In this document: positions 1-64,000 of the stretch, piece after piece
How the letters are laid out: every line of letters begins with the position of its first letter
Position numbering within the stretch: the first letter of the stretch is position 1
Assembly (NCBI GenBank): GCA_965214605.1
Contig: OZ243961.1
Span: 3,904,001-3,968,000, forward strand
Direction: 5' to 3'
Origin: an uncultured Candidatus Binatia bacterium
Lineage (GTDB): Bacteria > Desulfobacterota > Binatia > Bin18
Length of the DNA: 64,000 bases
Translations under genes and position numbers: made by a program
Notes under the pieces: generated by a model
What the model was told of the DNA's origin: nothing
The model's database searches: none
What the model saw: the letters and a program-made list of their open reading frames with translations, nothing else

Positions 1-768
1 GCGGTTGAACTCCAGCGGACTTTCAATCTCATAGCAGTGACCGACATCCTTGATGACCCGCAACTCGGCCCCGGGGATGTGGCTGGCCAGAAATCGGTTG
101 GCCTCAACCGGGGTGGCCCGGTCTTCTTCACCGACCAGGATGAGGGTCGGCTGGGTGATCTCTTTCAGCCGGTCGGTGATGTCCCACCGCCAGACTCCGT
201 TGGGATCCTCCAGGCAGCCGAAAACCACCCGGCGGGGCAGCCCGGCCTCATTGAGAAAGTTATTTCTAATCATTGCACAGACTTCGGGGCGCTCCTTACG
301 CGTCTTTGCCGAGAAACACCGCTCCACAACGTCATTGGCCGCGGCCTGATAGTTGTCACGCAGACTGGCGATGAACTCATCCGCGTCCGCATACCGGCTC
401 AGGTTGGTGGCGCTGCTGATGATGACATTGCCAGCGACTAGGTGGGGGTAATCGAGGCTCATCTGCATGGCCCGCATCCCGCCCATGGAGTTGCCGACCA
501 GAATCGCCCGGTCAACGCCGAGGGCGGCCAGAGCCGCGGCGTCGTCGGCCGCCATGTCCTGAATTGAGTAACCGCTGAGCGGCTTGGACGACAGCCCGTG
601 GCCCCGCGCCTCAATCACAATACAATGGTAGCGGTGGGCCAGAACCGGGGCTTGAAAGGCCCACAGCCAGGCATTGGCCGAGAAGCCGTGCAGAAAGACC
701 AGGGGAAATCCCGCGCCATAGTGATTGTAATGAATCCTAACGCCCTTCTCACGTTCAACATACGGCAT
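1..768 (-). CDS. alpha/beta hydrolase (3' end runs off the window)
   Basis: Manual translation from ATG at 768 (MPYVEREKGVRIHYNHYG...); GNSMGG nucleophile elbow; open to the window edge. Confidence 0.8.
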   Translation of the reverse strand, partial: MPYVEREKGVRIHYNHYGAGFPLVFLHGFSANAWLWAFQAPVLAHRYHCIVIEARGHGLSSKPLSGYSIQDMAADDAAALAALGVDRAILVGNSMGGMRAMQMSLDYPHLVAGNVIISSATNLSRYADADEFIASLRDNYQAAANDVVERCFSAKTRKERPEVCAMIRNNFLNEAGLPRRVVFGCLEDPNGVWRWDITDRLKEITQPTLILVGEEDRATPVEANRFLASHIPGAELRVIKDVGHCYEIESPLEFNR

Positions 769-782
769 CTGCTTGTCCCCCT

Positions 783-1253
783 CTACTGGCCGACAAAGGG
801 TTTCTTGGCCCAGCCCTCTTCAAACGAGGTGAAGAACTCGGCCTTGACCTTGAGACTCTTGAACTGCCACTCCTGGCTGTTGCGCACGTACTCCTCGGCG
901 TACTTGGCGGCTAGCCACATGGCCTGATTACGCTCGCCGAGGGTACACGGCTGGAATAGATACCACTGTCCGGTGGCGGCATCGCCGTCAACCTCGATCA
1001 GCGGATTCATAACCTGGTGGAGAGCAAAAGGGAAAATTTCTGCTGCGCCCTGAAAGAATTGGCGAATTGCTTCGCGACCGTGATAGACGCCGAAATTCCC
1101 GCCGTCCCAGACCGCATCTTCGGTAAACAGCGCCGCAATCGCGTCCGCATCGTACTGATCATCACACGCCGCGCAGTATTTGGCCTTGAGCTTTTTAATC
1201 GCTTCAATGTCTTCAACTGCGCGGAGCCGACGTTCGAGTTGTTCAAGATCCAT
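783..1253 (-). CDS. SnoaL/NTF2-like protein (LinA/BaiE-like)
   Basis: ORF with LEDIEAIKKLKAKYC-type N-terminus and HQVMNP motif; GAGGAGG RBS. Confidence 0.85.
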   Translation of the reverse strand: MDLEQLERRLRAVEDIEAIKKLKAKYCAACDDQYDADAIAALFTEDAVWDGGNFGVYHGREAIRQFFQGAAEIFPFALHQVMNPLIEVDGDAATGQWYLFQPCTLGERNQAMWLAAKYAEEYVRNSQEWQFKSLKVKAEFFTSFEEGWAKKPFVGQ

Positions 1254-1409
1254 GGGGAGCCCTCCTCGTTTTCTCTCTTACCTACAATAGCCGCTCCGAA
1301 ATGAAAACCTGCTCACCCGTCCATCCAACGACGCGGAGCGGCCGCTAGCCCGCGGCCCGGCCTTGGGCTACAATCCGGTCCGTTGACACCAGGCCATTAA
1401 GGAGGGCGT

Positions 1410-2699
1410 ATGGCGTGGCCAGTCCGCTACAAGCTGGTGGGGCTGCTGACTACCGGCAGCATGATTAACTACCTCGATCGGGTCAATATCGCGGTCGCCG
1501 CTCCGGTGATGATGGAAGCCCTCGACTGGGAGGAGGATAGCTTTGGCGTCATCTTCTCCGCCTTTCTGATTGGCTACACGCTGTTACAGTTTCCCGGCGG
1601 CGTCATCGCTGACCGTTGGAACGCCTGCAAACTGCTCGCCGTTGTCTGTATCGGTTTCTCGCTATTTACCGCCCTGACCCCGCTCGGCGGTCTGGCGTTT
1701 GGCCTGATGCTGGCGATCCGTTTCGGCGTCGGCATGTTTGAGTCAATTACCTTTCCGGCCTACGCCGCACTCAACGCCCGCTGGATTCCGCGCCAGGAGT
1801 ACAGTCGGGCCCAGACCCTCAGCGTGTCCGGAGCCTATCTGGGTCAGGCCATTGCCTACCCCCTCACCACCTGGCTGCTGATGACCTTTTCGTGGCCAGT
1901 CGTGTTTTATTTTAACGCCGCCTTAGGCCTCGTCTGGTTGGTCCTATGGCTGGCCTTGGCGACCAATACCCCGGCTGAGCATCCACGCATCAGCCGCCAA
2001 GAGTTGGACTACATTGAGCGCAACCTGGCTCCCCAAGCCGAGCTACAAGTCTCTCCCTGGGCGGTCGCCAAGGAGAAGCAAGTGCTCCTCTTGTCGCTGT
2101 CCTATCTGTGTCTGGTCTTTGGACTGTGGATGATCGTGCTGTGGCTGCCGACCTATATGGTCAGGGTGCGGGGCTTCAGCCTTGAGCAGATGGGCTGGAT
2201 CGGGATGATTCCTACGGTAGCCAGTTTTTGCGGCTTAGTGAGCGGCGGCCTGTTGTCTGACCGCTTGGTTCGGGCTGGCTGGAGTCGCCGCTTTGCGCGT
2301 GCCCAGGCCCCCTCGCTGTGTATTGCCCTGGGCGCGCCCTTTCTGGTCGCAGCGGTGCTGGCCTCTTCGGGCGGGATGTCGGTGGCCTGTTTTACGGCCT
2401 ACCTGTTCTTGGTTAATATTGCCGGCGGCGGGTATTGGGCGGTGCCCCTGGAACTCAACCCCAGGCTGGTTGGCGCCATTTCAGGTGTCATGAACGGCTC
2501 GGGAAATTTTGCCGGTATCTTTGGCCCGATGACAGCCGGCCTGCTGATTGCCCAGACCGGTAGCTGGGCGCTGCCCTTCCTGGTCGCGGCCGGACTGGCC
2601 GGCGTGTCTTTTGTAATCTTGTATTTCCTGGTGATTCCCGATCCGATTGATATCAAGCTGCCCCAGGACGACCCGGTCAGCCTACAAACAGGAGTATAA
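1410..2699 (+). CDS. MFS transporter, ACS (anion:cation symporter) family
   Basis: NYLDRVN motif, GVIADRW, multiple TM helices. Confidence 0.9.
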   Translation: MAWPVRYKLVGLLTTGSMINYLDRVNIAVAAPVMMEALDWEEDSFGVIFSAFLIGYTLLQFPGGVIADRWNACKLLAVVCIGFSLFTALTPLGGLAFGLMLAIRFGVGMFESITFPAYAALNARWIPRQEYSRAQTLSVSGAYLGQAIAYPLTTWLLMTFSWPVVFYFNAALGLVWLVLWLALATNTPAEHPRISRQELDYIERNLAPQAELQVSPWAVAKEKQVLLLSLSYLCLVFGLWMIVLWLPTYMVRVRGFSLEQMGWIGMIPTVASFCGLVSGGLLSDRLVRAGWSRRFARAQAPSLCIALGAPFLVAAVLASSGGMSVACFTAYLFLVNIAGGGYWAVPLELNPRLVGAISGVMNGSGNFAGIFGPMTAGLLIAQTGSWALPFLVAAGLAGVSFVILYFLVIPDPIDIKLPQDDPVSLQTGV

Positions 2700-2701
2700 G
2701 C

Positions 2702-3910
2702 ATGCTGCAAGGAATCAATAAAAAAGCCCTGGCCTTACTCGGGCTTGGCCATCTGATGGTTGACCTGAACACGGGAGCCTTACCAGCTCTCCTGCCGTTT
2801 CTCAAAAATTCTTTTGGCCTGTCGTACACCATGACCAGCGTCCTCATCTTGGTCGCGAACGTGTCCTCGTCTCTGGTCCAGCCGGTCTTCGGCTACCTCT
2901 CGGACCGCACGACCAAGGCGTGGCTGTTACCCTTTGGGGTAATCGCCGCGACGTGTGGTATGGCGAGTGTGGGCTTGGCCAACAGTTACCCGATGCTGCT
3001 GGTATTGATCTTGATCAGCGGTATCGGGATTGCGAGCTATCATCCCGAAGCCTACAAAACCGCTTATCTATCGACCGGTACAAAAAAAGCGACCGGTATC
3101 TCGCTCTTTTCGGTCGGTGGCAATATCGGTCTGGGCTTAGGCCCTCTGGCCGTGGCCCTGTGCTTAGTCGCTCTGGGGCCGCGTGGTCTGCTGCTGCTGT
3201 GGATACCGGGGTTGATCGTCGGCACGTTGTTGCTGCGTTCTCTGCCGTGGCTGTCGCAGGTGAGACTTCCGTCGCCCACGGCACAGCTTGAGACACCGGC
3301 TATTCCGCATGCAGCCATGGCGGTAGTGTTGGGCGTAGTGATGCTCGGCTCGTGCGTCCACGCCGGGCTCTTTACCTACGTGCCGCTGTATTTTGATGCG
3401 CGTGGCGATAGCACGGTTGTGGTTGGCTCGATTGTGTCGTTGTTTTTAATTGCCGGGGCAATCGGTACCCTGATTGCCGGACCGGTGTCCGACCGTATTG
3501 GGCACAAACGCTTCCTGATGCTGAGCTTTGGTCCGCTGTGTCCTCTGATGCTGTTGTTTCTGCACACCAGCGGATTCCTCAGCCTGATCATTCTCGCCCT
3601 GGTCGGTGCGTTGTTGTCGCCGATGTTTGCGGTGACCCTGGTGATTGCCCAGAACCTGATGCAGGGGCGGCTGGGGACGACCGCCGGGTTGATGACCGGA
3701 GTTGGCTTTGGCGTCGGCGGACTAAGCGTCACCGGTCTGGGCGTTATTGCCGATACCTGGGGGGTGGGGACGGCCATGCAGGTCGTGAGCATCTTACCCG
3801 TGCTGCCCTGGGTGTGCATTCTGTTCCTCCCCGCTGATGCCAGGACTGAGCCAGCACCGAGCCGATTGCCAGACACACCGGCTGCGATCGCCCGGCCGAG
3901 CGAGAGCTGA
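2702..3910 (+). CDS. MFS transporter, Fsr-like
   Basis: HLMVD...QPVFGYLSDR, YHPE, GGNIG motifs. Confidence 0.88.
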   Translation: MLQGINKKALALLGLGHLMVDLNTGALPALLPFLKNSFGLSYTMTSVLILVANVSSSLVQPVFGYLSDRTTKAWLLPFGVIAATCGMASVGLANSYPMLLVLILISGIGIASYHPEAYKTAYLSTGTKKATGISLFSVGGNIGLGLGPLAVALCLVALGPRGLLLLWIPGLIVGTLLLRSLPWLSQVRLPSPTAQLETPAIPHAAMAVVLGVVMLGSCVHAGLFTYVPLYFDARGDSTVVVGSIVSLFLIAGAIGTLIAGPVSDRIGHKRFLMLSFGPLCPLMLLFLHTSGFLSLIILALVGALLSPMFAVTLVIAQNLMQGRLGTTAGLMTGVGFGVGGLSVTGLGVIADTWGVGTAMQVVSILPVLPWVCILFLPADARTEPAPSRLPDTPAAIARPSES

Positions 3911-4010
3911 GAAGTTGTGCTCAGACCAGGGCTGTGGTAGAACTGAGATTATGAAGGGTTCTTGTTGCACTGACAGCTGGGATAAGATTTTCTGGACCTG
4001 AGAGGGAGTA

Positions 4011-4292
4011 ATGCCGCCAAGACGAAGCCGAAGAAGACCCCAAAAGCGCTCTAGCACCCCAAGACCCGAACGGTCTGCCGACTCCGATGCCATTGAGATG
4101 ACCGGGACGGTTGTCGAAGTCCTTCCTAACGCATTTTTTCGGGTCAAGCTCGAAAATGACCACATAGTCTTGGCCCACGTTGCAGGCAAAATGCGTAAGT
4201 TTTTTATTAAGATTATTCAGGGCGATACCGTTACCGTCCAGCTCTCTCCGTATGACCTGGATCGAGGCCGTATTACCTTCCGGCGCCGCTAA
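4011..4292 (+). CDS. infA: translation initiation factor IF-1 with basic N-terminal extension
   Basis: [22 protein letters not shown]...GKMRK...[13 protein letters not shown]; RBS AGGGAG before ATG 4011. Confidence 0.95.
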
Positions 4293-4315
4293 GCCTGTCT
4301 TTCATCACGCGCGGC

Positions 4316-5305
4316 TCAGCCCTCTCCGCCACCGATCACCGACTCTGGCGCCTGCCCGGCGGCAACCCGCTGGATATTGGCGAAGCCAAAGCTGATACGC
4401 CGCGCCCAGGTGTCAAGCGTGACGCCGGCAATGTGCGGCGTCACAACAACATTATCCAAGCTCAACAGCGGACTATCGGTGGGCATGGGTTCGGTGGAAA
4501 ACACGTCTAGCCCGGCTCCGGCAATCTGTTTGTTGCGCAGAGCTTCAATGAGCGCGGGCTCATCAACCACCGGGCCGCGCGAGGTGTTGATCAGGATGGC
4601 CGAGGCTTTCATCAGACCGAACGCGCGGGCATTGATGAGACCCTGGGTGTGATCGGTCAGCGGGGTGTGAACCGACACGACATCGGCCTGGGCCAGCAAC
4701 TCGTCAAAGGGGAGAGCGACAGCGCCAAGTTCTTGCTCAACCTCGGCCGGCGCACGGACCGCATCGTAGTACCGAATTGTGGCCTCAAAGCCGCTCGCCA
4801 AGCGGGCCAACTGACGACCGATCCGGCCAAAACCGACAATTCCCAGGGTCTTGGCCCGGAACTCGCGCATACGCAGAGTTTCCTGCAGGCCCAGCCAGCG
4901 TCCCTGATGGAGGCTGTCGTGGTGGAAGGGCAATTTTTTATACACGGCCAGAATCAGGAGCAGGGCGTGTTCGGCCACCGTTGGGGCGTTGGCGCCGCCG
5001 TTGTTGGCGATCGGAATCCCGGCCTGTTGAAAGGCCGCTAAGTCCAGCCATTCATACCCCGCGCTTAGTACCTGAAAGAGTTTGAGGCGGCCGGCAGCGG
5101 CAATCTCTTGCTTGGACGGATTACCGGGGTAGCCGAGCAGAAAGTCGGCCTGGGAAATTTTTTCGTGTCGTAACTCGGCCGGCGCGTCCTGTTCGAGCAG
5201 CTCAAGACTGAAGTTCGCTGGAACCCGGGCGGTGGCCATGTCAATAATCTGTTGGGGCACGTAGCGCGGAGAGTAGAGAAAGACAATCGTGTAGTGTTCG
5301 CTCAT
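4316..5305 (-). CDS. D-2-hydroxyacid dehydrogenase
   Basis: GIVGFGRIG, INTSRG, LDVF, TPHIAG motifs. Confidence 0.9.
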   Translation of the reverse strand: MSEHYTIVFLYSPRYVPQQIIDMATARVPANFSLELLEQDAPAELRHEKISQADFLLGYPGNPSKQEIAAAGRLKLFQVLSAGYEWLDLAAFQQAGIPIANNGGANAPTVAEHALLLILAVYKKLPFHHDSLHQGRWLGLQETLRMREFRAKTLGIVGFGRIGRQLARLASGFEATIRYYDAVRAPAEVEQELGAVALPFDELLAQADVVSVHTPLTDHTQGLINARAFGLMKASAILINTSRGPVVDEPALIEALRNKQIAGAGLDVFSTEPMPTDSPLLSLDNVVVTPHIAGVTLDTWARRISFGFANIQRVAAGQAPESVIGGGEG

Positions 5306-5323
5306 CGCGACTTCCCTCACTGT

Positions 5324-6604
5324 TTAGCCGAAATAGGCCAGGATACGACATAAAATCTGAAAGCCTTGGCGCATATGGGTGAGTTCGGCAAACTCGTTCG
5401 GTGCGTGGTAGGTATCAAGACGGCCAAAGCCGGTAATTTGAATATCAAAACCGTTTGTTTGCAACATCTGCACATAGGGCAGACCACCCGTCACCGAAAA
5501 CGGCCGGGAGTCGGGACGAACCGCAGCTACCGCCTCAGCCAGGGCCTGGTAGCCGACCGAGTGGCGGTCGCATGCCATGCCGCCGACCGGCGCGCCAATG
5601 CTCTCTAGCTTGACCGTTCCGATCTCGGTTGGCCCCAGCCGGTAGCGGCTAGGGCCGACTGTGGGCAGCCTCAGGATATCGAGGTTGTTGATAAACGCCT
5701 TGGCTCCATCGCGAACCTCTTGGGGCGAATACCACGGTGTGAGACGGATATCACCCTCAACCACGGCGGTGGCCGGAATCTTGCTCAGGGTGTCGTTGTG
5801 AACCGTGACCCGGGTCGGCTTGAGTGAGGACGGTCCCCGAAAGCCGTACTCCTGCTCTTTGGGATGGGGCGGATAGTGCTCATAAAACCAGCGCTGTAAG
5901 GCTCGGGTCGCCTCAAAGGCCAGCTCGGCGGCATTAATCCCGTCCTGTGGAAAGCCGGAGTGTGAGACCTTGCCCTCCACCAGCAGCCGCCACGGCGCCA
6001 TACCACCAGTCGCCAGAGTTGGTCCGAAGTCGGCACTATCGAGCCAGTACACCGGTCCTTTTTTGAGGTGTTTGAGCCTGCCGTCCCGCACCAGCCTGCC
6101 GAGGCCGATACCGCTAACCCGCGAGAGTTCTTCGTTGGCGATAATGACACCGACAACAGTACGGTCGAGGCGGACTTCCGACTCGGCTAGTTGGCGAAAC
6201 AGATCGGTCAAAACCGCCACATGTCCCAGGCAGTCTGTGACCCCACGTCCGTACAAACAGTCGCCCTCAATGTGGAGCTGGAACGGTGGATGTTGCCACT
6301 CGGCTGGGTCGGCCGGTACGACGTCTAGATGGGCCCCAACAAAGGCAACCGTGCGTTTGGTTCTCCCCGGGTAGGTGATGATGAGATTGCCACGTCCCTC
6401 GGCATAGCTGACGCGCTCGACGCGCAGCTTACCGGCCCGTACCAGTGGACTCAGCTCGGCGACAACGATGTCACCAGCCAAATCTTCCTGGGGAGGCGGC
6501 GCCTCTTTAGCAAGGGAGTTTTGCAGTTGCTCACCGACCGCTACCATTCCGCTCAACACGTGTAGAAAGCGGGCGGTGTTGAGCGTCCAGGTGGTGAGAT
6601 CCAT
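5324..6604 (-). CDS. M20 metallopeptidase / acetylornithine deacetylase-like
   Basis: HLDVVP, GRGVTDCLG, NEE, HAPNE motifs. Confidence 0.85.
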   Translation of the reverse strand: MDLTTWTLNTARFLHVLSGMVAVGEQLQNSLAKEAPPPQEDLAGDIVVAELSPLVRAGKLRVERVSYAEGRGNLIITYPGRTKRTVAFVGAHLDVVPADPAEWQHPPFQLHIEGDCLYGRGVTDCLGHVAVLTDLFRQLAESEVRLDRTVVGVIIANEELSRVSGIGLGRLVRDGRLKHLKKGPVYWLDSADFGPTLATGGMAPWRLLVEGKVSHSGFPQDGINAAELAFEATRALQRWFYEHYPPHPKEQEYGFRGPSSLKPTRVTVHNDTLSKIPATAVVEGDIRLTPWYSPQEVRDGAKAFINNLDILRLPTVGPSRYRLGPTEIGTVKLESIGAPVGGMACDRHSVGYQALAEAVAAVRPDSRPFSVTGGLPYVQMLQTNGFDIQITGFGRLDTYHAPNEFAELTHMRQGFQILCRILAYFG

Positions 6605-6644
6605 ACCCCCAGCTCTTCAAGGTTCGCCCAGAGCTCAGAGCTGT

Positions 6645-7052
6645 TTAGATGCCTTCGGCGTCAAAGACTTCCTTGGCCACCTGAAAGGCGTTGACCGCAG
6701 CGGGCACGCCCGCGTAAAAAGCCATCTGAATCAGGATTTCGATGATCTCTTCTTTGCTTAGGCCGACGTTGAGGCCGTTGGCGATATGGCTTTTGAGCTG
6801 CGGCAGGCGTTGCATCGAGGTCAGAGCCGCGATCACGGCCACACTGCGCAGTTTTATTTCAAGGCCCGGTCGCCCCCAGACTTTGCCAAACACAACTTCG
6901 TTCAGCATATCCTCCAAATCGGGCGCCAATTCCGCCAGCGCAGTGGGCGGTCCGCCATAACGTTCACCGCTCAGTTCCTTGCGAATCGCAATGCCTTTTC
7001 GATAGGCCACAGTTTTCGGAGTCGCTCTTTTCCTAGCCGGTGCTTTTGCCAT
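6645..7052 (-). CDS. carboxymuconolactone decarboxylase family protein
   Basis: FGKVWGRPGL...LKSHI...FYAGVP. Confidence 0.85.
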   Translation of the reverse strand: MAKAPARKRATPKTVAYRKGIAIRKELSGERYGGPPTALAELAPDLEDMLNEVVFGKVWGRPGLEIKLRSVAVIAALTSMQRLPQLKSHIANGLNVGLSKEEIIEILIQMAFYAGVPAAVNAFQVAKEVFDAEGI

Positions 7053-7230
7053 ACTTTCTCCCTGCTTCGGTGATGATAGGCTGCCCGCAGACTATACCTA
7101 GGCAGGGCAGTGAGCACAAGCGAGCCCCGCCCGGCGGCTTGACAGGCTGGGCCTCAGCATGTTCAAAACAGTGCGTTACCGCTGGCCGATACGCTCGGCG
7201 AGACGCAACAGGCTGTGAAGGAGGGACTCT

Positions 7231-8298
7231 GTGAAATTTGGCCTTTTTTACCAACTGCCGTGTGCGGACGATCAGTCCGATGTCACCCGCTACCGAGAGA
7301 CAATAGAACAGGTCCAGTATGGCGATGAACTCGGCTTCAACTGTGCCTGGCTGGCCGAGCTGCATTTTTATAAACCCTTTTCGATCATGTCCTCCCCCCT
7401 GATTGTGGCCACCGCGATCGCCCAGAAAACTCGCAATATTCGACTCGGCATCGCTGTCAGTCTGCTGCCGCTGTGGCACCCCTTACGGAGTGCTGAGGAC
7501 GGCGCAACCGTGGACATTCTGAGCGAGGGGCGCTTGGAGTTTGGTGTCGGCCGAGGCGCAATCCCACTCCACTTTGCCGGCTTTAACGCCTCACGTGAGG
7601 AGAGTCGCCAGCGATTTGAAGAGTCGCTCGAGATTATTAAAAAAGCCTGGACGACCGAGTCCTTCTCGTATGACGGGCAGTTCTACCACATCCCCGAGAC
7701 GAGTGTTGTTCCCAAGCCGTTCCAAAAGCCACACCCTCCGCTGCGGGTTGCCGCCAACAGTCCGGAGACAGCGGTGTTTGCCGGTCAGGAGCATTACTCG
7801 ATATTTGTCGCCTCAGTCACTAATCCGCTGCCGCGTATGTATGAGCAGGTTGACCGCTATCGAGAAGCCTGGGCAATGAGTCCCATCTCAAACGGTGAAG
7901 GTCAACCGGATGTCTCGACCATGTTTTTTATGCAGCCGGGCGAGAGTTTGGCCGCGGTCCAAGACGCTATTGAGCCCAGCCTAGGCAACTATTTCCAGAG
8001 TGTGTCGGGCATGGTTCGGGCGGCCGTGGACGCCCAGAGTGGCTCAGACAGCTACCGTTACCTGCAAGAAGTCCAGAAAAGTGTGGATAGCATCACCTTT
8101 GAGACCATGACCCAGAACATGGCGGTCTTTGGTTCGCCGGCCGAGTGTATTGAGCGCATCAGGGCACTGCACGAGCGGCTTAAGATGCAAGAGCTGATCT
8201 GCTGGTTCAATCCCGGCGGCAAGGTCCCGCACAAAAAAGTCTTGGCCGCTATGGCCCGCTTTGCCAACGAAGTCGCGCCCGCCGTCCAAGATCTGTGA
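7231..8298 (+). CDS. LLM class flavin-dependent oxidoreductase
   Basis: KFGLF, WLAELHF, GRLEFGVGRG, PKPFQKPHP. Confidence 0.9.
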   Translation: MKFGLFYQLPCADDQSDVTRYRETIEQVQYGDELGFNCAWLAELHFYKPFSIMSSPLIVATAIAQKTRNIRLGIAVSLLPLWHPLRSAEDGATVDILSEGRLEFGVGRGAIPLHFAGFNASREESRQRFEESLEIIKKAWTTESFSYDGQFYHIPETSVVPKPFQKPHPPLRVAANSPETAVFAGQEHYSIFVASVTNPLPRMYEQVDRYREAWAMSPISNGEGQPDVSTMFFMQPGESLAAVQDAIEPSLGNYFQSVSGMVRAAVDAQSGSDSYRYLQEVQKSVDSITFETMTQNMAVFGSPAECIERIRALHERLKMQELICWFNPGGKVPHKKVLAAMARFANEVAPAVQDL

Positions 8299-8413
8299 GC
8301 TCGGCCTTGGGCGCTTTTCCCTTGACAAGCCGCGGCCAGAGGCTGATAAGATCTGAGGACGCTGGCGGAGCAAACAGGAGATAGGTCACACTAGCTCAGA
8401 GGAGGGCACGAGT

Positions 8414-9685
8414 ATGGGACGTACTTTTTTTCGCGGAGCAAATCTGATCGACGGGCTCCATAGACCCAAAGCGAACGCCACCGTGGTGGTCGAGGGCGAG
8501 CGCATTACCGCGGTCGGCGCAGGCAGCCGGGCGCCCAAGCCGACCGCTCAGGACACGGTGTATGACCTAAGCGGAAAATCGCTGATGCCGGGTATGGTCC
8601 AGAGTCACTATCATGTGGCCTATGCCAATATCAGTGATCTGAACGACATTGATATGAAATACCACCCGACCCATCTGGCGCTGATTGCGGCTAAAAATGC
8701 CGAGTTGCTGCTGCGCAGCGGTTTCACCGGCGCGGTCGGGGCGGGGACGCTGCACAATATCGACGTCTCACTCAAGAAGGCCATTAATGCGGGTCTGATT
8801 CCCGGCCCGCGTTTTATGGCCGCCGGTCGGGATGTAGTCACTACCGGTGACTCTGTTGATAGCCATCCGTCATTTTGGAACCTCAAGATGGATGGTCTGG
8901 CCTATATCTGTGATGGTCCGGATGAGTTCCGCAAAGCCATCCGAGCAGAAATTAAAGATGGCGTGGATATAATCAAGCTGTATCCGACCGGCGGGCACGG
9001 CTTACCCTGGCCAATTGAGACCATGACTATGAGCCAGGATGAGCTTGAGGCGGCATCCAACGCGACCCACGAACGGGGGAAAAAGATTCGCGGCCATATC
9101 TGCTCCAAGAAAGGCATCAAAGCCGCCCTCAAAGCCAAGGTCGATCTGATCGATCACGGCGACCGTTTAGACGAGGAGTGCATTGACCTGATGGCCGAGA
9201 ACGGGACGTTTTTAACGCCCAGCTTGTATTTTCCGTGGATGGTGGTTGAGGAGAACAAACGGAGCGGCAAGGTCATGTGGGATGAGATTGAGGGTATGAG
9301 TCGCGGGGTCGACAACTTTGCCAAGATGCTGCCCAAGGCCAATAAAGCTGGCGTCAAGCTTTTAATTGGAGATGATTTTGGTATCTCGATCATGCCCCAC
9401 GGGGATTATGCCAAAGAACTCGAAGCCTATGTTGAGGGCGCGGGGATTAATCCGCTCGATGTCATTCGCTGGGCGACGGTCAACGGCGCGGACCTGATGG
9501 GCATGAAGGACGAGCTGGGATCGATCGAAGCTGGTAAACTGGCCGATCTCCTCGTGGTCAACGGCAATCCGGCCAAAGACATCACTGTCCTCCAGGATCG
9601 CAACAACCTTGAGGTTATTATGAAGGGCGGCGAGATGTTTGAGTGCCAGCTCACCCCGAGCAAGGTTCAGCTCAAAGCCGCCTAA
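8414..9685 (+). CDS. metal-dependent amidohydrolase
   Basis: MPG..HYH, GVDIIK, GSIEAGKLADL. Confidence 0.88.
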   Translation: MGRTFFRGANLIDGLHRPKANATVVVEGERITAVGAGSRAPKPTAQDTVYDLSGKSLMPGMVQSHYHVAYANISDLNDIDMKYHPTHLALIAAKNAELLLRSGFTGAVGAGTLHNIDVSLKKAINAGLIPGPRFMAAGRDVVTTGDSVDSHPSFWNLKMDGLAYICDGPDEFRKAIRAEIKDGVDIIKLYPTGGHGLPWPIETMTMSQDELEAASNATHERGKKIRGHICSKKGIKAALKAKVDLIDHGDRLDEECIDLMAENGTFLTPSLYFPWMVVEENKRSGKVMWDEIEGMSRGVDNFAKMLPKANKAGVKLLIGDDFGISIMPHGDYAKELEAYVEGAGINPLDVIRWATVNGADLMGMKDELGSIEAGKLADLLVVNGNPAKDITVLQDRNNLEVIMKGGEMFECQLTPSKVQLKAA

Positions 9686-9801
9686 TGAGGAGGGCTGCAG
9701 AGGCGGGTGGTCCGCCCCCCGCCCGGCCAGTCTTGGCCACCCCGCCTGCCTTATCCGCTCCCGCTCCTCTCTCCCATCATTTTTTCTAGGAGACGCACCT
9801 C

Positions 9802-10932
9802 ATGAGCCGGATTATCGACGCCGACAGTCATTTTATGGAGCCACTTGATCTGTGGGAGCGCTATATAGAACCGCAGTACCGGTCCCGATGCTTACGCTTT
9901 CGCCAAGAGCCCGACGGCCATTACATTATGCTGGTCAACGAAGACAAGCAGGTCCGTGGTGTTGGCGAGTTCAGCATGGAACAGCTGCTCGGGGTGGGGG
10001 TGGGCTATGGCCAAAAGGAAGAGGGATCGGGGTTGGGCCACTTTGATTTTTCGGCCGCCTTCAACAACAGTCTCGAAGACATGGACGCCCGGGTCGCTTT
10101 CCTCGACCAGCAAGGCATGGCCTCCCAGTTCATCTATCCCACTCTGGGGCTGCTGTGGGAGGGCCAAGTCACTGACCCTGAATTGGCCGCCGCTCACTGT
10201 CGAGCCTATAATACCTGGGCCTTGGAGGTGTGTGCCAAGCATCGTGAGCGGCTCTTCCCGGTCGGTCATATTTCCCTCCGTCATCCCCAGGCGGCCGTCC
10301 GGGAACTCGAGCGTTTAGCCCGGGCCGGGGTGCGGGCGGTGTTTGTTGGCGCGCTCCCGATTGAGGGCAAGAGCTTTGGCTGTCCGGATTTTGATCCGAT
10401 TTGGGCCAGCGCCGAAGCGCTGGACCTCGCGGTTGGCATTCATCTGGTCGTGCACCGCAACTATATCGGTCATGACTGGTATGAGGATCGTCGGCCGGGC
10501 TTTATGTATCTCAGTATGAACACTATCCAAGATCCGCGTATAGCGCTCACCACGATGGTCTACGACGGGGTATTTGAGCGGTTCCCACGCCTGCGGGTCG
10601 CCACGATTGAGGCGGCTAGCGGCTGGGTCGTCGAGTGGGTCGATCGACTCGATTATCGCTATAGCTATATGGGCCACACCTGTCAGATGAAGCGGCCCGC
10701 CAGCGAATATTTTGAGCGCAATATCTGGATTGGTGCCGATCCAGAAGAGCGCCTACTGCCCTATATGGTTGAGCTGCTCGGCGACCACAAGTTTTTCATC
10801 GGCTCCGATTACCCACACGCCGAGGGCTTTGTCGAGCCGGTCGCCAAAGCCCGTAAGGCGCTCGCTAGCTTGCCTCCGGCCGCGGTAGATAAAATCCTGG
10901 GCGATAATGCCGTGCAGTTTTTTAGGGTCTGA
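9802..10932 (+). CDS. amidohydrolase_2 family protein
   Basis: IIDADSH, AYNTW, GSDYPH. Confidence 0.9.
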   Translation: MSRIIDADSHFMEPLDLWERYIEPQYRSRCLRFRQEPDGHYIMLVNEDKQVRGVGEFSMEQLLGVGVGYGQKEEGSGLGHFDFSAAFNNSLEDMDARVAFLDQQGMASQFIYPTLGLLWEGQVTDPELAAAHCRAYNTWALEVCAKHRERLFPVGHISLRHPQAAVRELERLARAGVRAVFVGALPIEGKSFGCPDFDPIWASAEALDLAVGIHLVVHRNYIGHDWYEDRRPGFMYLSMNTIQDPRIALTTMVYDGVFERFPRLRVATIEAASGWVVEWVDRLDYRYSYMGHTCQMKRPASEYFERNIWIGADPEERLLPYMVELLGDHKFFIGSDYPHAEGFVEPVAKARKALASLPPAAVDKILGDNAVQFFRV

Positions 10933-11044
10933 AAAATCTACGTCGATTTTATTCTTTTGAGGCCATGAAACCAGTGAGAGGCGGTTTGGCCATAAAGGCG
11001 TCCCAGAACGAGGTGTTCCGCTAGGAGGGATGCAAATAGGGGCC

Positions 11045-11227
11045 GACCCACTGAAAATCGGCAAAGCCGGCTTCTTGAAAGCTCTGTCGCTTCCGGCGGC
11101 GGCTCTACCGGCGTCGGGACCCACTGAAAATCGGCAAAGCCGGCTTCTTGAAAGCTCTGTCGCTTCCGGCGGCGGCTCTACCGGCGTCGGGACCCACTGA
11201 AAATCGGCAAAGCCGGCTTCTTGAAAG
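11045..11227. repeat. 73-bp tandem repeat, about 2.5 copies
   Basis: GACCCACTGAAAATCGGCAAAGCCGG... starts at 11045, 11118 and 11191. Confidence 0.95.
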
Positions 11228-11807
11228 GCTTCCCGACAGGTCTCCGGTGTCAGAAAAAAGTTCTTGAACTCAAACTGCCGCCCGTCTTCGTTAGTAAACC
11301 TGTAGATAATGGCGATCCCTTCTGTGAGGGGACGGGCGCAGGTTCTTTCAAAGCTGTACTGTCCCCAGGAGTCGGTTTCAGCAGGTGGAAGCCGGATATT
11401 ATCGTTGAAGCCGACAAATCGCCCTCCGGGTCGCAAGGCCTGGGAGACGACTAAGCAGAAGCGGAGGAGTTCGCCCCTGGTCTTAGCGTAATTCAGCAGA
11501 TACAGGGCCACCGCCACATGCTTGGGAGAGTTCCAGCTCTGCCACATCCTGATTGAGATAGGTGCAGCCGAGCGGGTGGCTCCGCTCTTCTTTCTCTGCC
11601 AGCCGGATCATTTCCGATGACGTGCGCGGCCCCGGCCTGCTTGAGTTTGCGGGTATAAAACCCCTTGCCGTAAGCTAGGTTCAACACCTGCTTGTCCCGA
11701 ATATCTCCCAGCGTCTCGAACAAGGTATATTCTTCAATATATTTGCGCCACGGATGGTGTTTGGAGTCTCTGTAGGCCGTAGCAATGAAATCGTACTCGT
11801 GACTCAT
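11045..11807 (-). pseudogene. class I SAM-dependent methyltransferase pseudogene
   Basis: N-half (VLNLAYGKGFYTR) and C-half (YLLNYA...LRPGGRFV) lie in different frames; decayed motif I; 3' tandem duplication. Confidence 0.75.
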
Positions 11808-11900
11808 GGGGAGATGCTCCCGGGCAAAAGACTCTTTTTTCCGATATGTCCCTACTTGGTGCCGGTGCTGCTGGAAAGTGTCTTGGGCGGCGCGGCGCCA

Positions 11901-12359
11901 CTACTCTTCAAGGAGCTCATCTAGCTGGACTAGGATGCCGTCCGGGTCACACAGAAAGGCACTGTGAAACGTGCCGTCCGCAGTCTTGGCCTTGCTGGGT
12001 GGCACCACAAACTCGGCCCCTTTGGCTTTTAGTTCCTCATACACGCCCGGCAGGTCTTCGACCCAAAACGCAAAATGATGCACGCCGATCTGATCGAGCT
12101 TGATCGGCTCGCCGCTGACCGGCTTATCGGAGTGCTCTGACAGGACGAGAAACGCCTCGTCTTTCCCACGTTTCCAGTACAGGGTAGCCACCCGGCGCTG
12201 ATCGTGAGGGTCTTTATACAGGGCTGGCAACACCGTTCCCTGGGTGGGCTGGATTTCGTCTCGGATGACCTCAAAACCGAGCAAGTCACGATAGAAGGTC
12301 AGGGATTTGTCCATATCTCGAACGCCAACCGCAATGTGTGAGACGCCTTTGGTTCTCAT
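11901..12359 (-). CDS. VOC/glyoxalase family protein
   Basis: SHIAVGVRD...FYRDLLG, HHFAF, DPDGILVQL; CAGGAGG RBS. Confidence 0.88.
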   Translation of the reverse strand: MRTKGVSHIAVGVRDMDKSLTFYRDLLGFEVIRDEIQPTQGTVLPALYKDPHDQRRVATLYWKRGKDEAFLVLSEHSDKPVSGEPIKLDQIGVHHFAFWVEDLPGVYEELKAKGAEFVVPPSKAKTADGTFHSAFLCDPDGILVQLDELLEE

Positions 12360-12485
12360 ATGTATTTCCTCCTGCCTTCTTGTCTGCCACCTGGAGGCCA
12401 AAGTCAAGCGAGACGAGGTGCCCCAAGACTTTACAAGCTGGCCGCGAGCTGGAACAGTGACCGAAAGCTTAGGAGGAATACTGCG

Positions 12486-14276
12486 GTGGCGAGCACCGGA
12501 CGACACGCTGAGGGAATCAGCTGGAATTTAGACGATTTGTACCAGGGTCCGGACGATCCGCGCCTGGAGGCGGACCTGGCTGAAGCAAAACGCCGGGCCC
12601 AGGCATTTGTCCGTTCCTATCGAGGCAAAATCGCGACGGCTCAGCTCGACGGACCCGGCTTGGCCGCCGCGCTGGTCGAGTATGAGGCACTGTCGGCACT
12701 CGAATCCCGCCCATCGTTCTACGCCTCCTTGTTGTTTGCCGCGGATACTCAGAATCAGAGGGCTCAGCAGCTCGTCCAGCGCACCCGCGAGGCGGCTACA
12801 GAGACCGGCAATCTAACCGTTTTTTTCAATCTTGAACTGATCGCCCTTGACAACAAACGGCTGGCGCGGCTGCTGACTAGCCCGGAGCTGGCTGCGTATC
12901 GGCACTATATTGAAGCCCTGCGTCGCTTTAAGCCGTATACCCTGAGCGAAAAAGAAGAGCAGCTGCTGAATCAGAAGAAGCTGTCCGGCCAGAGCGCCTT
13001 TGTCCAGCTGTTTGGCGAACTCAGCGGCTCGCTGCGTTTTGAGCTAGAGCTGGACGGCGAACGGCAGGAGTTGACAGACGGAGAAGTCCTGGCCCTGCTG
13101 CGCAACCCAGACGCGGCGATCCGCCGCCGCGCCCTCACAACTTTTCTGGAAACCTATGCCGAGCACGGCCTCGTGCTGACGTCGATATTCAATAACCTCC
13201 TGCTCGACCACAAGATTGAGTGTGATATCCGCCACTATGATGATGTGGTTATGCCGACCCATCTGGCCAACGAGATCGCGCCGACCACGTTTGAAGCGAT
13301 GATGCGGGCGGTCGAGCAACACTACCCGCTGGCCCAAGAATACTTTCGACTCAAGGCTCGCCTGCTGGACTTGGAGCGTTTGAGCTATAGCGACGTCTAT
13401 GCCCCGCTTGAAACCACGGCCGAGACTATTCCGTTTTCTGCCGCACAAGAACTTATTGTGACTGCCTTTGGCCAGGCGGATGAGCGGTTTGCGGTGCTGG
13501 CCTCGGATTTTTTTCACAATCGCTGGATTGACGCCGAGGTGCGGGCTGGCAAGCGCGTCGGGGCTTTTTGTGCCGCCCTGTCACCCCAACATCACCCGTA
13601 TATTCTGTGTAGCTACACAGGGACAAGCCGCGATGTCGCAACTGTAGCCCACGAGTTGGGCCATGGGATTCACTACTCCTTAGCCCGACGCAACAGCCTG
13701 CTGAACTACGACGCGCCGCTGGTACTGGCCGAGACCGCTTCGGTGTTTGCCGAAATCGTGCTGACCCAACATCTGCTGGCCCAAGCTCGCGACCCGGCGG
13801 CTCGACGGGCAATCCTGTGTGACACACTTGAAGATATGTATGGTACGGTGTTTCGTCAGACCGCACTGACCCGGTTTGAGATCGAGGCCCACGCCCAACG
13901 CCCGAAAGGCGTGCTCAGCGCCGAAGATCTCGGGCGGCTGTGGTGGCAGGAGCAGGAAAAATTATTCGCCGACAGCGTTGAACTCCCACCGGTCTACCGC
14001 TGGGGCTGGTCGTATATTCCGCATTTTATCCATAGCCGCTTTTACTGCTACTCATATTCGTTTGGAGAGTTGCTGACGCTGGCCCTGTTTCAGCGTTACG
14101 TTGATGAGGGACCGACGTTTATGCCGGCCTATCTTCAGCTACTCGAAAGCGGTGGCTCGCAACGGCCCGAACACGCCCTGGCCCAGCTCGGCATAGATAT
14201 TAACCGACCAGAGTTCTGGGAACAGGGGTTTGAGGTTATCCGGGGCTTCTTGAGCGATTTACAGGAGATCGTGTGA
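12486..14276 (+). CDS. M3 family oligoendopeptidase (PepF-like)
   Basis: WNLDDLY, HELGH zinc motif, AETAS, HF..FYCYSY; AGGAGG RBS before GTG 12486. Confidence 0.92.
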   Translation: MASTGRHAEGISWNLDDLYQGPDDPRLEADLAEAKRRAQAFVRSYRGKIATAQLDGPGLAAALVEYEALSALESRPSFYASLLFAADTQNQRAQQLVQRTREAATETGNLTVFFNLELIALDNKRLARLLTSPELAAYRHYIEALRRFKPYTLSEKEEQLLNQKKLSGQSAFVQLFGELSGSLRFELELDGERQELTDGEVLALLRNPDAAIRRRALTTFLETYAEHGLVLTSIFNNLLLDHKIECDIRHYDDVVMPTHLANEIAPTTFEAMMRAVEQHYPLAQEYFRLKARLLDLERLSYSDVYAPLETTAETIPFSAAQELIVTAFGQADERFAVLASDFFHNRWIDAEVRAGKRVGAFCAALSPQHHPYILCSYTGTSRDVATVAHELGHGIHYSLARRNSLLNYDAPLVLAETASVFAEIVLTQHLLAQARDPAARRAILCDTLEDMYGTVFRQTALTRFEIEAHAQRPKGVLSAEDLGRLWWQEQEKLFADSVELPPVYRWGWSYIPHFIHSRFYCYSYSFGELLTLALFQRYVDEGPTFMPAYLQLLESGGSQRPEHALAQLGIDINRPEFWEQGFEVIRGFLSDLQEIV

Positions 14277-14279
14277 GTC

Positions 14280-14882
14280 ATGTACGCGCGTGTTATTCCA
14301 CTGCGATTCAAGCCGAACTATATAGACGATTTTTTGACCGTGTACCAAAAAGTCGCTGTTCCCGACCTGCTCCAACGTCGGGGGTTGGGCGGAGCCTTGG
14401 TGTTGACAGATGTTGAGTCGCAGCGAGGTCTGCTACTCTCGCTGTGGGAACAGGGGGACGACCTGCGGCACTCGCAGCCGCACAGCTAGCGCATCCTGTC
14501 AGCCATGCTGCTACCCTTTCTGGCCCAGCCGCCGACGCCTGTCTCCTATGAAGTGTGTGTCCACGCCGGCCACCATATCGGCGGACGGGCGGCACGGACG
14601 CTGAGCCTGCCGATAGCCGGCGAAAAGCTTGAGCAGGCCCTGACGGTTTATACCGAATCGCTGTTACCCGAACTAAAACAACAGGACGGTCTCCAGGGCG
14701 TGTTTTGGTTTGCTGACCGGCAGACCGGCAGCGGACTTGGCCTGACTCTGTGGTCCTCGTCCGAAGCGATGCGAGCGGCTGATGAGCCGGGCGCATTTTT
14801 TCCGCGTGCCGCACAAACCTTAGCCGAATTTTTTCAGGCCCCGCCGGCGCGGGGCTATTATGCGGTCAGCAGCCAGCTGTAA
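14280..14882 (+). pseudogene. tandem ABM-domain protein interrupted by an in-frame TAG (14487-14489)
   Basis: ORFs 14280-14489 and 14505-14882 share a frame; both halves look like antibiotic-biosynthesis-monooxygenase-type domains. Confidence 0.65.
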
Positions 14883-14926
14883 GATGCCGCGCGGCTTGCG
14901 CTCCCGCAGGCCTGTTCTCCGTCATC

Positions 14927-15394
14927 CTATAAAAACGGCTTCTTCTCCCAGCCCTGCTCATACGGCGTCCAAAAACTGGGAGTGACATTGAGGTGCTGAA
15001 ACTTCCACTCGCCGTTCACTCTCACATACGCCTCAGTATATGTTGCCGCTCCCCAAACCGCCTGCGTATTCTTGGCATAGGTGCAGGCCTGGAACAGACA
15101 CCAGTTGCCGGCGGCCGTCTCACCGTGCACCTCAATACGCGGATTCATGACATAATGGAGGGCAAAGGGGAGCTGTTTTGTGGCGCCGGAGAAGAACTTG
15201 CGGATTGCCGCCTGTCCTTCACATTTGCCGAACACATCCCCACCATCCCACACTCCATCTTCGACAAACAGACCGGCGATACCGTCTGGATCATAGCCGT
15301 CGTCACAAAAAGCGCAGTAGCGGGCTTTGAGGCGTTTGATCGCTTCGATATCTTCGAGGACCTGTAACCGTTGGGATAATGCTTCGAGATTCAT
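14927..15394 (-). CDS. SnoaL/NTF2-like protein (paralog of 783-1253)
   Basis: LEDIEAIKRLKARYC...HYVMNP...LFQACT, clearly homologous to the first copy. Confidence 0.88.
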   Translation of the reverse strand: MNLEALSQRLQVLEDIEAIKRLKARYCAFCDDGYDPDGIAGLFVEDGVWDGGDVFGKCEGQAAIRKFFSGATKQLPFALHYVMNPRIEVHGETAAGNWCLFQACTYAKNTQAVWGAATYTEAYVRVNGEWKFQHLNVTPSFWTPYEQGWEKKPFL

Positions 15395-15432
15395 GATGGT
15401 TCGATTAGTCTAGGGCTGCCGGATTGTCAAGC

Positions 15433-15461
15433 GAGAGACGGCTCAGATTGGGCCGTCTCTC
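15433..15461. terminator. 10-bp stem hairpin closing the mini-array
   Basis: GAGAGACGGC-9nt-GCCGTCTCTC; no clear U-tract. Confidence 0.5.
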
Positions 15462-15553
15462 CTCGTTGCTTTCCTCTCGACTCAGCGGGCACAATCCGAC
15501 CATCGCGCGTGGGCAGGTTTCAATCTCCTACGGAGCGTTGGCTTCATTTCGGA
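15452..15553 (-). CRISPR. detached one-spacer mini-array of the I-D repeat family
   Basis: 15517-15553 matches the main repeat at 32/37; 35-nt spacer 15482-15516; highly degenerate second repeat ending at 15481; leader motif at 15562-15578. Confidence 0.8.
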
Positions 15554-15680
15554 GCTCCGCAGCATTTTTCTTGTAAAAAGCAAGCCTGTTCCCTCTGCCG
15601 CTAGGCGATGTTCCGGGAAGAAAGGGCTCATTTTAAACGAGTTTCTATCCCCTCTTCTGCCTGTTGCGGGACAAGGCGAC

Positions 15681-15784
15681 ATGATGAGTGAGGCGAGGAA
15701 CTCGGTCAATTAGAAAAAAGGGATCCTGAGGGGAAAATCAGGCTCAGTCTCAACCTAGAGAGACTGAGCCTCGAAAAAAAGAGA
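15681..15784 (-). promoter_or_regulatory. second copy of the WYL promoter and palindrome
   Basis: TTGACC-17-CATCAT on minus strand; AGGCTCAGTCTC-N8-GAGACTGAGCCT at 15740-15771; homologous to 35731-35834. Confidence 0.8.
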
Positions 15785-15891
15785 TGGAGCGAACTTTTTC
15801 GCTATGGTGGCTACTGTCCGCTTTCTTAATCAGTTCACTACAGGATAGGGGTGCTTAGATAGTAGAAAGAGAACCCTCTTTCTAAGGAGCG

Positions 15892-16266
15892 GTGAGTCTG
15901 GAGGCCCGGCCCGGCAGGTCGCTCCTGTTCGCCGTCTATCCGGGCACCGAGCTGTCGAGTCCTGACCACTACATCCTATTCTACATCGGTAACGAGCCGC
16001 TGTCGTCCTGGCTGTTCCAGCCGGTGATCGTCAACGCCTGGTCGGGAGAGATGATCGCGGCGCCCGACATGCCCTGGTACATCACCATGCTGCTGCTCTC
16101 GCAGCCGCTGCACTTGGGGGACTACGGCGGGATCGGTCTCAAGATCGCGTGGGCGCTGCTCGACGTTGGCATGATCATCGTGCTGTGGAGCGGGCTCATG
16201 CTGTGGTGGCGGAAGTGCTCGAAGATACCCGAGATCGATCTCGGGCCCACCGGGGCGCCAGCATGA
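15892..16266 (+). pseudogene. C-terminal fragment of a PepSY-associated TM helix protein
   Basis: LSQPLHLGDYGGIGLKIAWALLD...WSGLMLW motif; N-terminal part absent. Confidence 0.75.
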
Positions 16267-16430
16267 ACGCCGCCACCTTGCGGCGCCTCTAGGCCTGGCC
16301 GCTCGCCATAGGAGCGGGCCTTGATTTCGGATTGGTCTGCGCACTGGTGGCGGATGGTTTCTGGGACGTCACCGGGGCGCTCTGTCTGGGCGCGCCAGCC
16401 GCGTTCTGTCTCTGGCTGACGGCCCGGGAA
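16263..16430 (+). pseudogene. small membrane protein remnant with in-frame TAG
   Basis: MNAATLRRL*AWPLAIG...GLVCALVADGFWD, resembling the small ORF that usually follows such PepSY genes. Confidence 0.5.
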
Positions 16431-16519
16431 ACACGCGGCGGAGTCGGCCCTGAGCGAAGTCTCTCCTGGACGGATGACCGACGGCTATCTCCAGGATGGC
16501 CGGTGACATGGAGCACGTA

Positions 16520-17410
16520 ATGAACAACGGCATCGAAGGTTTGCAGGTCACGAAACTGACGAAGACGTACCTGGGCGGCATCCGCGCTCTCGACGCCGTC
16601 GACCTGACGGTCGGCCTGGGCCTCTACGGCCTGCTAGGCCCCAACGGCGCGGGCAAGAGCACCTTGATGCGGACCCTAGCCACGCTGCAGCAGCCCGACA
16701 ACGGCTCGATCACGCTGGACGGAGTGGACGCGCTCGCCGACCCCGACTACGTGCGCCGGCGGCTGGGCTACCTGACGCAGCAGATCGGCACCTATCCGAC
16801 CGTCACCGGACGGCAGCTCCTGGAACCGTTCGCCTGGCTCAAGGGCCGGACCGACGCGGCGGAACGCCGGCGGGCGGTCGCCGAGCTCCTCGAGCGGGTG
16901 AACCTGTGGGCGGACGCGGATCGCGCCGTCTCCACCTACTCCGGGGGCATGCTGCGCCGGTTCGGCATCGCCCTGGCCGGCAACCCGCGGCTGCTCATCG
17001 TCGACGAGCCCACCGCCGGTCTCGACCCCGCCGAACGCAGCCGCTTCCACCGCGTGCTAGCCGACAGCGCTGCCGACAACATCGTGCTGCTGTCGACCCA
17101 TATCGTCGACGACATCGAGAGCCTGTGCGAGCGGCTGTCCATCCTCGCGGGCGGGCGGATCGTCGCCGAAGGAACGCCGGTTGCCCTGACCGCACCGCTC
17201 GAAGGCCGCCTCTGGTCGCGCGTGGTGCCGTGCGGCGAGCCGCTGCCGGACGCTGTGCTGCACGTTTCGGCGACGCCAGCGGGCTCGCTCGTCGTCGAGG
17301 CGGCCTCGACCCCAGGGGAGATCTGGGTGCCCCACGCGCCGAGACTGGAGGACGTCTACCACGCGGCGATCGCCCGCGCCGGGTTCCGGGACGAGGAGGC
17401 GGTGGCGTGA
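16520..17410 (+). CDS. ABC transporter ATP-binding protein (permease partner missing)
   Basis: GPNGAGKST, YSGGM, IVDEPTAGLD, STH. Confidence 0.85.
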   Translation: MNNGIEGLQVTKLTKTYLGGIRALDAVDLTVGLGLYGLLGPNGAGKSTLMRTLATLQQPDNGSITLDGVDALADPDYVRRRLGYLTQQIGTYPTVTGRQLLEPFAWLKGRTDAAERRRAVAELLERVNLWADADRAVSTYSGGMLRRFGIALAGNPRLLIVDEPTAGLDPAERSRFHRVLADSAADNIVLLSTHIVDDIESLCERLSILAGGRIVAEGTPVALTAPLEGRLWSRVVPCGEPLPDAVLHVSATPAGSLVVEAASTPGEIWVPHAPRLEDVYHAAIARAGFRDEEAVA

Positions 17411-17608
17411 CGATGCTGCGTTTCGTGGCCGCGGAAGGGAAGCGTGGTACGAGTTCCGCGCCGGTTGCCGGGGGCCGCGCGGCACCGTGGCCGCGCTCCA
17501 CGGACCGTAGCGCGTGCGCGATGCGGACGGGGTCCTCGACGACGTGACAGCGATGCACGCCTGCGTCACCGCGCCCCGCGGCCGCGCGCCATCGGTCCGC
17601 AGGGTGCT

Positions 17609-17698
17609 GCAGGCCCCGCGCGAGCGTGGAGAAACCCCGCGTACTTTTTAGAGAAAATCAACCGCAACAGCAGGCCCCGCGCGAGCGTGGAGAAACTG
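17609..17698 (+). CRISPR. orphan type I-E/IV-like mini-array (2 repeats, one 32-nt spacer)
   Basis: GCAGGCCCCGCGCGAGCGTGGAGAAAC identical at 17609 and 17670; 61-bp period. Confidence 0.55.
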
Positions 17699-18753
17699 CC
17701 CTCTATGGCGATGTGCTCTGGCTGCCCGAGCATGAGGGATGGGACATCGCGAGAGAGGCTTTCGGCCGCTGGCAGCGCCGCGCGACGATCGCGGCCGCGC
17801 TGGCGGCACGCCTGCTGGCGGACGGAGCCAACCTGCGGAAGAAGCCCGGCAAAGGCTGGCTGCGCGTCGGCGTACCCGGCTGGGTCGGGCTGGAGTGCGT
17901 CCGGCAGGGGGACGGCGTAGCATGGCTAGCGCTACAGGCGCGCCAGTGACCAGGTCATCGAAGCACTCGGCGCACTGAACGCTCCCGCCGTCGGCGTGGC
18001 CGCGGCGGGCGACGTGCCGTGGGTGCGGGAGTACACGCCCTTGGCAACGGTCGCTTGGGCAGAGTCGGTTGGGTCGGCCGCCGCCGACGCGGTTGGCGTG
18101 ATGGTCGAGCGGATGCGAGCAGGCGTCCCGCTGGCCGACGCCCTGGTAGAGGCCATCGGCACCGGTACCGCCGCGGCGCTTCTCGGACCGCTGGAGTCGT
18201 CGGACGTCCTGGTCGGGCAGGCGGAGCAGACCCTCAACAGTGGCGGCCAGCGATGGCTCTGGCGCGGCGGCGGCTGGAGCCGGTCGCCGCGACCATTCAC
18301 GTGATGCAGCGGTTCGACGACGACAGCGGCAGCCGGCGGCGGATCGGCCCGGTGCCGACGACGGTCGCCCCCGGCGCGCCGTTCACGTTGACCGACGCCT
18401 GGCCGTCGTTCGAACGGACGCCGATCGACAACCTCTGGCAGGGCCCCAGCGACGATTGACGCCCGCTGTCCGCGGAGAGTTCATGAATAACGGAGGAATC
18501 GCCTGGGTTCGCGCGGAGTCCGGTAAGTTGTGTGTAATGCGTTAGCCCGGAGATTCAAGTACCATGGGAACGGGGTTGGCCTCGTTCGGTTCTCCAGGTC
18601 CTTTGGCATAATCTCCGATCCTGCCGCTTTAACCAAGCGATTCTTCAGATATTCCATCTCTATTTTGTTATTAGCGAACAGACCGAAGACGAACCGAAGC
18701 GTCAGCCTCTGTTCTATCTCAAGAGTGTCAGGTATATAGACCGCCGTATAAAG

Positions 18754-21700
18754 GTTTCAATCTCCTACGGAGCTTTGGATTCGTTTCGACGTCCGCCGGG
18801 TCGATCAGCCCACGACGAATCATTTCGTTTCAATCTCCTACGGAGCTTTGGGTTCGTTTCGACCGCAAAGACCCAGAGAAGTTCGGGTATAAAATTGTTC
18901 CGTTTCAATCTCCTACGGAGCTTTGGGTTCGTTTCGACGAACATATTTTTGATGGGAAAAATACTTTAGTATTGTTTCAATCTCCTACGGAGCTTTGGGT
19001 TCGTTTCGACCAGAAGAAGGCTATCACGCCTGGGGACAACTTTTATTTCGTTTCAATCTCCTACGGAGCTTTGGGTTCGTTTCGACCCTGTTTTTCCCAG
19101 AACGGGGAAACCCGGTACTACGTGTTTCAATCTCCTACGGAGCTTTGGGTTCGTTTCGACTGTCTGTCTCAAGCGGCACGATCAGCCGCTTGTCATAGTT
19201 TCAATCTCCTACGGAGCTTTGGGTTCGTTTCGACCTTGAGGGTCTTCACGACCCGGTCAATAATGGTGAGGGTTTCAATCTCCTACGGAGCTTTGGGTTC
19301 GTTTCGACCGCCATGGAGCGCGGCGCGTCGAATAAGTATCCGACGGTTTCAATCTCCTACGGAGCTTTGGGTTCGTTTCGACCCTAGCCCTGGTCCCTCC
19401 TGCTCCAGCCCTCCCTGCTGTTTCAATCTCCTACGGAGCTTTGGGTTCGTTTCGACTCCCCCTGAAGCCCTTTTTGTGGGCTTCACGAGTCAGTTTCAAT
19501 CTCCTACGGAGCTTTGGGTTCGTTTCGACCCTAGAGCCAGCCAAAAGGAGATAACTATGGTTAATTGGTTTCAATCTCCTACGGAGCTTTGGGTTCGTTT
19601 CGACCGCCGAGCGGGAACTGCAAAAGCACTATCAGCTTGTTTCAATCTCCTACGGAGCTTTGGGTTCGTTTCGACCTTGAATGTGACTTAAGAGCTTGGT
19701 TCACCTACTTCTGTTTCAATCTCCTACGGAGCTTTGGGTTCGTTTCGACCAGGGACAGGGTGAGCAGAGAAGATCAGCTCGTTGAGGGTTTCAATCTCCT
19801 ACGGAGCTTTGGGTTCGTTTCGACGTCTCCCGCTCACCCTCCCTCCAACGAGTCGGCCCTGTTTCAATCTCCTACGGAGCTTTGGGTTCGTTTCGACTGC
19901 TCACTCCCTGCTCACTCCCTCCTTGGCTCACCCTGTTTCAATCTCCTACGGAGCTTTGGGTTCGTTTCGACGTCTCCCGCTCACCCTCCCTCCAACGAGT
20001 CGGCCCTGTTTCAATCTCCTACGGAGCTTTGGGTTCGTTTCGACCTCACGAAATGTTCCAACTCTTGCTTTGTCTACATCAGGTTTCAATCTCCTACGGA
20101 GCTTTGGGTTCGTTTCGACCTGGTAATCCCGCCAGCTCTTGCGCGGGCCTTTATAAATGGTTTCAATCTCCTACGGAGCTTTGGGTTCGTTTCGACATAG
20201 TCCCCTCACCGATAGGTAAAGCCGAGAATGCCAGTTTCAATCTCCTACGGAGCTTTGGGTTCGTTTCGACCCTGCAGTTTGTCGCGGACCGGCTGGGAGT
20301 GCGACCGGTTTCAATCTCCTACGGAGCTTTGGGTTCGTTTCGACCGGCGGTTCCGCGTTGCTTGGAGCCCGGGTACCCCCGAGTTTCAATCTCCTACGGA
20401 GCTTTGGGTTCGTTTCGACCCCCAGAACCCGGGTTATGCCCTGTCCGGCGAACTGAAGTTTCAATCTCCTACGGAGCTTTGGGTTCGTTTCGACCCACAG
20501 CGCCTGCTGGCCAACCACCTGGCCGCGTGACCGTTTCAATCTCCTACGGAGCTTTGGGTTCGTTTCGACCCGCAGGAGTGAGGTCGCCGGCCAAATTGCC
20601 CGTGCGAGTTTCAATCTCCTACGGAGCTTTGGGTTCGTTTCGACCCCTGTGAAGCCTCCACCCCAAGGCAAGGCACTCGCCTCAAGTTTCAATCTCCTAC
20701 GGAGCTTTGGGTTCGTTTCGACCCAATGCGTTCAACACCTCGTACACGCAAAATATCGTCGCGTTTCAATCTCCTACGGAGCTTTGGGTTCGTTTCGACC
20801 CCCGGGCAGCTCGTCATCTCAAGCCGCTATCTCGAGCGGTTTCAATCTCCTACGGAGCTTTGGGTTCGTTTCGACCCACCGGACAATATGACCGGTTGGC
20901 GGATGCCATAGTAGTTTCAATCTCCTACGGAGCTTTGGGTTCGTTTCGACCCCCTGGGGTAAGGTCCCCAGCAAGGTTACCAGTACGAGTTTCAATCTCC
21001 TACGGAGCTTTGGGTTCGTTTCGACCCCGACATAAGTAGCGTGGGTCTCAAGGCCAAGAAGGTTTCAATCTCCTACGGAGCTTTGGGTTCGTTTCGACTT
21101 GCTGCTCTGTGTAGGGTTGTCGGCCCAACTCAAGTTTCAATCTCCTACGGAGCTTTGGGTTCGTTTCGACGCCGAAGCTCTCGATGGCCTCGTTGGCGTC
21201 GCCGCGTTTCAATCTCCTACGGAGCTTTGGGTTCGTTTCGACCCCCAGACGGCCGCTGAGGCCGAAAAATCGGTATCGGTTTCAATCTCCTACGGAGCTT
21301 TGGGTTCGTTTCGACCGAACGCGGATAGGGAGCTCGCCTCTCTGCCGCGAGGCGTTTCAATCTCCTACGGAGCTTTGGGTTCGTTTCGACCCAGTTGAAA
21401 AGTTGATAATCCGGCCACGATCGCCAAAGTTTCAATCTCCTACGGAGCTTTGGGTTCGTTTCGACCCCAACTCCCCGAGTTCCATGGCCAAGTTCGCGGT
21501 CGCGTTTCAATCTCCTACGGAGCTTTGGGTTCGTTTCGACCCCAAGCGCGTCCGCCGCGTTCTTGACACGTATGGATGTTTCAATCTCCTACGGAGCTTT
21601 GGGTTCGTTTCGACCCCGCCCCCGCACTCCGCCCCACGTCGAACCCAGATCAGTTTCAATCTCCTACGGAGCTTTGGGTTCGTTTCGACCCGTCCCGAGG

Positions 21701-24384
21701 CGATCAACCAACTCACCCTTACCCTAGGTTTCAATCTCCTACGGAGCTTTGGGTTCGTTTCGACCTCACATCATTCCGTTACGCGTTTGACGGTCCATTC
21801 GGTTTCAATCTCCTACGGAGCTTTGGGTTCGTTTCGACCGCGATGTGGCTCCAGCCTGCGAGCAGCTTGCTCTTAGTTTCAATCTCCTACGGAGCTTTGG
21901 GTTCGTTTCGACCCCATGATATCAGGGCTGCTGGGTGTCCCGGCGGTCCGGTTTCAATCTCCTACGGAGCTTTGGGTTCGTTTCGACCCTCTGAGTTGCC
22001 TCTCTCACGCGTATGCGTGTTTTGTTTCAATCTCCTACGGAGCTTTGGGTTCGTTTCGACCCCGGCGCGTCACCCGGGCACCGCAAGGGGACGAGCTCGT
22101 TTCAATCTCCTACGGAGCTTTGGGTTCGTTTCGACCCTGGCCGATCGTAGTGCGGCCGGACGTCTTTGTCCGTGTTTCAATCTCCTACGGAGCTTTGGGT
22201 TCGTTTCGACCCTGCCAGAACTCCACGCACCATCCGTTGTTTTTCTGCCGTTTCAATCTCCTACGGAGCTTTGGGTTCGTTTCGACCCTCGAACCGCTGC
22301 GGGAGCGTAAACTGGCCGTTCGACGTTTCAATCTCCTACGGAGCTTTGGGTTCGTTTCGACCCCGGCCTGCAAGGCCGCCGCGGCCTCGTCACAGCGCGG
22401 TTTCAATCTCCTACGGAGCTTTGGGTTCGTTTCGACCCGGGAGGGAGCTCCTCCCGGTAGAGGTCATTCTTCCGGTTTCAATCTCCTACGGAGCTTTGGG
22501 TTCGTTTCGACGCCGCGACACAAGCCGAACCCTTTGTCTGGAGGATTCGTTTCAATCTCCTACGGAGCTTTGGGTTCGTTTCGACTCAACGCCGTACTCA
22601 CAACGGAGATGGTGATCGCAATGTTTCAATCTCCTACGGAGCTTTGGGTTCGTTTCGACCTCGCTTAAATCGTTCTTGGTGTTGTCTAGCCTGGTGTTTC
22701 AATCTCCTACGGAGCTTTGGGTTCGTTTCGACCCAAGCAGAATCCTCGCATTATCACGTTGCTTGATTTGATTGTTTCAATCTCCTACGGAGCTTTGGGT
22801 TCGTTTCGACCACACTATGCCCGCGGGGAATATGAAAAAGCAAAAGAGTTTCAATCTCCTACGGAGCTTTGGGTTCGTTTCGACCCCCGGAACAGGTCGA
22901 TGTGTTTATGTGCTTTAATGGAGGTTTCAATCTCCTACGGAGCTTTGGGTTCGTTTCGACCCATGCCCGGTCGGACACCGCTGTGGGCATTCGTGAGCAT
23001 GTTTCAATCTCCTACGGAGCTTTGGGTTCGTTTCGACCCCAAATAAGCGGATGTACGACGGCAATCTACTATTCAGTTTCAATCTCCTACGGAGCTTTGG
23101 GTTCGTTTCGACCCCAATCTCCAGAAAGTCTATGTGCTCTTGCCGTCACGAGTTTCAATCTCCTACGGAGCTTTGGGTTCGTTTCGACCCTCCGATTACG
23201 GAGGCTTAAGCAGTCGGTTAGAATGTGTTTCAATCTCCTACGGAGCTTTGGGTTCGTTTCGACCAACTGTTTAACCTTGCACGGGCATAGTGTGGATTAT
23301 GTTTCAATCTCCTACGGAGCTTTGGGTTCGTTTCGACCCAGGATGTTGCCGGCCGCGTCTTTCTGGCTGATCTGTTTCAATCTCCTACGGAGCTTTGGGT
23401 TCGTTTCGACCGGACAGAGCAGCGTATATATAGGTATAGGAAAGGAGGTTTCAATCTCCTACGGAGCTTTGGGTTCGTTTCGACCCCTTCGCAATCTGGA
23501 TGCCATCGGAACGTTAATCGGGTTTCAATCTCCTACGGAGCTTTGGGTTCGTTTCGACCCACGGTAATTGAGAAGACAACTAATCCCCCCCGAGTATAGT
23601 TTCAATCTCCTACGGAGCTTTGGGTTCGTTTCGACCCGCCATCGCACGGCCCATCCCCAGGGGGTCGACAGGTTTCAATCTCCTACGGAGCTTTGGGTTC
23701 GTTTCGACCCCCCCCCGCGATGCCCCGGGACAATTCCGCCTTCGTGGGGTTTCAATCTCCTACGGAGCTTTGGGTTCGTTTCGACCCCTGATGAACAACC
23801 GACACGAGGATCGCAAAAGGTTGTTGTTTCAATCTCCTACGGAGCTTTGGGTTCGTTTCGACCGTGGAAGAGCAATAAAAATCGATTCTCCCTGCCTGAG
23901 TTTCAATCTCCTACGGAGCTTTGGGTTCGTTTCGACCGAAACCACATCGACACCAAAGACCATCTTGAACTCGGTTTCAATCTCCTACGGAGCTTTGGGT
24001 TCGTTTCGACCCCCCGGCCACAGGTCCGGCGGTGACGGCGGATCATGCTCGTTTCAATCTCCTACGGAGCTTTGGGTTCGTTTCGACCCCGGCTCAGGCG
24101 CCGGCTCAGGAGGCTCCCCATAAAGTTTCAATCTCCTACGGAGCTTTGGGTTCGTTTCGACCCAGGGCATCCCAGGTCGGCCGCGTCCTGGAGCCAGGGT
24201 TTCAATCTCCTACGGAGCTTTGGGTTCGTTTCGACCCATGATCTCTATCGGTCGGACACGGGGCCCACGGTGGTTTCAATCTCCTACGGAGCTTTGGGTT
24301 CGTTTCGACCCCGTCCATACCTGGCCCGGCTCGAGATTCAAAAGGCGGTTTCAATCTCCTACGGAGCTTTGGGTTCGTTTCGAC
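18754..24384 (-). CRISPR. CRISPR array, 76 repeats / 75 spacers; 37-nt repeat GTCGAAACGAACCCAAAGCTCCGTAGGAGATTGAAAC
   Basis: Repeats counted by hand; spacers 34-41 nt; ATTGAAAC 3' handle on minus strand; variant terminal repeat at 18754; leader toward cas2. Confidence 0.99.
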
Positions 24385-24583
24385 CCCCCCTAGGGCATTT
24401 TTCTTGTAAAATCAGGATCTTAAGGACCCTTTGGCGCGGGTCGCTGGTTTTCAGATGAATTTCTGAGCCTCTCCTCCCTACCTTTGGCAGTTGCATCTTC
24501 TCAACTCCTTGATCCTTCGGTATTTTCAAATAAACGCGGATCTACCCATATTTGATCAACAGCTTCGATACGCGCTGGATGAG
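24385..24583 (-). promoter_or_regulatory. CRISPR leader
   Basis: AT-rich non-coding region between cas2 and the first repeat; ends in G6 (24385-24390). Confidence 0.85.
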
Positions 24584-24859
24584 CTAGATAATGACCGCTC
24601 CTTCTTTTCGCGGTTTTTCTCCGCCTATACGTTTGATTTGTTGTTTGCAATGCTCACACAGAAAATAGAAGCGCACGCTATCATCCTCGCCCGGCCTGAT
24701 GAATTCGTTCAACCGGTCCTTTAAACGCGCCAGGTTCATTTTGTCAAGTTCACACTCAAAAACGCTATACTGCATCCACTGACCAAAATTCTTGAGCGTC
24801 TTAAAAACACGATTGCGTCGTTTGTCGCTGCGGATATCGTACGAGATGATAACAAACAT
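24584..24859 (-). CDS. cas2: CRISPR-associated endonuclease Cas2
   Basis: ISYDI...QYSVFEC...DSVRFY. Confidence 0.97.
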   Translation of the reverse strand: MFVIISYDIRSDKRRNRVFKTLKNFGQWMQYSVFECELDKMNLARLKDRLNEFIRPGEDDSVRFYFLCEHCKQQIKRIGGEKPRKEGAVII

Positions 24860-24882
24860 GCTCTTATTCCTTCCACTGAGTA

Positions 24883-25884
24883 TTATCGCACCACAAATGG
24901 CTCATACCGTTCGATCTCTCCCTGAACGCACTTGGCTAGGATGCGTGCCTGGAGTTCAAAACATCGTTGATATGTCGCGCGGTATGTAAACACCGGATGC
25001 TGTATTTCTGTTTGTTTGCGGACCTCGTATTGTGCTAGGAACTTCTTTCGTGCTTCTGGCTTGAGACGATGAACCTTTCCTAGGCTGACTTCGAAATCCG
25101 TAGTTTGAAGAACCCGCTTGTTGAGGCATGTTAAGACAACTGCGTCTACTACAATTGGGCGAAACTCCTCCATGAGATCCAAGGCCAATGACGGACGGCC
25201 ATACCGGTCGGCGTGCAAGTAACCGCAGTACGGATCAAACCCCAATACCTGTATAGCCGCGTGTATATCGCTGGCCAGCAGCGCATAACCAAAGCTGAGC
25301 AAAGCATTGACTGGGTCAGTCGGTGGCCGTCGCACGCGCTTTGGAAAAGAGACGCCCTCGGCTTTGATGAGCTGATTAAAGACGCTGAAATAGGCGGCTG
25401 AGCCCTCGCCCTCATGGCCACGCAGCGCGTCGAGATCTTCTGCACCCGCAAGGTGGCGTTCTGCTCGTCTGATTGTTTCCACGGTCCTATCAAGGTTCAA
25501 TCCTTCGGTATTGCGAGCCGCCCGTAATAATGTCACTCGAAGATTTGCTAGCTTGCCAGCAACAAATCCTCTGGCCAAAGTTAGGGTTCGATCCCGGTCA
25601 AAGGCCGCTACATATTGCGCCCGTCGAAGCAGCGAATTTTTGGACAAGGCGGGTTCAATGCGGCCGATATATCGGCCATGTTCCGTCAGATAAGTGAGGC
25701 AGACGCTTCTGTCCATCAAGGCCGCTACTGTGTGGGGTGTTACCGTTACCCGTCCCACTACCACGACCTGAGAAACTTTGAGCATGGGCAGGTCAAGTAG
25801 CTTTTTACCCTTGAGGGTGACCTTGAGGCGTTCATCTTCTTTGCGTAGTACCGAGTCCTGTTGAGTAAGATAGAGTGTAGACAT
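24883..25884 (-). CDS. cas1: CRISPR-associated endonuclease Cas1 (type I-D)
   Basis: MSTLYLTQQ start; RGHEG, RRPPTDPVNALLSFGY, LDLMEEFRP. Confidence 0.97.
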   Translation of the reverse strand: MSTLYLTQQDSVLRKEDERLKVTLKGKKLLDLPMLKVSQVVVVGRVTVTPHTVAALMDRSVCLTYLTEHGRYIGRIEPALSKNSLLRRAQYVAAFDRDRTLTLARGFVAGKLANLRVTLLRAARNTEGLNLDRTVETIRRAERHLAGAEDLDALRGHEGEGSAAYFSVFNQLIKAEGVSFPKRVRRPPTDPVNALLSFGYALLASDIHAAIQVLGFDPYCGYLHADRYGRPSLALDLMEEFRPIVVDAVVLTCLNKRVLQTTDFEVSLGKVHRLKPEARKKFLAQYEVRKQTEIQHPVFTYRATYQRCFELQARILAKCVQGEIERYEPFVVR

Positions 25885-25910
25885 AGGAAGAGGCTGTAGA
25901 CTGTGGGGAT

Positions 25911-26507
25911 TTACTCCTTGCTCGAGGGAGTCCGACCGCTCTGTAGCCGAGCGGTCTCTTTTGGAAGACAGAGGCCGTGTAAGCTGCAACCCTCGCAACG
26001 GGGAGTATAGGGGTTTGGTGGGCGCTGGCCGGACTCAATTAGCCGACGAACGACGCTAATCGTCTCAATTGTTTGCCGACGTAACATTTTGGTAAACTGC
26101 ACCTCCTTGCGTCGCCCTGTGGAGGCATAAAACAGATAGCCTTTTGGAATCTCCTGCCCCTGCATCTCCTCAAGACACAGGGCTTGAGCGCAGAGCTGGA
26201 GCTCATCGTTCGTCCACTTTCCGCGTCGACCTTTTTTGTGTTCAACCGGATAGAGCAAACCCGCTTTCTCTTCAATAACATCGGCCTTTCCGGTGAGACC
26301 GTAGGCATGAGAGTAGAGATATACGCTACGAAGCTGCAAGATGTCGTCCCGTCTGGTCGTTTCGTCAGAGTGCGAACGAGTGTGTTGAAGCGTGCCTTCT
26401 ACTGTATGTTCGTTGTCGAGAAAGGTATTTTCAACGAACAGATAATAACACCTCCGGGGGCAGTATTCGTATTGGTTCAAAGCAGAGATGTAGATGTAAT
26501 CGTCCAT
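25911..26507 (-). CDS. cas4: CRISPR-associated protein Cas4
   Basis: YCPR, GKADVIE, PVEHK, QLCAQ, CEGCSLHGLC Fe-S cysteines. Confidence 0.96.
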   Translation of the reverse strand: MDDYIYISALNQYEYCPRRCYYLFVENTFLDNEHTVEGTLQHTRSHSDETTRRDDILQLRSVYLYSHAYGLTGKADVIEEKAGLLYPVEHKKGRRGKWTNDELQLCAQALCLEEMQGQEIPKGYLFYASTGRRKEVQFTKMLRRQTIETISVVRRLIESGQRPPNPYTPRCEGCSLHGLCLPKETARLQSGRTPSSKE

Positions 26508-26522
26508 AAGAGAACCTGTCGC

Positions 26523-27377
26523 TTAAGCCCTAATCCTCCGAGCCATTCCAAAGCCCATCGTCGTGCGCGCGCCAATACCAGAGAAGAAGGCCAGATCGGC
26601 AAGCGCGTTGAGTTGCTTGTTTAGCTCTCCTATGGCGCTGCCGCACAAGCGGAAATGGCAGGTGCCAACGAATCCAGGAAACCCTGTCGTGCGGTATTGT
26701 CCGTCGGCCCTTGGAAACACGAGCCGTGCCTGCTGCGATGAAATGCGGTGGGACATCATTTCCAGATTATGAGCAAAGATATCTTTCAGCAGCGCTTCAT
26801 CAGGAAAGGGTAGGGGAGAGAACTGGTTCCAGTTTTGGAGCAGGCTACCAAAAAGCAACTCCGGTAAGGGGAGGGGAACCATCAAATCCGGGTAGGCGGC
26901 CCCCCCCCCACGTTTGAAGAACGTTGGCGTGACAAAGTGGAAGGAAAAGAGTTTTTCTTCCACTGAGGCCTGGTCGTATATATCCTCAAAAGAACAACAG
27001 CCCGCCCAAGCTTCATTGCTGTGTGGAGTGCTCAGAATACGGGCGACTGTCAAGTCCGTCCGGACCAGCTCAAGCCTGAGAGCTGGCGCAGTCAGAAAAT
27101 AACGGGATAGAAGAGGATAGATCGCATCATCCAGAAAGGTGAATCGAATTCTCAGTTCCTCGCCTGCACGTATCTTCTCTGCCCGCCGCTGACGATCGTC
27201 CAGCAGAAGAGTAGTGGAAAAGGGCTTGAGCCCGGATATATCATGGACCTCATCCCCTTTGGCTACGCTTGCCTTTTGGAGCAGTTCATAAAAGATACCG
27301 TGCAGGATCTTACCCTGGGTGTGAAGCACGGGCATATCCGTACTGGGGAAGGCGTAAATGACGAGGGCGTAGGGCAT
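26523..27377 (-). CDS. cas6: CRISPR-associated endoribonuclease Cas6
   Basis: FVTPTFF, PLPLPELLFGSL, C-terminal GIGARTTMGFG loop. Confidence 0.95.
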   Translation of the reverse strand: MPYALVIYAFPSTDMPVLHTQGKILHGIFYELLQKASVAKGDEVHDISGLKPFSTTLLLDDRQRRAEKIRAGEELRIRFTFLDDAIYPLLSRYFLTAPALRLELVRTDLTVARILSTPHSNEAWAGCCSFEDIYDQASVEEKLFSFHFVTPTFFKRGGGAAYPDLMVPLPLPELLFGSLLQNWNQFSPLPFPDEALLKDIFAHNLEMMSHRISSQQARLVFPRADGQYRTTGFPGFVGTCHFRLCGSAIGELNKQLNALADLAFFSGIGARTTMGFGMARRIRA

Positions 27378-27443
27378 GATTAAATCTCCTGAAAAGTTTA
27401 AAAATTTTTTCGCTGGCTACAAAGAACCCTATAGCTTCACTCA

Positions 27444-29789
27444 CTATGCTATCCACCACTCTCCCGTCTGTCGTTTGAGCGACCAACCATAACGACCCAT
27501 GACCTTATAACCATCTAAGCCATCTAGAAGGCGGAGTTTTCTTGGAGGGGAACAATCTTCTGCAAAGGTGATGTTGAGATCCGTATAATGAATTCCCTCC
27601 CGGATAAGCCTGCCCCATTGCCAGGGCTTGAGATCATCAGTATCAAGAATAAAGCAGGGGATGTAGCGTGTAGAGAGGACCTCGGTCATCCGATCTAGAT
27701 CTGGAATGGGAACAATTGCTCCCTGTTGTTTCAGACTGAGGGAGAGCTTCGGAAGGGCGGTTGGCTTTTTCGTATAACGCCTCCGAAAATCTCTCCAGCT
27801 ACCTTCAAAATGCCGTATCCAGCTTACCTGTAAAGGCTGATCTAGGATGTCCCGGAGGATAACCTTGAGGTTGCCTTTCTCGGGATGCGACTCTGCCTTG
27901 AGCCGCCAAGAGTAGAATCGGAGGAGGTGAAAAAGCCTGAGTTGTACAGTCTCGCGGGCCGGTGATACCAATCCGTGCGGGTCGTCAGCCTCAATCTCTA
28001 TGCCAATGTCAGGGTTGCGAAAGCTGAATATTGGCCGAAGTGCGACCTCTTCACGGACAAGATAGTCACGAAGTTGTTCCCGGCCCCGGTCCGTGGATAG
28101 AATTTGTTCTACCTTGCCCTTGACCTCCTCTTTGCTTAGAACTAGTTCTCCTTCCTCTCGCGCATATTCGCGTAAAGCCCTGACTACCGCGGTGCCAGGT
28201 TTCATATTGGACTGCCGCAATTCCTGCTGCAAACGGCGGAAGTCCTGCAAACGGCGGATCTCTCCTTTCAGCCTCCGAAGGGTTCTTTTACTCGAAGGAG
28301 CGTAGACCCGCTTAATCCTGTCAAATGTCTGCTCAATGATGTCCCCGTTCTCTCCCAGCAGTCGTTGCATTTCTGATAGCGGTTGGGCCACCTCAAGCAG
28401 GGTATAGGAGCTAATGTATTCTGCAAATGAAGGGCGATGCATATCTCCATTTGCAGCTTCATGTAATAAACTCTTTAGTTCTGTCCGAGAAAGAGCAACG
28501 TCTTCTCCAATTTTTTCATGCAGTCTACGCCAGGGCTCGTCTGGGATGAAGGCAAATCCAAGAGATGGAGCGTCTTGAATTCGTTTGCCTAGGACGCGGC
28601 CTCCGCGTCCTAGGCGTTGCCAAAATTGATCTTCTAACAACGCCTCAAAACCCACAAAGTCGAGGTTTTGTTGATCCTTTGCTCGGCCCTCAAAGTTGAA
28701 ACCAATGTCTACCGTAGGCGTGGCAAGAAGGAGAGGTCTGAAACGAGCCTGTTTTCGTTCCTCCTTTCCCAGTGGGCCGGTTATTCTTCCGACATTCTGT
28801 ACCCCGAGTCTACGCTCGAACTTTCTGGCAAGACGATTCACACCATATAAGCTGTTGAGGAGAATTGCCCCATCGTTTTTTTGCTCAACCAGATTGGCAA
28901 TTTGTTCGATACAGGAGGAAAATTCTCTGGCTGCATCTCGCGTATACGGGAATAGCTCCAGCTCCAACTTGGTCAGGCTTTTGGTTGTCAGACGGTCAGG
29001 CACCGTTGCGGGTTCCGGATCCAATCTTTTGATCGAAATCCCTTCGTCGGCTAATCGCTCAACGAAGAGATTCAGATCCGAATCAGGCGTTGCTGTGAGC
29101 AAACAAATTTTTCTCCGCTCGGTTTGACTAGGCGCGAAGTAGCCAAACGCTTTGGACAGTAGAACAAAGAAGAGTAAGTTAGCGAATTGTTTAGCGTCGT
29201 AGTAGTGGACTTCGTCGATAATAATGTACTGAAACTTACTAATGAACTGCTCGGCGATATTGCGCTGGTCAAGGCGATTAAAGAGGTAGAAAATGCCGTA
29301 ATAAAACAGGTCAGGATTCGTCACCAGGACGAGAGGAGGCTTTGCGCTGCGTTGGGAGTTTTGTGCCTTCAGGACCAGTGATGGGTTGGTGAGAATCCGG
29401 TAGAACCGCTCGCCAGGTCTTTTTCCAAGGGTGTCGGGTAGCTCTCGCAAAAAAGCGGCATCCACGCTCTCCACAACATGAGGCAAGCCAGCGGTTGCGA
29501 TAAATTGCTTCACATCCTGAGCATGTTGTCTTACTAGTTCATTTACCGGAGCGATGAACAGGGTGTTGACCTGTGGGTGATTGAGGAGCCACAGAAGAGC
29601 AGCCTTCGTTTTGCCCGTACCAGTGGGGAAAGCATTGAGGACCATATCGTGCTCTGCCAGGGCCGAAACCGTGTCCATTTGATGTTGGAGGGGGGTGGGC
29701 AATACTCTGTGAATGTTGATCGGGACGGTCTCAGGTGCAGCAATTCGTTCATATTCTGCCCCAAGATGGATACGGATTGGTCTGGTCAT
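27444..29789 (-). CDS. cas3: type I-D helicase Cas3' (no HD domain)
   Basis: PTGTGKT, DEVH, TAT, TVDIGFNF, QRLGRGGR. Confidence 0.93.
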   Translation of the reverse strand: MTRPIRIHLGAEYERIAAPETVPINIHRVLPTPLQHQMDTVSALAEHDMVLNAFPTGTGKTKAALLWLLNHPQVNTLFIAPVNELVRQHAQDVKQFIATAGLPHVVESVDAAFLRELPDTLGKRPGERFYRILTNPSLVLKAQNSQRSAKPPLVLVTNPDLFYYGIFYLFNRLDQRNIAEQFISKFQYIIIDEVHYYDAKQFANLLFFVLLSKAFGYFAPSQTERRKICLLTATPDSDLNLFVERLADEGISIKRLDPEPATVPDRLTTKSLTKLELELFPYTRDAAREFSSCIEQIANLVEQKNDGAILLNSLYGVNRLARKFERRLGVQNVGRITGPLGKEERKQARFRPLLLATPTVDIGFNFEGRAKDQQNLDFVGFEALLEDQFWQRLGRGGRVLGKRIQDAPSLGFAFIPDEPWRRLHEKIGEDVALSRTELKSLLHEAANGDMHRPSFAEYISSYTLLEVAQPLSEMQRLLGENGDIIEQTFDRIKRVYAPSSKRTLRRLKGEIRRLQDFRRLQQELRQSNMKPGTAVVRALREYAREEGELVLSKEEVKGKVEQILSTDRGREQLRDYLVREEVALRPIFSFRNPDIGIEIEADDPHGLVSPARETVQLRLFHLLRFYSWRLKAESHPEKGNLKVILRDILDQPLQVSWIRHFEGSWRDFRRRYTKKPTALPKLSLSLKQQGAIVPIPDLDRMTEVLSTRYIPCFILDTDDLKPWQWGRLIREGIHYTDLNITFAEDCSPPRKLRLLDGLDGYKVMGRYGWSLKRQTGEWWIA

Positions 29790-30547
29790 TGTCGGGCCCT
29801 TCGCCGACCTCTTCTACGAGGCGGGGCATCGGCAGGTAATCTGAACATCATTCCGGCCGGTATCCGAATGTCGTCTAGATAGCACATGCGGCCAGAAAGC
29901 TGAGCGTTAATGATGAGCGGGACGGGCGGTAGGTTGAACAGATCATGATAGCCGACCTCGACCGTCGGAGGCAGGTCGAGAGGATTAAGGAATATCTCGA
30001 CCTGCTCGGCCTGAACGTCCTGAGTCGGTGGATCTTGCCATGTCTGAGTGACCTCAAGGCGTATTTTCCCCATAAACTTTCCGAGACGAATGTAGCGAGG
30101 GAGAGAGACAGATTCCCGAGAGAACACATAGCAGCGGAAACGGTTTCCCCGGGAGAGCACGCGGAGTCGTCCTTTCTGGGGGAAGTTGGTAGCTGGAGCA
30201 CGAATGCTGTCAAGACGGACGGCGAGATCGGCAACAATTGCATTGTTTGCCATTTTATACCAGTACGAATCGACCATACCGTTAAAACGCTCAACCTCCA
30301 GCGCGGGTGTTCCCACAGGAGTGCCCGGGGTTACATAGAGACCTTTCTTGTTGAGACCTCCGAGGTCTTCTCGATAGTAAGGGCGGTCCTCTCGGTCTGA
30401 CTGCCGATAGGGCGATAAACAGAACCCCAGCGCATAGGTCAGCGCGTAGTTGCCGAGCACGGGCTCTGTCTGGAACAGTTCATCGATTTCTCGGCTCGCA
30501 AAGAAGACCTTCTCATGCAGGGTGAGATCAAGACGATAGACAAACAT
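29786..30547 (-). CDS. cas5: type I-D Cas5/Csc1
   Basis: LHEKVFFASRE...NYALTYALG...PRYIRLGKFMGK. Confidence 0.92.
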   Translation of the reverse strand: MFVYRLDLTLHEKVFFASREIDELFQTEPVLGNYALTYALGFCLSPYRQSDREDRPYYREDLGGLNKKGLYVTPGTPVGTPALEVERFNGMVDSYWYKMANNAIVADLAVRLDSIRAPATNFPQKGRLRVLSRGNRFRCYVFSRESVSLPRYIRLGKFMGKIRLEVTQTWQDPPTQDVQAEQVEIFLNPLDLPPTVEVGYHDLFNLPPVPLIINAQLSGRMCYLDDIRIPAGMMFRLPADAPPRRRGRRRARQ

Positions 30548-30555
30548 AAGGCTTC

Positions 30556-31536
30556 CTACTGTCTCTTTTTTGTCACGGCTGAAGTAGGATAAGATTCGTC
30601 AAGACGCCGGAGAAAAGCTTCTGGAGCTTCATATGTCTTCTTCACCTCGACCAGAAACTCGTCAAGCCGCGGCCCGCTCATTACCTGATAGTCTCCGATA
30701 GTTTCCGAGAGGAGATTTGTCAGGACGCCGTCCTCTCCGCGAATAGCCGAAACAATCTCAGTCGTTTGTAACGGGTGTTCCTTGTCAGTGAGGCGTTGAT
30801 AGGTTGCCTGAGTCAGCTCTAAGGAGCTGAAGATTTCAGTCCGGGAAAAAACAAGGCCAAGAATACTGTTCTGGACTCTCCCGATACGAGACGAAATGGC
30901 ACCGTAGCGGGAGCTCCGCAAAATGTTTCCGCACGCATAAAGCAGTTCGTCAGCAGTGACATCTTTGAGGACTTCGAGGTCAATGAAATGCGACTCAGGT
31001 TTAACGTACTCGCTTTCGTTGATGCTTGTTGACGGCTCTCCGGTGAGAGGATTACGCATGGTACCATTGTCAAAGAGTGCATTAAAAGTCTTGGTGTCTA
31101 CAATTGAAGGAGCCGGTAGCAAGGAGAAGGCATCTTCGGTCAAAACCCTCGATTTTTGAGCCCCTCCCCCACCAGCCGCAAATCCATAGAGCCAACAGTC
31201 TACACATTGCTCACAGGGATTATTGGTGTTGAGCATACACTCTTCTGTCCCATCTTTGATTTTTTTGAGGAGGCCAAAACTTCGCAACAGTTCTCTGCCC
31301 GTCCGGCGTTCAACAGCGGTTTGTTTGCGCTTGGAAATGACGATTCGGGGAATCACTTCACTGTCATTGAGTCCTGCTCGGACAAACTCACGGTTCAACG
31401 GCTCACCGCTTCCTTCGGTCCGAAAGATGGCCTCGGATTTTGTTTCACGTAGGACAATAAGGTTCACATATCGCCCTTGGGGCAGATTGGAATATTCACT
31501 CAGCAGAAAATCTGGGTACGCGCTCAGTGTATTCAT
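30556..31536 (-). CDS. cas7: type I-D Cas7/Csc2
   Basis: SEAIFRTEG, SKRKQTAVERR, CVDCWLYG, RYGAISSR. Confidence 0.95.
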   Translation of the reverse strand: MNTLSAYPDFLLSEYSNLPQGRYVNLIVLRETKSEAIFRTEGSGEPLNREFVRAGLNDSEVIPRIVISKRKQTAVERRTGRELLRSFGLLKKIKDGTEECMLNTNNPCEQCVDCWLYGFAAGGGGAQKSRVLTEDAFSLLPAPSIVDTKTFNALFDNGTMRNPLTGEPSTSINESEYVKPESHFIDLEVLKDVTADELLYACGNILRSSRYGAISSRIGRVQNSILGLVFSRTEIFSSLELTQATYQRLTDKEHPLQTTEIVSAIRGEDGVLTNLLSETIGDYQVMSGPRLDEFLVEVKKTYEAPEAFLRRLDESYPTSAVTKKRQ

Positions 31537-31554
31537 CTTCTCTCCTTCCGCTTT

Positions 31555-31995
31555 CTACTCGGGGCTTTCAGCGTTTATCGCTTCCTTGGTGTTATTTCTT
31601 TCTTCCCGTTTGTCTTGGAGGGCTGCGTTCAAGTAAAAGAGGTACGCTTCCTTCAGAGATTTTTCGTCACTGAGAAAGCGGGCGAAGCTGTTTCCATAAC
31701 TCTCGCGCAGTAAGTCATAGAATACTGCAACGAAACGGGTAATCTTTTCGTGCTTGGCTGCGCCGGGCTTATACTGAGGATCGGCCAGGCGTTCTATACG
31801 ATCGAAGATAGCCTGACTTGTTGCAGCCTGGACGGCGTCGAGATCGAGCGGTTCTGACTTGCGCCGCAAACGGTCGAAGGCAAGAGTCAGTGGATCAAGT
31901 AAAGAGTTCCGTTTAAAGCTGCTCCCTCGCAAAGTGTGCTCCGCCGCAAGTTTGGCCATGGTCTTCAAACGCGTTGATACGGCCTGTTCTGCCAT
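31555..31995 (-). CDS. cas11d: Cas11d small subunit from an internal in-frame start in cas10d (146 aa)
   Basis: GGAGG-7nt-ATG (MAEQAVSTRL...) inside the cas10d C-terminus. Confidence 0.75.
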   Translation of the reverse strand: MAEQAVSTRLKTMAKLAAEHTLRGSSFKRNSLLDPLTLAFDRLRRKSEPLDLDAVQAATSQAIFDRIERLADPQYKPGAAKHEKITRFVAVFYDLLRESYGNSFARFLSDEKSLKEAYLFYLNAALQDKREERNNTKEAINAESPE

Positions 31996-34377
31996 TGTCT
32001 TTCCTCCGTATGCTAAAATCTCCAGGATTTCGGTCAGGCGAGTCCGTATAGGACTGGCAAGCACTTCAGGCGCAGCAGCTTTACTGCTCCTGAGCTTCCG
32101 TTCAAGAGCTCGCCCTGCCACTGCAAATATTGCAAGCGGGGTGACTCCTAGTGCTTGGGCAAGATCCCAGTCTATGGAATCGAAGCCGCTTCTAACTTCA
32201 CGATCTACAATACGGAGAGCGGTATAACGCTCAAGCAAAGCATCCGTCTGGGAGAAGCTGAGATTTTTCTGGCCAAAGAAGCCCTGCAGGGCGCTTGGTA
32301 TTGTATCAATATAAAATGCGTCAAACTGCTGGGGACCTATAGGTGGAATCGGCGACTCTGATACTATACAACGCAAACCCAGCAGTTTTCCCAAGCGGAG
32401 TCCTATCTCGACGCTCTGCAATATCCGCCTGCCGTCGCGGCTCTCCCTAACTCCTGGACAGATCGACAGAGTAATGGTGTTACCAATGGCTTCGCTCCGT
32501 TTTGGAACAGCGAAGCCCCGAGCCTTCTGTGATAGGAGATGTAGCTCTAAGTTGGTGTCCTGCCTGTCTGCGAGACTGTTTTCGGTTGGTAAGAAGAAAG
32601 TATCGGGGTCAGCTTTTTGAGCCAGCTCTTCCAAGCTGCTACGAAGGGTCTCCATGTACACCGCTGGCAGGCTGCCTCGAGGAAAGAAGTGTAGGTACAT
32701 GCCCTTCGCTCCACCGGAGCGGAACAGCATCTGTTCCAAAAAGAACTGCTCTCTGCAGACAGGACAAATATTACGCTTTGGTTCTCGTTTTACGCCACCC
32801 TCGAGTCGATTTGAGAACTGCTGAACAACGATTCCTTTTGGGACTTCTGCACTCATCCAACTTTCAGCCTGAGCCACAGACGCGGAGTAACAGCATTGTT
32901 TGTGGTTTTGAGCAACATAGGAGGAAAAATAGGCAGCGAGGTCAGAAGCGGGGCGCGGGGCAAAATCCACGTCGAGAATGTGTCCTAAATAGCTCGTCAG
33001 GAAATCCGGGGGGTCGGAGTTGCCTTTCCCCTGCTTCACGTTCAAATTCACATCCAGAAGACGCGAAAGAATATTTTCTACTTCTTGTTCAAGATTTGAG
33101 TAGGCTTTCTTCAGAGTCCCTGCGACAACAAAAGGTCGGTCGTATAATTTGTCGAAAGGCTCAAAGACAGCTCCATCTATCCCGAGCAAGATGTACAAGG
33201 AGGACCACGGATCATCTTCTCCATTAGTGAGAAGGACTGCCTGTTTTGAGAAGTGGGTTTTAATGAGGTTATATAGTGCTCGGAGCAGTTCCCCTGCACG
33301 CATCAGGTCTTCTGTTTGAGGATAGGATATCCTATGTTCGTTGCAATAGATCTCTATATTTATGGAGCTTTTGCGTTGAAGTCGTCCGGCACATTTCTGT
33401 CGCTCCCCTTCAATCTTACGAGGGTCGAACCGACGTCTGAACACTTGCTTGGTGATTTCGGTGACGATTTCAGGAGCGTCTAATCCGAGGCGAAAGAGAC
33501 TTGGGTCTGTTTTTACCCCATCTTTGGTCAAGGAAACGATCTTGGATAAGTCCTGACTTCGTATCTTTCCTAGAGATCTCTGGACAGCCGCACTCACTTT
33601 TTGGTGAAAGACGGAACGGTCAGGAAGGGAGGCCCCAGAAGGAACGAGATACCACGTTCCTTCTGGGTACAGGAGAACGGCGGTCGCAGTGTATTCTTTT
33701 TCAAGCACTTCTCGGGCGCTGTTGTGGATTATGTTTGAGAGGACCCCACGATGTTCTCCAAGGCGGTAGCTGATTAGACGGTACTGCTTCACCCCAACCG
33801 AATTGATCTCCAAAAGAAATTTATCCTTGAATTTTCGCTCCTCGAAACGTTGAGAGAGATCGGAGATATCCACGGCACGCATGAGAAAGGTGAGGGCTTC
33901 GAGATGAGTCTTGCCGATTCGACTGCCTTCAATTTCTGCCAGCAGGCGTTCCCCTGCAACAGTCGTGTGGCCTCCATGACCCAGGATGAGTTGTTTCAGG
34001 TCTGCAAAGACCTCTTGCCACTCGGGCAGGAATTCTGCCACGCCTGAATCACGAATCACTTGTTCGAGGAAGGCTCGATCATCAACCAACTTGCGTAAAC
34101 TCTTCCCTCCTGGCTCGTATAGTTTGTTCAGATCATGAATGCTAAAGGCAGCCATGAGGAGGCGGATGTCTTCGTCAGAATACTGGAAGAGAGAACCCAA
34201 CGAATGGAGCAAAAGAGACCCTCGGATTAGGTGAGAGTAAAGATCATGCCCTTGTCGTATGCCCGTTTGAGCGGAGGCACGGTACTTTTGCAACTTGCCT
34301 TTCGCAACTGTTTTAAGGTAACGATCAACGATGGACTCTTGCTTATTACTAAGAATCAAGAGAATTTCGTCTGCCAT
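31555..34377 (-). CDS. cas10d: type I-D large subunit Cas10d with N-terminal HD nuclease
   Basis: SH...HDLNK HD motif, QQFSNRL, CPVC; position upstream of csc2. Confidence 0.93.
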   Translation of the reverse strand: MADEILLILSNKQESIVDRYLKTVAKGKLQKYRASAQTGIRQGHDLYSHLIRGSLLLHSLGSLFQYSDEDIRLLMAAFSIHDLNKLYEPGGKSLRKLVDDRAFLEQVIRDSGVAEFLPEWQEVFADLKQLILGHGGHTTVAGERLLAEIEGSRIGKTHLEALTFLMRAVDISDLSQRFEERKFKDKFLLEINSVGVKQYRLISYRLGEHRGVLSNIIHNSAREVLEKEYTATAVLLYPEGTWYLVPSGASLPDRSVFHQKVSAAVQRSLGKIRSQDLSKIVSLTKDGVKTDPSLFRLGLDAPEIVTEITKQVFRRRFDPRKIEGERQKCAGRLQRKSSINIEIYCNEHRISYPQTEDLMRAGELLRALYNLIKTHFSKQAVLLTNGEDDPWSSLYILLGIDGAVFEPFDKLYDRPFVVAGTLKKAYSNLEQEVENILSRLLDVNLNVKQGKGNSDPPDFLTSYLGHILDVDFAPRPASDLAAYFSSYVAQNHKQCCYSASVAQAESWMSAEVPKGIVVQQFSNRLEGGVKREPKRNICPVCREQFFLEQMLFRSGGAKGMYLHFFPRGSLPAVYMETLRSSLEELAQKADPDTFFLPTENSLADRQDTNLELHLLSQKARGFAVPKRSEAIGNTITLSICPGVRESRDGRRILQSVEIGLRLGKLLGLRCIVSESPIPPIGPQQFDAFYIDTIPSALQGFFGQKNLSFSQTDALLERYTALRIVDREVRSGFDSIDWDLAQALGVTPLAIFAVAGRALERKLRSSKAAAPEVLASPIRTRLTEILEILAYGGKTMAEQAVSTRLKTMAKLAAEHTLRGSSFKRNSLLDPLTLAFDRLRRKSEPLDLDAVQAATSQAIFDRIERLADPQYKPGAAKHEKITRFVAVFYDLLRESYGNSFARFLSDEKSLKEAYLFYLNAALQDKREERNNTKEAINAESPE

Positions 34378-34527
34378 GGTTGTCTCCTTGCGGTAAAAAG
34401 AGAGATTGGGTAGTAAAGATTATGAATTGTTGTTCAGTTCTTGAGATTCTTGGTCAAATTCTTGTTCCTGACGATCAATGAGGTCCCGCAGTGAAGAGGC
34501 CTTTTTGCTTTCTCTTTTCGGCTTTCG

Positions 34528-34552
34528 TCATCTCATCCCTCATGACCCCTTA
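34528..34552 (-). other. SD (TAAGGGGT) plus ATG-AGA-TGA minigene, candidate CreT-like RNA
   Basis: Minus strand reads TAAGGGGT-catgaggg-ATG AGA TGA, immediately downstream of the crRNA-like target. Confidence 0.4.
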
Positions 34553-34558
34553 AAAGAT

Positions 34559-34583
34559 GTTACAGAGGTCACAACTTTCCTGA
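34559..34583 (+). promoter_or_regulatory. GTT PAM plus partial protospacer for the crRNA-like element
   Basis: GTT-ACAGAGGTcacaaCTTTCCTgA; overlaps a minus-strand TAACAT -10-like box (34557-34562). Confidence 0.65.
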
Positions 34584-34631
34584 AAGAGAGTCAATAGGAT
34601 AAAAAAATCTGGCTGGTGTCAATATAGTAGG

Positions 34632-34712
34632 GAAGGCCCGCTCAACAAAGTCTGTAAGACATTGAAATACAGAGGTTTTTTCTTTCCTAATTTCTCCGTA
34701 GGAGCTTGATTC
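34632..34712 (+). ncRNA. crRNA-like regulatory RNA (CreR/CreA-like)
   Basis: CAAA-GTCT-GTA-AGAC-ATTGAAAT, 25-nt guide, then CTCC-GTA-GGAG-CTTGATTC; TATAGT -10-like box at 34623-34628. Confidence 0.72.
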
Positions 34713-34741
34713 TCAAGGCAGCTGTGAGCATGCGTCTCTTG

Positions 34742-35722
34742 TTATCCTGGCTCTTGGGTTGGTTGCGAATCGGCATACACTTCCGCCAACCGCTCCGCCG
34801 TCTGTCCTAATTCCTGCCGCAAACTCTCCGGCTCCAAAACTTCTGCCTCAGCTCCCCACTGCAACACCCACCAGCCGACTTCGCGGGGTTCGCTGACCTC
34901 GACCTCAAACAGCAGACTGCCGTCTTGCTCTTCGGTAAGTTCCTGTGAATGGTGCCAGCAGGCTTCACGGATGAACGGTGCAATACGTTTAGCAAAACGT
35001 ACTCGGACCCGTTGAACCGTGTCCCCTACAAACACACTGAAGGCGTGTCGATGCCGCCGGGCAAAGTTATATGCAGGGCGGCGGGTGAAGTGTACCGGCA
35101 GCTGCTGGACCTCGGAAATGCGGTTGACCCGAAAGACCGAGTCCCTTCCGACTTTGGGACTGTAGGCATCAAGATACAGCGCTCGGCGTTTGAAGTAGAC
35201 CTGGTACGGATTGATCGTATGGGTCTTGGCCGTCTCGTCGCTCGGACGGGTATAGACAATCGTCACCTGTCGGCAAGCCTGGACCGCTCGGGTGAGTTCC
35301 TCCAGAATATCTCGTCGGCAGCCAAAGCCCTCCCGAAGCACCACTTCGTTCAAGCATGTGTTGAGGATTTCCCGCTGCCCGCCCTGAGCGTTGACAATCA
35401 TCTTTTTGATTGCTTCCAGAGCGTCATAGGTCAGAACGAAATCGCCCGCTGCCGAGAGCTGACGGACCGCCATGGTCAAGGCCAACATCTCGGTCATGGT
35501 CAGGTCGTAGACAGGGAGGTAGGGCTCTTTATGGATGACAAAGCGGTTTTGTTGCCGAGAGTAGGAGTAGATAAATCCTATTTTTTTGAGGGCTTCCTTG
35601 TCGCGGTAGTACTGGGCTTTTCCTATGCCGAGTGAATTCCACAGGTTCTCCGGCGATTGGTAAGGGTCGGTTTTGACCTTGGTTGCGTGCAGCAATAAAC
35701 GGCTGGATTTGTTTGTATCCAT
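34742..35722 (-). CDS. wHTH-WYL-WCX transcriptional regulator
   Basis: YYRDKEAL HTH, INPY...LYLDAY...FRVNRI WYL core, WVLQWGAEAEVLEPESLR WCX. Confidence 0.93.
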   Translation of the reverse strand: MDTNKSSRLLLHATKVKTDPYQSPENLWNSLGIGKAQYYRDKEALKKIGFIYSYSRQQNRFVIHKEPYLPVYDLTMTEMLALTMAVRQLSAAGDFVLTYDALEAIKKMIVNAQGGQREILNTCLNEVVLREGFGCRRDILEELTRAVQACRQVTIVYTRPSDETAKTHTINPYQVYFKRRALYLDAYSPKVGRDSVFRVNRISEVQQLPVHFTRRPAYNFARRHRHAFSVFVGDTVQRVRVRFAKRIAPFIREACWHHSQELTEEQDGSLLFEVEVSEPREVGWWVLQWGAEAEVLEPESLRQELGQTAERLAEVYADSQPTQEPG

Positions 35723-35730
35723 CGCCTGAC

Positions 35731-35819
35731 ATGCTAGGCAGAGTGGGAAACTCAGTCAATTAGAAAAAAGGAATCCTGATAAGGAAAATTACGCTCAGTC
35801 TCAACCTGGAGAGACTGAG
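35731..35819 (-). promoter_or_regulatory. WYL promoter (probably leaderless) with upstream palindrome
   Basis: TTGACT-17-TAGCAT ending 8 nt before ATG; CTCAGTCTC-N8-GAGACTGAG at 35794-35819. Confidence 0.75.
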
Positions 35820-35853
35820 TCTCGAAAAAAAGAGACGGGGGCGAGGGCATGGA

Positions 35854-36030
35854 GCGAATTTTTCCGTCGGTCTCAAAGCGGTTGATGCTCTGCGGCTGGC
35901 GTCGACCGTAGCCAGAGCAGTCGCCTCTTTCTGTACTTGTGATTCTCGCTTCTTGAAACGAGCCGGGGAGATGGATACGAAACGTGCAAAAGTCATGTCC
36001 CCTTATAGAGCTCGTTGTGGAGTTGCATAA
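35854..36030 (+). pseudogene. C-terminal remnant of a PIN-domain protein
   Basis: Manual translation GLKAVDALRLAST...FCTCDSRFLKRA...KVMSP, then apparent frameshift to ELVVEL. Confidence 0.55.
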
Positions 36031-36213
36031 CGAAGGTCGAGTTCAAGCTTCCGAGTGAAACTACTTGGAAAGCACTTGCTTTGCCCTCAAAAGAGATGGG
36101 GATTTTGGATACCGTGGCTCGTCCCCTCTCCCTCCAGGAGAGAGACGGAACAAAAGACGTGTGGGGCGGAGCTTGCCAAGCGGACAGACAGGAGAGAACT
36201 GGCAGGGCTACAA

Positions 36214-37047
36214 CTAATCCTTAATCCCCAAGAACCGGTCAATCAACTGCTGCGCTAGGGCGGCTCCGGGTAGGGCGATGCCCACATCATGCCCCAGTTC
36301 TAAGGCTAGGCGTAGGTCTTTATGCATCAGCTGCACCAAGGCGTCCTGGCCGCTGGTATAGGTGTCTTTGAAGCTGCGTTGGGCCAGCCAGTTGTCGGCC
36401 ACGCGGCTTTGCCCGGCACCGGCTTTGACAACTTCTTGGAAGACGTTCGGATCAAGACCGGCGGTTTCGGCCAGCTTTATGCCCTCAGAGGCGGATAACA
36501 TGTTGACGTAGACAATCAAATTATGGGCCAGTTTGGCCACAGCACCCATGCCGAGATCGCCCAAATGAAAAATATTTGCTCCCGAGGTTTCAAACACGGG
36601 GCGACATTTTTCAAACGCGGCCTTATCGCCGCCGACCATATAGCAGAGGGTCTGGGCTTGGGCGCCGCGTTCGCCACCGCTGACCTCGGCATCGATCACG
36701 CTCACCCCGCGGGCCTGGGCCAATTCGGCGACCTTGCGGATCGTGCGGGGATGCACGGTGCTGTGAATCGCAATTACACTACCGGACTGGGCGCCGCTCA
36801 GCACGCCGCCCTCTTCGAGGGTCACGGCTTCGACCTGAGCGTCGTCTACCACAACGAGTTCAATAATCTCGCCGTGGGCGCCGATTTCATGGGCTGAACG
36901 CGCCCTTTTGGCCCCGGCCCTGGCTAGCTCGGACAAGGGTTCTTCGCGCAGATCGTAGACCATCAGGTCGAAACCGGCCTTGGCGACGTTGAGCGCCATG
37001 GGTTTGCCGATATTACCAAGACCAATAAAACCAACACGGGTGGTCAT
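36214..37047 (-). CDS. NAD(P)-dependent 3-hydroxyisobutyrate dehydrogenase family
   Basis: GFIGLGNIG, DAEVSGG, KLAHN, KDL. Confidence 0.9.
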   Translation of the reverse strand: MTTRVGFIGLGNIGKPMALNVAKAGFDLMVYDLREEPLSELARAGAKRARSAHEIGAHGEIIELVVVDDAQVEAVTLEEGGVLSGAQSGSVIAIHSTVHPRTIRKVAELAQARGVSVIDAEVSGGERGAQAQTLCYMVGGDKAAFEKCRPVFETSGANIFHLGDLGMGAVAKLAHNLIVYVNMLSASEGIKLAETAGLDPNVFQEVVKAGAGQSRVADNWLAQRSFKDTYTSGQDALVQLMHKDLRLALELGHDVGIALPGAALAQQLIDRFLGIKD

Positions 37048-37059
37048 ATGGGTGCTCCT

Positions 37060-38085
37060 CTAGGGGATATGAAAGGTGGTGACGTACTCGTTCTCAAATC
37101 CTTTGAGTTCTAAGCGCTGGTCCAAGGGGTGGAACCGTTCGGCCAGGGCCGGTGTTTCGTGTGTGAGTCGTGCAAGCGCGGCCTGGGTGGCAATAATCCC
37201 GCCAGGCGGGATGTGTTTGAGCAGCCGCGAAGCCAGATTAATACTCGGACCAATTAGGGCGACCGAGCGACGCATAGCAACGCCGATCACGCCAATGATA
37301 ATGTCTCCCAGATTAAGGCTGATGCGGGCCTGGAGAGCTGCCTGGCCGTTCTCGGGCCGAGTCTCTGAGAGGGCTTTGCGGATGGCGAGGGCAGCCTGCA
37401 CGGCCTCGGTCACCGATTCAAAATAGAGCAGCGCCCCGTCGCCCTCGTAGTCTTTGACGTCGCCGCAATACTCCAAGGCAATCTCGGTCACCATAGCCAT
37501 AAAACCTTGGACTAAATCCAGAGCGTGTTCAGGTGGCTGATTGACAATCGTGGAGGTAGAATTGGCAATGTCAACAAAAACAACGGTGAGTTCTTTTCTG
37601 ATCGGCGCGTTGCTCTGGGACAGATAACTCTGAGCCAAACCGGGTAGAAAAGTATGGGCATGACTTGGCGTCTGTACGGCAGACAGTGGCCCGGAAAGGG
37701 CGGCGCTGTGAGGGGGAGAGGTCTGATCCTGATTCAGTGAGACGGTCGGATAGCCGGCCTCTTGCCAGGCTGTGAGGCCGCCCGTCAGAGTAACAACCGA
37801 CCGAAATCCTTCGGCTTGTAACCAGAGCGCCACCCGGGCGCTACTCGCCTCCTCGGGTCAGGTTCAATACAGCGCAATCAGCCCATCCCGGGGCAAGGTA
37901 TGCGCCTGCTGTACGATTTCGGCTATGGGCAGCCAACGCGTATTCGGCAGCTGGACGGGCAAGAACAGGCGCGCATCTGTGGTCCGCACGTCAATCGGAA
38001 CAACCGTCTCTCCGCCAGTCATACGGGCGTACAGCTCCTGGGGACTGATCTGCTGAACATCTGGTGTGTTGGTTTGTATTGCCAT
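37060..38085 (-). CDS. rhodanese - class III nucleotide cyclase fusion with two in-frame UGA (putative selenocysteines), 341 aa
   Basis: ALY-TGA-ACC-TGA-PEEASSAR joins ORFs 37864-38085 and 37060-37833 in one frame; FVDIANST, GDG, NLASRL. Confidence 0.75.
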
Positions 38086-38144
38086 CGGACATTTCTCCCT
38101 GCCAGCCCAGTCTTATCTCTTCCTGGAGGTGTGGCAAGCACAGT

Positions 38145-39128
38145 TTACTGAGCAAACGTGTCAACCAGGGTTTGTAGGTCGCCCGGGGTAAGACGGCTGG
38201 TTGGCGGAGCAGCAACCACGGCCAAGCTCAGCCCCGCCTGAGTGAAAGCGTTGAGTTGGGCGTGACACTCCTCAGCCGTGCCAAAGATGTACAGGTCTTC
38301 CACCATCGTATCAGGGATGGCAGCTTGGGCTTGGGCTCGGTCTCCGGCTTTCCAGTAGGCGTGGACTTGGTCGAGGATCTCGCCATAGCCAAAGCGCCGA
38401 AACCCCTGAATATAGGTGTTGGCCTGACAATAACCGACTAAGATACGCCGCAGCTGTTCGAGTGCCCGCTCACGATCGTCGGTCACCATAGTATGGATGT
38501 AACAGCCGACGTCGATCTCTTCCACACTCCGCCCGGCGCGGTGGGCGCCCTTGGCGATTTCGGCCAGTGAGTGTGAGACTTGCCGGGCCGGCAGCCAGGC
38601 CAGTTGAACGCCGTCTGCAATCTCTCCAGCCAGTTGCAGCATCTTGGGATTCACCGCTGCCAGATAGATGGGTAGCTGGTGTGGAGCCGGGACGCTCAAC
38701 TGAAACCCTTGGGGCCGATAAAATCGTCCCTCATAGCTGACGCGTTCTCCGGCCAGAAGCCGGCGCAGCAGGGCGACGTACTCACGCGTCCGGGCCAGCG
38801 GAAAGTCCCAGGCGAGACCGTGGAATGTATTGATGTTGCGGGTACTGACCCCTAGGCCGAGCCGGGCCCGACCTGGCGCAATCAGGTCGAGGGTGGCGGC
38901 CTGCATCGCGGTCAGGGTCGGTGGGCGCAGATAAAGGGAGACAATCCCCGTGCCGATATGGATGCGCTGACTACGGGCCAATAGCGCACCAACCATGGTA
39001 CAGGTTTCGGTTCCCCAGGCTTCACCGACCCATACGCTGTCAAAATTGGCCGATTCTGCCCGCTGGACAATCTTGGTACAGGTGTCCATCGCCATACCGA
39101 GCGGGGGTAGTCCAAGTCCCATGCGCAT
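38145..39128 (-). CDS. LLM class (F420/flavin-dependent) oxidoreductase
   Basis: WVGEAWG, GRARLGLG, AGEIADG. Confidence 0.88.
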   Translation of the reverse strand: MRMGLGLPPLGMAMDTCTKIVQRAESANFDSVWVGEAWGTETCTMVGALLARSQRIHIGTGIVSLYLRPPTLTAMQAATLDLIAPGRARLGLGVSTRNINTFHGLAWDFPLARTREYVALLRRLLAGERVSYEGRFYRPQGFQLSVPAPHQLPIYLAAVNPKMLQLAGEIADGVQLAWLPARQVSHSLAEIAKGAHRAGRSVEEIDVGCYIHTMVTDDRERALEQLRRILVGYCQANTYIQGFRRFGYGEILDQVHAYWKAGDRAQAQAAIPDTMVEDLYIFGTAEECHAQLNAFTQAGLSLAVVAAPPTSRLTPGDLQTLVDTFAQ

Positions 39129-39150
39129 CGTGTGTTTCCTTTCAGCGAGC

Positions 39151-41127
39151 TTAGCCGTCCAACTCCTCAGCCAGCTCACTCCAGTTTGCGTAGTGTTCTT
39201 CCAGTTCTCCCTTGAGCGTTTCATACTCAGCGGCGACTTCCTTGGCCCGCTGAGGCGTACTGTAGACGCTGCGGTCTGCCATCAGGGCCTCAATCTCTCG
39301 CTGCTGTTCCTCTAGCTCGGTGATCCGCCGTTCGGTTTCTGCCATACGGCGCTCCCGCTTGGAACGTTCGGCGCGGTCGGCTTTCCGGCGTGCATACAGC
39401 GTCTTGCCGCGCTTAGCGTGCTGAATGGCGCCGAGTATCTCCTGTGGCGGTTGCACGCTGCTCTCGCCAGTCTTGGTCCTCTGATCTTGGCCCTCTGACT
39501 TTGGCCATTTCTCCTGCCCGCCTGCCTCACGTTCTTTCCGTACCAGAAACTCTTCAAATGACCCTGGATACAGTATCAGGCGACCGTCCTGCATTTCTAT
39601 CACCTTGGTCACCAAACCGTCCAAAAAGTCCCGGTCATGCGAGACCACCAAGAAAGTGCCGGTGAACTGCTTGAGGGCCTGTTTGAGTACGTCCTTGGTC
39701 CGCATGTCCAGGTGATTGGTGGGCTCATCCAGGATCAGAAAGTTTGAGGCTTGGAGCAGCATTTTGGCTAAGGTCAGGCGGCTTTTTTCGCCACCGCTCA
39801 GCACCGAAACCCGTTTTTCAATCGCGTCCCCAGAAAACAAAAACGCTCCGAGCAAGGTTCGCAGTTGGGGCACAATATCGAACGCCGCCTCGCTCATAAT
39901 CTCTTGATACACCGTCCGCTCGGTGTTGAGCGTATCGGCCTGCTGCTGGGCATAGAAATCGAGCACCACCTGGTGACCCAGCACGCGCTGTCCGTGGCTC
40001 GGCGCTTCAACCCCGGCCAGCAGCCGACTCAGGGTGGACTTTCCGGTCCCGTTCATGCCGAACAGCGCGATCCGGTCGCCGCGCTCAATAATCAGATCCA
40101 GACCGTTGAAGACCTGGACCTGATCGTAGTGTTTAGCGACCTGTTTCAGCTCTAGCACGACCCGGCCGCTGCGGGGCGCGCGGGGGAAGCGAAAACGGAC
40201 TCCGGTAGGAACGGTCTGCGGGGCGCTAAGACGTTCCATTTTCTCCAACTGCTTAATGCGGCTCTGAACCTGAGGGGCTTTGCGGGCGTTGTAGCGGAAG
40301 GTGTTAATAAAACGGGTGATGCGTTCGATCTCGGCCTGCTGCTCCTCATAGGCTTTGTGGTCGGCTTCCAGCCTCTGGGTAAATAGGCGCTCAAAGGCCG
40401 AGTAATTGCCCGTATAGTCGGTCAGGCTATGGCGGTGGATGGCGGCGATACGGGTGACGGTCCGGTCAAGAAACATCCGGTCGTGGGAGACGATGACGAC
40501 GCTGCCCGCATAGGTTCGCAGATAGCCTTCGAGCCACAGCACGGAGTCGAGGTCCAGATGGTTGGTCGGCTCGTCCAAGAGGAGAATGTCTGGGCCTTGC
40601 AGGAGCAGTTTGGCCAGCGCTATACGCATCTGCCAGCCGCCGCTAAAGCGCTCGGTTGACCAGCTAAACTGTTCCTGGCGGAAGCCTAGACCGGAGAGAA
40701 TCTTGGCTACCTCGGCATCGGTCCGAAAGCCGTCCAGTTCTTCAAAGCGGTGCTGGAGCTGGCCGTAGCGGGTCAACTCCTCTGCCGTCCGGGTGTGGCT
40801 CTTGCTCTCAAGCACGGCGCGCAGGCGGGCCAATTCGTGCTGAATGGCGCTCAGTTCGGATAGAGCGGACCGGACTTCCTCAAACAGACTGCGTCCAACA
40901 ATCGGTCCCCCCTCCTGGGGCAGGTAGCCGAGGCTGGTCTCCCGGCCGCGCTGAATCTGTCCGCTGTCCGGTTCGAGCTGACCCATAATCAGCCGAAAGA
41001 GGGTTGTTTTACCAGCACCGTTAGGACCGACAAGGCCAATCCGGTCTCCCCTGCGGAGTTGCCAGTTGAGCTTACGAAAGAGTTCCTGCCCGCCAAATGC
41101 TAAAGAGAGATCGGTAATCTGCAACAT
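39151..41127 (-). CDS. ABC-F family ATP-binding protein
   Basis: Two ABC domains, FSGGWQMR, LDEPTNHLD twice, C-terminal coiled coil. Confidence 0.93.
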   Translation of the reverse strand: MLQITDLSLAFGGQELFRKLNWQLRRGDRIGLVGPNGAGKTTLFRLIMGQLEPDSGQIQRGRETSLGYLPQEGGPIVGRSLFEEVRSALSELSAIQHELARLRAVLESKSHTRTAEELTRYGQLQHRFEELDGFRTDAEVAKILSGLGFRQEQFSWSTERFSGGWQMRIALAKLLLQGPDILLLDEPTNHLDLDSVLWLEGYLRTYAGSVVIVSHDRMFLDRTVTRIAAIHRHSLTDYTGNYSAFERLFTQRLEADHKAYEEQQAEIERITRFINTFRYNARKAPQVQSRIKQLEKMERLSAPQTVPTGVRFRFPRAPRSGRVVLELKQVAKHYDQVQVFNGLDLIIERGDRIALFGMNGTGKSTLSRLLAGVEAPSHGQRVLGHQVVLDFYAQQQADTLNTERTVYQEIMSEAAFDIVPQLRTLLGAFLFSGDAIEKRVSVLSGGEKSRLTLAKMLLQASNFLILDEPTNHLDMRTKDVLKQALKQFTGTFLVVSHDRDFLDGLVTKVIEMQDGRLILYPGSFEEFLVRKEREAGGQEKWPKSEGQDQRTKTGESSVQPPQEILGAIQHAKRGKTLYARRKADRAERSKRERRMAETERRITELEEQQREIEALMADRSVYSTPQRAKEVAAEYETLKGELEEHYANWSELAEELDG

Positions 41128-41202
41128 AACGACTCGAACTCCGCCTAGAGCCCACCCGCGGGCAGTGTAGCGGAGCGAAAACGCACAGGCCAGCGTGCGA
41201 TC

Positions 41203-42030
41203 CTAAGCTTCTTCCTCTTCGGGGGGGACGAGGAGGGGCTCGCCCAGGGCCCGAATAATCCAGCGGTGCACGTCGCCTACCAGATCAATGGCCGCTGGAC
41301 CGCTGTACAGCCAATGACCGAGGTCTGGATACGTGTGTTGGTCTGCCCCGAACTCGCGGACCAGCGCCTGGCAAGCGGCCGGTGAACTCATACGATCGGC
41401 TCCGCCATGTACGACTAGGAGTGGACAGCCCGGACGATCTTGAGTGACTGTCTCGCGGCTCAGCGTCCGAGCGACACGGCCGGAATCAGGGATAAGCTGC
41501 TGGTGCAATTGGGCCTGAAGGCCGGGGCTAAAGCCGGGGAACAGAAACTCTCGGGCGATGCCGGGACGAGGGGGGGACAGAGGCCGGCCCCACAGCACAG
41601 CCGCAAGAGCGGGCAGCCGGACCAAGGGGAGGGGCGGTCGTGCTCCGGGCAGCCATGAACGGGGCAAGAGCGGGGAGCTGCACACCACGGCACGCGGGGT
41701 GATACGGGCGGCCGCCCGCAGGGCGAGGAGGGCACCGAGGTCGGCTCCCCAGACAACCGGGGGCGCCCACAGCTGTTGCGCGGCGGTCGTCACATCTTCA
41801 ACATAGTCCTCCAGTCGCACGCGGCCGATACGCGGGGCCGCCCGACTGTCCCGGCGTCCGCGGAGATCAAGAGCCCAGCATTCCCAGCCACGTAGGGCTA
41901 GAGCCGTAGCAATGGGGTGCCACATCCAGCTGCCCGTCCACAGGCCGTGGATCAGTAACAGCGGAGCGGTAAATTTATTGCGTTCAGGAAAGCTGACATC
42001 CGCACCTAAGCTGGCCAGACGCTGTTTCAT
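41203..42030 (-). CDS. alpha/beta hydrolase fold protein
   Basis: LLIHGLW, DLRG, GADLG elbow, HGGADRM, GHW. Confidence 0.8.
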   Translation of the reverse strand: MKQRLASLGADVSFPERNKFTAPLLLIHGLWTGSWMWHPIATALALRGWECWALDLRGRRDSRAAPRIGRVRLEDYVEDVTTAAQQLWAPPVVWGADLGALLALRAAARITPRAVVCSSPLLPRSWLPGARPPLPLVRLPALAAVLWGRPLSPPRPGIAREFLFPGFSPGLQAQLHQQLIPDSGRVARTLSRETVTQDRPGCPLLVVHGGADRMSSPAACQALVREFGADQHTYPDLGHWLYSGPAAIDLVGDVHRWIIRALGEPLLVPPEEEEA

Positions 42031-42037
42031 CGTAGTG

Positions 42038-43759
<1,722 letters not shown>

Positions 43760-44629
43760 TGGGTGCTGCTTGGCCATGCTCGTGCCGCTCCCCCGTGTGC
43801 CTTGGCCAGCTCGCTAGGCAAGCCCGCTGACGATCTGGCGAGCGGCAAGATGTGGGTCAGCCGCATCTTGGACCGGTTTCCCCACTCCTACATAGTCCGC
43901 GCCACGGCCGATCGCTTGTTGCAAGAGCAGCCCCCGTTTTTGGTCGCCCCAGTCCTGACGGCCGCTCGGCACAATCAAGCGGCGTCTAGGCCTCCATTTG
44001 TTAGGCGGGCAGGGGGTCTCTTGCGAAGACGTCTCCATTCCACTCAGACCCGCGGCCTGGGCCAGTTTGGCTGAGTGGACGGCCTGTTTTTGCGGACTAA
44101 CAGGAACGCTGGTTTGGCCTAGGGCGCTGGCGTTCACACTGGGCGCAGCGGTGACGGCTAAGATCAGCGGGCGGCGCCAACCTTCCGTCCGACACCGCCC
44201 GTGGACCTCGGTCCGAGTTGTGTGCCTCATGTCTGGTCCGTCCGCGGCATGGACGTTGAACAGGGCAACCCTCAGACGGGCGGTGTCGCTCCTGGCGTTT
44301 GCCGCAGTGCGGGGAATGTTGTGGAAGGTGAGCTCCGCAGACACCTGTCCGTCCCGGTGGTGGACTCGGCGAGCCGCCTCCGGGCTGGGGTGTGGAAGGA
44401 GCGGTTTGCCACCCTTAAACATCCTGATCTCGTTGGGCGGCCGCCTGACTTTGGCCTCTGCCGGCGATACAACATCAAGCGGGAGAAGGGGGCGTCTTTT
44501 GACGGCCCCTAAGCGGGCCGGGAAAGGGAGAGAGCGGGCCATATTCTGTCCAGGTTCCGCTGTACGGTCCACAGTCCAACAACCCGGTCCGGAGTGTGGA
44601 TGAAACCGAAGGATTAGGCGGCCGAGGAT

Positions 44630-44959
44630 TTATTCGTGTTCCAAGGCGCCAAAAGCCACCGTGCTATGGGCAAAGGCGCCACCCGCGCGTAGGGCCATCG
44701 TGACAAAGATCGCTTCGGCAATTTCTTCCTGTGACGCACCGGCTTTTTCGGCCCGTTTGGTGTGTACGTCGATACAGTAGGGGCACTGGGTAACATGGGC
44801 GGTTGCCACGGCGATCAACTCTTTTGTTTTGACACTCAACGCGCCGTCCTCAAACACCTTGGTATCGAACTCAACAAAGGCTTTGAACAACTCAGGGCGG
44901 GCGTTCCGCAGTTTGCGCAGGCTGCCCATACCGTCTTTCGGATAGAAACTATCGCTCAT
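44630..44959 (-). CDS. AhpD/carboxymuconolactone decarboxylase family
   Basis: KELIAVA...QCPYCIDVH; AGGAGG RBS. Confidence 0.88.
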   Translation of the reverse strand: MSDSFYPKDGMGSLRKLRNARPELFKAFVEFDTKVFEDGALSVKTKELIAVATAHVTQCPYCIDVHTKRAEKAGASQEEIAEAIFVTMALRAGGAFAHSTVAFGALEHE

Positions 44960-45130
44960 GGAGGGTCCTCCTTGTATGTTTCTTGGGTACGGCTCAGAGC
45001 GTATATGAGAACAGAGAAAAGTCAAAGGTCCAAAGCCTCGGCAGGGTCTGCTCGTCTTGTGTTCCCGGCGGCTGAAACCTATAATTTGCCCCTGACACAA
45101 TAGTGAACCGTCCCTCACCAGGAGAGCGCT

Positions 45131-46315
45131 GTGGATTTTGATTACACCCCCCAAGAAGAAGCCTTTCGTCAAGAGATACGGTCGTGGTTGGAGAGAAATC
45201 CGCCCGAGGGGTACGATCCGACCCGGTTTGAACTGATCGACCCGAATGAGCGCTTTGAGATCAAGCTGAAATGGCAGCGCAAGCTCCACGCCGCGGATTT
45301 GGTCGGCATTCATTGGCCCAAGGAATATGGCGGACGCGGTGCGACGATTATTGAGCAGACGATCTATCAGCAGGAGATGGCGCGGGCCGGCTCGCCCGGT
45401 TTTGCCAACCCGCTCGGCCTGTCTCTGGTCGGTCCGACCCTAATGCACTGGGGAACCGAAGAACAAAAACAGCGCTATATCCCCAAGATCATGAACGCGG
45501 ATGAGGTCTGGTGTCAGGGCTATTCAGAGCCGGGCTCCGGCTCTGACCTGGCGTCTTTGCAAACCCGAGCGGTTGAGGTGGGCGATTATTTTGTGGTGAA
45601 CGGTCAGAAGGTCTGGACGAGCTACGCCCATAAGGCAGACTACTGTATTCTGGTGACGCGGACAGACCCGGATGCCCCAAAACATAAGGGCTTGTCCTAC
45701 CTACTAGTTGACATGAAGACGCCCGGGGTGACGGTTCGGCCGCTGACGCAGATGACTGGCGACGCCGAATTCAACGAGGTCTTTTTTGAAGAAGTGCGGG
45801 TCCCTAAGGCCAATATCGTTGGTGAAAAAAATCAGGGCTGGCAGGTGGCGGTCACCACGCTCATGTTTGAGCGGGCGAATTTTGGCATGGTCTACAATCT
45901 GGAGCCGATGCTTGAGCAGCTATCCGAGCTGGCGCAGCGCCTCCGTCTCAACGGCCGCCCGGCGGCCGAAGACCCGGCCGTGCGCCAAAAGATCGCGGCT
46001 TTCCACGTGGCCACCCAAGCCCTGAAGTACAACGGGTACCGGATGCTGACGCGCCAGCTCAAAGGTGAGCCGCCTGGGCCGGAAGGCTCAATTGCCAAAC
46101 TGGCCGGGAGCGAGCTGTACATTCAGATCGCTCATTTTGCAACCGCGTTGCTCGGACCGTATGGGCAGATTGAGTTGAGCGATAGCCACGGACTCGACGG
46201 GGGCCATTGGTCGCGGTGTGCGCTGCGCTCACGGCTGTATACGATTGCCGGCGGCACCTCGGAGATTATGCGCAATATTGTCGGAGATCGGGTGTTGGGG
46301 CTGCCAAAGGGATAG
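45131..46315 (+). CDS. acyl-CoA dehydrogenase
   Basis: WCQGYSEPGSGSDLASL, NGQKVWTS, GGTSEI. Confidence 0.93.
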   Translation: MDFDYTPQEEAFRQEIRSWLERNPPEGYDPTRFELIDPNERFEIKLKWQRKLHAADLVGIHWPKEYGGRGATIIEQTIYQQEMARAGSPGFANPLGLSLVGPTLMHWGTEEQKQRYIPKIMNADEVWCQGYSEPGSGSDLASLQTRAVEVGDYFVVNGQKVWTSYAHKADYCILVTRTDPDAPKHKGLSYLLVDMKTPGVTVRPLTQMTGDAEFNEVFFEEVRVPKANIVGEKNQGWQVAVTTLMFERANFGMVYNLEPMLEQLSELAQRLRLNGRPAAEDPAVRQKIAAFHVATQALKYNGYRMLTRQLKGEPPGPEGSIAKLAGSELYIQIAHFATALLGPYGQIELSDSHGLDGGHWSRCALRSRLYTIAGGTSEIMRNIVGDRVLGLPKG

Positions 46316-46341
46316 CGAACGTTTCTGCCTCAGGAGGAGCT

Positions 46342-47481
46342 ATGAATTTCGGTTTTAGCGAAGAGCAAGAGATGCTGCGCGACGCAACCCGCAGATTTCT
46401 CGATAACGAGTGTCCGACAAGCTTCGTCCGTAAAATGATGGAGGATGACAGCGCTCACGCCACGGAGATGTGGAAGAAGGTGGCGGAGCAGGGCTGGCCG
46501 GCTATTCTGATTGACGAAGCCCATGGTGGGGTTGGGGGTAGTTTTCTGGACATGGTGGTGATCCTGGAAGAGATGGGCCGTTCGCTCTTGCCTGGGCCGT
46601 TCTTTGCCACCGCTCTGTTGGGAACGCCGGCCATTATCGCCGGGGGGTCGCAGGAGCAGAAGAGCGCCATTCTGTCCGGTGTGGCAGCCGGTGAAACCAC
46701 CCTGACCCTGGCTCTGGCCGAAAAGAGCGGGCGCTATGATGCGGGTGGCGTGTCCTTAGCGGCAACGCCTAAAGGAGAGAATTTTTCTCTGTCAGGAGAG
46801 AAATTTTTTGTCCCCGACGCGCATGTAGCGGATCAGATTGTTGTGGTTGCACGAACCGAACAGGGGAGTGTGGCCGAGGACGGCCTCAGTGTGTTTGTGG
46901 TCGATGCCAAGGCCCCCGGGGTGACGATTACCCAGCTCAAGACGGTTGATATGACCCGCCGTCAGTGCCATGTGGCGTTCCAGGATGTGGCTGTGTCTGG
47001 CGCCCAGGTCTTGGGAAGCGTGGGCAAGGGCTGGCCGATTGTCCAGCGTACGCTCGATCAAGCCATGGCCGGTTTATGTGCCGAAATGGTCGGCTCCGGC
47101 CAGCAGGCGCTCGATATGGCGGTAGCCTACGCCAAAGAGCGGGTTCAGTTCGGCAAGCCGATCGGCAGCTTTCAGGCCGTCAAGCATAAATGCGTGGATA
47201 TGATGGTCCAGGTCGAGAACGCCCGTTCACTGACCTATTATGCGGCCTGGACGGTTGATGAGAACGCGCCTGAAGCCCGCCAGGCGGTTCCTATGGCCAA
47301 GGCGTACTGCAGTGACATGTGCAAAACTGTGACCAGCGAGGCCATTCAGGTTCACGGCGGCATCGGTTTTACCTGGGAGCACGATATGCACCTGTTTTAT
47401 CGGCGTGGGCTGGCCTCTGAGGCGGCTTTTGGCAGCGCGCCGGTGCACCGTGAAGTGGTGGCCCAAGAGCTGAATCTGTAG
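46342..47481 (+). CDS. acyl-CoA dehydrogenase (short partner subunit type)
   Basis: QFGKPIGSFQAVKH, HGGIGFTWEHD. Confidence 0.92.
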   Translation: MNFGFSEEQEMLRDATRRFLDNECPTSFVRKMMEDDSAHATEMWKKVAEQGWPAILIDEAHGGVGGSFLDMVVILEEMGRSLLPGPFFATALLGTPAIIAGGSQEQKSAILSGVAAGETTLTLALAEKSGRYDAGGVSLAATPKGENFSLSGEKFFVPDAHVADQIVVVARTEQGSVAEDGLSVFVVDAKAPGVTITQLKTVDMTRRQCHVAFQDVAVSGAQVLGSVGKGWPIVQRTLDQAMAGLCAEMVGSGQQALDMAVAYAKERVQFGKPIGSFQAVKHKCVDMMVQVENARSLTYYAAWTVDENAPEARQAVPMAKAYCSDMCKTVTSEAIQVHGGIGFTWEHDMHLFYRRGLASEAAFGSAPVHREVVAQELNL

Positions 47482-47518
47482 AGGTCTGAATTGATTTGTC
47501 ACAGTTGACCGCTTTCCT

Positions 47519-48385
47519 ATGCGAACAGCCCTGATTATTCACGGTGGTGCTGGCGCCGCCGGGCCAGATTTGCGCGATGAGCGCGAACGGGGGCTGCGCT
47601 CGGCTTTTGAGATCGGCTGGAAAATCCTGCTGGAGGACGGCTGCGCGCTCGACGCGGTCATCAGCGCTGTTGCTGCGCTTGAAGACGATCCGGTCTTTAA
47701 CGCCGGGCTTGGCTCTTGCCTGACCCACGACGGCACGGTTGAGCTCGACGCCTCGGTGATGGACGGGGCCTCCTGGCGGGTCGGCGCGGTTGGCGCGGTT
47801 GGCGCCATCCGCAATCCGATTCGCTTGGCGCGGGCGGTCATGGAAGACGGTCGCCACGCCTTCTTGGTCGGCCCAGGAGCTTACCACTTTGCCTGTGAGC
47901 GTGGTGTTCCAACGGTCTCGGCCCAGAGCTTAATTACCGCACGGCAGTACAAACTCTGGCGGACGGGTCGGGCAGCTGCCGAGCCGGGAACGGTCGGCGC
48001 GGTGGCCATGGACTCGGCCGGTAATCTGGCCGCCGCCACCTCAACCGGTGGCCTGGTACACAAACGCAGCGGCCGGGTCGGCGACTCGGCTATTATCGGA
48101 GCCGGTACCTATGCGGATAATAATCTTGGCGGCTGTTCCAGCACGGGGGACGGTGAGGCTATTCTGCGCTCAAGCCTGGCCCGTGCGGCGGTCGAGCTGC
48201 TCGGCGACGGCAAGGATCCGACTTGGGCGGCCCAGAGCGCCCTGCGGCTGCTCAAGCGGCGAACGAGCGCCGAAGCTGGACTGGTTATTATCGATACGAT
48301 CGGACGTATCGGCTACGCGTATAATACGCCGGCCATGAGTGTGGCGCTGTCGGTTGACCGCCAGGTACAGATCCGGGTTGCCTAG
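47519..48385 (+). CDS. isoaspartyl peptidase/L-asparaginase
   Basis: IHGGAG, GTVGAVA, ATSTGG, GRVGDS. Confidence 0.92.
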   Translation: MRTALIIHGGAGAAGPDLRDERERGLRSAFEIGWKILLEDGCALDAVISAVAALEDDPVFNAGLGSCLTHDGTVELDASVMDGASWRVGAVGAVGAIRNPIRLARAVMEDGRHAFLVGPGAYHFACERGVPTVSAQSLITARQYKLWRTGRAAAEPGTVGAVAMDSAGNLAAATSTGGLVHKRSGRVGDSAIIGAGTYADNNLGGCSSTGDGEAILRSSLARAAVELLGDGKDPTWAAQSALRLLKRRTSAEAGLVIIDTIGRIGYAYNTPAMSVALSVDRQVQIRVA

Positions 48386-48487
48386 GCCCGGCCCACACCG
48401 CCTCTGGCATTTTTGTGGAGAGTGTGACTATGATGCGCCCGATCCAACGCAGGTTTCTTGAGCACTATTTAAGAGGAGGAAAACCAC

Positions 48488-50116
48488 ATGGCCAAGGTTG
48501 ACGGCAATTCTCTTGTCGTAAGATCTCTGAAAGACGAAGGGGTAGACACGGTCTTTTATCTGACCGGCGGCCCGATGGTTGACGTGGCGACAAAATGCAT
48601 CGAGATCGGCTTTCGCTCGGTAGACGTGCGCCATGAACAGGCGGCGGCAATGGCCGCTCATGCCTATAGTCGGGTGATCGGGAAGCCGGGCGTCTGTTTT
48701 GCCGCCTCAGGACCGGGCGTGACTAACCTGATTACTGGGGTCGGAAACGCCTATTTGGACGCCGTTCCAGTTGTCGCCCTAGGGGGGGCGAGCGCAATTT
48801 CGCAAGACGGGATGGGAGCATTCCAAGAGATGGATCAGGTCGGCATGTTTAAGCCGATCACCAAGTGGGCCGAGCGGGTGAAAGACGTCCGACGTATTCC
48901 CGAACTGGTGAACAAGGCATTTCGTGTAGCGACGAGCGGACAGCCAGGGCCGGTATACCTCGACCTGCCGGGTGACGTGCTGTACCGCGAGGTTGAGGAA
49001 GAGGAAGCCCCGTTCATCAAGCGGCCGCATGAGATTCCCCGTATTGCGGCCGATCCGGATCAGGTTAGCCAAGCTATTAGCCTGCTCAAAGGCGCCCAGC
49101 GACCGCTAGTCCTAACCGGGACCGGGGTGTTCTGGTCGGATGCGATGGCTGAGCTGAAGGAATTTGTCGAAGCCAGCGGTATTCCGTTTTTTACCACCCC
49201 CCAAGGTCGGGGAGTGATTGAAGAAGACCACGCCCTGAGTTTCCTCGGTGCCCGTAACCGAGCCTGGAAGGAAGCCGATGTGGTGCTCGTGGTCGGCACG
49301 CGATTTAACTTCATCATTGGTTTCGGTCGGCCGCCGCGTTTTGCCGAAGATGTCAAATTTATCCAGATCGATATTGCCGACGAAGAGATCGGCCGCAACC
49401 GCCCGGTCGATCTTGGCATCGTGGGGGATGCCAAAACGGTCTTGCGCCAGCTTATCAACGCGGGGGCAGACAGTGTCCAAGTGTCGGCCGACTGGATTGA
49501 AGCACTCCGCAGCTATGACCAACGTTCGCAGGCAAGATCCGAGGAGGTCATGAATGCGGATTCCTCGCCGATGCACCCCCTGCGCCTGTGTAAAGAGGTC
49601 AGGGACTTCATGGACCGGGACGCCATTGTGGTCGTTGACGGGCACGAGATTTTGAATTTTGCTCGCCAGTCGGTGCCTACCAACGCGCCCGGTCATCGGG
49701 TCAACGCTGGTCCGAATGGCTGCATGGGGGTGGCCGCCGCCTTTGGGCTGGGAGCCAAGGTTGCAAAGCCGGGGACACAGGTTATCGTGCTCAGCGGTGA
49801 CGGTTCGTTCGGCATGAACGGTATGGAGATCGACACCATGGTGCGTCACAACATCCCGGCCCTGATTGTGATCAGCAACAACGGTGGCTGGGCCGGTCAA
49901 GGGGTGATGAATGCCGGACGTGACCTAGGGTTTAGCCGCTACGACGAGATGGCCAAGGTGTTTGGCGCGCACGGGGAGTTTGTTGAAAAACCCGAGGATA
50001 TTCGGCCTGCCCTAGAAAGGGCCGCTGCCTCTGGAAAACCGGCTGTAGTCAATGTCATCGTTGATCCAAAAGCCCGCTCGTCAACGCAGTCCTTTGCCGC
50101 CTATCGGGCGATTTAA
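48488..50116 (+). CDS. TPP-binding enzyme (2-hydroxyacyl-CoA lyase/oxalyl-CoA decarboxylase-like)
   Basis: RHEQAA, GAFQE, GDGSFG...NN. Confidence 0.88.
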   Translation: MAKVDGNSLVVRSLKDEGVDTVFYLTGGPMVDVATKCIEIGFRSVDVRHEQAAAMAAHAYSRVIGKPGVCFAASGPGVTNLITGVGNAYLDAVPVVALGGASAISQDGMGAFQEMDQVGMFKPITKWAERVKDVRRIPELVNKAFRVATSGQPGPVYLDLPGDVLYREVEEEEAPFIKRPHEIPRIAADPDQVSQAISLLKGAQRPLVLTGTGVFWSDAMAELKEFVEASGIPFFTTPQGRGVIEEDHALSFLGARNRAWKEADVVLVVGTRFNFIIGFGRPPRFAEDVKFIQIDIADEEIGRNRPVDLGIVGDAKTVLRQLINAGADSVQVSADWIEALRSYDQRSQARSEEVMNADSSPMHPLRLCKEVRDFMDRDAIVVVDGHEILNFARQSVPTNAPGHRVNAGPNGCMGVAAAFGLGAKVAKPGTQVIVLSGDGSFGMNGMEIDTMVRHNIPALIVISNNGGWAGQGVMNAGRDLGFSRYDEMAKVFGAHGEFVEKPEDIRPALERAAASGKPAVVNVIVDPKARSSTQSFAAYRAI

Positions 50117-50220
50117 GCACCTGGGGGGCCGGTCCAGTCGGCCTCTCGGCTCCCGCTCGCACGGGTTTACGGTCCGTGACAGGCGGGGGCTCACGTGTAC
50201 CCCTCCCTTTGACAATGCTG

Positions 50221-50754
50221 ATGAAGAGAAAATTTAAACGTTTTGACGACCCACTGCTCCCGTTCATGCGTGATGAACCAGAGGTTACCGCACCGCTGCC
50301 AGCCCGGACAGCGGTCTTTCCGACGGATCGTTCGATGGGAGAACTGTTCGTCCGTAAGGTTTTTGAGCCCGAGGTGTACTCCTTTTGGGAGAAGTTTGGT
50401 CGCGCCCAGGGGCAGATTGAGATCGCGGCTGGAAAGGAACTGCGTCTCAACGTCACCCCCCAGGCGTCCACCGATTTATCGCCCTTGGCCGCACTATCGG
50501 CCAACGCGCTGCAATACCTCCAGCTGTCCGGCACCCGCGTGGCAAATGCCGGGCTTGAACACATTAAGCACCTGATCGGACTGCGCGTGTTGTGGCTCTA
50601 CGACACCCGCATCAGCGATACCGGTCTTCCCCTCCTTCAGGGCTTGAGCGGTCTACGGGTCCTGAATTTACGCAGCACCCTAGTCACCAAGGGCGGCATC
50701 AACCAGCTCCAAAAGTCCCTCACCGGTTGCGAGATACGCCAGCCGTGGAATTGA
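50221..50754 (+). CDS. short leucine-rich repeat protein
   Basis: LQYLQLSGTRV / LRVLWLYDTRISDTGL / LRVLNLRST. Confidence 0.75.
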   Translation: MKRKFKRFDDPLLPFMRDEPEVTAPLPARTAVFPTDRSMGELFVRKVFEPEVYSFWEKFGRAQGQIEIAAGKELRLNVTPQASTDLSPLAALSANALQYLQLSGTRVANAGLEHIKHLIGLRVLWLYDTRISDTGLPLLQGLSGLRVLNLRSTLVTKGGINQLQKSLTGCEIRQPWN

Positions 50755-50779
50755 ATGCCCTCCACCGCGGCGGGCGCTC

Positions 50780-51601
50780 CTAGCTGCCCGTGTAGCCGGG
50801 ATTGGTCGGCCGTTCGAGCCAGTCACGGCGTTTGTCATACGGCAGGTCGATATAGGTTTGCATGGCCAGCAGTCCGTCGTCCGAGAGCATGGTCTCTAGA
50901 AAGTCGGCGCTTTCAATCTCCAAGCCGGCACTCAGATGCGTATCACTTCCAGTATACACAGCGTGTTTAGCCCGAGCGACGGCGAGCGGCGGGAAGCTGG
51001 CAATCTCCCGGCCAATCTCTTGCGCCCGCACCAGGGCATCATCGGCAAGCTCGTGCACCAGACCGAGCGCTAGGGCTTCTTCGGGACGGACTACCCGGGA
51101 GCGCAGCACAAACTCGATCGCCCGGCCGGGACCGATCAGACGGGACAGCCGCTGGGTCCCGCTGCCGCCCGGCAGAATACCAAGTTTCACTTCCGGCAGA
51201 CCAAAGCGATAGTCGCCACGCTGGCCAATACGGATATCGCAGGCCAAGCTCAGCTCAAAGCCGCCTCCCATCGTGTCACCGTTCATGGCCACGATGACCG
51301 GCTTGGGCAGATTGCGCAGACGCAACAACATGGCGTGATAGCCGGCGGTTAGCGAGGTACCCAGCGCCCGCATCTTTTCCCGGTCACGGGCCAGATCGAC
51401 GAGCTCTTCCACGCTATAGTGGGTAATGAACTTGCCCGGTAGGGCACCGCTCAAAACGACGGCTCGGTAGGACGGCTCGCGCCAGGCTTCAATGAGTCGG
51501 TTCAACTCTTGAGTCCCCTCAGCGCAGAAATAATTCATCGGCGGGTTGTTATAGCGAGCTAGCACAACGCCGTCCGTTGTTTCGGTCGTCCACATGCTCA
51601 T
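50780..51601 (-). CDS. enoyl-CoA hydratase/isomerase
   Basis: GGGFELSLACD, PEVKLGILPG. Confidence 0.88.
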   Translation of the reverse strand: MSMWTTETTDGVVLARYNNPPMNYFCAEGTQELNRLIEAWREPSYRAVVLSGALPGKFITHYSVEELVDLARDREKMRALGTSLTAGYHAMLLRLRNLPKPVIVAMNGDTMGGGFELSLACDIRIGQRGDYRFGLPEVKLGILPGGSGTQRLSRLIGPGRAIEFVLRSRVVRPEEALALGLVHELADDALVRAQEIGREIASFPPLAVARAKHAVYTGSDTHLSAGLEIESADFLETMLSDDGLLAMQTYIDLPYDKRRDWLERPTNPGYTGS

Positions 51602-51811
51602 AGTCTCCTCCTGTCGGTGTGTTGATTGTGGCTCATACGCCAGGAAGTGGGGTGGAGCAAGGGGTGGAGAAGCGACAGTTGAAGCGGGTCGGGCGGATAC
51701 ACGTCGGGTTTTGCTGTTGCCGGCACCCCTCCTCTCCGAAGCTCCTCTCGTAGCCAACCCAACCAACTCCAGCTACAATCGGTACGATGTCTACAAACAA
51801 GGAGGATTGCC

Positions 51812-52723
51812 ATGCCACACCCCAAACCCGCCGTTGCCTTGGTCGCGGTTGCCGGACGACGCAAAGCAACCCTGGAAGTCGCTCAACAACTCGAACACGA
51901 AGACTTTAGCGGCATTTACTGCCAGAGCGTGGGCGATGGCCTAGGCTTATGCGAAGCCTTGGCCTTGGTTACCAACGAAATCCCGTTTGGGACTAGCATC
52001 GCCAACCTGTACACCCGCCATCCCTACGATTACGCGCAAACCGCGGCCTTTATTCACGAAATTTCGGGCGGCCGCTTCCGTTTCGGTATTGGGGTGAGTC
52101 ACGGCCCGGTCCATAAACGCATGAATCTCCAGGTCGGAAAACCGCTGGCTGATGTGCGCCGGTTCATTCAAGACATGCGGGCCGGACTCCCGAAAAACGA
52201 CAGCCTCCCGCCGATTATTCTGGCCACCCTGCGCAGGGCCATGGCTAAACTGTCGGCCGAGGTTTCGCAGGGCGCGGTGTGGGCCAACGCCGCACGGTCG
52301 CATATGGCGACCTCGCTCAGCTTTCTGCCGCCTGAAAAGATGCAGGATGACAACTTCTTTGTCGGGAATATGATCCCGACCGTGATTACGGACGATAAGG
52401 CCGCGGCTGCTAAAGTCCTACGACGCATCCTTAGCTCGTATGTAATCTTGCCCAACTATCAGCAGTACTGGATTGAGGCCGGCTTTGAGGAAGAGATGGG
52501 GGATATCCAGCAGGCGACCGCCAATAAACAGCTCGACAAGATTCCGGCGCTGATGTCGGACCGCTGGCTGCAACAGACGACGTTGTACGGCAGCGTCTCC
52601 GAAGTACGAGACGGGGTCGAGGCCTGGTATGAGACCGGTCTGAAGACGCCGATTCTTGTTCCCTCATCGGCAAACGGCAATCAAATGGTTGCCCTCCAAG
52701 AGACAATAGAGGCATTCCGCTAA
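51812..52723 (+). CDS. LLM class oxidoreductase
   Basis: FGTSIAN, SGGRFRFGIGVSH; GGAGG RBS. Confidence 0.82.
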   Translation: MPHPKPAVALVAVAGRRKATLEVAQQLEHEDFSGIYCQSVGDGLGLCEALALVTNEIPFGTSIANLYTRHPYDYAQTAAFIHEISGGRFRFGIGVSHGPVHKRMNLQVGKPLADVRRFIQDMRAGLPKNDSLPPIILATLRRAMAKLSAEVSQGAVWANAARSHMATSLSFLPPEKMQDDNFFVGNMIPTVITDDKAAAAKVLRRILSSYVILPNYQQYWIEAGFEEEMGDIQQATANKQLDKIPALMSDRWLQQTTLYGSVSEVRDGVEAWYETGLKTPILVPSSANGNQMVALQETIEAFR

Positions 52724-52739
52724 AGATAAGGAGTTCGCC

Positions 52740-53870
52740 ATGAAACACTATCGCGTTGTCTCGGCCGATTCTCACGCGATTGAGCCGCCCGACCTGTGGC
52801 AACACTATCTGCCCCAAGGGTATAAAGACCGTGGTCCACGGATTGTCTCGACCGACTCTGGCGATCGCTGGGTGTGTGAGGGCCTGCCGTCTCACGTGGC
52901 CAAGCGTCCTATGGGGGCGGTGGCCAGAAATCGGGACAAAGCCTATGCCGCAGCGGCTGAGGGCGATAAACGCTACGCCACGGATAACAACGACTGGCAG
53001 CCGGATGCCCGGGTCGAGTATATGCGTATGGACGGGGTCGATGCCGAGGTGCTGTATCCCAACTATACCATGCGGGCGTTTGGGATTCCGGACCAACAGC
53101 TCCAGCAGGCGGTGTGTCAGGCGTATAATGACTGGCTGAGCGATTTTTGTCGCTCCCACCCCCAGGATTTGTTCGGCGTTGCCGTTGTCCCGGCCTTCGA
53201 CGTTGAGTGGGCGATTCAGGAGTGCCGCCGGGCCAAGGAAAAGGGGCTCGTCGGCGTGCTCCTCCCCCAGGATACACCGGACGGCTCACGCTATTCGACA
53301 CCCCAGTGGGACCCGCTGTGGGCGATGCTGGCCGAGCTGAGTATGCCGCTGAGCTTGCACATTATTGCCTCCGGTCATGCCAATGTGAACTGGACACAGG
53401 ATGAAACCGGCGAAGAGAGTGCAGCCGTTGGCTATGCCGTTCTGCCGGTCCGGATGGCACGGGCCTTTGCCACCTTTATCTTGGAAGGGGTGTTTGACCG
53501 TCATCCCGGTCTGCGCTTGATCTCAGCCGAGAACGAACTGTCGTGGGCGGCCAATTTTTTGCATCGCCTGGACTGGGGCTATCATCGGCGCACCATGGCC
53601 AAGGACCCGCTGGTCAGGTGCCGGCGTTTGCCTAGCGAGTACTGGCACGAGCACTGTTACTTGACCTTTATTGATGACGTCCCAGGGATTATGCTGCGTG
53701 AGTTTATCGGCGTTGGTCGTATTATGTGGTCGTCAGATTTTCCCCACCTGGACAGCAGTTGGCCAGAGTCGCGGCAGTTTCTCGGTCGACATTTTGCCAG
53801 CGTACCCGCCGAACACATGCAGTCTATTGTGGCTGAGAACTGCGTGCAGCTGTATCAGCTGGGCAGGTAG
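52740..53870 (+). CDS. amidohydrolase_2 family protein
   Basis: VSADSH, AYNDW, WSSDFPH. Confidence 0.9.
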   Translation: MKHYRVVSADSHAIEPPDLWQHYLPQGYKDRGPRIVSTDSGDRWVCEGLPSHVAKRPMGAVARNRDKAYAAAAEGDKRYATDNNDWQPDARVEYMRMDGVDAEVLYPNYTMRAFGIPDQQLQQAVCQAYNDWLSDFCRSHPQDLFGVAVVPAFDVEWAIQECRRAKEKGLVGVLLPQDTPDGSRYSTPQWDPLWAMLAELSMPLSLHIIASGHANVNWTQDETGEESAAVGYAVLPVRMARAFATFILEGVFDRHPGLRLISAENELSWAANFLHRLDWGYHRRTMAKDPLVRCRRLPSEYWHEHCYLTFIDDVPGIMLREFIGVGRIMWSSDFPHLDSSWPESRQFLGRHFASVPAEHMQSIVAENCVQLYQLGR

Positions 53871-53898
53871 TCCGAGGGACAGCCACAGGGAGCTGCCT

Positions 53899-54774
53899 CT
53901 AGTGTTGCAAAAAGGCGATGATCCGTTGATTCACCTCCTGGGGCCGCTCTAAATGGAGAAAGTGTCCGGTACCGGGATAAATCTCTTTGTCTATCCCCTT
54001 GGCAAACAGGTGATCCATGGCGTTAAAAGCGTTTAGCCGACCGGGTCGGTCTTTTGTGCCGTGGAGGGCTAGGCTAGGAACCGGGGTCGGCTGAGTCAAA
54101 CGGCCTTGTAAATCTTGGAGGGCCGGGTCGCGATTGTCCGGATTAAAGGTGTGGCGGTAATAGTCAAGCGCCGCGTTGACTACCCCGGGCTGTCGAAAGG
54201 TATTTTTGACGCTCTCCATGACGTCGTCGGGAATGTCGTATTCGGGTGAGGCGTCTTGCCACCAGCGTCTGATGAACTCATAGTCATTGGCGGCCACGGC
54301 CTGATCGGCAAACGGCATCTGGAAAAAATAAGCGTGCCAGCCGCCCTTGATCATGTCATAGTCTGTAGCAAGAGCGCCCAGCAGTGCCCCGGGATGGGCA
54401 ACTGCAATGGTGACGATCTTCTGCACGGCGTCGGCTGCCAGGGCTGCGGCCCCATAGGTTGCCAGCGCGCCCCAGTCGTGGCCAACTACGCACGCCTGCT
54501 CAGCGCCAAGGGCGCTGATGAGCGCAGCCGCGTCTTGGGCTAAAAGGACCGACTGATAGTGCCCGTCTGGAGCGGCAGCGGTTGGGGCATAACCGCGCAT
54601 AAACGGGGCCACGCCCCGAAATCCGGCCTCGGCCAGAGCCGGTAAGAGATAACGATAGGAATAGGCGTTGTCCGGAAAACCGTGCAGGCACAGGACCAGC
54701 GGACCTTGGCCCGCTTCAAGGTAGTGAAAACGGATACCGTTCGCTTGGACGCTGCCGGTGTTGAGTGTCGTCAT
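53899..54774 (-). CDS. alpha/beta hydrolase (epoxide hydrolase-like)
   Basis: LHGFP, GHDWG, GHFLH. Confidence 0.9.
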   Translation of the reverse strand: MTTLNTGSVQANGIRFHYLEAGQGPLVLCLHGFPDNAYSYRYLLPALAEAGFRGVAPFMRGYAPTAAAPDGHYQSVLLAQDAAALISALGAEQACVVGHDWGALATYGAAALAADAVQKIVTIAVAHPGALLGALATDYDMIKGGWHAYFFQMPFADQAVAANDYEFIRRWWQDASPEYDIPDDVMESVKNTFRQPGVVNAALDYYRHTFNPDNRDPALQDLQGRLTQPTPVPSLALHGTKDRPGRLNAFNAMDHLFAKGIDKEIYPGTGHFLHLERPQEVNQRIIAFLQH

Positions 54775-54951
54775 ATTTTTCCCTTCTAGGGGTGGAACCT
54801 AAGGTGTGACAAAGAAGCTTAGGCCGTACGGCGCTTCTCCGGGCAATACCAAAAAAGCCCAGCATTGCCAAACCCACCCTGGATACACTATACCGTCTTG
54901 TGGCTGGGCCGCTGAGAGCCGCCTGCTGGCCCGGCACCTTGTGGAGGAGCC

Positions 54952-56277
54952 ATGGACGATCTTGATCAACAGATTGCAGAGCTGGAACGTCAGCTCTCCG
55001 AACTCAAGCAACGCCGGGCGGTTTACGGTTCAAGCCAAGCCGCCACCCCCGACCGTCCTCTTCCTTTGCGGGGCGTGCGGGTTGTGGATATCTCACGTTT
55101 TTTGGTCGGACCGTTTTGCACCCAGATGCTGGCGGATATGGGGGCTGAGGTTATCAAAATCGAACCCCTGCCCGGCGGAGATCTGATGCGGGCGGCGGGC
55201 AGTCAAGACTGGGGCGGGGAGAACCTGTTCTTTCTGGCACGCAACCGTAACAAGCAGAGCCTCGCGCTGGACATTAGACAGGACGCCGGCCGTGAGGTTT
55301 TATATCGGCTTATGAAGACGGCCGACGTGTTTGTCGAAAATTTTCGACCGGGTGCGGCGGAAAAGCTCGGGGTGGGCTACGAGCGGCTCAAAGGCTATAA
55401 TCCACAGCTCATTTACTGCGCGATCTCGGGTTATGGCCAGGAGGGACCGGAGCGCGAGCGGCCCGGCCAGGATTTGCTCATTCAGGCTTTCTCCGGGCTG
55501 GTCAGTATCACTGGCTGGGACGGCGGCCCGCCAACCACGGTCGGCACGTTCGTGGCCGATATGGTCGGTGCTTTTCACTGTGCCTATGGCATTGCTATTG
55601 CACTGTTGGGCCGCGAGCGGCTGGGGCTCGGCCAAAAACTTGAGGTGTCACTATTGGATAGTCTGCTGGCGCTACAAACCATGGAAGCGACGAGCTACCT
55701 CAACACTGGGGTGCCGCCAAAAAAAGCCGGGGCCGGACACGGTATTGCCCCGGCCCCATATCGGATTTTTGAGGCCCAGGGCGGTACCTTCGCCCTGGTT
55801 GCGCCCTCGCAGGCCTGGTGGCGGCGGCTGTGCAAAGTTCCCGAATTGCAGGATATCTGTGCCGATCCGCGCTTTGCCTCGCGAGAATCCCGAGGGACGC
55901 ATGCCGACGCGCTCAACACGCTGCTCGAAGAACGTTTTAAGGACAAATCCGCGGCCTACTGGTTAGCCCGTTTTGCCGAATACGACGTCTTAGCCGCACC
56001 GGTCTATACCTACGCGGAGGTGTTCAACGACCCCCAGGTCATCCACAATGAAATGGTTATCAGTCAGCAGCATCCCAAGGCCGGGTCGATTCGAACGCTG
56101 GGCATACCGGTCAAGTTGACCCGCACCCCGGGGCATACCGGGACGCCCGCGCCGCTCTTCGGCCAGCATACTGAGGCGGTGTTGACCGGCCTGGGCTATA
56201 GTCAGGCCGAGGTTGAGCGCTTACGTTTGGCAGGGGTGGTTGCCCAAGCAGAACAACGGACCAATAGAGCAGGCTAG
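54952..56277 (+). CDS. CaiB/BaiF family CoA transferase
   Basis: LADMGAEVIKIE, NRNKQS, ENFRPG. Confidence 0.92.
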   Translation: MDDLDQQIAELERQLSELKQRRAVYGSSQAATPDRPLPLRGVRVVDISRFLVGPFCTQMLADMGAEVIKIEPLPGGDLMRAAGSQDWGGENLFFLARNRNKQSLALDIRQDAGREVLYRLMKTADVFVENFRPGAAEKLGVGYERLKGYNPQLIYCAISGYGQEGPERERPGQDLLIQAFSGLVSITGWDGGPPTTVGTFVADMVGAFHCAYGIAIALLGRERLGLGQKLEVSLLDSLLALQTMEATSYLNTGVPPKKAGAGHGIAPAPYRIFEAQGGTFALVAPSQAWWRRLCKVPELQDICADPRFASRESRGTHADALNTLLEERFKDKSAAYWLARFAEYDVLAAPVYTYAEVFNDPQVIHNEMVISQQHPKAGSIRTLGIPVKLTRTPGHTGTPAPLFGQHTEAVLTGLGYSQAEVERLRLAGVVAQAEQRTNRAG

Positions 56278-56321
56278 GCTGGGTCTCTGGTGCCGAGAAA
56301 TTTTTTGAGGAGGAACACGCT

Positions 56322-57104
56322 ATGGAGCTTGGATTACAGGGCAGGGTCGCGCTTATCACCGGGGGTAGTGAGGGGATTGGCAAGGGCATTGCGGTGTGCT
56401 TGACGCGGGAAGGCGCCAAGGTGGCCATCTGCGCCCGACGCCCAGAGGTACTCGAACAGGCCGCAGCCGACGTACGGAGGCAAACCGGTGGCGGAGTGTT
56501 CGCCGTAGCGGCTGATGTCACTAAACGTGAGGACGTTGACAACTTCGTGGCCAAAGCAGCCGCGCATTTTGGACGAATCGATATTTTGGTCAATAACGCC
56601 GGCCGCTCGGCGGCCAAGAAGTTTGAAGACATCAGCGAGGAAGAGTGGAACGAAGATCTTGACCTGAAGTTCACCGCTGCGGTGCGCTGCGCCCGAGCCG
56701 TTCTGCCCCACATGCGCGCAGTCGGGGGCGGGCGGATCATCAACGTCACCCATCCGGGAGGCAAAGCCCCGGGAGCACGGTCTTTGCCCACCTCGGTCAG
56801 CCGGGCCGCGGGCATTGCGCTCACCAAAGCCCTGTCCCTGGACTACGCCGGGGAGAATATTCTGGTCAACACCGTCTGTCTGACCAATATCGTCAGTGCC
56901 CAGACCGAGCGCTATTGGCGGCGGATGGGAGCCAAGGGAACGCTTGAGGCATTCAAGGACAACATGTCCCAAAACGTGCCGCTCAAGCGTCTGGGCCAGC
57001 CCGAAGAGGTCGGCGCTCTGGTTGCCTTCCTGGTCTCAGATCAGGCCAGTTTCATCACCGGAACGGCGATTAATATCGACGGCGGAGTGTCCGCGGTCGT
57101 GTAG
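56322..57104 (+). CDS. SDR family oxidoreductase
   Basis: TGGSEGIG, NNAG. Confidence 0.88.
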   Translation: MELGLQGRVALITGGSEGIGKGIAVCLTREGAKVAICARRPEVLEQAAADVRRQTGGGVFAVAADVTKREDVDNFVAKAAAHFGRIDILVNNAGRSAAKKFEDISEEEWNEDLDLKFTAAVRCARAVLPHMRAVGGGRIINVTHPGGKAPGARSLPTSVSRAAGIALTKALSLDYAGENILVNTVCLTNIVSAQTERYWRRMGAKGTLEAFKDNMSQNVPLKRLGQPEEVGALVAFLVSDQASFITGTAINIDGGVSAVV

Positions 57105-57481
57105 GGGACAAGGGGTCTGGCCGCTGGACCAAGACCGGAACTTTATCCGAGGACAGCGTCGGGTCTGTGCGCGGTAGGTCGGGTTAGCAGAGCGTAATCC
57201 GGGATGCTGTCTGACAGGAGAGAAAGGGGGCGCATGGATATTTGGGATTGGGAGAAGCAATTTCGTGAACGTATAGAAAAAATCGACGAATCTCAAAGAC
57301 AAAAGGCAGGAGCTCTACTTCCTGTCGTTCCTGACCGCCAAGACTGGAACAAATTTTGCCGCTTGATGGACAGCTTTTTAGGGAGGGCTGTGGACGGAGA
57401 CCTGCCATGCTGTCTAATCGTCCTTTATGCTGGCGTGGCATTTTACGATTCTTCAATATCCCTTTGCCCGCTGCCATTTTC

Positions 57482-57892
57482 TTAGACTCTCTCGCGGTCC
57501 TTCCCGCGGCCCTGAAGGAAAGGGAACCAGCGCGGCGTAACTGCCTGATAAGCCTCATAGTCCCCACCAAACCGCTTTCTTAGAGCCGGCTCTTCTCTGA
57601 GGATCACAAACAGATGAGCTAGCAGAGCAAAAGCTACGCTGAACACACCCAAGCCGGCAGACCGGAACCAAGCCGCGCCCCCGAGCCCGAGACAAAAGAC
57701 CCCGAGTAGCATGGGATGCTGGATATAGGCGTAGGGGCCGGAGACAACCATCCGCTTTGGTTGGGCAAAGGACAGGAGCGTCGTATCTCCTCGGCGGGTG
57801 AGATAGGAGGCGGCGGAGAAGAACACCACGGCTCCGCCCACACACAACACCACTCCAACAACAGTGCAGGCAAGACCGATCGAACCCGCCAT
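57482..57892 (-). CDS. isoprenylcysteine carboxylmethyltransferase family protein
   Basis: GPYAYIQHPM, EEPALRKRFG..Y..Y...PRW. Confidence 0.82.
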   Translation of the reverse strand: MAGSIGLACTVVGVVLCVGGAVVFFSAASYLTRRGDTTLLSFAQPKRMVVSGPYAYIQHPMLLGVFCLGLGGAAWFRSAGLGVFSVAFALLAHLFVILREEPALRKRFGGDYEAYQAVTPRWFPFLQGRGKDRERV

Positions 57893-57921
57893 CCCTTTCT
57901 CACATAGACACAGAGCCCTGC

Positions 57922-58692
57922 TTACTCCCCCCGGAACTGCGGTTTGCGTTTCTCCAGCATGGCTTTGACGCCTTCTTTCGCATCCTGACTAGTCCGCGCT
58001 GCGGCCGCCATCTGCTGCAAATCTTGATAGTCAATTGTTTTGCGCAGTGAAATCGCGCGGTGGATAGTAGTTTTCATGCCGGACAGGGATAGCGGGGCGT
58101 TATCGGCAATCGTCCGGGCCAAGTCATACGTGGCCTGCTCAAGTGCGACGGCCGGGACTAGCTGATGCACCATGCCCATGTCATAGGCGCGTGCGGCCTC
58201 GACCGGTTGGCCGCTCAGCAAAATCTGTTTGGTAAAGGCCGGTCCAACAATCTCGACCAGTTTTTGGCACAGCGGAAACGGAATGACCAACCCCAGGCGG
58301 GCCAGCGGCATACCAAAGCGGGCCAGGTCTGACACGACCCGCAGGTCACAGTGGAGGGCCAGCTCACAGCCACCGGCTAGGGCGTCGCCCTGGACCATAG
58401 CAATAGTTGGGTGGCGCGAGCCCTCGATCATCTGCAGAATCTCGACCACGCCCATCTCAGCATCAGCGCCCTGCTGACGAGCGCTGAGTTCGCGCAGATC
58501 AAGACCGGCGCAAAACGCTCGCCCCTCGCCACGGATGACAATGACCCGGACGGCTGTGTTGGTTTCGAGTTCGGTGAAGTTCTTGACCAGGCCGTCGAGC
58601 AAGGCGCTATTCATGGCATTGCGTTTCTCGGGGCGGTTCATGGTGATGGTGGCAATGCCGTCTTGAATGGAACACAGGATTTCCTCAGCCAT
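57922..58692 (-). CDS. enoyl-CoA hydratase/isomerase
   Basis: NRPEKRNA, FCAGLDL, GGCELALHCD. Confidence 0.9.
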   Translation of the reverse strand: MAEEILCSIQDGIATITMNRPEKRNAMNSALLDGLVKNFTELETNTAVRVIVIRGEGRAFCAGLDLRELSARQQGADAEMGVVEILQMIEGSRHPTIAMVQGDALAGGCELALHCDLRVVSDLARFGMPLARLGLVIPFPLCQKLVEIVGPAFTKQILLSGQPVEAARAYDMGMVHQLVPAVALEQATYDLARTIADNAPLSLSGMKTTIHRAISLRKTIDYQDLQQMAAAARTSQDAKEGVKAMLEKRKPQFRGE

Positions 58693-58722
58693 AGTCTGTC
58701 TCCTCTTTTTGTCCGGCCCACG

Positions 58723-59193
58723 CTACTCGTTAAACTTCCACGTATCGCCTGCGGTGCCGCAGATTTTCCAGCGCGGCACAACAATATCTGGCTCGCTGGT
58801 TTGCTCAAACTCGACCTCGACCGGCAGACCAATAGCCACGGCGTCCTCGTCGTCGAGCAGGACTCCGCCGACGCGAACTAGCGAGCCGTCGGCCTCGTGG
58901 CAGTCGTCGAGCTCAATCAAGCCCACGACATACGGCACGGCCTCGACAAAGGCGCCTAGAATGGGCTGAGTGACCACAATATAGCTGTGCAGTACGCCTT
59001 TGCCGGCCGTTGCAAACCAGTCCAGGTCCATGCAGTTACACTTGTTGCAGGCCGGAAAGGGCGGGAACCATTTGTGACCACAGTCTTTGCACTGGCGGAC
59101 CAAATACTTGCCCTCTTTGGTGCCCATCCACCATTCGGCCGTGTCGAAATCTGGGACAATCGTAATTTTGCTGTAATCAATCGGACCTGGCAT
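58723..59193 (-). CDS. DUF35-type Zn-ribbon/OB-fold protein
   Basis: CKDCG...CNKC, PYVVGLIEL; adjacent to thiolase. Confidence 0.88.
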   Translation of the reverse strand: MPGPIDYSKITIVPDFDTAEWWMGTKEGKYLVRQCKDCGHKWFPPFPACNKCNCMDLDWFATAGKGVLHSYIVVTQPILGAFVEAVPYVVGLIELDDCHEADGSLVRVGGVLLDDEDAVAIGLPVEVEFEQTSEPDIVVPRWKICGTAGDTWKFNE

Positions 59194-59206
59194 ACTCCGC
59201 CCTCCT

Positions 59207-60436
59207 TTAGGCCGAAATCCCGCGCAGAATCGCTGAACTTGACATAGTTTCCGTTCCCCATCCCAGACACGCCGCGATCCGGGCGTCTTTCACCTGCCGA
59301 CAGCCGGCCTCACGGTCGTAGCGGTGCTTCCCCTCGGCCCAGCCCAGACAGGCGTCATCGGCGCGGTGACGGAGCTGGCGGACATTCTCAATCACCATGC
59401 TTATCCCGTGGGTATAGCCCTCGGACAGATGGCCACCGGACAGGTTGGAGGGCAGCTCATGATCGATCTGTAAGCGCCCGCCTTTGACAAACTCGCCGGC
59501 TTCGCCCTTGCCGCAGAACCCGTAGGCTTCAAGCTGGATCAGAGTGGTAAAGGTGAAGGCGTCGTAGCACGAGATCAGGTTGACGTCTTTCTGGCTGATG
59601 CCGGCCATACCGAACAAACGCTGACGACCATAATTGCCGGCCACATAATGAATCTCCGGACGGGAATAGTTCCAAGCCGCGTTTGGCGCCATGGTGCGGC
59701 CGGTCCCCCCCATGATAAACACCGGCGGTTGGCGCAGATCGTAGGCCCGCTCACGCGAGGTAACAATCAGAGCAGCAGACACATCGGTCTCCAAACAGCA
59801 GTCCAGGAGGCGGAACGGTTTGACGATCCAGCGCGAGTTCTGGTGGTCCTCAATCGTGATGGGGTTGCGCATAATGGCCTTGGGGTTCAGGCTGGCGTGG
59901 CGTCGGTGAGCCACCGCAACCTCGGCCAAGGACTTTGTGGTTGTGCCGGTGTCGCGTAAATAGCGCATGGCCGACATGCCGAAACGCTGGGCCGGAGAGG
60001 TCCAGCCCCAGTGCATCATGAACTGATTGTCTTCGGCCGCCCGGGTTGGCGGAACCGGACCGCTCGGTGCTTGTCCGCCCATGCGACGGCCCGAGCGACC
60101 GTTCATCGAGCGGAAGATTACCATGGTTTTACAATAGCTCGCTTCGAGCAGGCCGATCGTATTCCCGATCAAGGCCTCGGTACTTGAGCCGCCGCCCAGG
60201 ATATCGACCGAATAATTGAGGCGCATACCCAGCGAGGTTGCAATATGGTTCGAGGTAGTCGAATCGCCGGCCTGATAACTCGTCATACCGTCGATGTCGC
60301 CCGGTCCAAGGCCGGCGTCGGCCATAGCCTTTTTAATGGCCTCACAGGCCATAGACAGGGTGGTGCGGTTCGACGGTCGCATATGTGGCGTCTCGCCCAC
60401 TCCAACAATGCAATATTTATCGGTCAGTGCTCCCAT
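59207..60436 (-). CDS. SCP2/Ltp-type thiolase family protein
   Basis: IVGVGET, LLDCCLETD, YDAFT, SGGHLSEGY. Confidence 0.88.
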   Translation of the reverse strand: MGALTDKYCIVGVGETPHMRPSNRTTLSMACEAIKKAMADAGLGPGDIDGMTSYQAGDSTTSNHIATSLGMRLNYSVDILGGGSSTEALIGNTIGLLEASYCKTMVIFRSMNGRSGRRMGGQAPSGPVPPTRAAEDNQFMMHWGWTSPAQRFGMSAMRYLRDTGTTTKSLAEVAVAHRRHASLNPKAIMRNPITIEDHQNSRWIVKPFRLLDCCLETDVSAALIVTSRERAYDLRQPPVFIMGGTGRTMAPNAAWNYSRPEIHYVAGNYGRQRLFGMAGISQKDVNLISCYDAFTFTTLIQLEAYGFCGKGEAGEFVKGGRLQIDHELPSNLSGGHLSEGYTHGISMVIENVRQLRHRADDACLGWAEGKHRYDREAGCRQVKDARIAACLGWGTETMSSSAILRGISA

Positions 60437-60495
60437 GGTGCCTCCTGTATGATAGCGCGTTCACGACGACGGTCTTTTGACGCGGTGATCAGTCC

Positions 60496-61650
60496 TTAAT
60501 ACGAACGTGGCATCCCCAACACGTGCTCGGCCACATAGTTGAGGATCATATTGTTCGAGATCGGGGCGATGCTGAATAGGCGGCACTCGCGGAATTTACG
60601 CTCCACGTCATACTCGGCGGCAAAACCGTAGCCACCGTGGGTGTCAAGGGCCGCGTTGGCCGCCGCCCAGGCGGCTTGGGCACAGAGCAGCTTGGCCATG
60701 TTGGCCTCGGGCCCGCACGGCTGGCCGGCGTCGAACAGTTCGGCGGCCCGAAAACGCATCAGATCGGCGGCCTCGGTCTGGGCGTAGGCCTGGGCGAGCG
60801 GAAACTGGATGCCCTGATTCTGGGCGATCGGTCGGCCAAAGATGACGCGCTCCTTGCCGTATTTGACGGCGCGGTCGATAAACCAGCGCGCGTCGCCAAT
60901 CGACTCGGCCGCGACCAGAATGCGCTCGGCGTTCATACCATCCAGAATATAGTAGAAGCCCCGGTTTTCTTCGCCAATCAGGTTTTCTTGAGGAATTGTG
61001 AGATCGTGGAAGAACAGCTGGTTGGTTTCATGGTTGATCATAGCGTCAATTTTTCGAATCTCGACCGCATCGCCGGCCTGTTTCAGATCAACCAAGAACA
61101 CGCTCAGCCCCAGCGTTTTTTTGGAGCACTCGGCTGCCGGCGTGGTCCGCGCCAGGAGCAGCATCATGTCGGAATGCTGGACGCGCGAGATAAAGATTTT
61201 TGCTCCGTTCACAATGTAGGAGTCCCCGTCCTTACGGGCGAAGGTTTCGAGTTGGGTGGTGTCTGAGCCAGCGTTGGGCTCGGTCACGCCAAACGCCTGG
61301 AGGCGGATCTCACCGCTGGCAATTTTGGGTAAATAGCGCTCTTTTTGTTCGTCGCTCCCGTGGCGGAGCAGGGCGCCCATAATATACATCTGGGCGTGGC
61401 AGGCGGCGGCGTTGCCGCCCGAACGGTTGACTTCTTCGAGGATCACGCTGGCTTCGCGAACCGTCAGGCCCGAGCCACCGTACTGCTCCGGAATCAGCGC
61501 AGCCAACCAACCGGCCTCGGTCAAATCCTGAACAAAGTGCTCGGGATACTCGTCCTCTTTATCGAGTTTGCGCCAGTACTCATCCGGATATTTGTGACAC
61601 AGCTTACGAATCTCTTCGCGGATTTCAGGGCATTGTTCTGTGTGCGGCAT
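60496..61650 (-). CDS. acyl-CoA dehydrogenase
   Basis: VTEPNAGSD, FGRPIAQNQ, HGGYGFAAEYDVER. Confidence 0.92.
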   Translation of the reverse strand: MPHTEQCPEIREEIRKLCHKYPDEYWRKLDKEDEYPEHFVQDLTEAGWLAALIPEQYGGSGLTVREASVILEEVNRSGGNAAACHAQMYIMGALLRHGSDEQKERYLPKIASGEIRLQAFGVTEPNAGSDTTQLETFARKDGDSYIVNGAKIFISRVQHSDMMLLLARTTPAAECSKKTLGLSVFLVDLKQAGDAVEIRKIDAMINHETNQLFFHDLTIPQENLIGEENRGFYYILDGMNAERILVAAESIGDARWFIDRAVKYGKERVIFGRPIAQNQGIQFPLAQAYAQTEAADLMRFRAAELFDAGQPCGPEANMAKLLCAQAAWAAANAALDTHGGYGFAAEYDVERKFRECRLFSIAPISNNMILNYVAEHVLGMPRSY

Positions 61651-61727
61651 ACGGGGATCTCCTTATGAAATGGAGGCGACGGACGAGAAGGCGCCCCCTT
61701 TCCTCACGCCTTAAGCCCCCAGCCCTG

Positions 61728-62450
61728 TTACTCTCTGGTCAGGAGCAGGTCCGGGCTGACCATAGCTCCTCCGAACGCGGCGGCGTTAACCGTCGCCTTG
61801 GAGGCGATCACGGCTTTGGAGTTCTTGTCGACCAGGCTGTCGGCTAGTTCGCGTACCGTGGCCGCTAGGGCGTCCTTTTTGACAACTCGGTTGAGCAGCC
61901 CTAGGGGGACTAATTCCTCGGCCATATAACGGCGGCAGGTGATGATGATCTCTTTGGCCACTGTTGGGCCGACATGGGCGGTCAGCAGGGCGGTTGAATC
62001 CGGGCTCAGCGGAACCCCGAGGTCTACTTCGGGAAACCAAAATTGGGCAGCTTCCACCGCGATCCGAAAATCACAGCCCAGGGCCAGCGCCCAGCCGCCG
62101 CCGACCGCATAGCCGTTGATCGCGGCGATGGTGATCGGCTCGAGGTGCACGAGGGTGTCCAAAATCCGCCCGACTAGACGCCCCCGGCGCTGTCTATAGC
62201 TGGCGAAGAGACGCTCCCGTTCATGCCTGTCGGCGATCCCCTTGGTCTGAGTCAGGTCGGCTCCGGCAGAAAACGTATTGCCGGTACCGGTCAAGATCAT
62301 GACCCGAACGTCCGGATCGTCGCGGACCTGGTGGAGCAGCCCTTCGAGTTCGTGCAGGATCTCCTCGTTTAGCGGGTTGCGTTTTTCGGGTCGGTTAAAG
62401 GTCAGTGTGGCAATCCGTCCATCTTTTTCCAGCACAAAATGATCTGGCAT
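61728..62450 (-). CDS. enoyl-CoA hydratase/isomerase
   Basis: NRPEKRN, FSAGADL, PEVDLG. Confidence 0.88.
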   Translation of the reverse strand: MPDHFVLEKDGRIATLTFNRPEKRNPLNEEILHELEGLLHQVRDDPDVRVMILTGTGNTFSAGADLTQTKGIADRHERERLFASYRQRRGRLVGRILDTLVHLEPITIAAINGYAVGGGWALALGCDFRIAVEAAQFWFPEVDLGVPLSPDSTALLTAHVGPTVAKEIIITCRRYMAEELVPLGLLNRVVKKDALAATVRELADSLVDKNSKAVIASKATVNAAAFGGAMVSPDLLLTRE

Positions 62451-62583
62451 ACTCTCCCTCCCTGCGGCGGCTGCCTAGTCTATCCGGACAGGCCGCAGGC
62501 TGGCAAGAGTTGTTCGGCTCTTGGCAGCTCGGCCGCAGAAAGGCTATGTAAACCTGATATTACACACCACAGCGGAGGGAGCT

Positions 62584-63354
62584 ATGGATCTGGGACTTAC
62601 AGGGAAAGTAGCGATGGTCAGCGGGGCTAGCCGTGGGATTGGCAGAGCAATTGCGCGGGGTCTGGCCGCGGAAGGCTGCCGAGTCAGCATATGTGCGCGG
62701 GGCCAGGAAGCGCTGGAGCAGACAGCTGAGGAAATTCGCAGCCAGGGGGGCGAGGCTCTGGCCGCGGCTCTTGATGTTTCGAAGGAAAGCGAAGCCAAGG
62801 GGTGGGTTGAGGCAACACGCCAGCAGTACAGCGCCGTCGATATCTTGGTCAACAATGTTGGCGGTTCACGTCCGGGTGGCAATCTGGACGCCTCAGGTGA
62901 AGATTGGCAGAAGGGCTTTGCCCTCAATTTCTTTTCAGCGCTCGATCTGTGTCGGCTGGTTGTGCCAGCTATGCGGGAGCAAAAGAGTGGCTGCGTGATC
63001 AACATTAGCTCGATCTATGGTCGTGAGTGGGGGGGGCCGATGACGTACAACGCGTCCAAAGCCGCTATGATTAGCCTGTCCAAGGAAATGGCCCGCGAGT
63101 TGGCACCGCATGGCGTTCGGGTCAACAGCGTGGCACCTGGCTCGATTTTGTTTCCCGGCGGGTCGTGGGAGCGACGTCGGCAGGAGAATCCGGAGGGTAT
63201 TGCGGCGTTCATTAAGGCCGAGCTGCCGGCGGGCCGCTTTGGCACGGTTGAGGAGGTGGCCGATGTGGTGGTGTTCCTGGCTTCGGGTCGGGCAAATTGG
63301 GTATCCGGAGCCTGTATTACGGTTGATGGCTGTCAGTCGCGGTCGTTAATTTAA
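62584..63354 (+). CDS. SDR family oxidoreductase
   Basis: GASRGIG, YNASK, VNSVAPG. Confidence 0.9.
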   Translation: MDLGLTGKVAMVSGASRGIGRAIARGLAAEGCRVSICARGQEALEQTAEEIRSQGGEALAAALDVSKESEAKGWVEATRQQYSAVDILVNNVGGSRPGGNLDASGEDWQKGFALNFFSALDLCRLVVPAMREQKSGCVINISSIYGREWGGPMTYNASKAAMISLSKEMARELAPHGVRVNSVAPGSILFPGGSWERRRQENPEGIAAFIKAELPAGRFGTVEEVADVVVFLASGRANWVSGACITVDGCQSRSLI

Positions 63355-63480
63355 TCTGGGAGGATTTGGCTGCTGCCGCTGAGGGTCCAATCAGTCGCGT
63401 TGTGAGGATGACCACCCTACTGAGACACAAGATCACCCAAAACGCTAGTCCATCGCGGGAGAGGAAAGTTGGAGAGAGGC

Positions 63481-64000
63481 ATGAATGAGCGCTATGAAAC
63501 TTTAGAATTACGACGTGATAAAGACGTACTGTGGCTGGTCTTGAACCGTCCGGCCGTGCTGAATGCGTTAAATAGCCTGCTGGTTAACGAGCTGCACGTC
63601 TGCCTGGATGAGCTGGCGGCCGACCACAGCGTGCGGGTGGTGATCTTGCGCGGTGCCGGACGGGCGTTTTGCGCCGGACTTGATCTGAAGGAGGCGGGCG
63701 ACGCAGAGGGACGCGGGTCGGTTGCCGAGGGCCTGCGCGGACAGCGGCACATTGCCGAGCTGGCGATTAAAATCCACCGTGCTCCCCAGCCGTTTATTGC
63801 CGCCATCCATGGGGCGGCCGCGGGCGGGGGATTTGGTCTGGCCCTGGCCAGCGATATTCGGATTGCGGCTGAGTCGGCGCGGATGAATGCCGCCTTTATT
63901 CGGATTGGCCTATCGGCGTGTGACGTGGGGGTCAGCTATTTTCTGCCGCGTGTGGTCGGGACTTCGGTCGCCTCAGAACTCTTGCTGACCGGTGAGTTTA
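63481..64000 (+). CDS. enoyl-CoA hydratase/isomerase (3' end runs off the window)
   Basis: Manual translation MNERYETL...LNRP...FCAGLDL...GGGFGLALASDIR. Confidence 0.85.
   Translation, partial: MNERYETLELRRDKDVLWLVLNRPAVLNALNSLLVNELHVCLDELAADHSVRVVILRGAGRAFCAGLDLKEAGDAEGRGSVAEGLRGQRHIAELAIKIHRAPQPFIAAIHGAAAGGGFGLALASDIRIAAESARMNAAFIRIGLSACDVGVSYFLPRVVGTSVASELLLTGEF

Follow-up and report, generated by a model that had tools for sequence, protein, structure and literature searches.

A detached one-spacer CRISPR unit on the minus strand, 3.2 kb beyond the last repeat of a resident type I-D array (a distance that an earlier note on this DNA had given correctly, counted from the repeat at 18751), is real and CRISPR-derived, and we judge it reasonably probable that the unit is a rearrangement relic of an array from a sister type I-D lineage. 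Homology can be traced for each of its pieces, its second repeat is cut, the distal part of its leader is missing, relatives lack it, and its spacer has no detectable target. In this reconstruction, positions 15475-15800 would combine a paralogous WYL-gene promoter with the leader-proximal scrap of a sister-lineage array: no more than ~55 nt of leader, among them a conserved 17-nt motif, then the first repeat, a single spacer, and the initial 7 nt of a second repeat. Rearrangements during the building or remodeling of the island would have joined the scrap to the promoter and left it at the border.

The window (the whole 64,000-nt stretch of DNA that was analyzed, G000:C1:3904001-3968000) is part of a 4.37-Mb genome whose closest named relatives are Candidatus Binatia MAGs. 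Pfam and NCBIfam models identify a complete type I-D CRISPR locus on its minus strand (Table 1). The 75 spacers of the main array measure 34 to 41 nt, with a length of 35 nt found in 3 of them, and one spacer is present twice, as part of a 110-nt unit that recurs with 100% identity (19788-19897 and 19935-20044).

Table 1. Features of the orphan unit and of the resident type I-D locus (window coordinates)
Feature	Position	Strand	Basis or remark
SnoaL-upstream intergenic DNA and stem-loop	15433..15474	.	15453-15474 homologous to CRISPR-less relatives
Repeat-2 stub, 7 nt, 6/7 to repeat start	15475..15481	-	Cut at junction with ancestral DNA
Spacer, 35 nt, 69% G+C	15482..15516	-	Length in main-array range
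Repeat R1, 32/37 to resident consensus	15517..15553	-	Hairpin and 8-nt handle intact
17-nt leader block	15562..15578	-	Identical to 24395-24411
Predicted transcribed stretch, ~100 nt, without significant leader similarity	15579..15680	-	Local alignment
Promoter-like site TTGACC-17-CATCAT	15681..15709	-	9/12 score
Paralogous WYL-gene promoter copy (T-run, palindrome, second small hairpin, -35)	15699..15800	-	Alignment, promoter model R1
Palindrome, 12-nt arms, 8-nt loop	15740..15771	-	Arms 15740-15751 / 15760-15771, 100% complementary
Main array, 76 repeats	24384 down to 18751	-	
Main-array leader, 199 nt	24385..24583	-	Carries 17-nt block at 24395-24411
Cas4, Cas1, Cas2	24584-26507	-	Pfam/NCBIfam
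Cas6	26523-27377	-	Pfam/NCBIfam
DEAD-box helicase = Cas3'	27444-29789	-	Cas3' assigned from locus position
Csc1	29786-30547	-	NCBIfam
Csc2	30556-31536	-	Pfam
Cas10d/Csc3	31555-34377	-	NCBIfam
WYL/WCX regulator	34742-35722	-	Pfam/NCBIfam
Resident WYL-gene promoter, other copy	35722..35836	-	Promoter model R1, 90.3 bits

The intergenic region between the WYL and cas10d genes (34632-34712, plus strand) holds two repeat-like elements that are antisense to the cas genes. Element 1 consists of a small hairpin and ATTGAAAT (21/37 to the repeat), while element 2, which follows 25 nt later, carries the exact repeat hairpin and CTTGA (15/16, a match reached by 0 of 300 shuffles). The window contains a single GTT-flanked 8-nt seed match to the 25 nt that separate the two elements; it lies 107 nt away at 34559-34586, where the cas10d promoter is presumed to be, and agrees at 16/25 positions overall. 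By analogy, the pair looks like the type I-D regulatory mini-arrays described by Shmakov et al. It is not conserved in the 55 other genomes of the order, and the WYL-cas10d spacer region has no similar sequence in relatives. Upstream of cas6 in the host genome, 27378-27414 (21/37 to the repeat) is a ribosome-binding region only.

Repeat R1 had been described as retaining its hairpin and handle with all five mismatches in its 5' half, and this description proved accurate. Its differences from the resident consensus fall at positions 1, 2, 8, 12, and 17 only, its 3' 20 nt are identical to the consensus (20/20), and the Cas6d hairpin and the 8-nt 5' handle, ATTGAAAC, are those of the resident repeat. 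By an arithmetic estimate, five random changes would all fall within the first 17 of 37 positions with a chance of ~0.014; this conservation pattern reflects constraint at some time, not necessarily at present. Besides R1, no site outside the arrays of the genome scores above 25/37 to the repeat, and the sites that reach 25/37 include another CRISPR array. When the orphan block was searched with Rfam, CRISPR-DR10 was matched on R1 only, at 26.3 bits, which is below its gathering score of 39. The spacer reported downstream of R1 is likewise there, and its length is typical of the resident array, whereas the second repeat that a type I-D array (at least two repeats with a typical spacer) should contain matches the consensus at only 16 of 37 positions. 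Contigs from runs X1, X3, and X5, which belong to two studies, cover 15360-15781 or 15196-15763 without a gap and carry the identical single spacer; the unit is static. Contigs of run X6, from another organism, align to SnoaL and to the PepSY/ABC part and not to the orphan block, a weak observation that was set aside. The predicted orphan transcript has a folding z score of -1.9, and its minimum-energy fold lacks the Cas6 hairpin; this fold is uninformative. A possible third repeat at 15677-15641 (18/37, ending in GATAGAAAC) was rejected because 93 of 300 shuffles do as well, and repeat-like sequence at 15785-15900 and upstream of the resident WYL promoter (35836-36213) proved to be at chance level.

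A closer look at the second repeat points to a break rather than to decay. The score of 16/37 for 15481-15445 is reached by ~1% of window positions, and it is unevenly distributed: the first 7 nt match at 6 positions, and positions 8 to 37 match at 10 of 30, which is chance level. The segment 15453-15474 instead aligns with the DNA upstream of the SnoaL gene in two CRISPR-less relatives, at 19/22 in G006 (0 of 1,000 shuffles) and at 18/22 in G007 (7 of 1,000 shuffles); the corresponding alignments with G004 and G003 were not significant. Since this ancestral homology extends to 15474, 30 of the 37 nt of "repeat 2" are flank, and the repeat itself was truncated ~7 nt in by a junction with ancestral DNA and not decayed by mutation. 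The decayed second repeat of the earlier note is thus not borne out. The stem that the same note placed after it as new does exist, with 15433-15445 pairing with 15449-15461, but it is not new throughout, since the right arm (15452-15461) is ancestral DNA; the left arm and loop are an insertion of ~11 to 19 nt specific to the host genome.

The position of this junction is defined by seven same-genus genomes, none of which has a type I-D repeat match and none of which has CRISPR at the orphan position. All seven are homologous to the window from 12362 to 15432-15444, the oligopeptidase-SnoaL region, at 72 to 82% identity (79 to 82% in six of them), and in all seven no homology was found from there to 18740. 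On the far side, homology restarts at 36212-36214 in five of the seven (36212 in G002) and at ~37060 in the other two. The two island flanks lie ~4 kb apart in G006 and G007, and a divergent luciferase-like gene sits next to SnoaL in all four relatives compared there. Given that flanking homology ends and resumes at the island edges, the ~20.7-kb island (about 15475-36213) is specific to the host species, and it seems to have replaced ancestral DNA upstream of the SnoaL gene. The orphan patch occupies 0.4 kb at the extreme edge of this island and has a G+C content like that of the CRISPR locus; it is bounded, and separated from the array trailer, by a 2.6-kb high-G+C block that contains a truncated PepSY_TM gene. 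This block (15892-18500) has a G+C content of 66 to 73%, compared with 48 to 52% in its neighbors, encodes a C-terminal PepSY_TM fragment, an ABC ATPase, and two frames without a family match, and probably has a foreign, G+C-rich origin. The 11-nt direct repeat formed by 15452-15462 and 15931-15941 does not qualify as a target-site duplication, since what lies beyond it is not a continuation of the ancestral DNA.

At its other end, the unit is joined to a copy of the promoter of the WYL gene. The alignment of 15784-15699 with 35835-35749, immediately upstream of the WYL gene, shows 89.7% identity over 87 nt (E value of 2e-21), which bears out the claim of a WYL promoter copy, and both the palindrome and the TTGACC-17-CATCAT site were found where they had been reported (Table 1). 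The latter is the sole promoter-like site in 15300-16000, where shuffles lead one to expect 0.3, and its 17-nt spacing equals that of the WYL promoter. The orphan copy scores 75.4 bits with promoter model R1. Up to the -35 element, the orphan and resident promoters agree at 73 of 81 positions and are closer to each other than either is to the promoter of L017 (67/82 for the orphan, 66/82 for the resident copy). Over the promoter spacer and -10 region, the orphan copy matches the resident promoter at 13 of 24 positions, compared with 21 of 24 between the resident promoter and L017. Since CATGTC is in register between the two copies, their homology probably runs through the -10 element, and it probably ends at the transcription start. 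The orphan copy thus retains the conserved palindrome, -35, and -10 of a WYL-type promoter with a diverged promoter spacer. Among the 9 differences in 87 nt, none affects the palindrome arms or the -35, an outcome with a chance of ~0.05 by an arithmetic estimate. Together, the copies form a direct repeat, with one copy located a few hundred bases in from either end of the island.

The WYL-linked promoters of the related type I-D loci L017, L019, L020, and L023 share a palindrome with conserved arms, TTGAC, a TAGCAT-like -10, and an ATG 8 to 9 nt further on. The ATG of the resident WYL gene lies 8 nt past the -10 (35722-35740); because of this short distance, the WYL mRNA is probably leaderless. 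The palindrome arms are conserved in sequence rather than through compensatory change, which suggests a site for a protein, and the copy in the orphan unit is a candidate WYL operator or hairpin. The SnoaL gene has its ATG 7 nt past a TAATCG hexamer that TTGACA precedes by 17 nt (15394-15430), and its mRNA is probably leaderless too.

Between promoter and repeat, the only segment with clear leader homology is the 17-nt block. Its identity to the main leader, stated in the earlier note, is complete (17/17). The motif is common to the type I-D leaders of relatives, where it stands 8 to 10 nt before repeat 1. The block is identical in G041/G438 and G451 and has 2 to 3 changes (at least 14/17) in G019, so it is best regarded as a family motif, with no evidence for copying of the resident leader. 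A comparable pattern is found in the repeats: the 3' 20 nt are common to the type I-D arrays of G041/G438, G451, G019, and G016, and the 5' 17 nt vary. Because R1 differs from the resident repeat as these lineages differ from one another, it resembles a repeat from a sister type I-D lineage. The junction between block and repeat is 8 nt at R1, as in G041 and G451, and 10 nt in the resident array. Searches for a donor returned no match to the variant repeat at up to 3 mismatches in 400 sampled genomes of the phylum and no exact match in metagenome contigs.

The stretch upstream of the block (15579-15680) is unique in the genome and aligns locally with four type I-D leaders no better than its shuffles do (432, 91, 232, and 122 of 500), whereas real type I-D leaders score 69 to 303 against one another. 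An alignment by eye of these upstream 100 nt with leaders was rejected, since it was not significant relative to shuffles. A weak motif-I-like stretch lies ~41 to 51 nt before R1, and the orphan leader is at most ~55 nt long. According to Kieper, Almendros, and Brouns (2019, PMC6607411), type I-D leaders are 202 to 220 bp long and contain three motifs; leaders of 60 bp permitted weak acquisition only, and shorter ones almost none. The main leader and those of relatives fit these lengths. By eye, the main leader has GCCAAA ~50 nt before repeat 1, and the leaders of G041, G451, and G016 have TTGGC in their distal part, both of which can be compared with the motifs of PMC6607411. Set against a full leader of ~200 nt with proximal and distal motifs, as that study describes it, the orphan has the proximal part only. 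Going by the text of the same study, the 17-nt block is not among its three named motifs.

We found no counterpart of the orphan unit in the 55 other genomes of the order; it is present in same-species contigs only, which is not the conservation expected of a regulatory mini-array. Matches to promoter model R1 occur in 9 of the 56 order genomes, with two copies in the host genome alone. G041/G438, whose WYL protein is 84% identical, have a single such promoter and lack a comparable detached unit. At the DNA level, their locus (L037) matches the host locus at 82% in the WYL gene and at 77% from cas6 to cas2, but the effector genes (cas10d through cas3'; 27444-34377) cannot be aligned; lineages seem to have exchanged the effector module. 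The G041/G438 locus also lies in a different genomic place. Since a related locus is found elsewhere with effector genes that do not align, the type I-D system is mobile and modular.

Several relatives have irregular type I-D elements of their own. G016 has two detached repeat-spacer-repeat units (L053 on contig C12 and L054 on contig C21) in ordinary intergenic regions, far from both the WYL gene and the 12-repeat array of that genome; neither has the leader block, and the repeat variant that they carry deviates by 2 to 4 nt from the main-array repeat. In the cas operon of G438, a solitary type I-D repeat whose 3' half is perfect (L056, G438:C1:3011855-3011891) stands ~30 nt upstream of the start of cas6, where it may provide Cas6 with a cleavage site in the cas mRNA. 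G451 has a WYL-type promoter element without a WYL gene behind it (L049/L055, G451:C1:3988000-3999300), and no WYL match was obtained in that genome at an E value of 1e-10. A normal leader, a two-spacer array, and a decayed terminal repeat follow ~9 kb downstream of that element; the locus may be a shrinking type I-D locus.

The absence of a target of the orphan spacer in the window, already stated in the earlier note, was confirmed: no GTN PAM is followed by a seed run of more than 6 nt, and the longest run, 9 nt, lacks GTN. In the genome, too, full and seed matches of the spacer are at chance level. With every sixth position left free, seed runs of at least 10 nt occur at 71 sites in the genome, and GTN is present at 1 of them, compared with ~4 expected by chance; this single GTN-flanked 10-nt run lies in long open frames, i.e., in coding sequence. 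The exact spacer was found in no viral contig and in no metagenome contig, and blastn against phage and plasmid records gave only E values of 1 or more; as the former searches covered exact matches and the latter were at BLAST level, a diverged protospacer would escape them. A blastn-short comparison with the fetched type I-D and other loci gave nothing above 15 nt at 93% (E value of 1). Thus, among these loci, the spacer matches no cas gene of a related system, as an anti-cas spacer would, and in the window and the genome it has no PAM-flanked partial match with a seed of at least 10 nt in a cas or cargo promoter. Two candidate sites were rejected: one of the ~40 runs of 7 nt in the window falls on the WYL -10 (35741) but lacks a PAM, and a 22/35 match in the ABC gene (16816-16782, PAM GAG) is attributable to chance. 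With regard to a CreTA-like module, in which the guide would repress the promoter of an adjacent small toxin gene, the spacer has no target nearby in the window, the block has no family match with Rfam beyond that on R1, and a 66-codon frame with AGA AGA was noted by eye.

These results bear on several alternatives to a relic. Type I-D regulatory mini-arrays have been reported by Shmakov et al. (10.1101/2023.03.03.530964), the host locus seems to hold one between WYL and cas10d, and the orphan has kept an intact handle, hairpin, and palindrome as well as its promoter elements, all of which would suit a selected regulatory guide (of the crlRNA, CreR, or CreA kind) that is made from the WYL-type promoter and lets Cascade repress a promoter without cleavage. 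We nevertheless regard such a role as unlikely, because the searches above found no partial target, because the unit is not conserved in relatives, which is the criterion used by Shmakov et al., and because it is not part of the cas operon and has its second repeat truncated at a junction. Equally unlikely, in our estimation, is a guide kept outside the cas operon on purpose, so that the WYL regulator, besides controlling its own gene, would release one fixed, non-updating crRNA upon its signal. Cascade would then use it against a recurrent mobile element that has not been sampled or for crRNA-like repression of a distant gene. The promoter repeats bracket the cas genes and the main array, and recombination between them would delete the island; the guide would remain under a hybrid promoter, so that it would mark, and outlast, the loss of the island.

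We also considered that the promoter, rather than the guide, is the functional part, with the WYL-type copy reading into SnoaL and the next gene to place them under WYL control and with the repeat and spacer as passengers. The copy does face SnoaL (14927-15394, minus strand), which lies ~290 nt downstream, and no U-tract terminator follows the stem at 15433-15461, but SnoaL keeps its own TTGACA-type promoter, which is common to all four aligned relatives, the genome-specific stem-loop with 13-nt arms in front of that promoter could block read-through, and nothing links SnoaL to defense; this capture therefore strikes us as improbable. Still more improbable is a young second type I-D array that continues to acquire spacers for ordinary immunity. 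Its leader-proximal block and first repeat are present, and weak acquisition with short leaders is reported (PMC6607411), yet the distal leader motifs are missing, the second repeat is cut rather than duplicated, and the same single spacer is found in three runs from two studies. Finally, the weakness of the second repeat is all that speaks for a chance resemblance with no CRISPR origin, which we find scarcely credible in view of a 32/37 repeat that is unique outside the arrays, a 17/17 block in register with it, and the 87-nt promoter match.

The reading that we prefer, a relic of a sister-lineage array, does not require the unit to be silent. The wiring of promoter to repeat is real at the level of the sequence, with the copied promoter ~125 nt upstream of R1, and the unit may still be transcribed from it; if the palindrome is the WYL operator, WYL would control the orphan and the regulator gene alike. 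Cleavage by resident Cas6d after R1, whose hairpin is intact, and trimming of the 3' end by nucleases of the host could yield one ordinary, fixed guide that the resident type I-D Cascade could load. Since type I-D crRNAs are reported to be trimmed at their 3' ends to 39 to 49 nt in native hosts (PMC10212523), a downstream hairpin is not strictly needed, and by analogy a single guide would be processable in principle. The processable, WYL-coregulated guide of the earlier note is to this extent compatible with the promoter wiring and the intact hairpin and handle, but the regulatory, homing, or decoy role assigned to it finds no support, and there is no evidence that the orphan guide has a role of its own. 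The alternative given in that note, what is left of another type I-D locus after its collapse, agrees better with the cut second repeat, the short leader, and the lack of conservation.

Some observations sit less well with a relic. The palindrome, the -35, the register of the -10, the 17/17 block, and the 20/20 repeat end are all intact, which would also fit present selection. At least 2 to 3 breakpoints are needed, which is less parsimonious than a single event. Detached one-spacer units recur in G016, and such units may be more than debris. The intact functional motifs and the recurrence in G016 keep the functional readings alive.

Orphan and degenerate CRISPR arrays that arise when cas loci are lost or replaced are a known class, said to include the RliB array of Listeria and the orphan I-F arrays of E. 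coli that Almendros and colleagues reportedly described in 2016. Like them, the unit is short, detached from cas genes, and located in a variable defense region, and its repeat is compatible with the resident system, so that processing in trans is possible. Unlike them, it has one complete repeat, a paralog of a regulator promoter in place of a leader promoter, and a cut second repeat, and its spacer has no anti-cas or other target that we could find.

According to Shmakov et al. (2023), regulatory type I-D mini-arrays target the promoter of cas10d or the promoters of cargo genes upstream of cas10d. The orphan shares with these mini-arrays, and with CreR (10.1101/2023.03.10.532045), a standalone repeat and a spacer-like stretch near cas genes, and a degenerate second repeat is also reported for the mini-arrays. 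However, the latter are described as lying in or directly upstream of the cas operon, as conserved, and as having a PAM and a seed match of at least 10 nt, none of which applies to the orphan. As with Sll7009 of Synechocystis, a WYL regulator is encoded beside type I-D cas genes here. Loss of Sll7009 is reported to raise crRNA levels (PMC10212523; 10.1101/2023.12.07.570523), so there is a precedent for crRNA production under WYL control; in the present case, by contrast, the link would be a duplicated promoter and candidate operator in front of a detached guide. Within the literature that they covered, our searches for CRISPR in Binatia returned incidental mentions only, and there was no description of a regulator-promoter copy that drives a detached guide.

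If the unit is a relic, it would be a clean, datable example of the rebuilding of a CRISPR-cas island, in which the insertion border retained a regulator promoter and part of an earlier or sister array, with a breakpoint that CRISPR-less relatives allow one to place within a few bases. It would also serve as a warning that the "decayed terminal repeats" of mini-arrays can be flanking DNA. Expression of the unit would mean that a detached guide RNA is driven by the promoter and candidate operator of a regulator, providing a handle for testing what type I-D WYL regulators sense and control. Under either reading, the impact is local and not field changing.

Further CRISPR sequence was encountered elsewhere in the host assembly. 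The 1,208-base contig C2 of G000 is a type I-D array throughout, with 16 resident-type repeats and 15 spacers, none of which (0/15) is shared with the main array; the contig is a strain variant or else a second array that the assembly leaves unplaced. Beyond the window, at least 25 copies of a different repeat, also with the ending ATTGAAAC, form a second CRISPR array (G000:C1:1687758-1689739). A solitary variant repeat at C1:1681712-1681748 lies 6 kb from this second array and is accompanied, 27 nt on, by a handle-like second 9-mer.

Follow-up and report, generated by a model that had tools for sequence, protein, structure and literature searches.

A degenerate two-repeat mini-CRISPR upstream of cas10d as a probable autorepressor of a type I-D system in an uncultured Candidatus Binatia bacterium

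In CreTA of type I-B Haloarcula, which consists of the CreA antitoxin RNA and the CreT toxin, a crRNA-like RNA guides Cascade by partial pairing and represses a neighbouring promoter. Autorepression by CreR RNAs was demonstrated in types I-B, I-E, and V-A (Liu et al., 10.1101/2023.03.10.532045), and the accessible part of that report also presents creR-like elements of type I-D, found by hand and untested there (Figure S7). Mini-arrays of type I-D were furthermore predicted by Shmakov et al. 2023 (10.1101/2023.03.03.530964): according to the accessible text, their position is conserved while the spacer and target are variable, and the predicted targets are the cas10d promoter region or sites upstream of cargo genes (TA, regulators) lying before cas10d. 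The PAM of type I-D is GTN, its native mature crRNA has 45 nt, the WYL protein Sll7009 is a repressor of type I-D, and the control of type I-D expression is listed as an open question in the accessible part of a further paper (PMC10212523). No experimentally tested type I-D crRNA-like regulator was found in our literature search, and type I-D was not mentioned in the accessible parts of two later crlRNA preprints.

The DNA analysed here (the window) is a stretch of 64,000 nucleotides from an uncultured Candidatus Binatia bacterium (assembly GCA_965214605.1, contig OZ243961.1). An original prediction, made from the letters of this DNA, proposed a hidden crRNA-like RNA that would aim type I-D Cascade at the upstream region of its own cas genes, and left open whether such a case was new. 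This reserve was justified because I-D mini-arrays aimed at the cas10d promoter had already been predicted (10.1101/2023.03.03.530964, accessible part). Judged from its sequence, the window element is a real example of this already predicted kind, with good support from the comparison of related loci, and the locus, or the clade of its three closest metagenomic relatives (L011, L013, and L014; see below), may already be contained in the supplementary lists of the same report. We put the probability at roughly 70% that 34650-34712 (+ strand) is a degenerate two-repeat mini-CRISPR, that is, a CreR/crlRNA-type gene of the type I-D system that autorepresses the effector operon.

The system itself is of type I-D, since Cas10d/Csc3, Csc2 (Cas7d), Csc1 (Cas5d), the Cas3' helicase, Cas6, and Cas1d are all present. 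The genes of the locus are as follows:

34742 to 35722, - strand: WYL/WCX regulator gene (WYL, 2e-14; WCX, 1.5e-21)
31555 to 34377, - strand: cas10d (csc3; TIGR03174, 60.1 bits against a cut-off of 60)
30556 to 31536, - strand: csc2/cas7d
29786 to 30547, - strand: csc1/cas5d
27444 to 29789, - strand: DEAD-box Cas3' helicase gene
26523 to 27377, - strand: cas6, the presumed processing enzyme (TIGR01877, 78 bits)
listed after cas6, - strand: cas4, cas1d, and cas2
18754 to 24387, crRNA sense on the - strand: CRISPR array of 76 repeats

Every cas gene of the locus is on the - strand, and cas10d is the first intact gene of the effector operon. In the crRNA sense (- strand), the 3' end of the array repeat is CTCCGTAGGAGATTGAAAC, in which the hairpin CTCC-GTA-GGAG is followed by the handle ATTGAAAC.

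Several other repeat-derived sequences were observed in the genome. An orphan unit at 15480-15580 (- strand), 3 kb past the array end, is made up of a fragment of the array leader (tttacaagaaaaatgc), a repeat whose 5' half is degenerate and whose hairpin and handle are perfect, a spacer of 36 nt, and a terminal repeat that is degenerate as well. As a second regulator this unit was rejected: none of its 36 genome sites with GTN and seed lay in the window, and the best of these sites matched at 18 of 36 positions. Another CRISPR array, on contig C1 (1,687,776-1,689,721, - strand), has a repeat of its own that nevertheless ends in the same 8-nt handle (ATTGAAAC); one solitary similar repeat was also seen at 1,681,730, and another piece of the type I-D array makes up contig C2 (1208 bp). 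In addition, an 87-bp direct repeat with 90% identity (15699-15784 and 35749-35835, + strand) spans ~20 kb and brackets the array, cas genes, mini-array, and WYL gene; it contains a hairpin with a 9-bp stem and may mark duplication or island edges.

Between the WYL regulator gene and cas10d, two repeat remnants (PsiR1 and PsiR2) surround a pseudo-spacer on the + strand. This mini-array (34650-34712) is antisense to the cas operon and the array, and is directed into the 3' end of the WYL/WCX regulator gene. Its parts and its target are as follows:

34559 to 34561, + strand: GTT PAM, GTN being the type I-D PAM (PMC10212523, accessible part)
34562 to 34586, + strand: protospacer (target), matching guide positions 1-8, 14-20, and 22 (16/25)
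34623 to 34628, + strand: TATAGT box, a possible -10 of the mini-array, with no acceptable -35 by eye
34646 to 34668, + strand: PsiR1, CAAA-GTCT-GTA-AGAC-ATTGAAAT
34650 to 34660, + strand: hairpin of PsiR1, GTCT-GTA-AGAC, a putative Cas6 site
34661 to 34668, + strand: 5' handle of PsiR1, 8 nt, ATTGAAAT, with 7/8 identity to the array handle ATTGAAAC
34669 to 34693, + strand: pseudo-spacer (guide), 25 nt, ACAGAGGTTTTTTCTTTCCTAATTT
34694 to 34712, + strand: PsiR2, CTCC-GTA-GGAG-CTTGATTC, with the exact array hairpin and a degenerate handle

The repeat halves, hairpins, 7/8 handle, and 25-nt guide of the original prediction were thus all recovered, and the matching guide positions and the GTT that precedes them could be read directly in the sequence. 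Two further claims on this element fared less well. Compensatory changes had been proposed to preserve the stem of PsiR1, and the stem is indeed preserved through two-sided changes, with the outer pair altered from C-G to G-C on both sides; however, PsiR1 is 3 mismatches away from the array repeat type of a relative, G037 (CTCTGTAAGAGATTGAAAC), and since the stem of that repeat is CTCT/AGAG, part of the apparent compensation is natural variation within the repeat family. The TATAGT box exists, but its reading as a promoter was not supported, a sigma-70 scan of 34300-34850 having given no sites on either strand.

The repeat origin of the mini-array and the guide-target match are far from chance. 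When a 19-nt pattern of hairpin and handle was allowed 3 or fewer mismatches, 78 matches were found in the window (mean of 0.01 in shuffles), namely 76 array repeats, the orphan unit (15517-15535, - strand), and PsiR2. In the whole genome (4.37 Mb; 3 or fewer mismatches), sites outside the arrays were limited to PsiR1, PsiR2, the orphan unit, and one unrelated site. The cas locus contains, apart from its array, two repeat-derived sequences that enclose a spacer-like stretch on a single strand. Folding of the 90-nt region was no better than that of shuffles (z +1.14), with the PsiR1 hairpin present in the MFE and centroid folds and the PsiR2 hairpin absent from the MFE fold; folding energy is uninformative for 4-bp Cas6 hairpins, and such stems would need Cas6 to hold them. 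No Rfam family matched within 34300-34850 at E up to 1. A solitary repeat unit or RNA anti-CRISPR (Racr), which would be one repeat carried by a virus or mobile element and lacking a host target, was ruled out on the basis of the two remnants, the chromosomal site in a cas locus, and the PAM-flanked target. Directly downstream of PsiR2, a 34-aa hydrophobic ORF (34706-34810, + strand; TTG start, internal ATG at 34730) runs antisense to the 3' end of the WYL gene, and may be a chance antisense frame.

The target is 107 nt away from the guide and 184 nt upstream of the cas10d ATG. GTN followed by the exact 8-nt seed occurred at 7 sites genome-wide, and at 22 when position 6 was left free (4.37 Mb); the window target headed these 22 sites with 16 of 25 matches, the next best having 13. 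In the window assembly, the uninterrupted match between guide and target is 8 nt only, and the circuit may therefore be weakened here. Similarity of the guide to the target starts exactly at guide position 1, with none in the flank, which argues against a simple duplication; a duplicated repeat-plus-spacer unit was accordingly rejected as the source of the similarity.

Cas10d of the window type was rare, being present in 4 of 61 relatives and in 4 of 401 genomes of the class (the same four, the organism's own genome included). Among the genome contigs searched with the Cas10d N-terminus, one locus was obtained, a fragment in G023, and no unit was found upstream of cas10d there; the contig of G016 ends 137 nt upstream of cas10d. 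In G037, the WYL gene is followed by a different spacer region containing one antisense degenerate unit (CCCTGTAAGGGCTTGAATA) and a small ORF, which we take to be UPF0175-like. Alignment of the upstream DNA of G037 was limited to the ribosome-binding site and a single short coding-like block, and no PAM-plus-seed target of the single unit was found within 1500 nt. G037 also has extra repeat-like units (L007:19560-19660 and L008:1444-1462, both on the + strand), which are found in the interval separating cas6 from the next gene and immediately ahead of the array. These are possibly further mini-arrays, and one of them comprises two units.

A metagenome scan provided 18 loci in which the Cas10d N-terminus was 45-76% identical, eight of which carried an antisense repeat-like hairpin and handle 400-700 nt upstream of cas10d. 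No complete unit was seen in the other 10, three of which had less than 900 nt of upstream sequence. The loci with an element fell into two layouts. Group 1 (L011, L013, and L014; 71-72% identity) has the compact layout of the window, in which the hairpin is followed by ATTGAAA[AG], 25-27 nt, and then CCCC-GTA-GGGG, and a T-run at guide positions 9-13 is common to these three loci and the window. In group 2 (L016, L019, L020, and L025), 41-44 nt separate the handle from the second hairpin copy, the contig of L016 stopping short of this copy. A covariance model trained on the four group-1 elements (window, L011, L013, and L014) detected no additional members of group 1 in a search of 26 sources; its matches beyond the training rows were true array units in the crRNA sense and, weakly, the units of group 2 and G037.

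The original prediction had named covariation of guide and target across orthologous I-D loci as a check, and the outcome was positive. In 8 of the 8 loci tested (window, L011, L013, L014, L016, L019, L020, and L025), a GTN-flanked site within 300 nt matched the seed at positions 1-5, 7, and 8, compared with 0.45-0.8% of control pseudo-spacers taken from every other start position in the same regions. L016 and L020 are near-duplicates, so that these loci correspond to ~7 independent cases. The seeds vary between loci (ACAGAGGT, ATTTAAGT, AGTAAGGT, AGTAAGAC, GTAAGTCA, ATAAGCCT, and GAAGTATT), guide and target changing jointly within a conserved architecture. The targets are as follows:

Window: PAM GTT, antisense to cas10d, 184 nt upstream of the cas10d ATG
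L011: PAM GTT, antisense to cas10d, 313 nt upstream of the cas10d ATG
L013: PAM GTT, sense with cas10d, about 283 nt upstream of the cas10d ATG
L014: PAM GTC, sense with cas10d, 299 nt upstream of the cas10d ATG
L016: PAM GTG, sense with cas10d, about 555 nt upstream of the cas10d ATG
L020: PAM GTT, sense with cas10d, about 555 nt upstream of the cas10d ATG
L019: PAM GTT, sense with cas10d, 562 nt upstream of the cas10d ATG
L025: PAM GTT, sense with cas10d, 472 nt upstream of the cas10d ATG

A common pairing pattern was found in L011, L013, and L014: positions 1-9 paired, 10 unpaired, 11 paired, and 12 unpaired. The mismatches in L016/L020 and L019 included positions 6 and 12, and also 18 in L016/L020. 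In type I Cascade, every sixth base is flipped out. This flipped-out sixth base is noted for type I-F1 in the accessible part of the mini-array report (10.1101/2023.03.03.530964). All 60 hairpin cells were paired, and double changes had occurred at 3 of the 4 pairs; this count is biased and carries little weight because the rows came from a scan demanding 4 pairs.

Both hairpins are also DNA palindromes in a regulatory intergenic region beside a regulator gene, as would be expected of protein operators (e.g. of the WYL regulator), the direct repeat then being due to chance or duplication. We regard this reading, in which there is no RNA element at all, as highly improbable. The handle is not palindromic, and yet it is conserved and strand-specific; the similarity that begins at guide position 1 and excludes the flank does not fit a repeat-plus-spacer duplication; the PAM and seed change together across the 8 loci; and L015, where the WYL gene is 21 nt from cas10d, has no such element.

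The surroundings of the target bear on which gene would be controlled. Three further features on the - strand are needed here:

34622 to 34617 and 34599 to 34594, - strand: candidate promoter P1 (TTGACA, 17 nt, TCCTAT), a consensus match only
34594 to 34589 and 34573 to 34568, - strand: candidate promoter P2 (TTGACT, 15 nt, TGTGAC), proposed from the sequence
34475 to 34543, - strand: small-ORF remnant of 22 aa, hydrophilic, similar to the N-terminal portion of the 69-79-aa ORFs in L011, L013, and L014

P1 and P2 are both weak consensus matches, with 3/6 in the second hexamer in the window assembly. P1 ends 7 nt ahead of the protospacer, and its predicted start (about 34587-34586) coincides with the first base of the protospacer footprint, so that Cascade at 34562-34586 would cover the predicted start of a transcript into cas10d. 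In L011, L013, and L014, the protospacer or PAM comes directly after TTGAC[AT]-N17-TATTTT or TATCGT (matched to the consensus only). Its other end, or that of the PAM, stops 8-14 nt short of the start codon of a small ORF (L011:655-870, L013:2749-2955, and L014:1388-1624). A gap of 30-80 nt separates this ORF of 69-79 aa from cas10d, which has the same orientation. Its products are conserved, acidic, and helical, with no Pfam family above the cut-off and only chance-level Atlas matches. In the window the small ORF is decayed, its C-terminal-like part having lost the frame. In group 2, an HTH-type regulator gene is located behind the target (profile-supported for L025).

This gene order is compatible with another reading, a CreTA-like control of cargo in which the client is the gene right behind the target, i.e. 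the 69-79-aa ORF (L011, L013, and L014) or the HTH-type regulator (L016, L019, L020, and L025), any effect on cas10d is incidental, and the pair in the window is orphaned. The targets are located 8-20 nt upstream of the start codon of that gene and not of cas10d (measured from the nearer end of the protospacer or PAM), an RHH gene and a PIN-like frame (by eye) adjoin the element in L013 and L014, and type I-D clades with cargo between the mini-array and cas10d are described in the accessible part of 10.1101/2023.03.03.530964. In spite of these points, we consider this reading unlikely. The short distance of 30-80 nt from the small ORF to cas10d, both on one strand, makes it likely that the two are co-transcribed; the acidic, helical small proteins are not toxin-like and gave neither a Pfam family above the cut-off nor a lead in the Atlas; and the ORF of the window is gone, yet the hairpins, handle, seed, and PAM are intact and were identical in four DNA runs (see below). 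A CreTA addiction module in the window itself was rejected, because a 22-aa hydrophilic remnant is all that follows the target and the intact homologues have no toxin features.

The RHH (CopG-like) gene of L013 (2192-2548, - strand) and L014 (836-1189, - strand) lies directly downstream of the mini-array on the same strand, and is followed by the PIN-like reading frame, the PIN label of which was given by eye. This suggests that the guide of these two loci could be cut from the leader of a TA operon.

For autorepression by the mini-array, our preferred reading, we infer the following course from transcription and processing to loading, binding without cleavage, and repression. The mini-array region would be transcribed from the + strand, and Cas6 would cut after each 4-bp/GTA hairpin, leaving an RNA of ~44 nt composed of the 8-nt handle AUUGAAAU, the 25-nt guide, and an 11-nt hairpin. 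The predicted length of 44 nt is nearly that of the native mature type I-D crRNA, which has 45 nt (PMC10212523, accessible part). On the other hand, the guide has 25 nt against 36-39 nt for the array spacers, and PsiR2 is without the 5' 18 nt of the repeat; loading into a full-length Cascade is hence an assumption. Type I-D Cascade would load the RNA and locate the GTT PAM at 34559-34561, whereupon the 8-nt seed would pair with 34562-34569, with partial pairing beyond. As pairing is interrupted at positions 9-13, we propose that the complex would bind without licensing cleavage by Cas3'. Bound Cascade would then cover the start of a transcript running through the decayed small ORF into cas10d-cas7d-cas5d-cas3', and effector expression would be lowered.

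The original prediction was thus partly supported: the covariation in relatives speaks for its crRNA-like guide with a GTN-flanked target upstream of cas10d, and its TATAGT promoter had no sigma-70 support. Its choice of the cas10d operon as the target needs a qualification: the first gene behind the target in the relatives is the small ORF or a regulator, and this gene is decayed in the window. Its pairing scheme is correct for the window assembly, although two substitutions there lower the pairing relative to other assemblies of the organism, as follows.

Contigs of four DNA runs were compared with positions 33500-36000 of the window (2501 bases). The contig of run X2 showed no difference from the window, of which it may be the source. 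The long contigs of X3 (depth 6), X4 (depth 86), and X5 (depth 4.7) differed from the window only at 34570 and 34572; X5 belongs to a different study with a different organism label, and its contig spans 34531-34701, ending inside PsiR2. Both sites have C in the window and T in 3 of the 4 runs, and correspond to protospacer positions 9 and 11. T is the base of the guide at these positions, and the T variants give pairing at 1-9 and 11, as in L011, L013, and L014. On the - strand, the second hexamer of P2 reads TATAAC with the T variants, 15 nt after TTGACT, and TGTGAC in the window; the same two bases could accordingly make or break a second -10-like box. The hairpins, handle, seed, and PAM were identical in all four runs (in X5 only to 34701). 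The chance that both differences fall within the 25-nt site is about 1e-4 if they are independent and about 1e-2 if they arose in one event, in an argument that is post hoc and drawn from assembled contigs, two of them with depth near 5. Other differences, at 35780-35792, were confined to short contigs of the repeated 87-bp sequence, and the copy of this repeat at 35749-35835 explains the extra short contigs there. Gene conversion from the guide was rejected as the origin of the T,T alleles, because only 2 of 5 differing bases would have changed.

Tentatively, and with more doubt than confidence, the polymorphism at 34570/34572 may be read as a natural tuning switch of CRISPR self-control, lineages differing only in the extent of pairing with the self-guide. 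If this is true, T,T pairs at 1-9 and 11 as in the relatives, and C,C of the window assembly at 1-8 only; selection in real populations would act on how strongly Cascade autorepresses, on the avoidance of self-cleavage, or on the strength of the promoter; and a ready-made allelic pair would be at hand for measuring the pairing that separates repression from cleavage in type I-D.

The same two substitutions, which lower pairing in the target of the window assembly, would also be expected if the mini-array were a decaying relic, once functional and now inactive, left over from a cargo module that was lost as the WYL gene moved adjacent. The decayed small ORF, the lack of a promoter in the sigma-70 scan of 34300-34850, and the retention in G037 of a single degenerate unit without a target agree with such an origin. 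Neutral decay, however, would not keep two 4-bp stems, a 7/8 handle, an exact 8-nt seed, and the PAM, and the element is invariant across the four runs, with variation only in the non-seed part of the target. We therefore judge a relic to be improbable, slightly more so than the control of cargo, and retain autorepression as the preferred reading.

On this reading, the locus would offer a compact I-D test case in which the hairpins are defined, the seed has 8 nt, the PAM is GTT, and a product of 44 nt is predicted. The natural target alleles in public assemblies, together with the differing guide-target pairs of the relatives, would allow the switch from cleavage to repression to be tested.

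Compared with CreTA, the window element has in common a predicted crRNA-like RNA that would be aimed by partial pairing at a neighbouring candidate promoter, and differs in that a toxin candidate under the target promoter was not found. With CreR/crlRNA it shares a degenerate unit of two repeats located between cas-locus genes, PAM-flanked and seed-limited complementarity to what may be the effector promoter region, and predicted binding without cleavage leading to autorepression. It differs from these in the subtype (I-D), in the 25-nt guide that abuts the second hairpin, in the antisense orientation of the unit with the target 5' of the unit on the unit's own strand, and in the decayed small ORF between the target and cas10d. 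The I-D mini-arrays of Shmakov et al. agree with it in the putative target region and in a conserved position with a variable spacer and target; in the accessible part of that report, the upstream repeat is the better conserved one, whereas in the window PsiR2 has the exact hairpin and PsiR1 the better handle. Lastly, as with the WYL repressor of the Sll7009 type, a regulator is encoded beside the type I-D operon, the WYL/WCX gene of the window being directly upstream. In contrast to the mini-array, this regulator is a protein and would form a second, independent layer of control, and the locus could show how RNA autorepression is combined with a neighbouring WYL repressor.

Follow-up and report, generated by a model that had tools for sequence, protein, structure and literature searches.

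A rhodanese-nucleotide cyclase fusion gene with two in-frame UGA codons and one SECIS-like hairpin in an uncultured Binatia bacterium probably encodes a double-selenocysteine protein

Results

A single reading frame interrupted only by two UGA codons

The minus strand of the 64,000-nucleotide stretch analysed here (the window; contig OZ243961.1 of an uncultured Candidatus Binatia bacterium) very probably carries, at positions 37060..38085, one intact gene for a selenoprotein of 341 residues with two selenocysteines (Sec, U), as judged from comparative sequence anatomy. In the predicted protein, a rhodanese-like domain precedes a class III nucleotide cyclase domain. If TGA is translated as U, a single frame of 341 codons runs from the ATG at 38085-38083 to the TAG at 37062-37060, and the only in-frame stops are TGA 37866-37864 (codon 74) and TGA 37860-37858 (codon 76). 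The residues around both codons read ...LIALY-U-T-U-PEEASSARVALW and form the motif Y-U-T-U-PEEASSAR. A GGGAG at 38099-38095, upstream of the ATG, is a putative ribosome-binding site.

Under table 11 the frame is cut into two open reading frames, 37864-38085 (73 aa) and 37060-37833 (257 aa, GTG start). That these are pieces of one frame broken only by the two TGAs had been proposed in the initial annotation, and both the minus-strand sequence and its translation with TGA as U confirm it. The accompanying prediction that gene callers would split the gene holds for the public databases as well: query coverage exceeds 76% for none of the 120 relatives listed, and the seven relatives that were fetched (7/7) lack the portion encoded ahead of the TGAs. 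The public records of the relatives listed hold the C-terminal piece only, named “adenylate/guanylate cyclase domain-containing protein.” Since public calls are C-terminal fragments and the closest family model, NF041203, falls short of the fusion (see below), the whole clade is mis-annotated and its sensor domain hidden; this clade spans Binatia-type and other uncultured bacteria. As a check on the assembly, both TGAs are unchanged in contigs of two other studies, drawn from DNA-type runs; a search for RNA runs found none among those listed. In two of the four runs the contigs are identical to the window and may be its source, and so are possibly not independent of it.

Conservation of the two UGA sites and exchange with cysteine

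A full-length orthologue of the fusion is encoded in 20 of 61 related genomes, at 54-86% protein identity, and an in-frame TGA occurs in each of the 20. Together with 12 loci of named metagenome-assembled genomes, 32 fusion loci were counted. The second site (37858..37860, minus strand) is TGA in all 32 of them. The first site (37864..37866, minus strand) is divided between TGA, in 17 loci, and a Cys codon (TGC or TGT), in 15. The motif follows a hydrophobic strand ending in Tyr; it is Y-U-T-U in the window, and 15 orthologues have Y-C-T-U. A tree of 31 requires at least three switches between U and C at site 74, and six are most parsimonious; L069 and L070, whose C-terminal parts lack one continuous frame, were left out of the tree and kept in the motif count. 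The first UGA is retained in all eight genomes of the source genus, across 65-86% protein identity, and is present in at least three further lineages outside that genus.

Homologues in which Cys aligns with UGA, which had been suggested as a check, exist for both positions, among the fusion loci and among distant homologues. The latter, as full-length database entries, carry C-x-C in 12 of 13 cases, and one homologue with 36% identity (L030) has Cys at both sites, reading YCLC. In an alignment with PDB 6mxv, the residue of the second UGA pairs with the active-site Cys and thereby falls where rhodaneses have their catalytic Cys; in NF041203-type loci its counterpart is the U of C-x-U. With a first site that often swaps Sec and Cys and a second that is fixed as Sec, this family can serve as a natural experiment on the conditions that require Sec.

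A SECIS-like hairpin within the coding region

A SECIS-like element is located at 37821..37848 on the minus strand and is supported by local folding, an RNAalifold consensus, covariation, and the published criteria for bacterial SECIS (bSECIS) elements. Its upper hairpin of 6 bp (37842-37826, minus strand) carries the loop CGGGU (37836-37832), and a short interrupted lower stem lies below. The hairpin AG[U]AGCGCC-CGGGU-GGCGCU-CU of the initial annotation is thus present, with its loop at nucleotides +22 to +26 counted from the second UGA; 21 nt separate that codon from the apical loop, and 27 nt separate the first UGA from it. Folded alone, the 28-nt stretch 37848-37821 adopts ((.((.((((((.....)))))))).)) at -13.8 kcal/mol, and the 17-mer of the upper hairpin has a minimum free energy (MFE) of -9.2 kcal/mol. 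The folding z-score of the 28-mer, -1.5, is within chance, and an 86-nt stretch gives a z-score of +0.25 and another structure as its minimum-energy fold. What exceeds chance is the conservation of the TGAs and the hairpin at 54-86% protein identity, along with compensatory changes in the hairpin. A competing fold that pairs ACCCG with CGGGU, the MFE structure of the 63-86 nt downstream of the UGAs, was dropped because its bases vary between genera, and the hairpin proposed initially is the one kept.

RNAalifold selects this hairpin as the consensus. In 32 sequences its pairing is kept in 98.2% of cells, a value matched by none of 500 shuffles, as is likewise the case for the covariation score. 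A larger alignment of 56 sequences takes in 23 stand-alone NF041203-type loci and leaves out L104 (C-x-C) and L107 (one codon shorter); over the two alignments, 97-98% of cells retain the core of the hairpin. Pair 30-42 is CG in 30, UA in 19, UG in 2, and otherwise in 2 of the 56 sequences, and pair 33-39 is CG in 51 and AU in 2; none of 500 shuffles attained the values observed in this alignment. Changes at pair 30-42 fall mostly at silent third-codon positions (AGC/AGT with GCG/GCA). The loop has the form C-G-G/U-N-N, 5 nt long, with an invariant G as second base in the 56 sequences, followed by G or U. With the 20 closest orthologues alone, the covariation is not distinctive, since 48 of 500 shuffles do as well as the alignment in pairing, both-sided changes, and covariation score; it becomes distinctive only once more distant sequences are added. 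The bulged U of the initial annotation, which resembles that of E. coli fdhF, is present in the source genome only and is not conserved: 28 of the 31 other sequences in the 32-sequence alignment have C at that column.

The bSECIS model of Zhang and Gladyshev (via PMC13188914) describes a loop of 3-9 nt, an upper stem of 4-16 bp, a G at loop position 1 or 2, with G or U usually next, a distance of 16-37 nt between UGA and apical loop, and an MFE of -7.5 kcal/mol or lower. The bacterial SECIS geometry claimed for the hairpin agrees with this model in all four criteria (4/4): a 5-nt loop on a 6-bp stem, G at loop position 2, distances of 21 and 27 nt, and -9.2 or -13.8 kcal/mol. Unlike in the model, one element would serve two UGA codons, and the N1-N2 loop-closing pair, called common in the published model (PMC13188914), is absent here. 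A search of Rfam at a permissive threshold returned no SECIS family, only two chance-level matches on the other strand. The stand-alone C-x-C homologue L104 retains a similar hairpin, so that the stem could in part reflect ancestry or coding constraint.

Selenocysteine machinery of the source genome

The initial annotation had made its reading depend on selA, selB, selC, and selD, and all four are found in the source genome. selA (516 bits) adjoins the gene for tRNA-SeC(tca), selB is present, and selD (388 bits) has an in-frame TGA of its own, followed by a hairpin with the loop GGC 18 nt after the TGA. The other carrier genomes that were checked for selA were positive in five of five cases.

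Rhodanese and cyclase domains

The claimed fusion of a rhodanese to a class III cyclase is borne out by profile matches, both above their cut-offs. Residues 14-110 (37756..38046, minus strand) match the Rhodanese-like domain PF00581 (E 9.3e-8, 32.9 bits versus a cut-off of 22.2), and residues 164-341 (37063..37596, minus strand) match the class III nucleotide cyclase family PF00211 (Guanylate_cyc; E 1.5e-9, 38.2 bits versus 21.9). A linker of about residues 115-160 (37606..37743, minus strand) connects them; it is variable and gapped in the alignment until conservation resumes from H142, and it ends in a conserved H-x-H-T-F-L-x-G-L. In the AlphaFold model the rhodanese domain is predicted confidently, and the linker of roughly 45 residues is mostly disordered, residues 120-145 having a pLDDT below 50. 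Sec74 would lie at the end of strand 69-73, just before helix 77-91, and Sec76 two residues further on. The rhodanese loop U-P-E-E-A-S is acidic, unlike that of thiosulfate-binding rhodaneses.

The top Foldseek matches of the cyclase domain, with E about 1e-15, are CyaC of Spirulina platensis (1wc1, 4e-15) and CyaB of Pseudomonas aeruginosa (3r5g, 6e-15), at a TM of about 0.8 on the target. By sequence, class III cyclases with solved structures are matched with E 5.8e-10 and share with the fusion the metal Asp pair, Asn-x-x-x-Arg, and the C-terminal Lys. The corresponding residues D172, D216, N283, R287, and K328 align to CyaB and OaPAC and do not vary among the 20 sequences aligned (L030 plus 19 of the 20 orthologues); we take them to be the two Asp that bind metal, the Asn/Arg pair of the transition state, and the Lys that binds phosphate. 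Unlike CyaC and CyaB, the fusion has Asp212 at the position of the purine-selecting Lys (Lys211 standing one earlier) and Pro280 at that of its partner Asp, so that D212 and P280 replace the canonical Lys/Asp pair in alignments to CyaB and OaPAC. A canonical base-selecting pair, be it Lys/Asp for ATP or of the Glu/Cys type for GTP, does not occur in the cyclase domain, and Asp212 is invariant in the alignments. This unusual Asp/Pro pair could lead to a product other than cAMP, and cyclase activity need not be robust. The catalytic Asn is lost in several Cys-type homologues.

Neighboring genes

Upstream of the fusion, at 38145..39224 on the minus strand, a luciferase-like (LLM) oxidoreductase is encoded (PF00296, E 1.9e-78), which adjoins the fusion in loci of the source genus and of several other genera. 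Downstream, beginning 12 nt after the stop of the fusion, an NAD(P)-dependent β-hydroxyacid dehydrogenase-like protein (36214..37047, minus strand; PF03446 and PF14833) is encoded, and it stands beside the fusion in many loci at 77-91% identity.

Discussion

Relation to known selenoprotein families

The best NCBIfam match of the N-terminal domain is NF041203 (rhodanese_LYCAU), with 64.4 bits, below the cut-off of 115; an orthologue scores 80.8 bits and a stand-alone relative from the same bacterial family 98.9. This family of “rhodanese-related (seleno)protein” shares with the fusion the motif Y-C/U-x-U-P-x-E-x-S/T-S-A, with Sec at the second position, and its loci show the same hairpin at the same codons with shared covariation (23 stand-alone loci aligned). 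Its members differ from the fusion in standing alone, with about 125-215 codons, whereas the fusion adds the linker and a class III cyclase domain. A further difference concerns the number of Sec residues: reviews describe the family as C-x-U with one Sec (PMC13188914; PMC9312934), and in the fusion the first Cys also appears as Sec. U-x-U occurs in 2 of 25 stand-alone NF041203-type loci, the rest showing mostly Y-C-x-U, and L104 C-x-C; the 25 were examined out of 30 NF041203 loci, L097, L098, L102, L103, and L118 being without a match to the motif pattern. As C-x-U rhodanese selenoproteins had been described before, novelty is confined to the fusion and the second Sec.

Another family with some resemblance is TsoB, a rhodanese/DsbD fusion-like selenoprotein (NF045694) with UxxxxU and two Sec (PMC13188914), in which a rhodanese-type domain is likewise fused to another module and two Sec are closely spaced. 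TsoB differs in the spacing, which is UxxxxU rather than UxU, and in the partner domain. Related rhodanese domains give weak matches to the NF045694 model, and for the fusion protein itself there is no match to it at E<=0.01.

The sensor of the fusion, a Sec-containing rhodanese, distinguishes it from CyaC and CyaB. Our literature searches found no report of a Sec-containing rhodanese as cyclase sensor, and the word “cyclase” has 0 occurrences in two reviews of prokaryotic selenoproteins (PMC13188914; PMC9312934). Within the scope of these two reviews and our searches, the cyclase fusion and the U-x-U double site are new.

A possible selenium switch on a nucleotide cyclase

The anatomy of the gene suggests that UGA 74 and UGA 76 would both be decoded as selenocysteine by SelB and Sec-tRNA(Sec), with Sec insertion at both codons directed by the single mRNA hairpin within the coding region. 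As its loop lies 27 nt past the first and 21 nt past the second UGA, this one element would have to direct Sec insertion at positions only two codons from each other. In the protein, the two residues (U-x-U, or C-x-U in many of the orthologues) might alternate between reduction and a diselenide or selenenyl-sulfide bond; alternatively, they might carry a per(seleno)sulfide. Class III cyclases are dimers, and the state of the pair could set the activity of such a dimeric cyclase, so that cyclic-nucleotide output would follow a redox, sulfur, or selenium signal. We put forward only tentatively that a U-x-U/C-x-U switch, or a per(seleno)sulfide, sets cyclase activity in this way. That the protein would represent the first second-messenger enzyme or nucleotide cyclase gated by a selenium switch (Sec-x-Sec or Cys-x-Sec on a rhodanese fold), with one SECIS for two Sec, is more doubtful still. 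If true, selenium or redox chemistry would be tied directly to cyclic-nucleotide signalling, a connection absent from PMC13188914 and PMC9312934. Two UGAs 6 nt apart with one hairpin also provide a compact natural test of how much UGA-SECIS spacing is tolerated, and the same double-UGA gene tests whether SelB can reload within two codons.

Alternative explanations

The most serious alternative, unlikely as we consider it, is that the rhodanese works as a sulfur or selenium transferase or as a soft-metal or metalloid site, and that the cyclase is degenerate or a scaffold, so that the protein would be an enzyme or carrier and not a signal transducer. Such a role would agree with Sec76 at the catalytic position of rhodanese, with the small size of the closest family, whose members lack an output domain, with the non-canonical base-selecting pair, with the loss of the catalytic Asn in several Cys-type homologues, and with the oxidoreductases that are the conserved neighbours. 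However, the metal Asp pair, Asn283, Arg287, and Lys328 are invariant in the 20 sequences compared, down to 36% identity, 32 loci share the fusion architecture, and the fold matches that of active cyclases. The invariant cyclase residues in the Sec-type clade argue for a working active site.

Quite improbable is a second alternative, in which only the UGA of codon 76 is a true Sec codon and codon 74 is decoded poorly or by near-cognate Cys or Trp read-through. Most ribosomes would then stop at codon 74, so that the main full-length product would not be a di-Sec protein. The known rhodanese family with its C-x-U and one Sec, and the frequent switches to Cys at the first site (15 of the 32 fusion loci), are in line with this, and so are two properties of the RNA: a search for a second hairpin specific to the first UGA found none, a small stem at alignment columns 8-10/17-19 being weakly kept, and the hairpin shows no systematic difference between U-x-U and C-x-U orthologues. 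Against it, the first UGA persists throughout the eight genomes of the source genus and in at least three further lineages, and elsewhere it aligns with Cys only, which is the usual signature of Sec. Its 27 nt to the loop are within the 16-37 nt of the model, and U-x-U recurs in two of the 25 stand-alone family loci. Closely spaced double-Sec motifs (UxxU, UxxxxU, and CU twice) are moreover listed for other bacterial families (PMC13188914).

A broken or split gene, be it a nonsense-mutated pseudogene or a locus with two distinct products (73 aa and 257 aa), is disfavored by the comparative data to the point of being rejected, even though table 11 yields two ORFs and the public protein records of the relatives listed hold the C-terminal piece only. 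Two independent nonsense mutations exactly at these codons had been judged unlikely from the outset, and the same TGAs recur in 32 loci with conserved flanks. In a whole-length alignment of 19 of the 20 orthologues with L030, amino acids are strongly conserved on both sides of the UGAs and between the stop and any restart. The GTG restart of the source genome is GCG in 18 of 19 other orthologues and kept in none of the 19, and a break would fall in the middle of the rhodanese fold. The alignment of the TGA sites with Cys and the presence of the Sec machinery also speak against a broken gene.

Reassignment of TGA in the source organism to an amino acid such as Trp or Gly, which would make the sites ordinary sense codons and for which nothing speaks beyond the open frame itself, is refuted by stop usage, as TGA terminates 870 of 2149 long open frames of the genome and is the commonest stop, and it is hardly conceivable also in view of tRNA-SeC being the only tRNA found with anticodon UCA, of the sites aligning with Cys rather than with Trp or Gly, and of TGA being the terminal stop of the same fusion gene in four orthologues.

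Redoxin-fused relatives

Five database relatives of the fusion end in ...FYRGEW and represent redoxin-fused forms. A redoxin-fused query compared with the 61 related genomes gave no match reaching into the redoxin part. These relatives may add a third Sec through a UxxC-type redoxin fused at the C-terminus.

Reading frame and conservation of the two UGA codons

When TGA is translated as selenocysteine (Sec, U), a single frame of 341 codons spans positions 38085-37060 on the minus strand of the window. Its only internal in-frame stops are the TGA codons at 37866-37864 (codon 74) and 37860-37858 (codon 76), across which the product reads ...LIALY-U-T-U-PEEASSARVALWLQAEGF.... Translation table 11 splits this frame into a 73-aa ORF (37864-38085) and a 257-aa ORF (37060-37833) with a GTG start. 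The initial annotation had taken these two fragments for one frame interrupted by two TGAs only, which sequence and translation confirm, and for a fusion of a rhodanese with a nucleotide cyclase, for which both Pfam domains score above their cut-offs (Rhodanese, residues 14-110, 32.9 bits against 22.2; Guanylate_cyc, residues 164-314, 38.2 bits against 21.9). From the extent of the Rhodanese match it follows that both TGAs lie mid-domain. The feature is real and its interpretation as a selenoprotein gene is supported overall; that it encodes a selenoprotein with two Sec residues is very probable.

When the window's own genome and those of 60 relatives (61 in total) were searched in six frames, the full-length fusion gene was located in 20 of them, all within one taxonomic family, and in a twenty-first genome the gene is divided between two contig ends. 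Every one of the 20 full-length orthologues contains in-frame TGA (two in 14, one in 6), the motif being Y-U-T-U in all 8 genomes of the window's genus and in 6 others, and Y-C-T-U in 6. Identity to the window protein is 54-86% for 19 of the 20 orthologues, aligned together with the C-x-C homologue L030. Named genome records yielded 25 further loci with the motif, 13 of them identical around it to loci already counted; the 12 new ones comprise 3 U-x-U and 9 C-x-U loci, and two of the 12 (L069 and L070) fail to reach the normal C-terminus in one frame. In all 32 fusion loci the second site is TGA; at the first, 17 loci have TGA and 15 a Cys codon (TGC/TGT). A maximum-likelihood tree was built from 31 of these proteins with the motif columns masked and with L069 and L070 excluded; on it the first site needs 6 U/C changes, at least 3 of which are forced by well-supported branches; the auxiliary Cys became Sec in the window's genus and in several other lineages. 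L030, which has the same two-domain build and is 36% identical, reads YCLC. A library of 1.8 billion proteins, which holds no full-length relative above 43% identity, gave 13 full-length matches, 12 with C-x-C and a thirteenth in which the motif and also one metal-binding Asp are gone. Cys/UGA-aligned homologues, the check proposed in the initial annotation, are thus found at both sites among orthologues, L030 and library matches. No restart codon is conserved among the orthologues, the window's GTG being GCG in 18 of the 19 others and GTG in none. Sequencing runs of two other studies contain contigs with both TGAs unaltered; one such contig belongs to a near relative and differs at 7 other places across 420 nt, and two are identical to the window and may be its source. 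The gene is a single frame under purifying selection on both flanks of the two UGAs, and the UGAs swap with Cys codons only.

The expectation that gene callers would split the gene is borne out among the 120 matches listed, in which public relatives are C-terminal pieces alone, covering 56-76% of the query; most are annotated as class 3 adenylate cyclase or as adenylate/guanylate cyclase domain-containing protein. The seven public sequences retrieved all start beyond the TGAs, five of them still within the rhodanese domain.

A conserved SECIS-like hairpin

The 28 nt at 37848-37821 alone fold as ((.((.((((((.....)))))))).)) with -13.8 kcal/mol, forming an upper stem of 6 bp (AGCGCC/GGCGCU) and the loop CGGGU. 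This folding energy is unexceptional (z -1.5) and longer stretches of the window's sequence favour a different fold; by itself, the window sequence is suggestive of a hairpin and goes no further. Each of the 20 orthologues can pair the full 6-bp stem, and RNAalifold selects it plus a short interrupted lower stem; these sequences vary little and their covariation is not distinctive (48 of 500 shuffles match). Among 32 sequences, 98.2% of cells are paired, 8 cells are changed on both sides, and none of 500 shuffles attains the observed pairing or covariation score. Decisive were stand-alone rhodanese loci of the NF041203 type (NCBIfam 'rhodanese_LYCAU', C-x-U), from genomes sampled evenly over the window's whole phylum, which carry the hairpin at the identical position, over the same codons. 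When 56 sequences are aligned (32 fusion loci, 20 from the genome search and 12 from named records, 1 stand-alone relative of the window's bacterial family and 23 stand-alone loci), a 5-bp core is paired in 97.4% of cells, slid controls reach 19-66%, and 0 of 500 shuffles attain the observed values, all these statistics coming from sequences that share kinship and that themselves supplied the structure. At pair 30-42 the same alignment has 30 C-G, 19 U-A and 2 U-G sequences plus 2 without pairing; at pair 33-39 it has 51 C-G and 2 A-U. The exchange at 30-42 is mostly silent, at the third base of a Ser codon (AGC/AGT) and of an Ala codon (GCG/GCA), and a protein-level cause is therefore hard to invoke. 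The Ala83 codon (GCC) shows no variation at its four-fold degenerate third position across 32 sequences, while all four bases occur at the third position of Ala91. All 56 sequences have G as the second loop base, and the next base is G or U.

The bacterial SECIS model quoted in the Figure 2 legend of PMC13188914 has a loop of 3-9 nt and a stem of 4-16 bp, G among the first two loop positions, a spacing of 16-37 nt and an MFE <= -7.5. The window hairpin agrees with all four criteria: its loop is 5 nt and its stem 6 bp long, the second loop position is G, the loop follows the second UGA by 21 nt and the first by 27 nt, and the MFE is -9.2 kcal/mol, or -13.8 with the lower stem. Stem, loop, conservation and SECIS criteria of the hairpin first proposed hold up; its bulged U is limited to this genome and two others in the alignment of the 32 fusion loci, the column being C in most orthologues, where it can pair to the G that follows the stem. 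The hairpin following the UGAs is conserved, covaries and has SECIS geometry. A similar stem, with the loop AAUGU, is retained in L104, a stand-alone C-x-C locus.

Relation to known selenoproteins

A C-x-U rhodanese selenoprotein domain with SECIS is already known; here it is joined to a class III cyclase. A table in PMC13188914 gives five rhodanese-type selenoproteins, including form 3 NF041203 (CxU, 1 Sec), and TsoB (UxxxxU, 2 Sec) is among them; PMC9312934 lists 'COG0607 form 2, CxU', and the Sargasso Sea paper a rhodanese-related sulfurtransferase family, COG2897. The word 'cyclase' is absent from PMC13188914 and PMC9312934, and 'UxU' from PMC13188914. Full-text literature searches found no report of a rhodanese-cyclase selenoprotein; supplementary tables of the primary surveys could hold one. 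NF041203 is the best NCBIfam match of the N-terminal domain but, with 64.4 bits, the domain falls short of the cut-off of 115; it is a relative that shares even the SECIS but not a member by the curated test. The reviews ascribe a single Sec to members of this family. Y-U-T-U replaces Y-C-x-U at two of the 25 stand-alone NF041203-type loci examined, L100 (genome G112) and L113 (G080), so the double-Sec variant is not limited to the cyclase fusion. At loci L102 and L103 and two further places, open frames of 553-575 codons with a strong NF041203-type domain and 1-2 TGA, which do not fit the motif pattern applied to the other loci, may represent TsoB-like rhodanese fusions.

Five public proteins (P0008, P0011, P0013, P0014 and P0033) are 66-75% identical across the cyclase part, continue into an AhpC/TSA-type redoxin domain and all end abruptly at ...FYRGEW, the place of the C/UxxC motif in Prx-like proteins, which points to a three-domain architecture that would contain a third Sec. 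PMC9312934 includes Prx-like UxxC/UxxU selenoproteins among its families.

Protein structure and proposed function

An AlphaFold model built from the orthologue alignment (mean pLDDT 81) consists of two confident domains and a linker (residues 120-145, pLDDT <50), and places U74-T75-U76 between a strand (69-73) and a helix (77-91). In pairwise alignment, residue 76 falls on the active-site Cys of the rhodanese-like 6mxv and residue 74 on a Phe, consistent with the comparative pattern of a catalytic site that is always Sec and an auxiliary site, two residues earlier, that is Cys or Sec. Foldseek matches the cyclase domain to CyaC (1wc1) and CyaB (3r5g) with E about 1e-15. D172, D216, N283, R287 and K328 are invariant in 20 aligned sequences and, against CyaB and OaPAC, land on both metal-binding Asp residues, the Asn-x-x-x-Arg pair and the C-terminal Lys of class III cyclases. 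In contrast to CyaB and OaPAC, the purine-selecting Lys position is an invariant Asp212 and its partner Asp position Pro280; the nucleotide substrate cannot be read from the sequence. Several full-length Cys-type homologues have the catalytic Asn283 replaced by S, P, I, V or Q, and parts of this wider family may be catalytically dead. Cyclase-domain paralogues 51-59% identical to residues about 125-341, with neither an in-frame stop nor a matched rhodanese part, occur for example at G002:C1:4931520-4932146, G008:C751:29211-29819, G017:C136 and G030:C229, and the same output domain seems to occur with other or no N-terminal modules.

Tentatively, the rhodanese domain could be a sensor controlling the cyclase. 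SelB bound to the single hairpin would deliver Sec-tRNA at codon 74 and then again at codon 76, and Sec74 and Sec76 (in many relatives Cys74 and Sec76) might together form a reversible diselenide or selenenyl-sulfide, or alternatively carry a sulfur or selenium adduct, the state of the pair setting the activity of the C-terminal cyclase dimer. That the rhodanese domain is purely catalytic or a carrier appears unlikely. The acidic loop U-P-E-E/D-A-S differs from the anion-binding loops of rhodaneses, and a metal or metalloid might bind there.

Decoding of UGA as Sec is provided for by a full Sec system in the window's own genome (4.37 Mb, 9 contigs): selA (516 bits), directly adjoined by tRNA-SeC with anticodon tca, selB, and selD (388 bits) next to selB. 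With tRNA-SeC in the role of selC, all four genes that the initial annotation had named for checking are present. The selD/selB and selA/tRNA-SeC pairs lie outside the window, at G000:C1:1899798-1900954 and C1:3624480-3625727. selD carries one in-frame TGA of its own (KAAG-U-AGK), 18 nt upstream of a hairpin GGUCC-GGC-GGACC, and selA is also encoded in 5 of 5 other carrier genomes checked. Reassignment of TGA to a sense codon in this genome is rejected, as TGA is the commonest terminator (870 of 2149 open frames of at least 300 codons; TAG 684, TAA 595). TGA doubles as terminal stop of the fusion gene in four orthologues.

Genomic neighborhood

On the minus strand the fusion gene is flanked by genes for a luciferase-like oxidoreductase (38145-39224) and a beta-hydroxyacid-dehydrogenase-like protein (36214-37047), the latter beginning 12 nt past the fusion stop. 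An ABC-F ATPase (listed ORF 39151-41127) lies further upstream, and two genes downstream follows a WYL + WCX domain protein of a putative transcriptional regulator type (34742-35722, minus strand), separated from the dehydrogenase gene by about 500 bases without a long ORF (35723-36213). Both oxidoreductase genes adjoin the fusion in many loci from several genera, which may be plain inheritance inside one bacterial family. The relatives from named records are metagenome-assembled genomes, and most bear the title Candidatus Binatia or Binatota. Six loci with close orthologues (L040, L041, L046, L048, L049 and L059) are on metagenome-assembled records labeled 'uncultured Enterobacteriaceae bacterium'. 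Because the records closest to them carry the title Candidatus Binatia, these labels look unreliable, as probably are assorted other titles on relatives' records. The listed ORFs of the ABC-F ATPase and the luciferase-like oxidoreductase overlap by 74 bases (39151-39224), and the true start of the oxidoreductase is probably further in than listed because its orthologue alignments mostly begin near residue 29-30.
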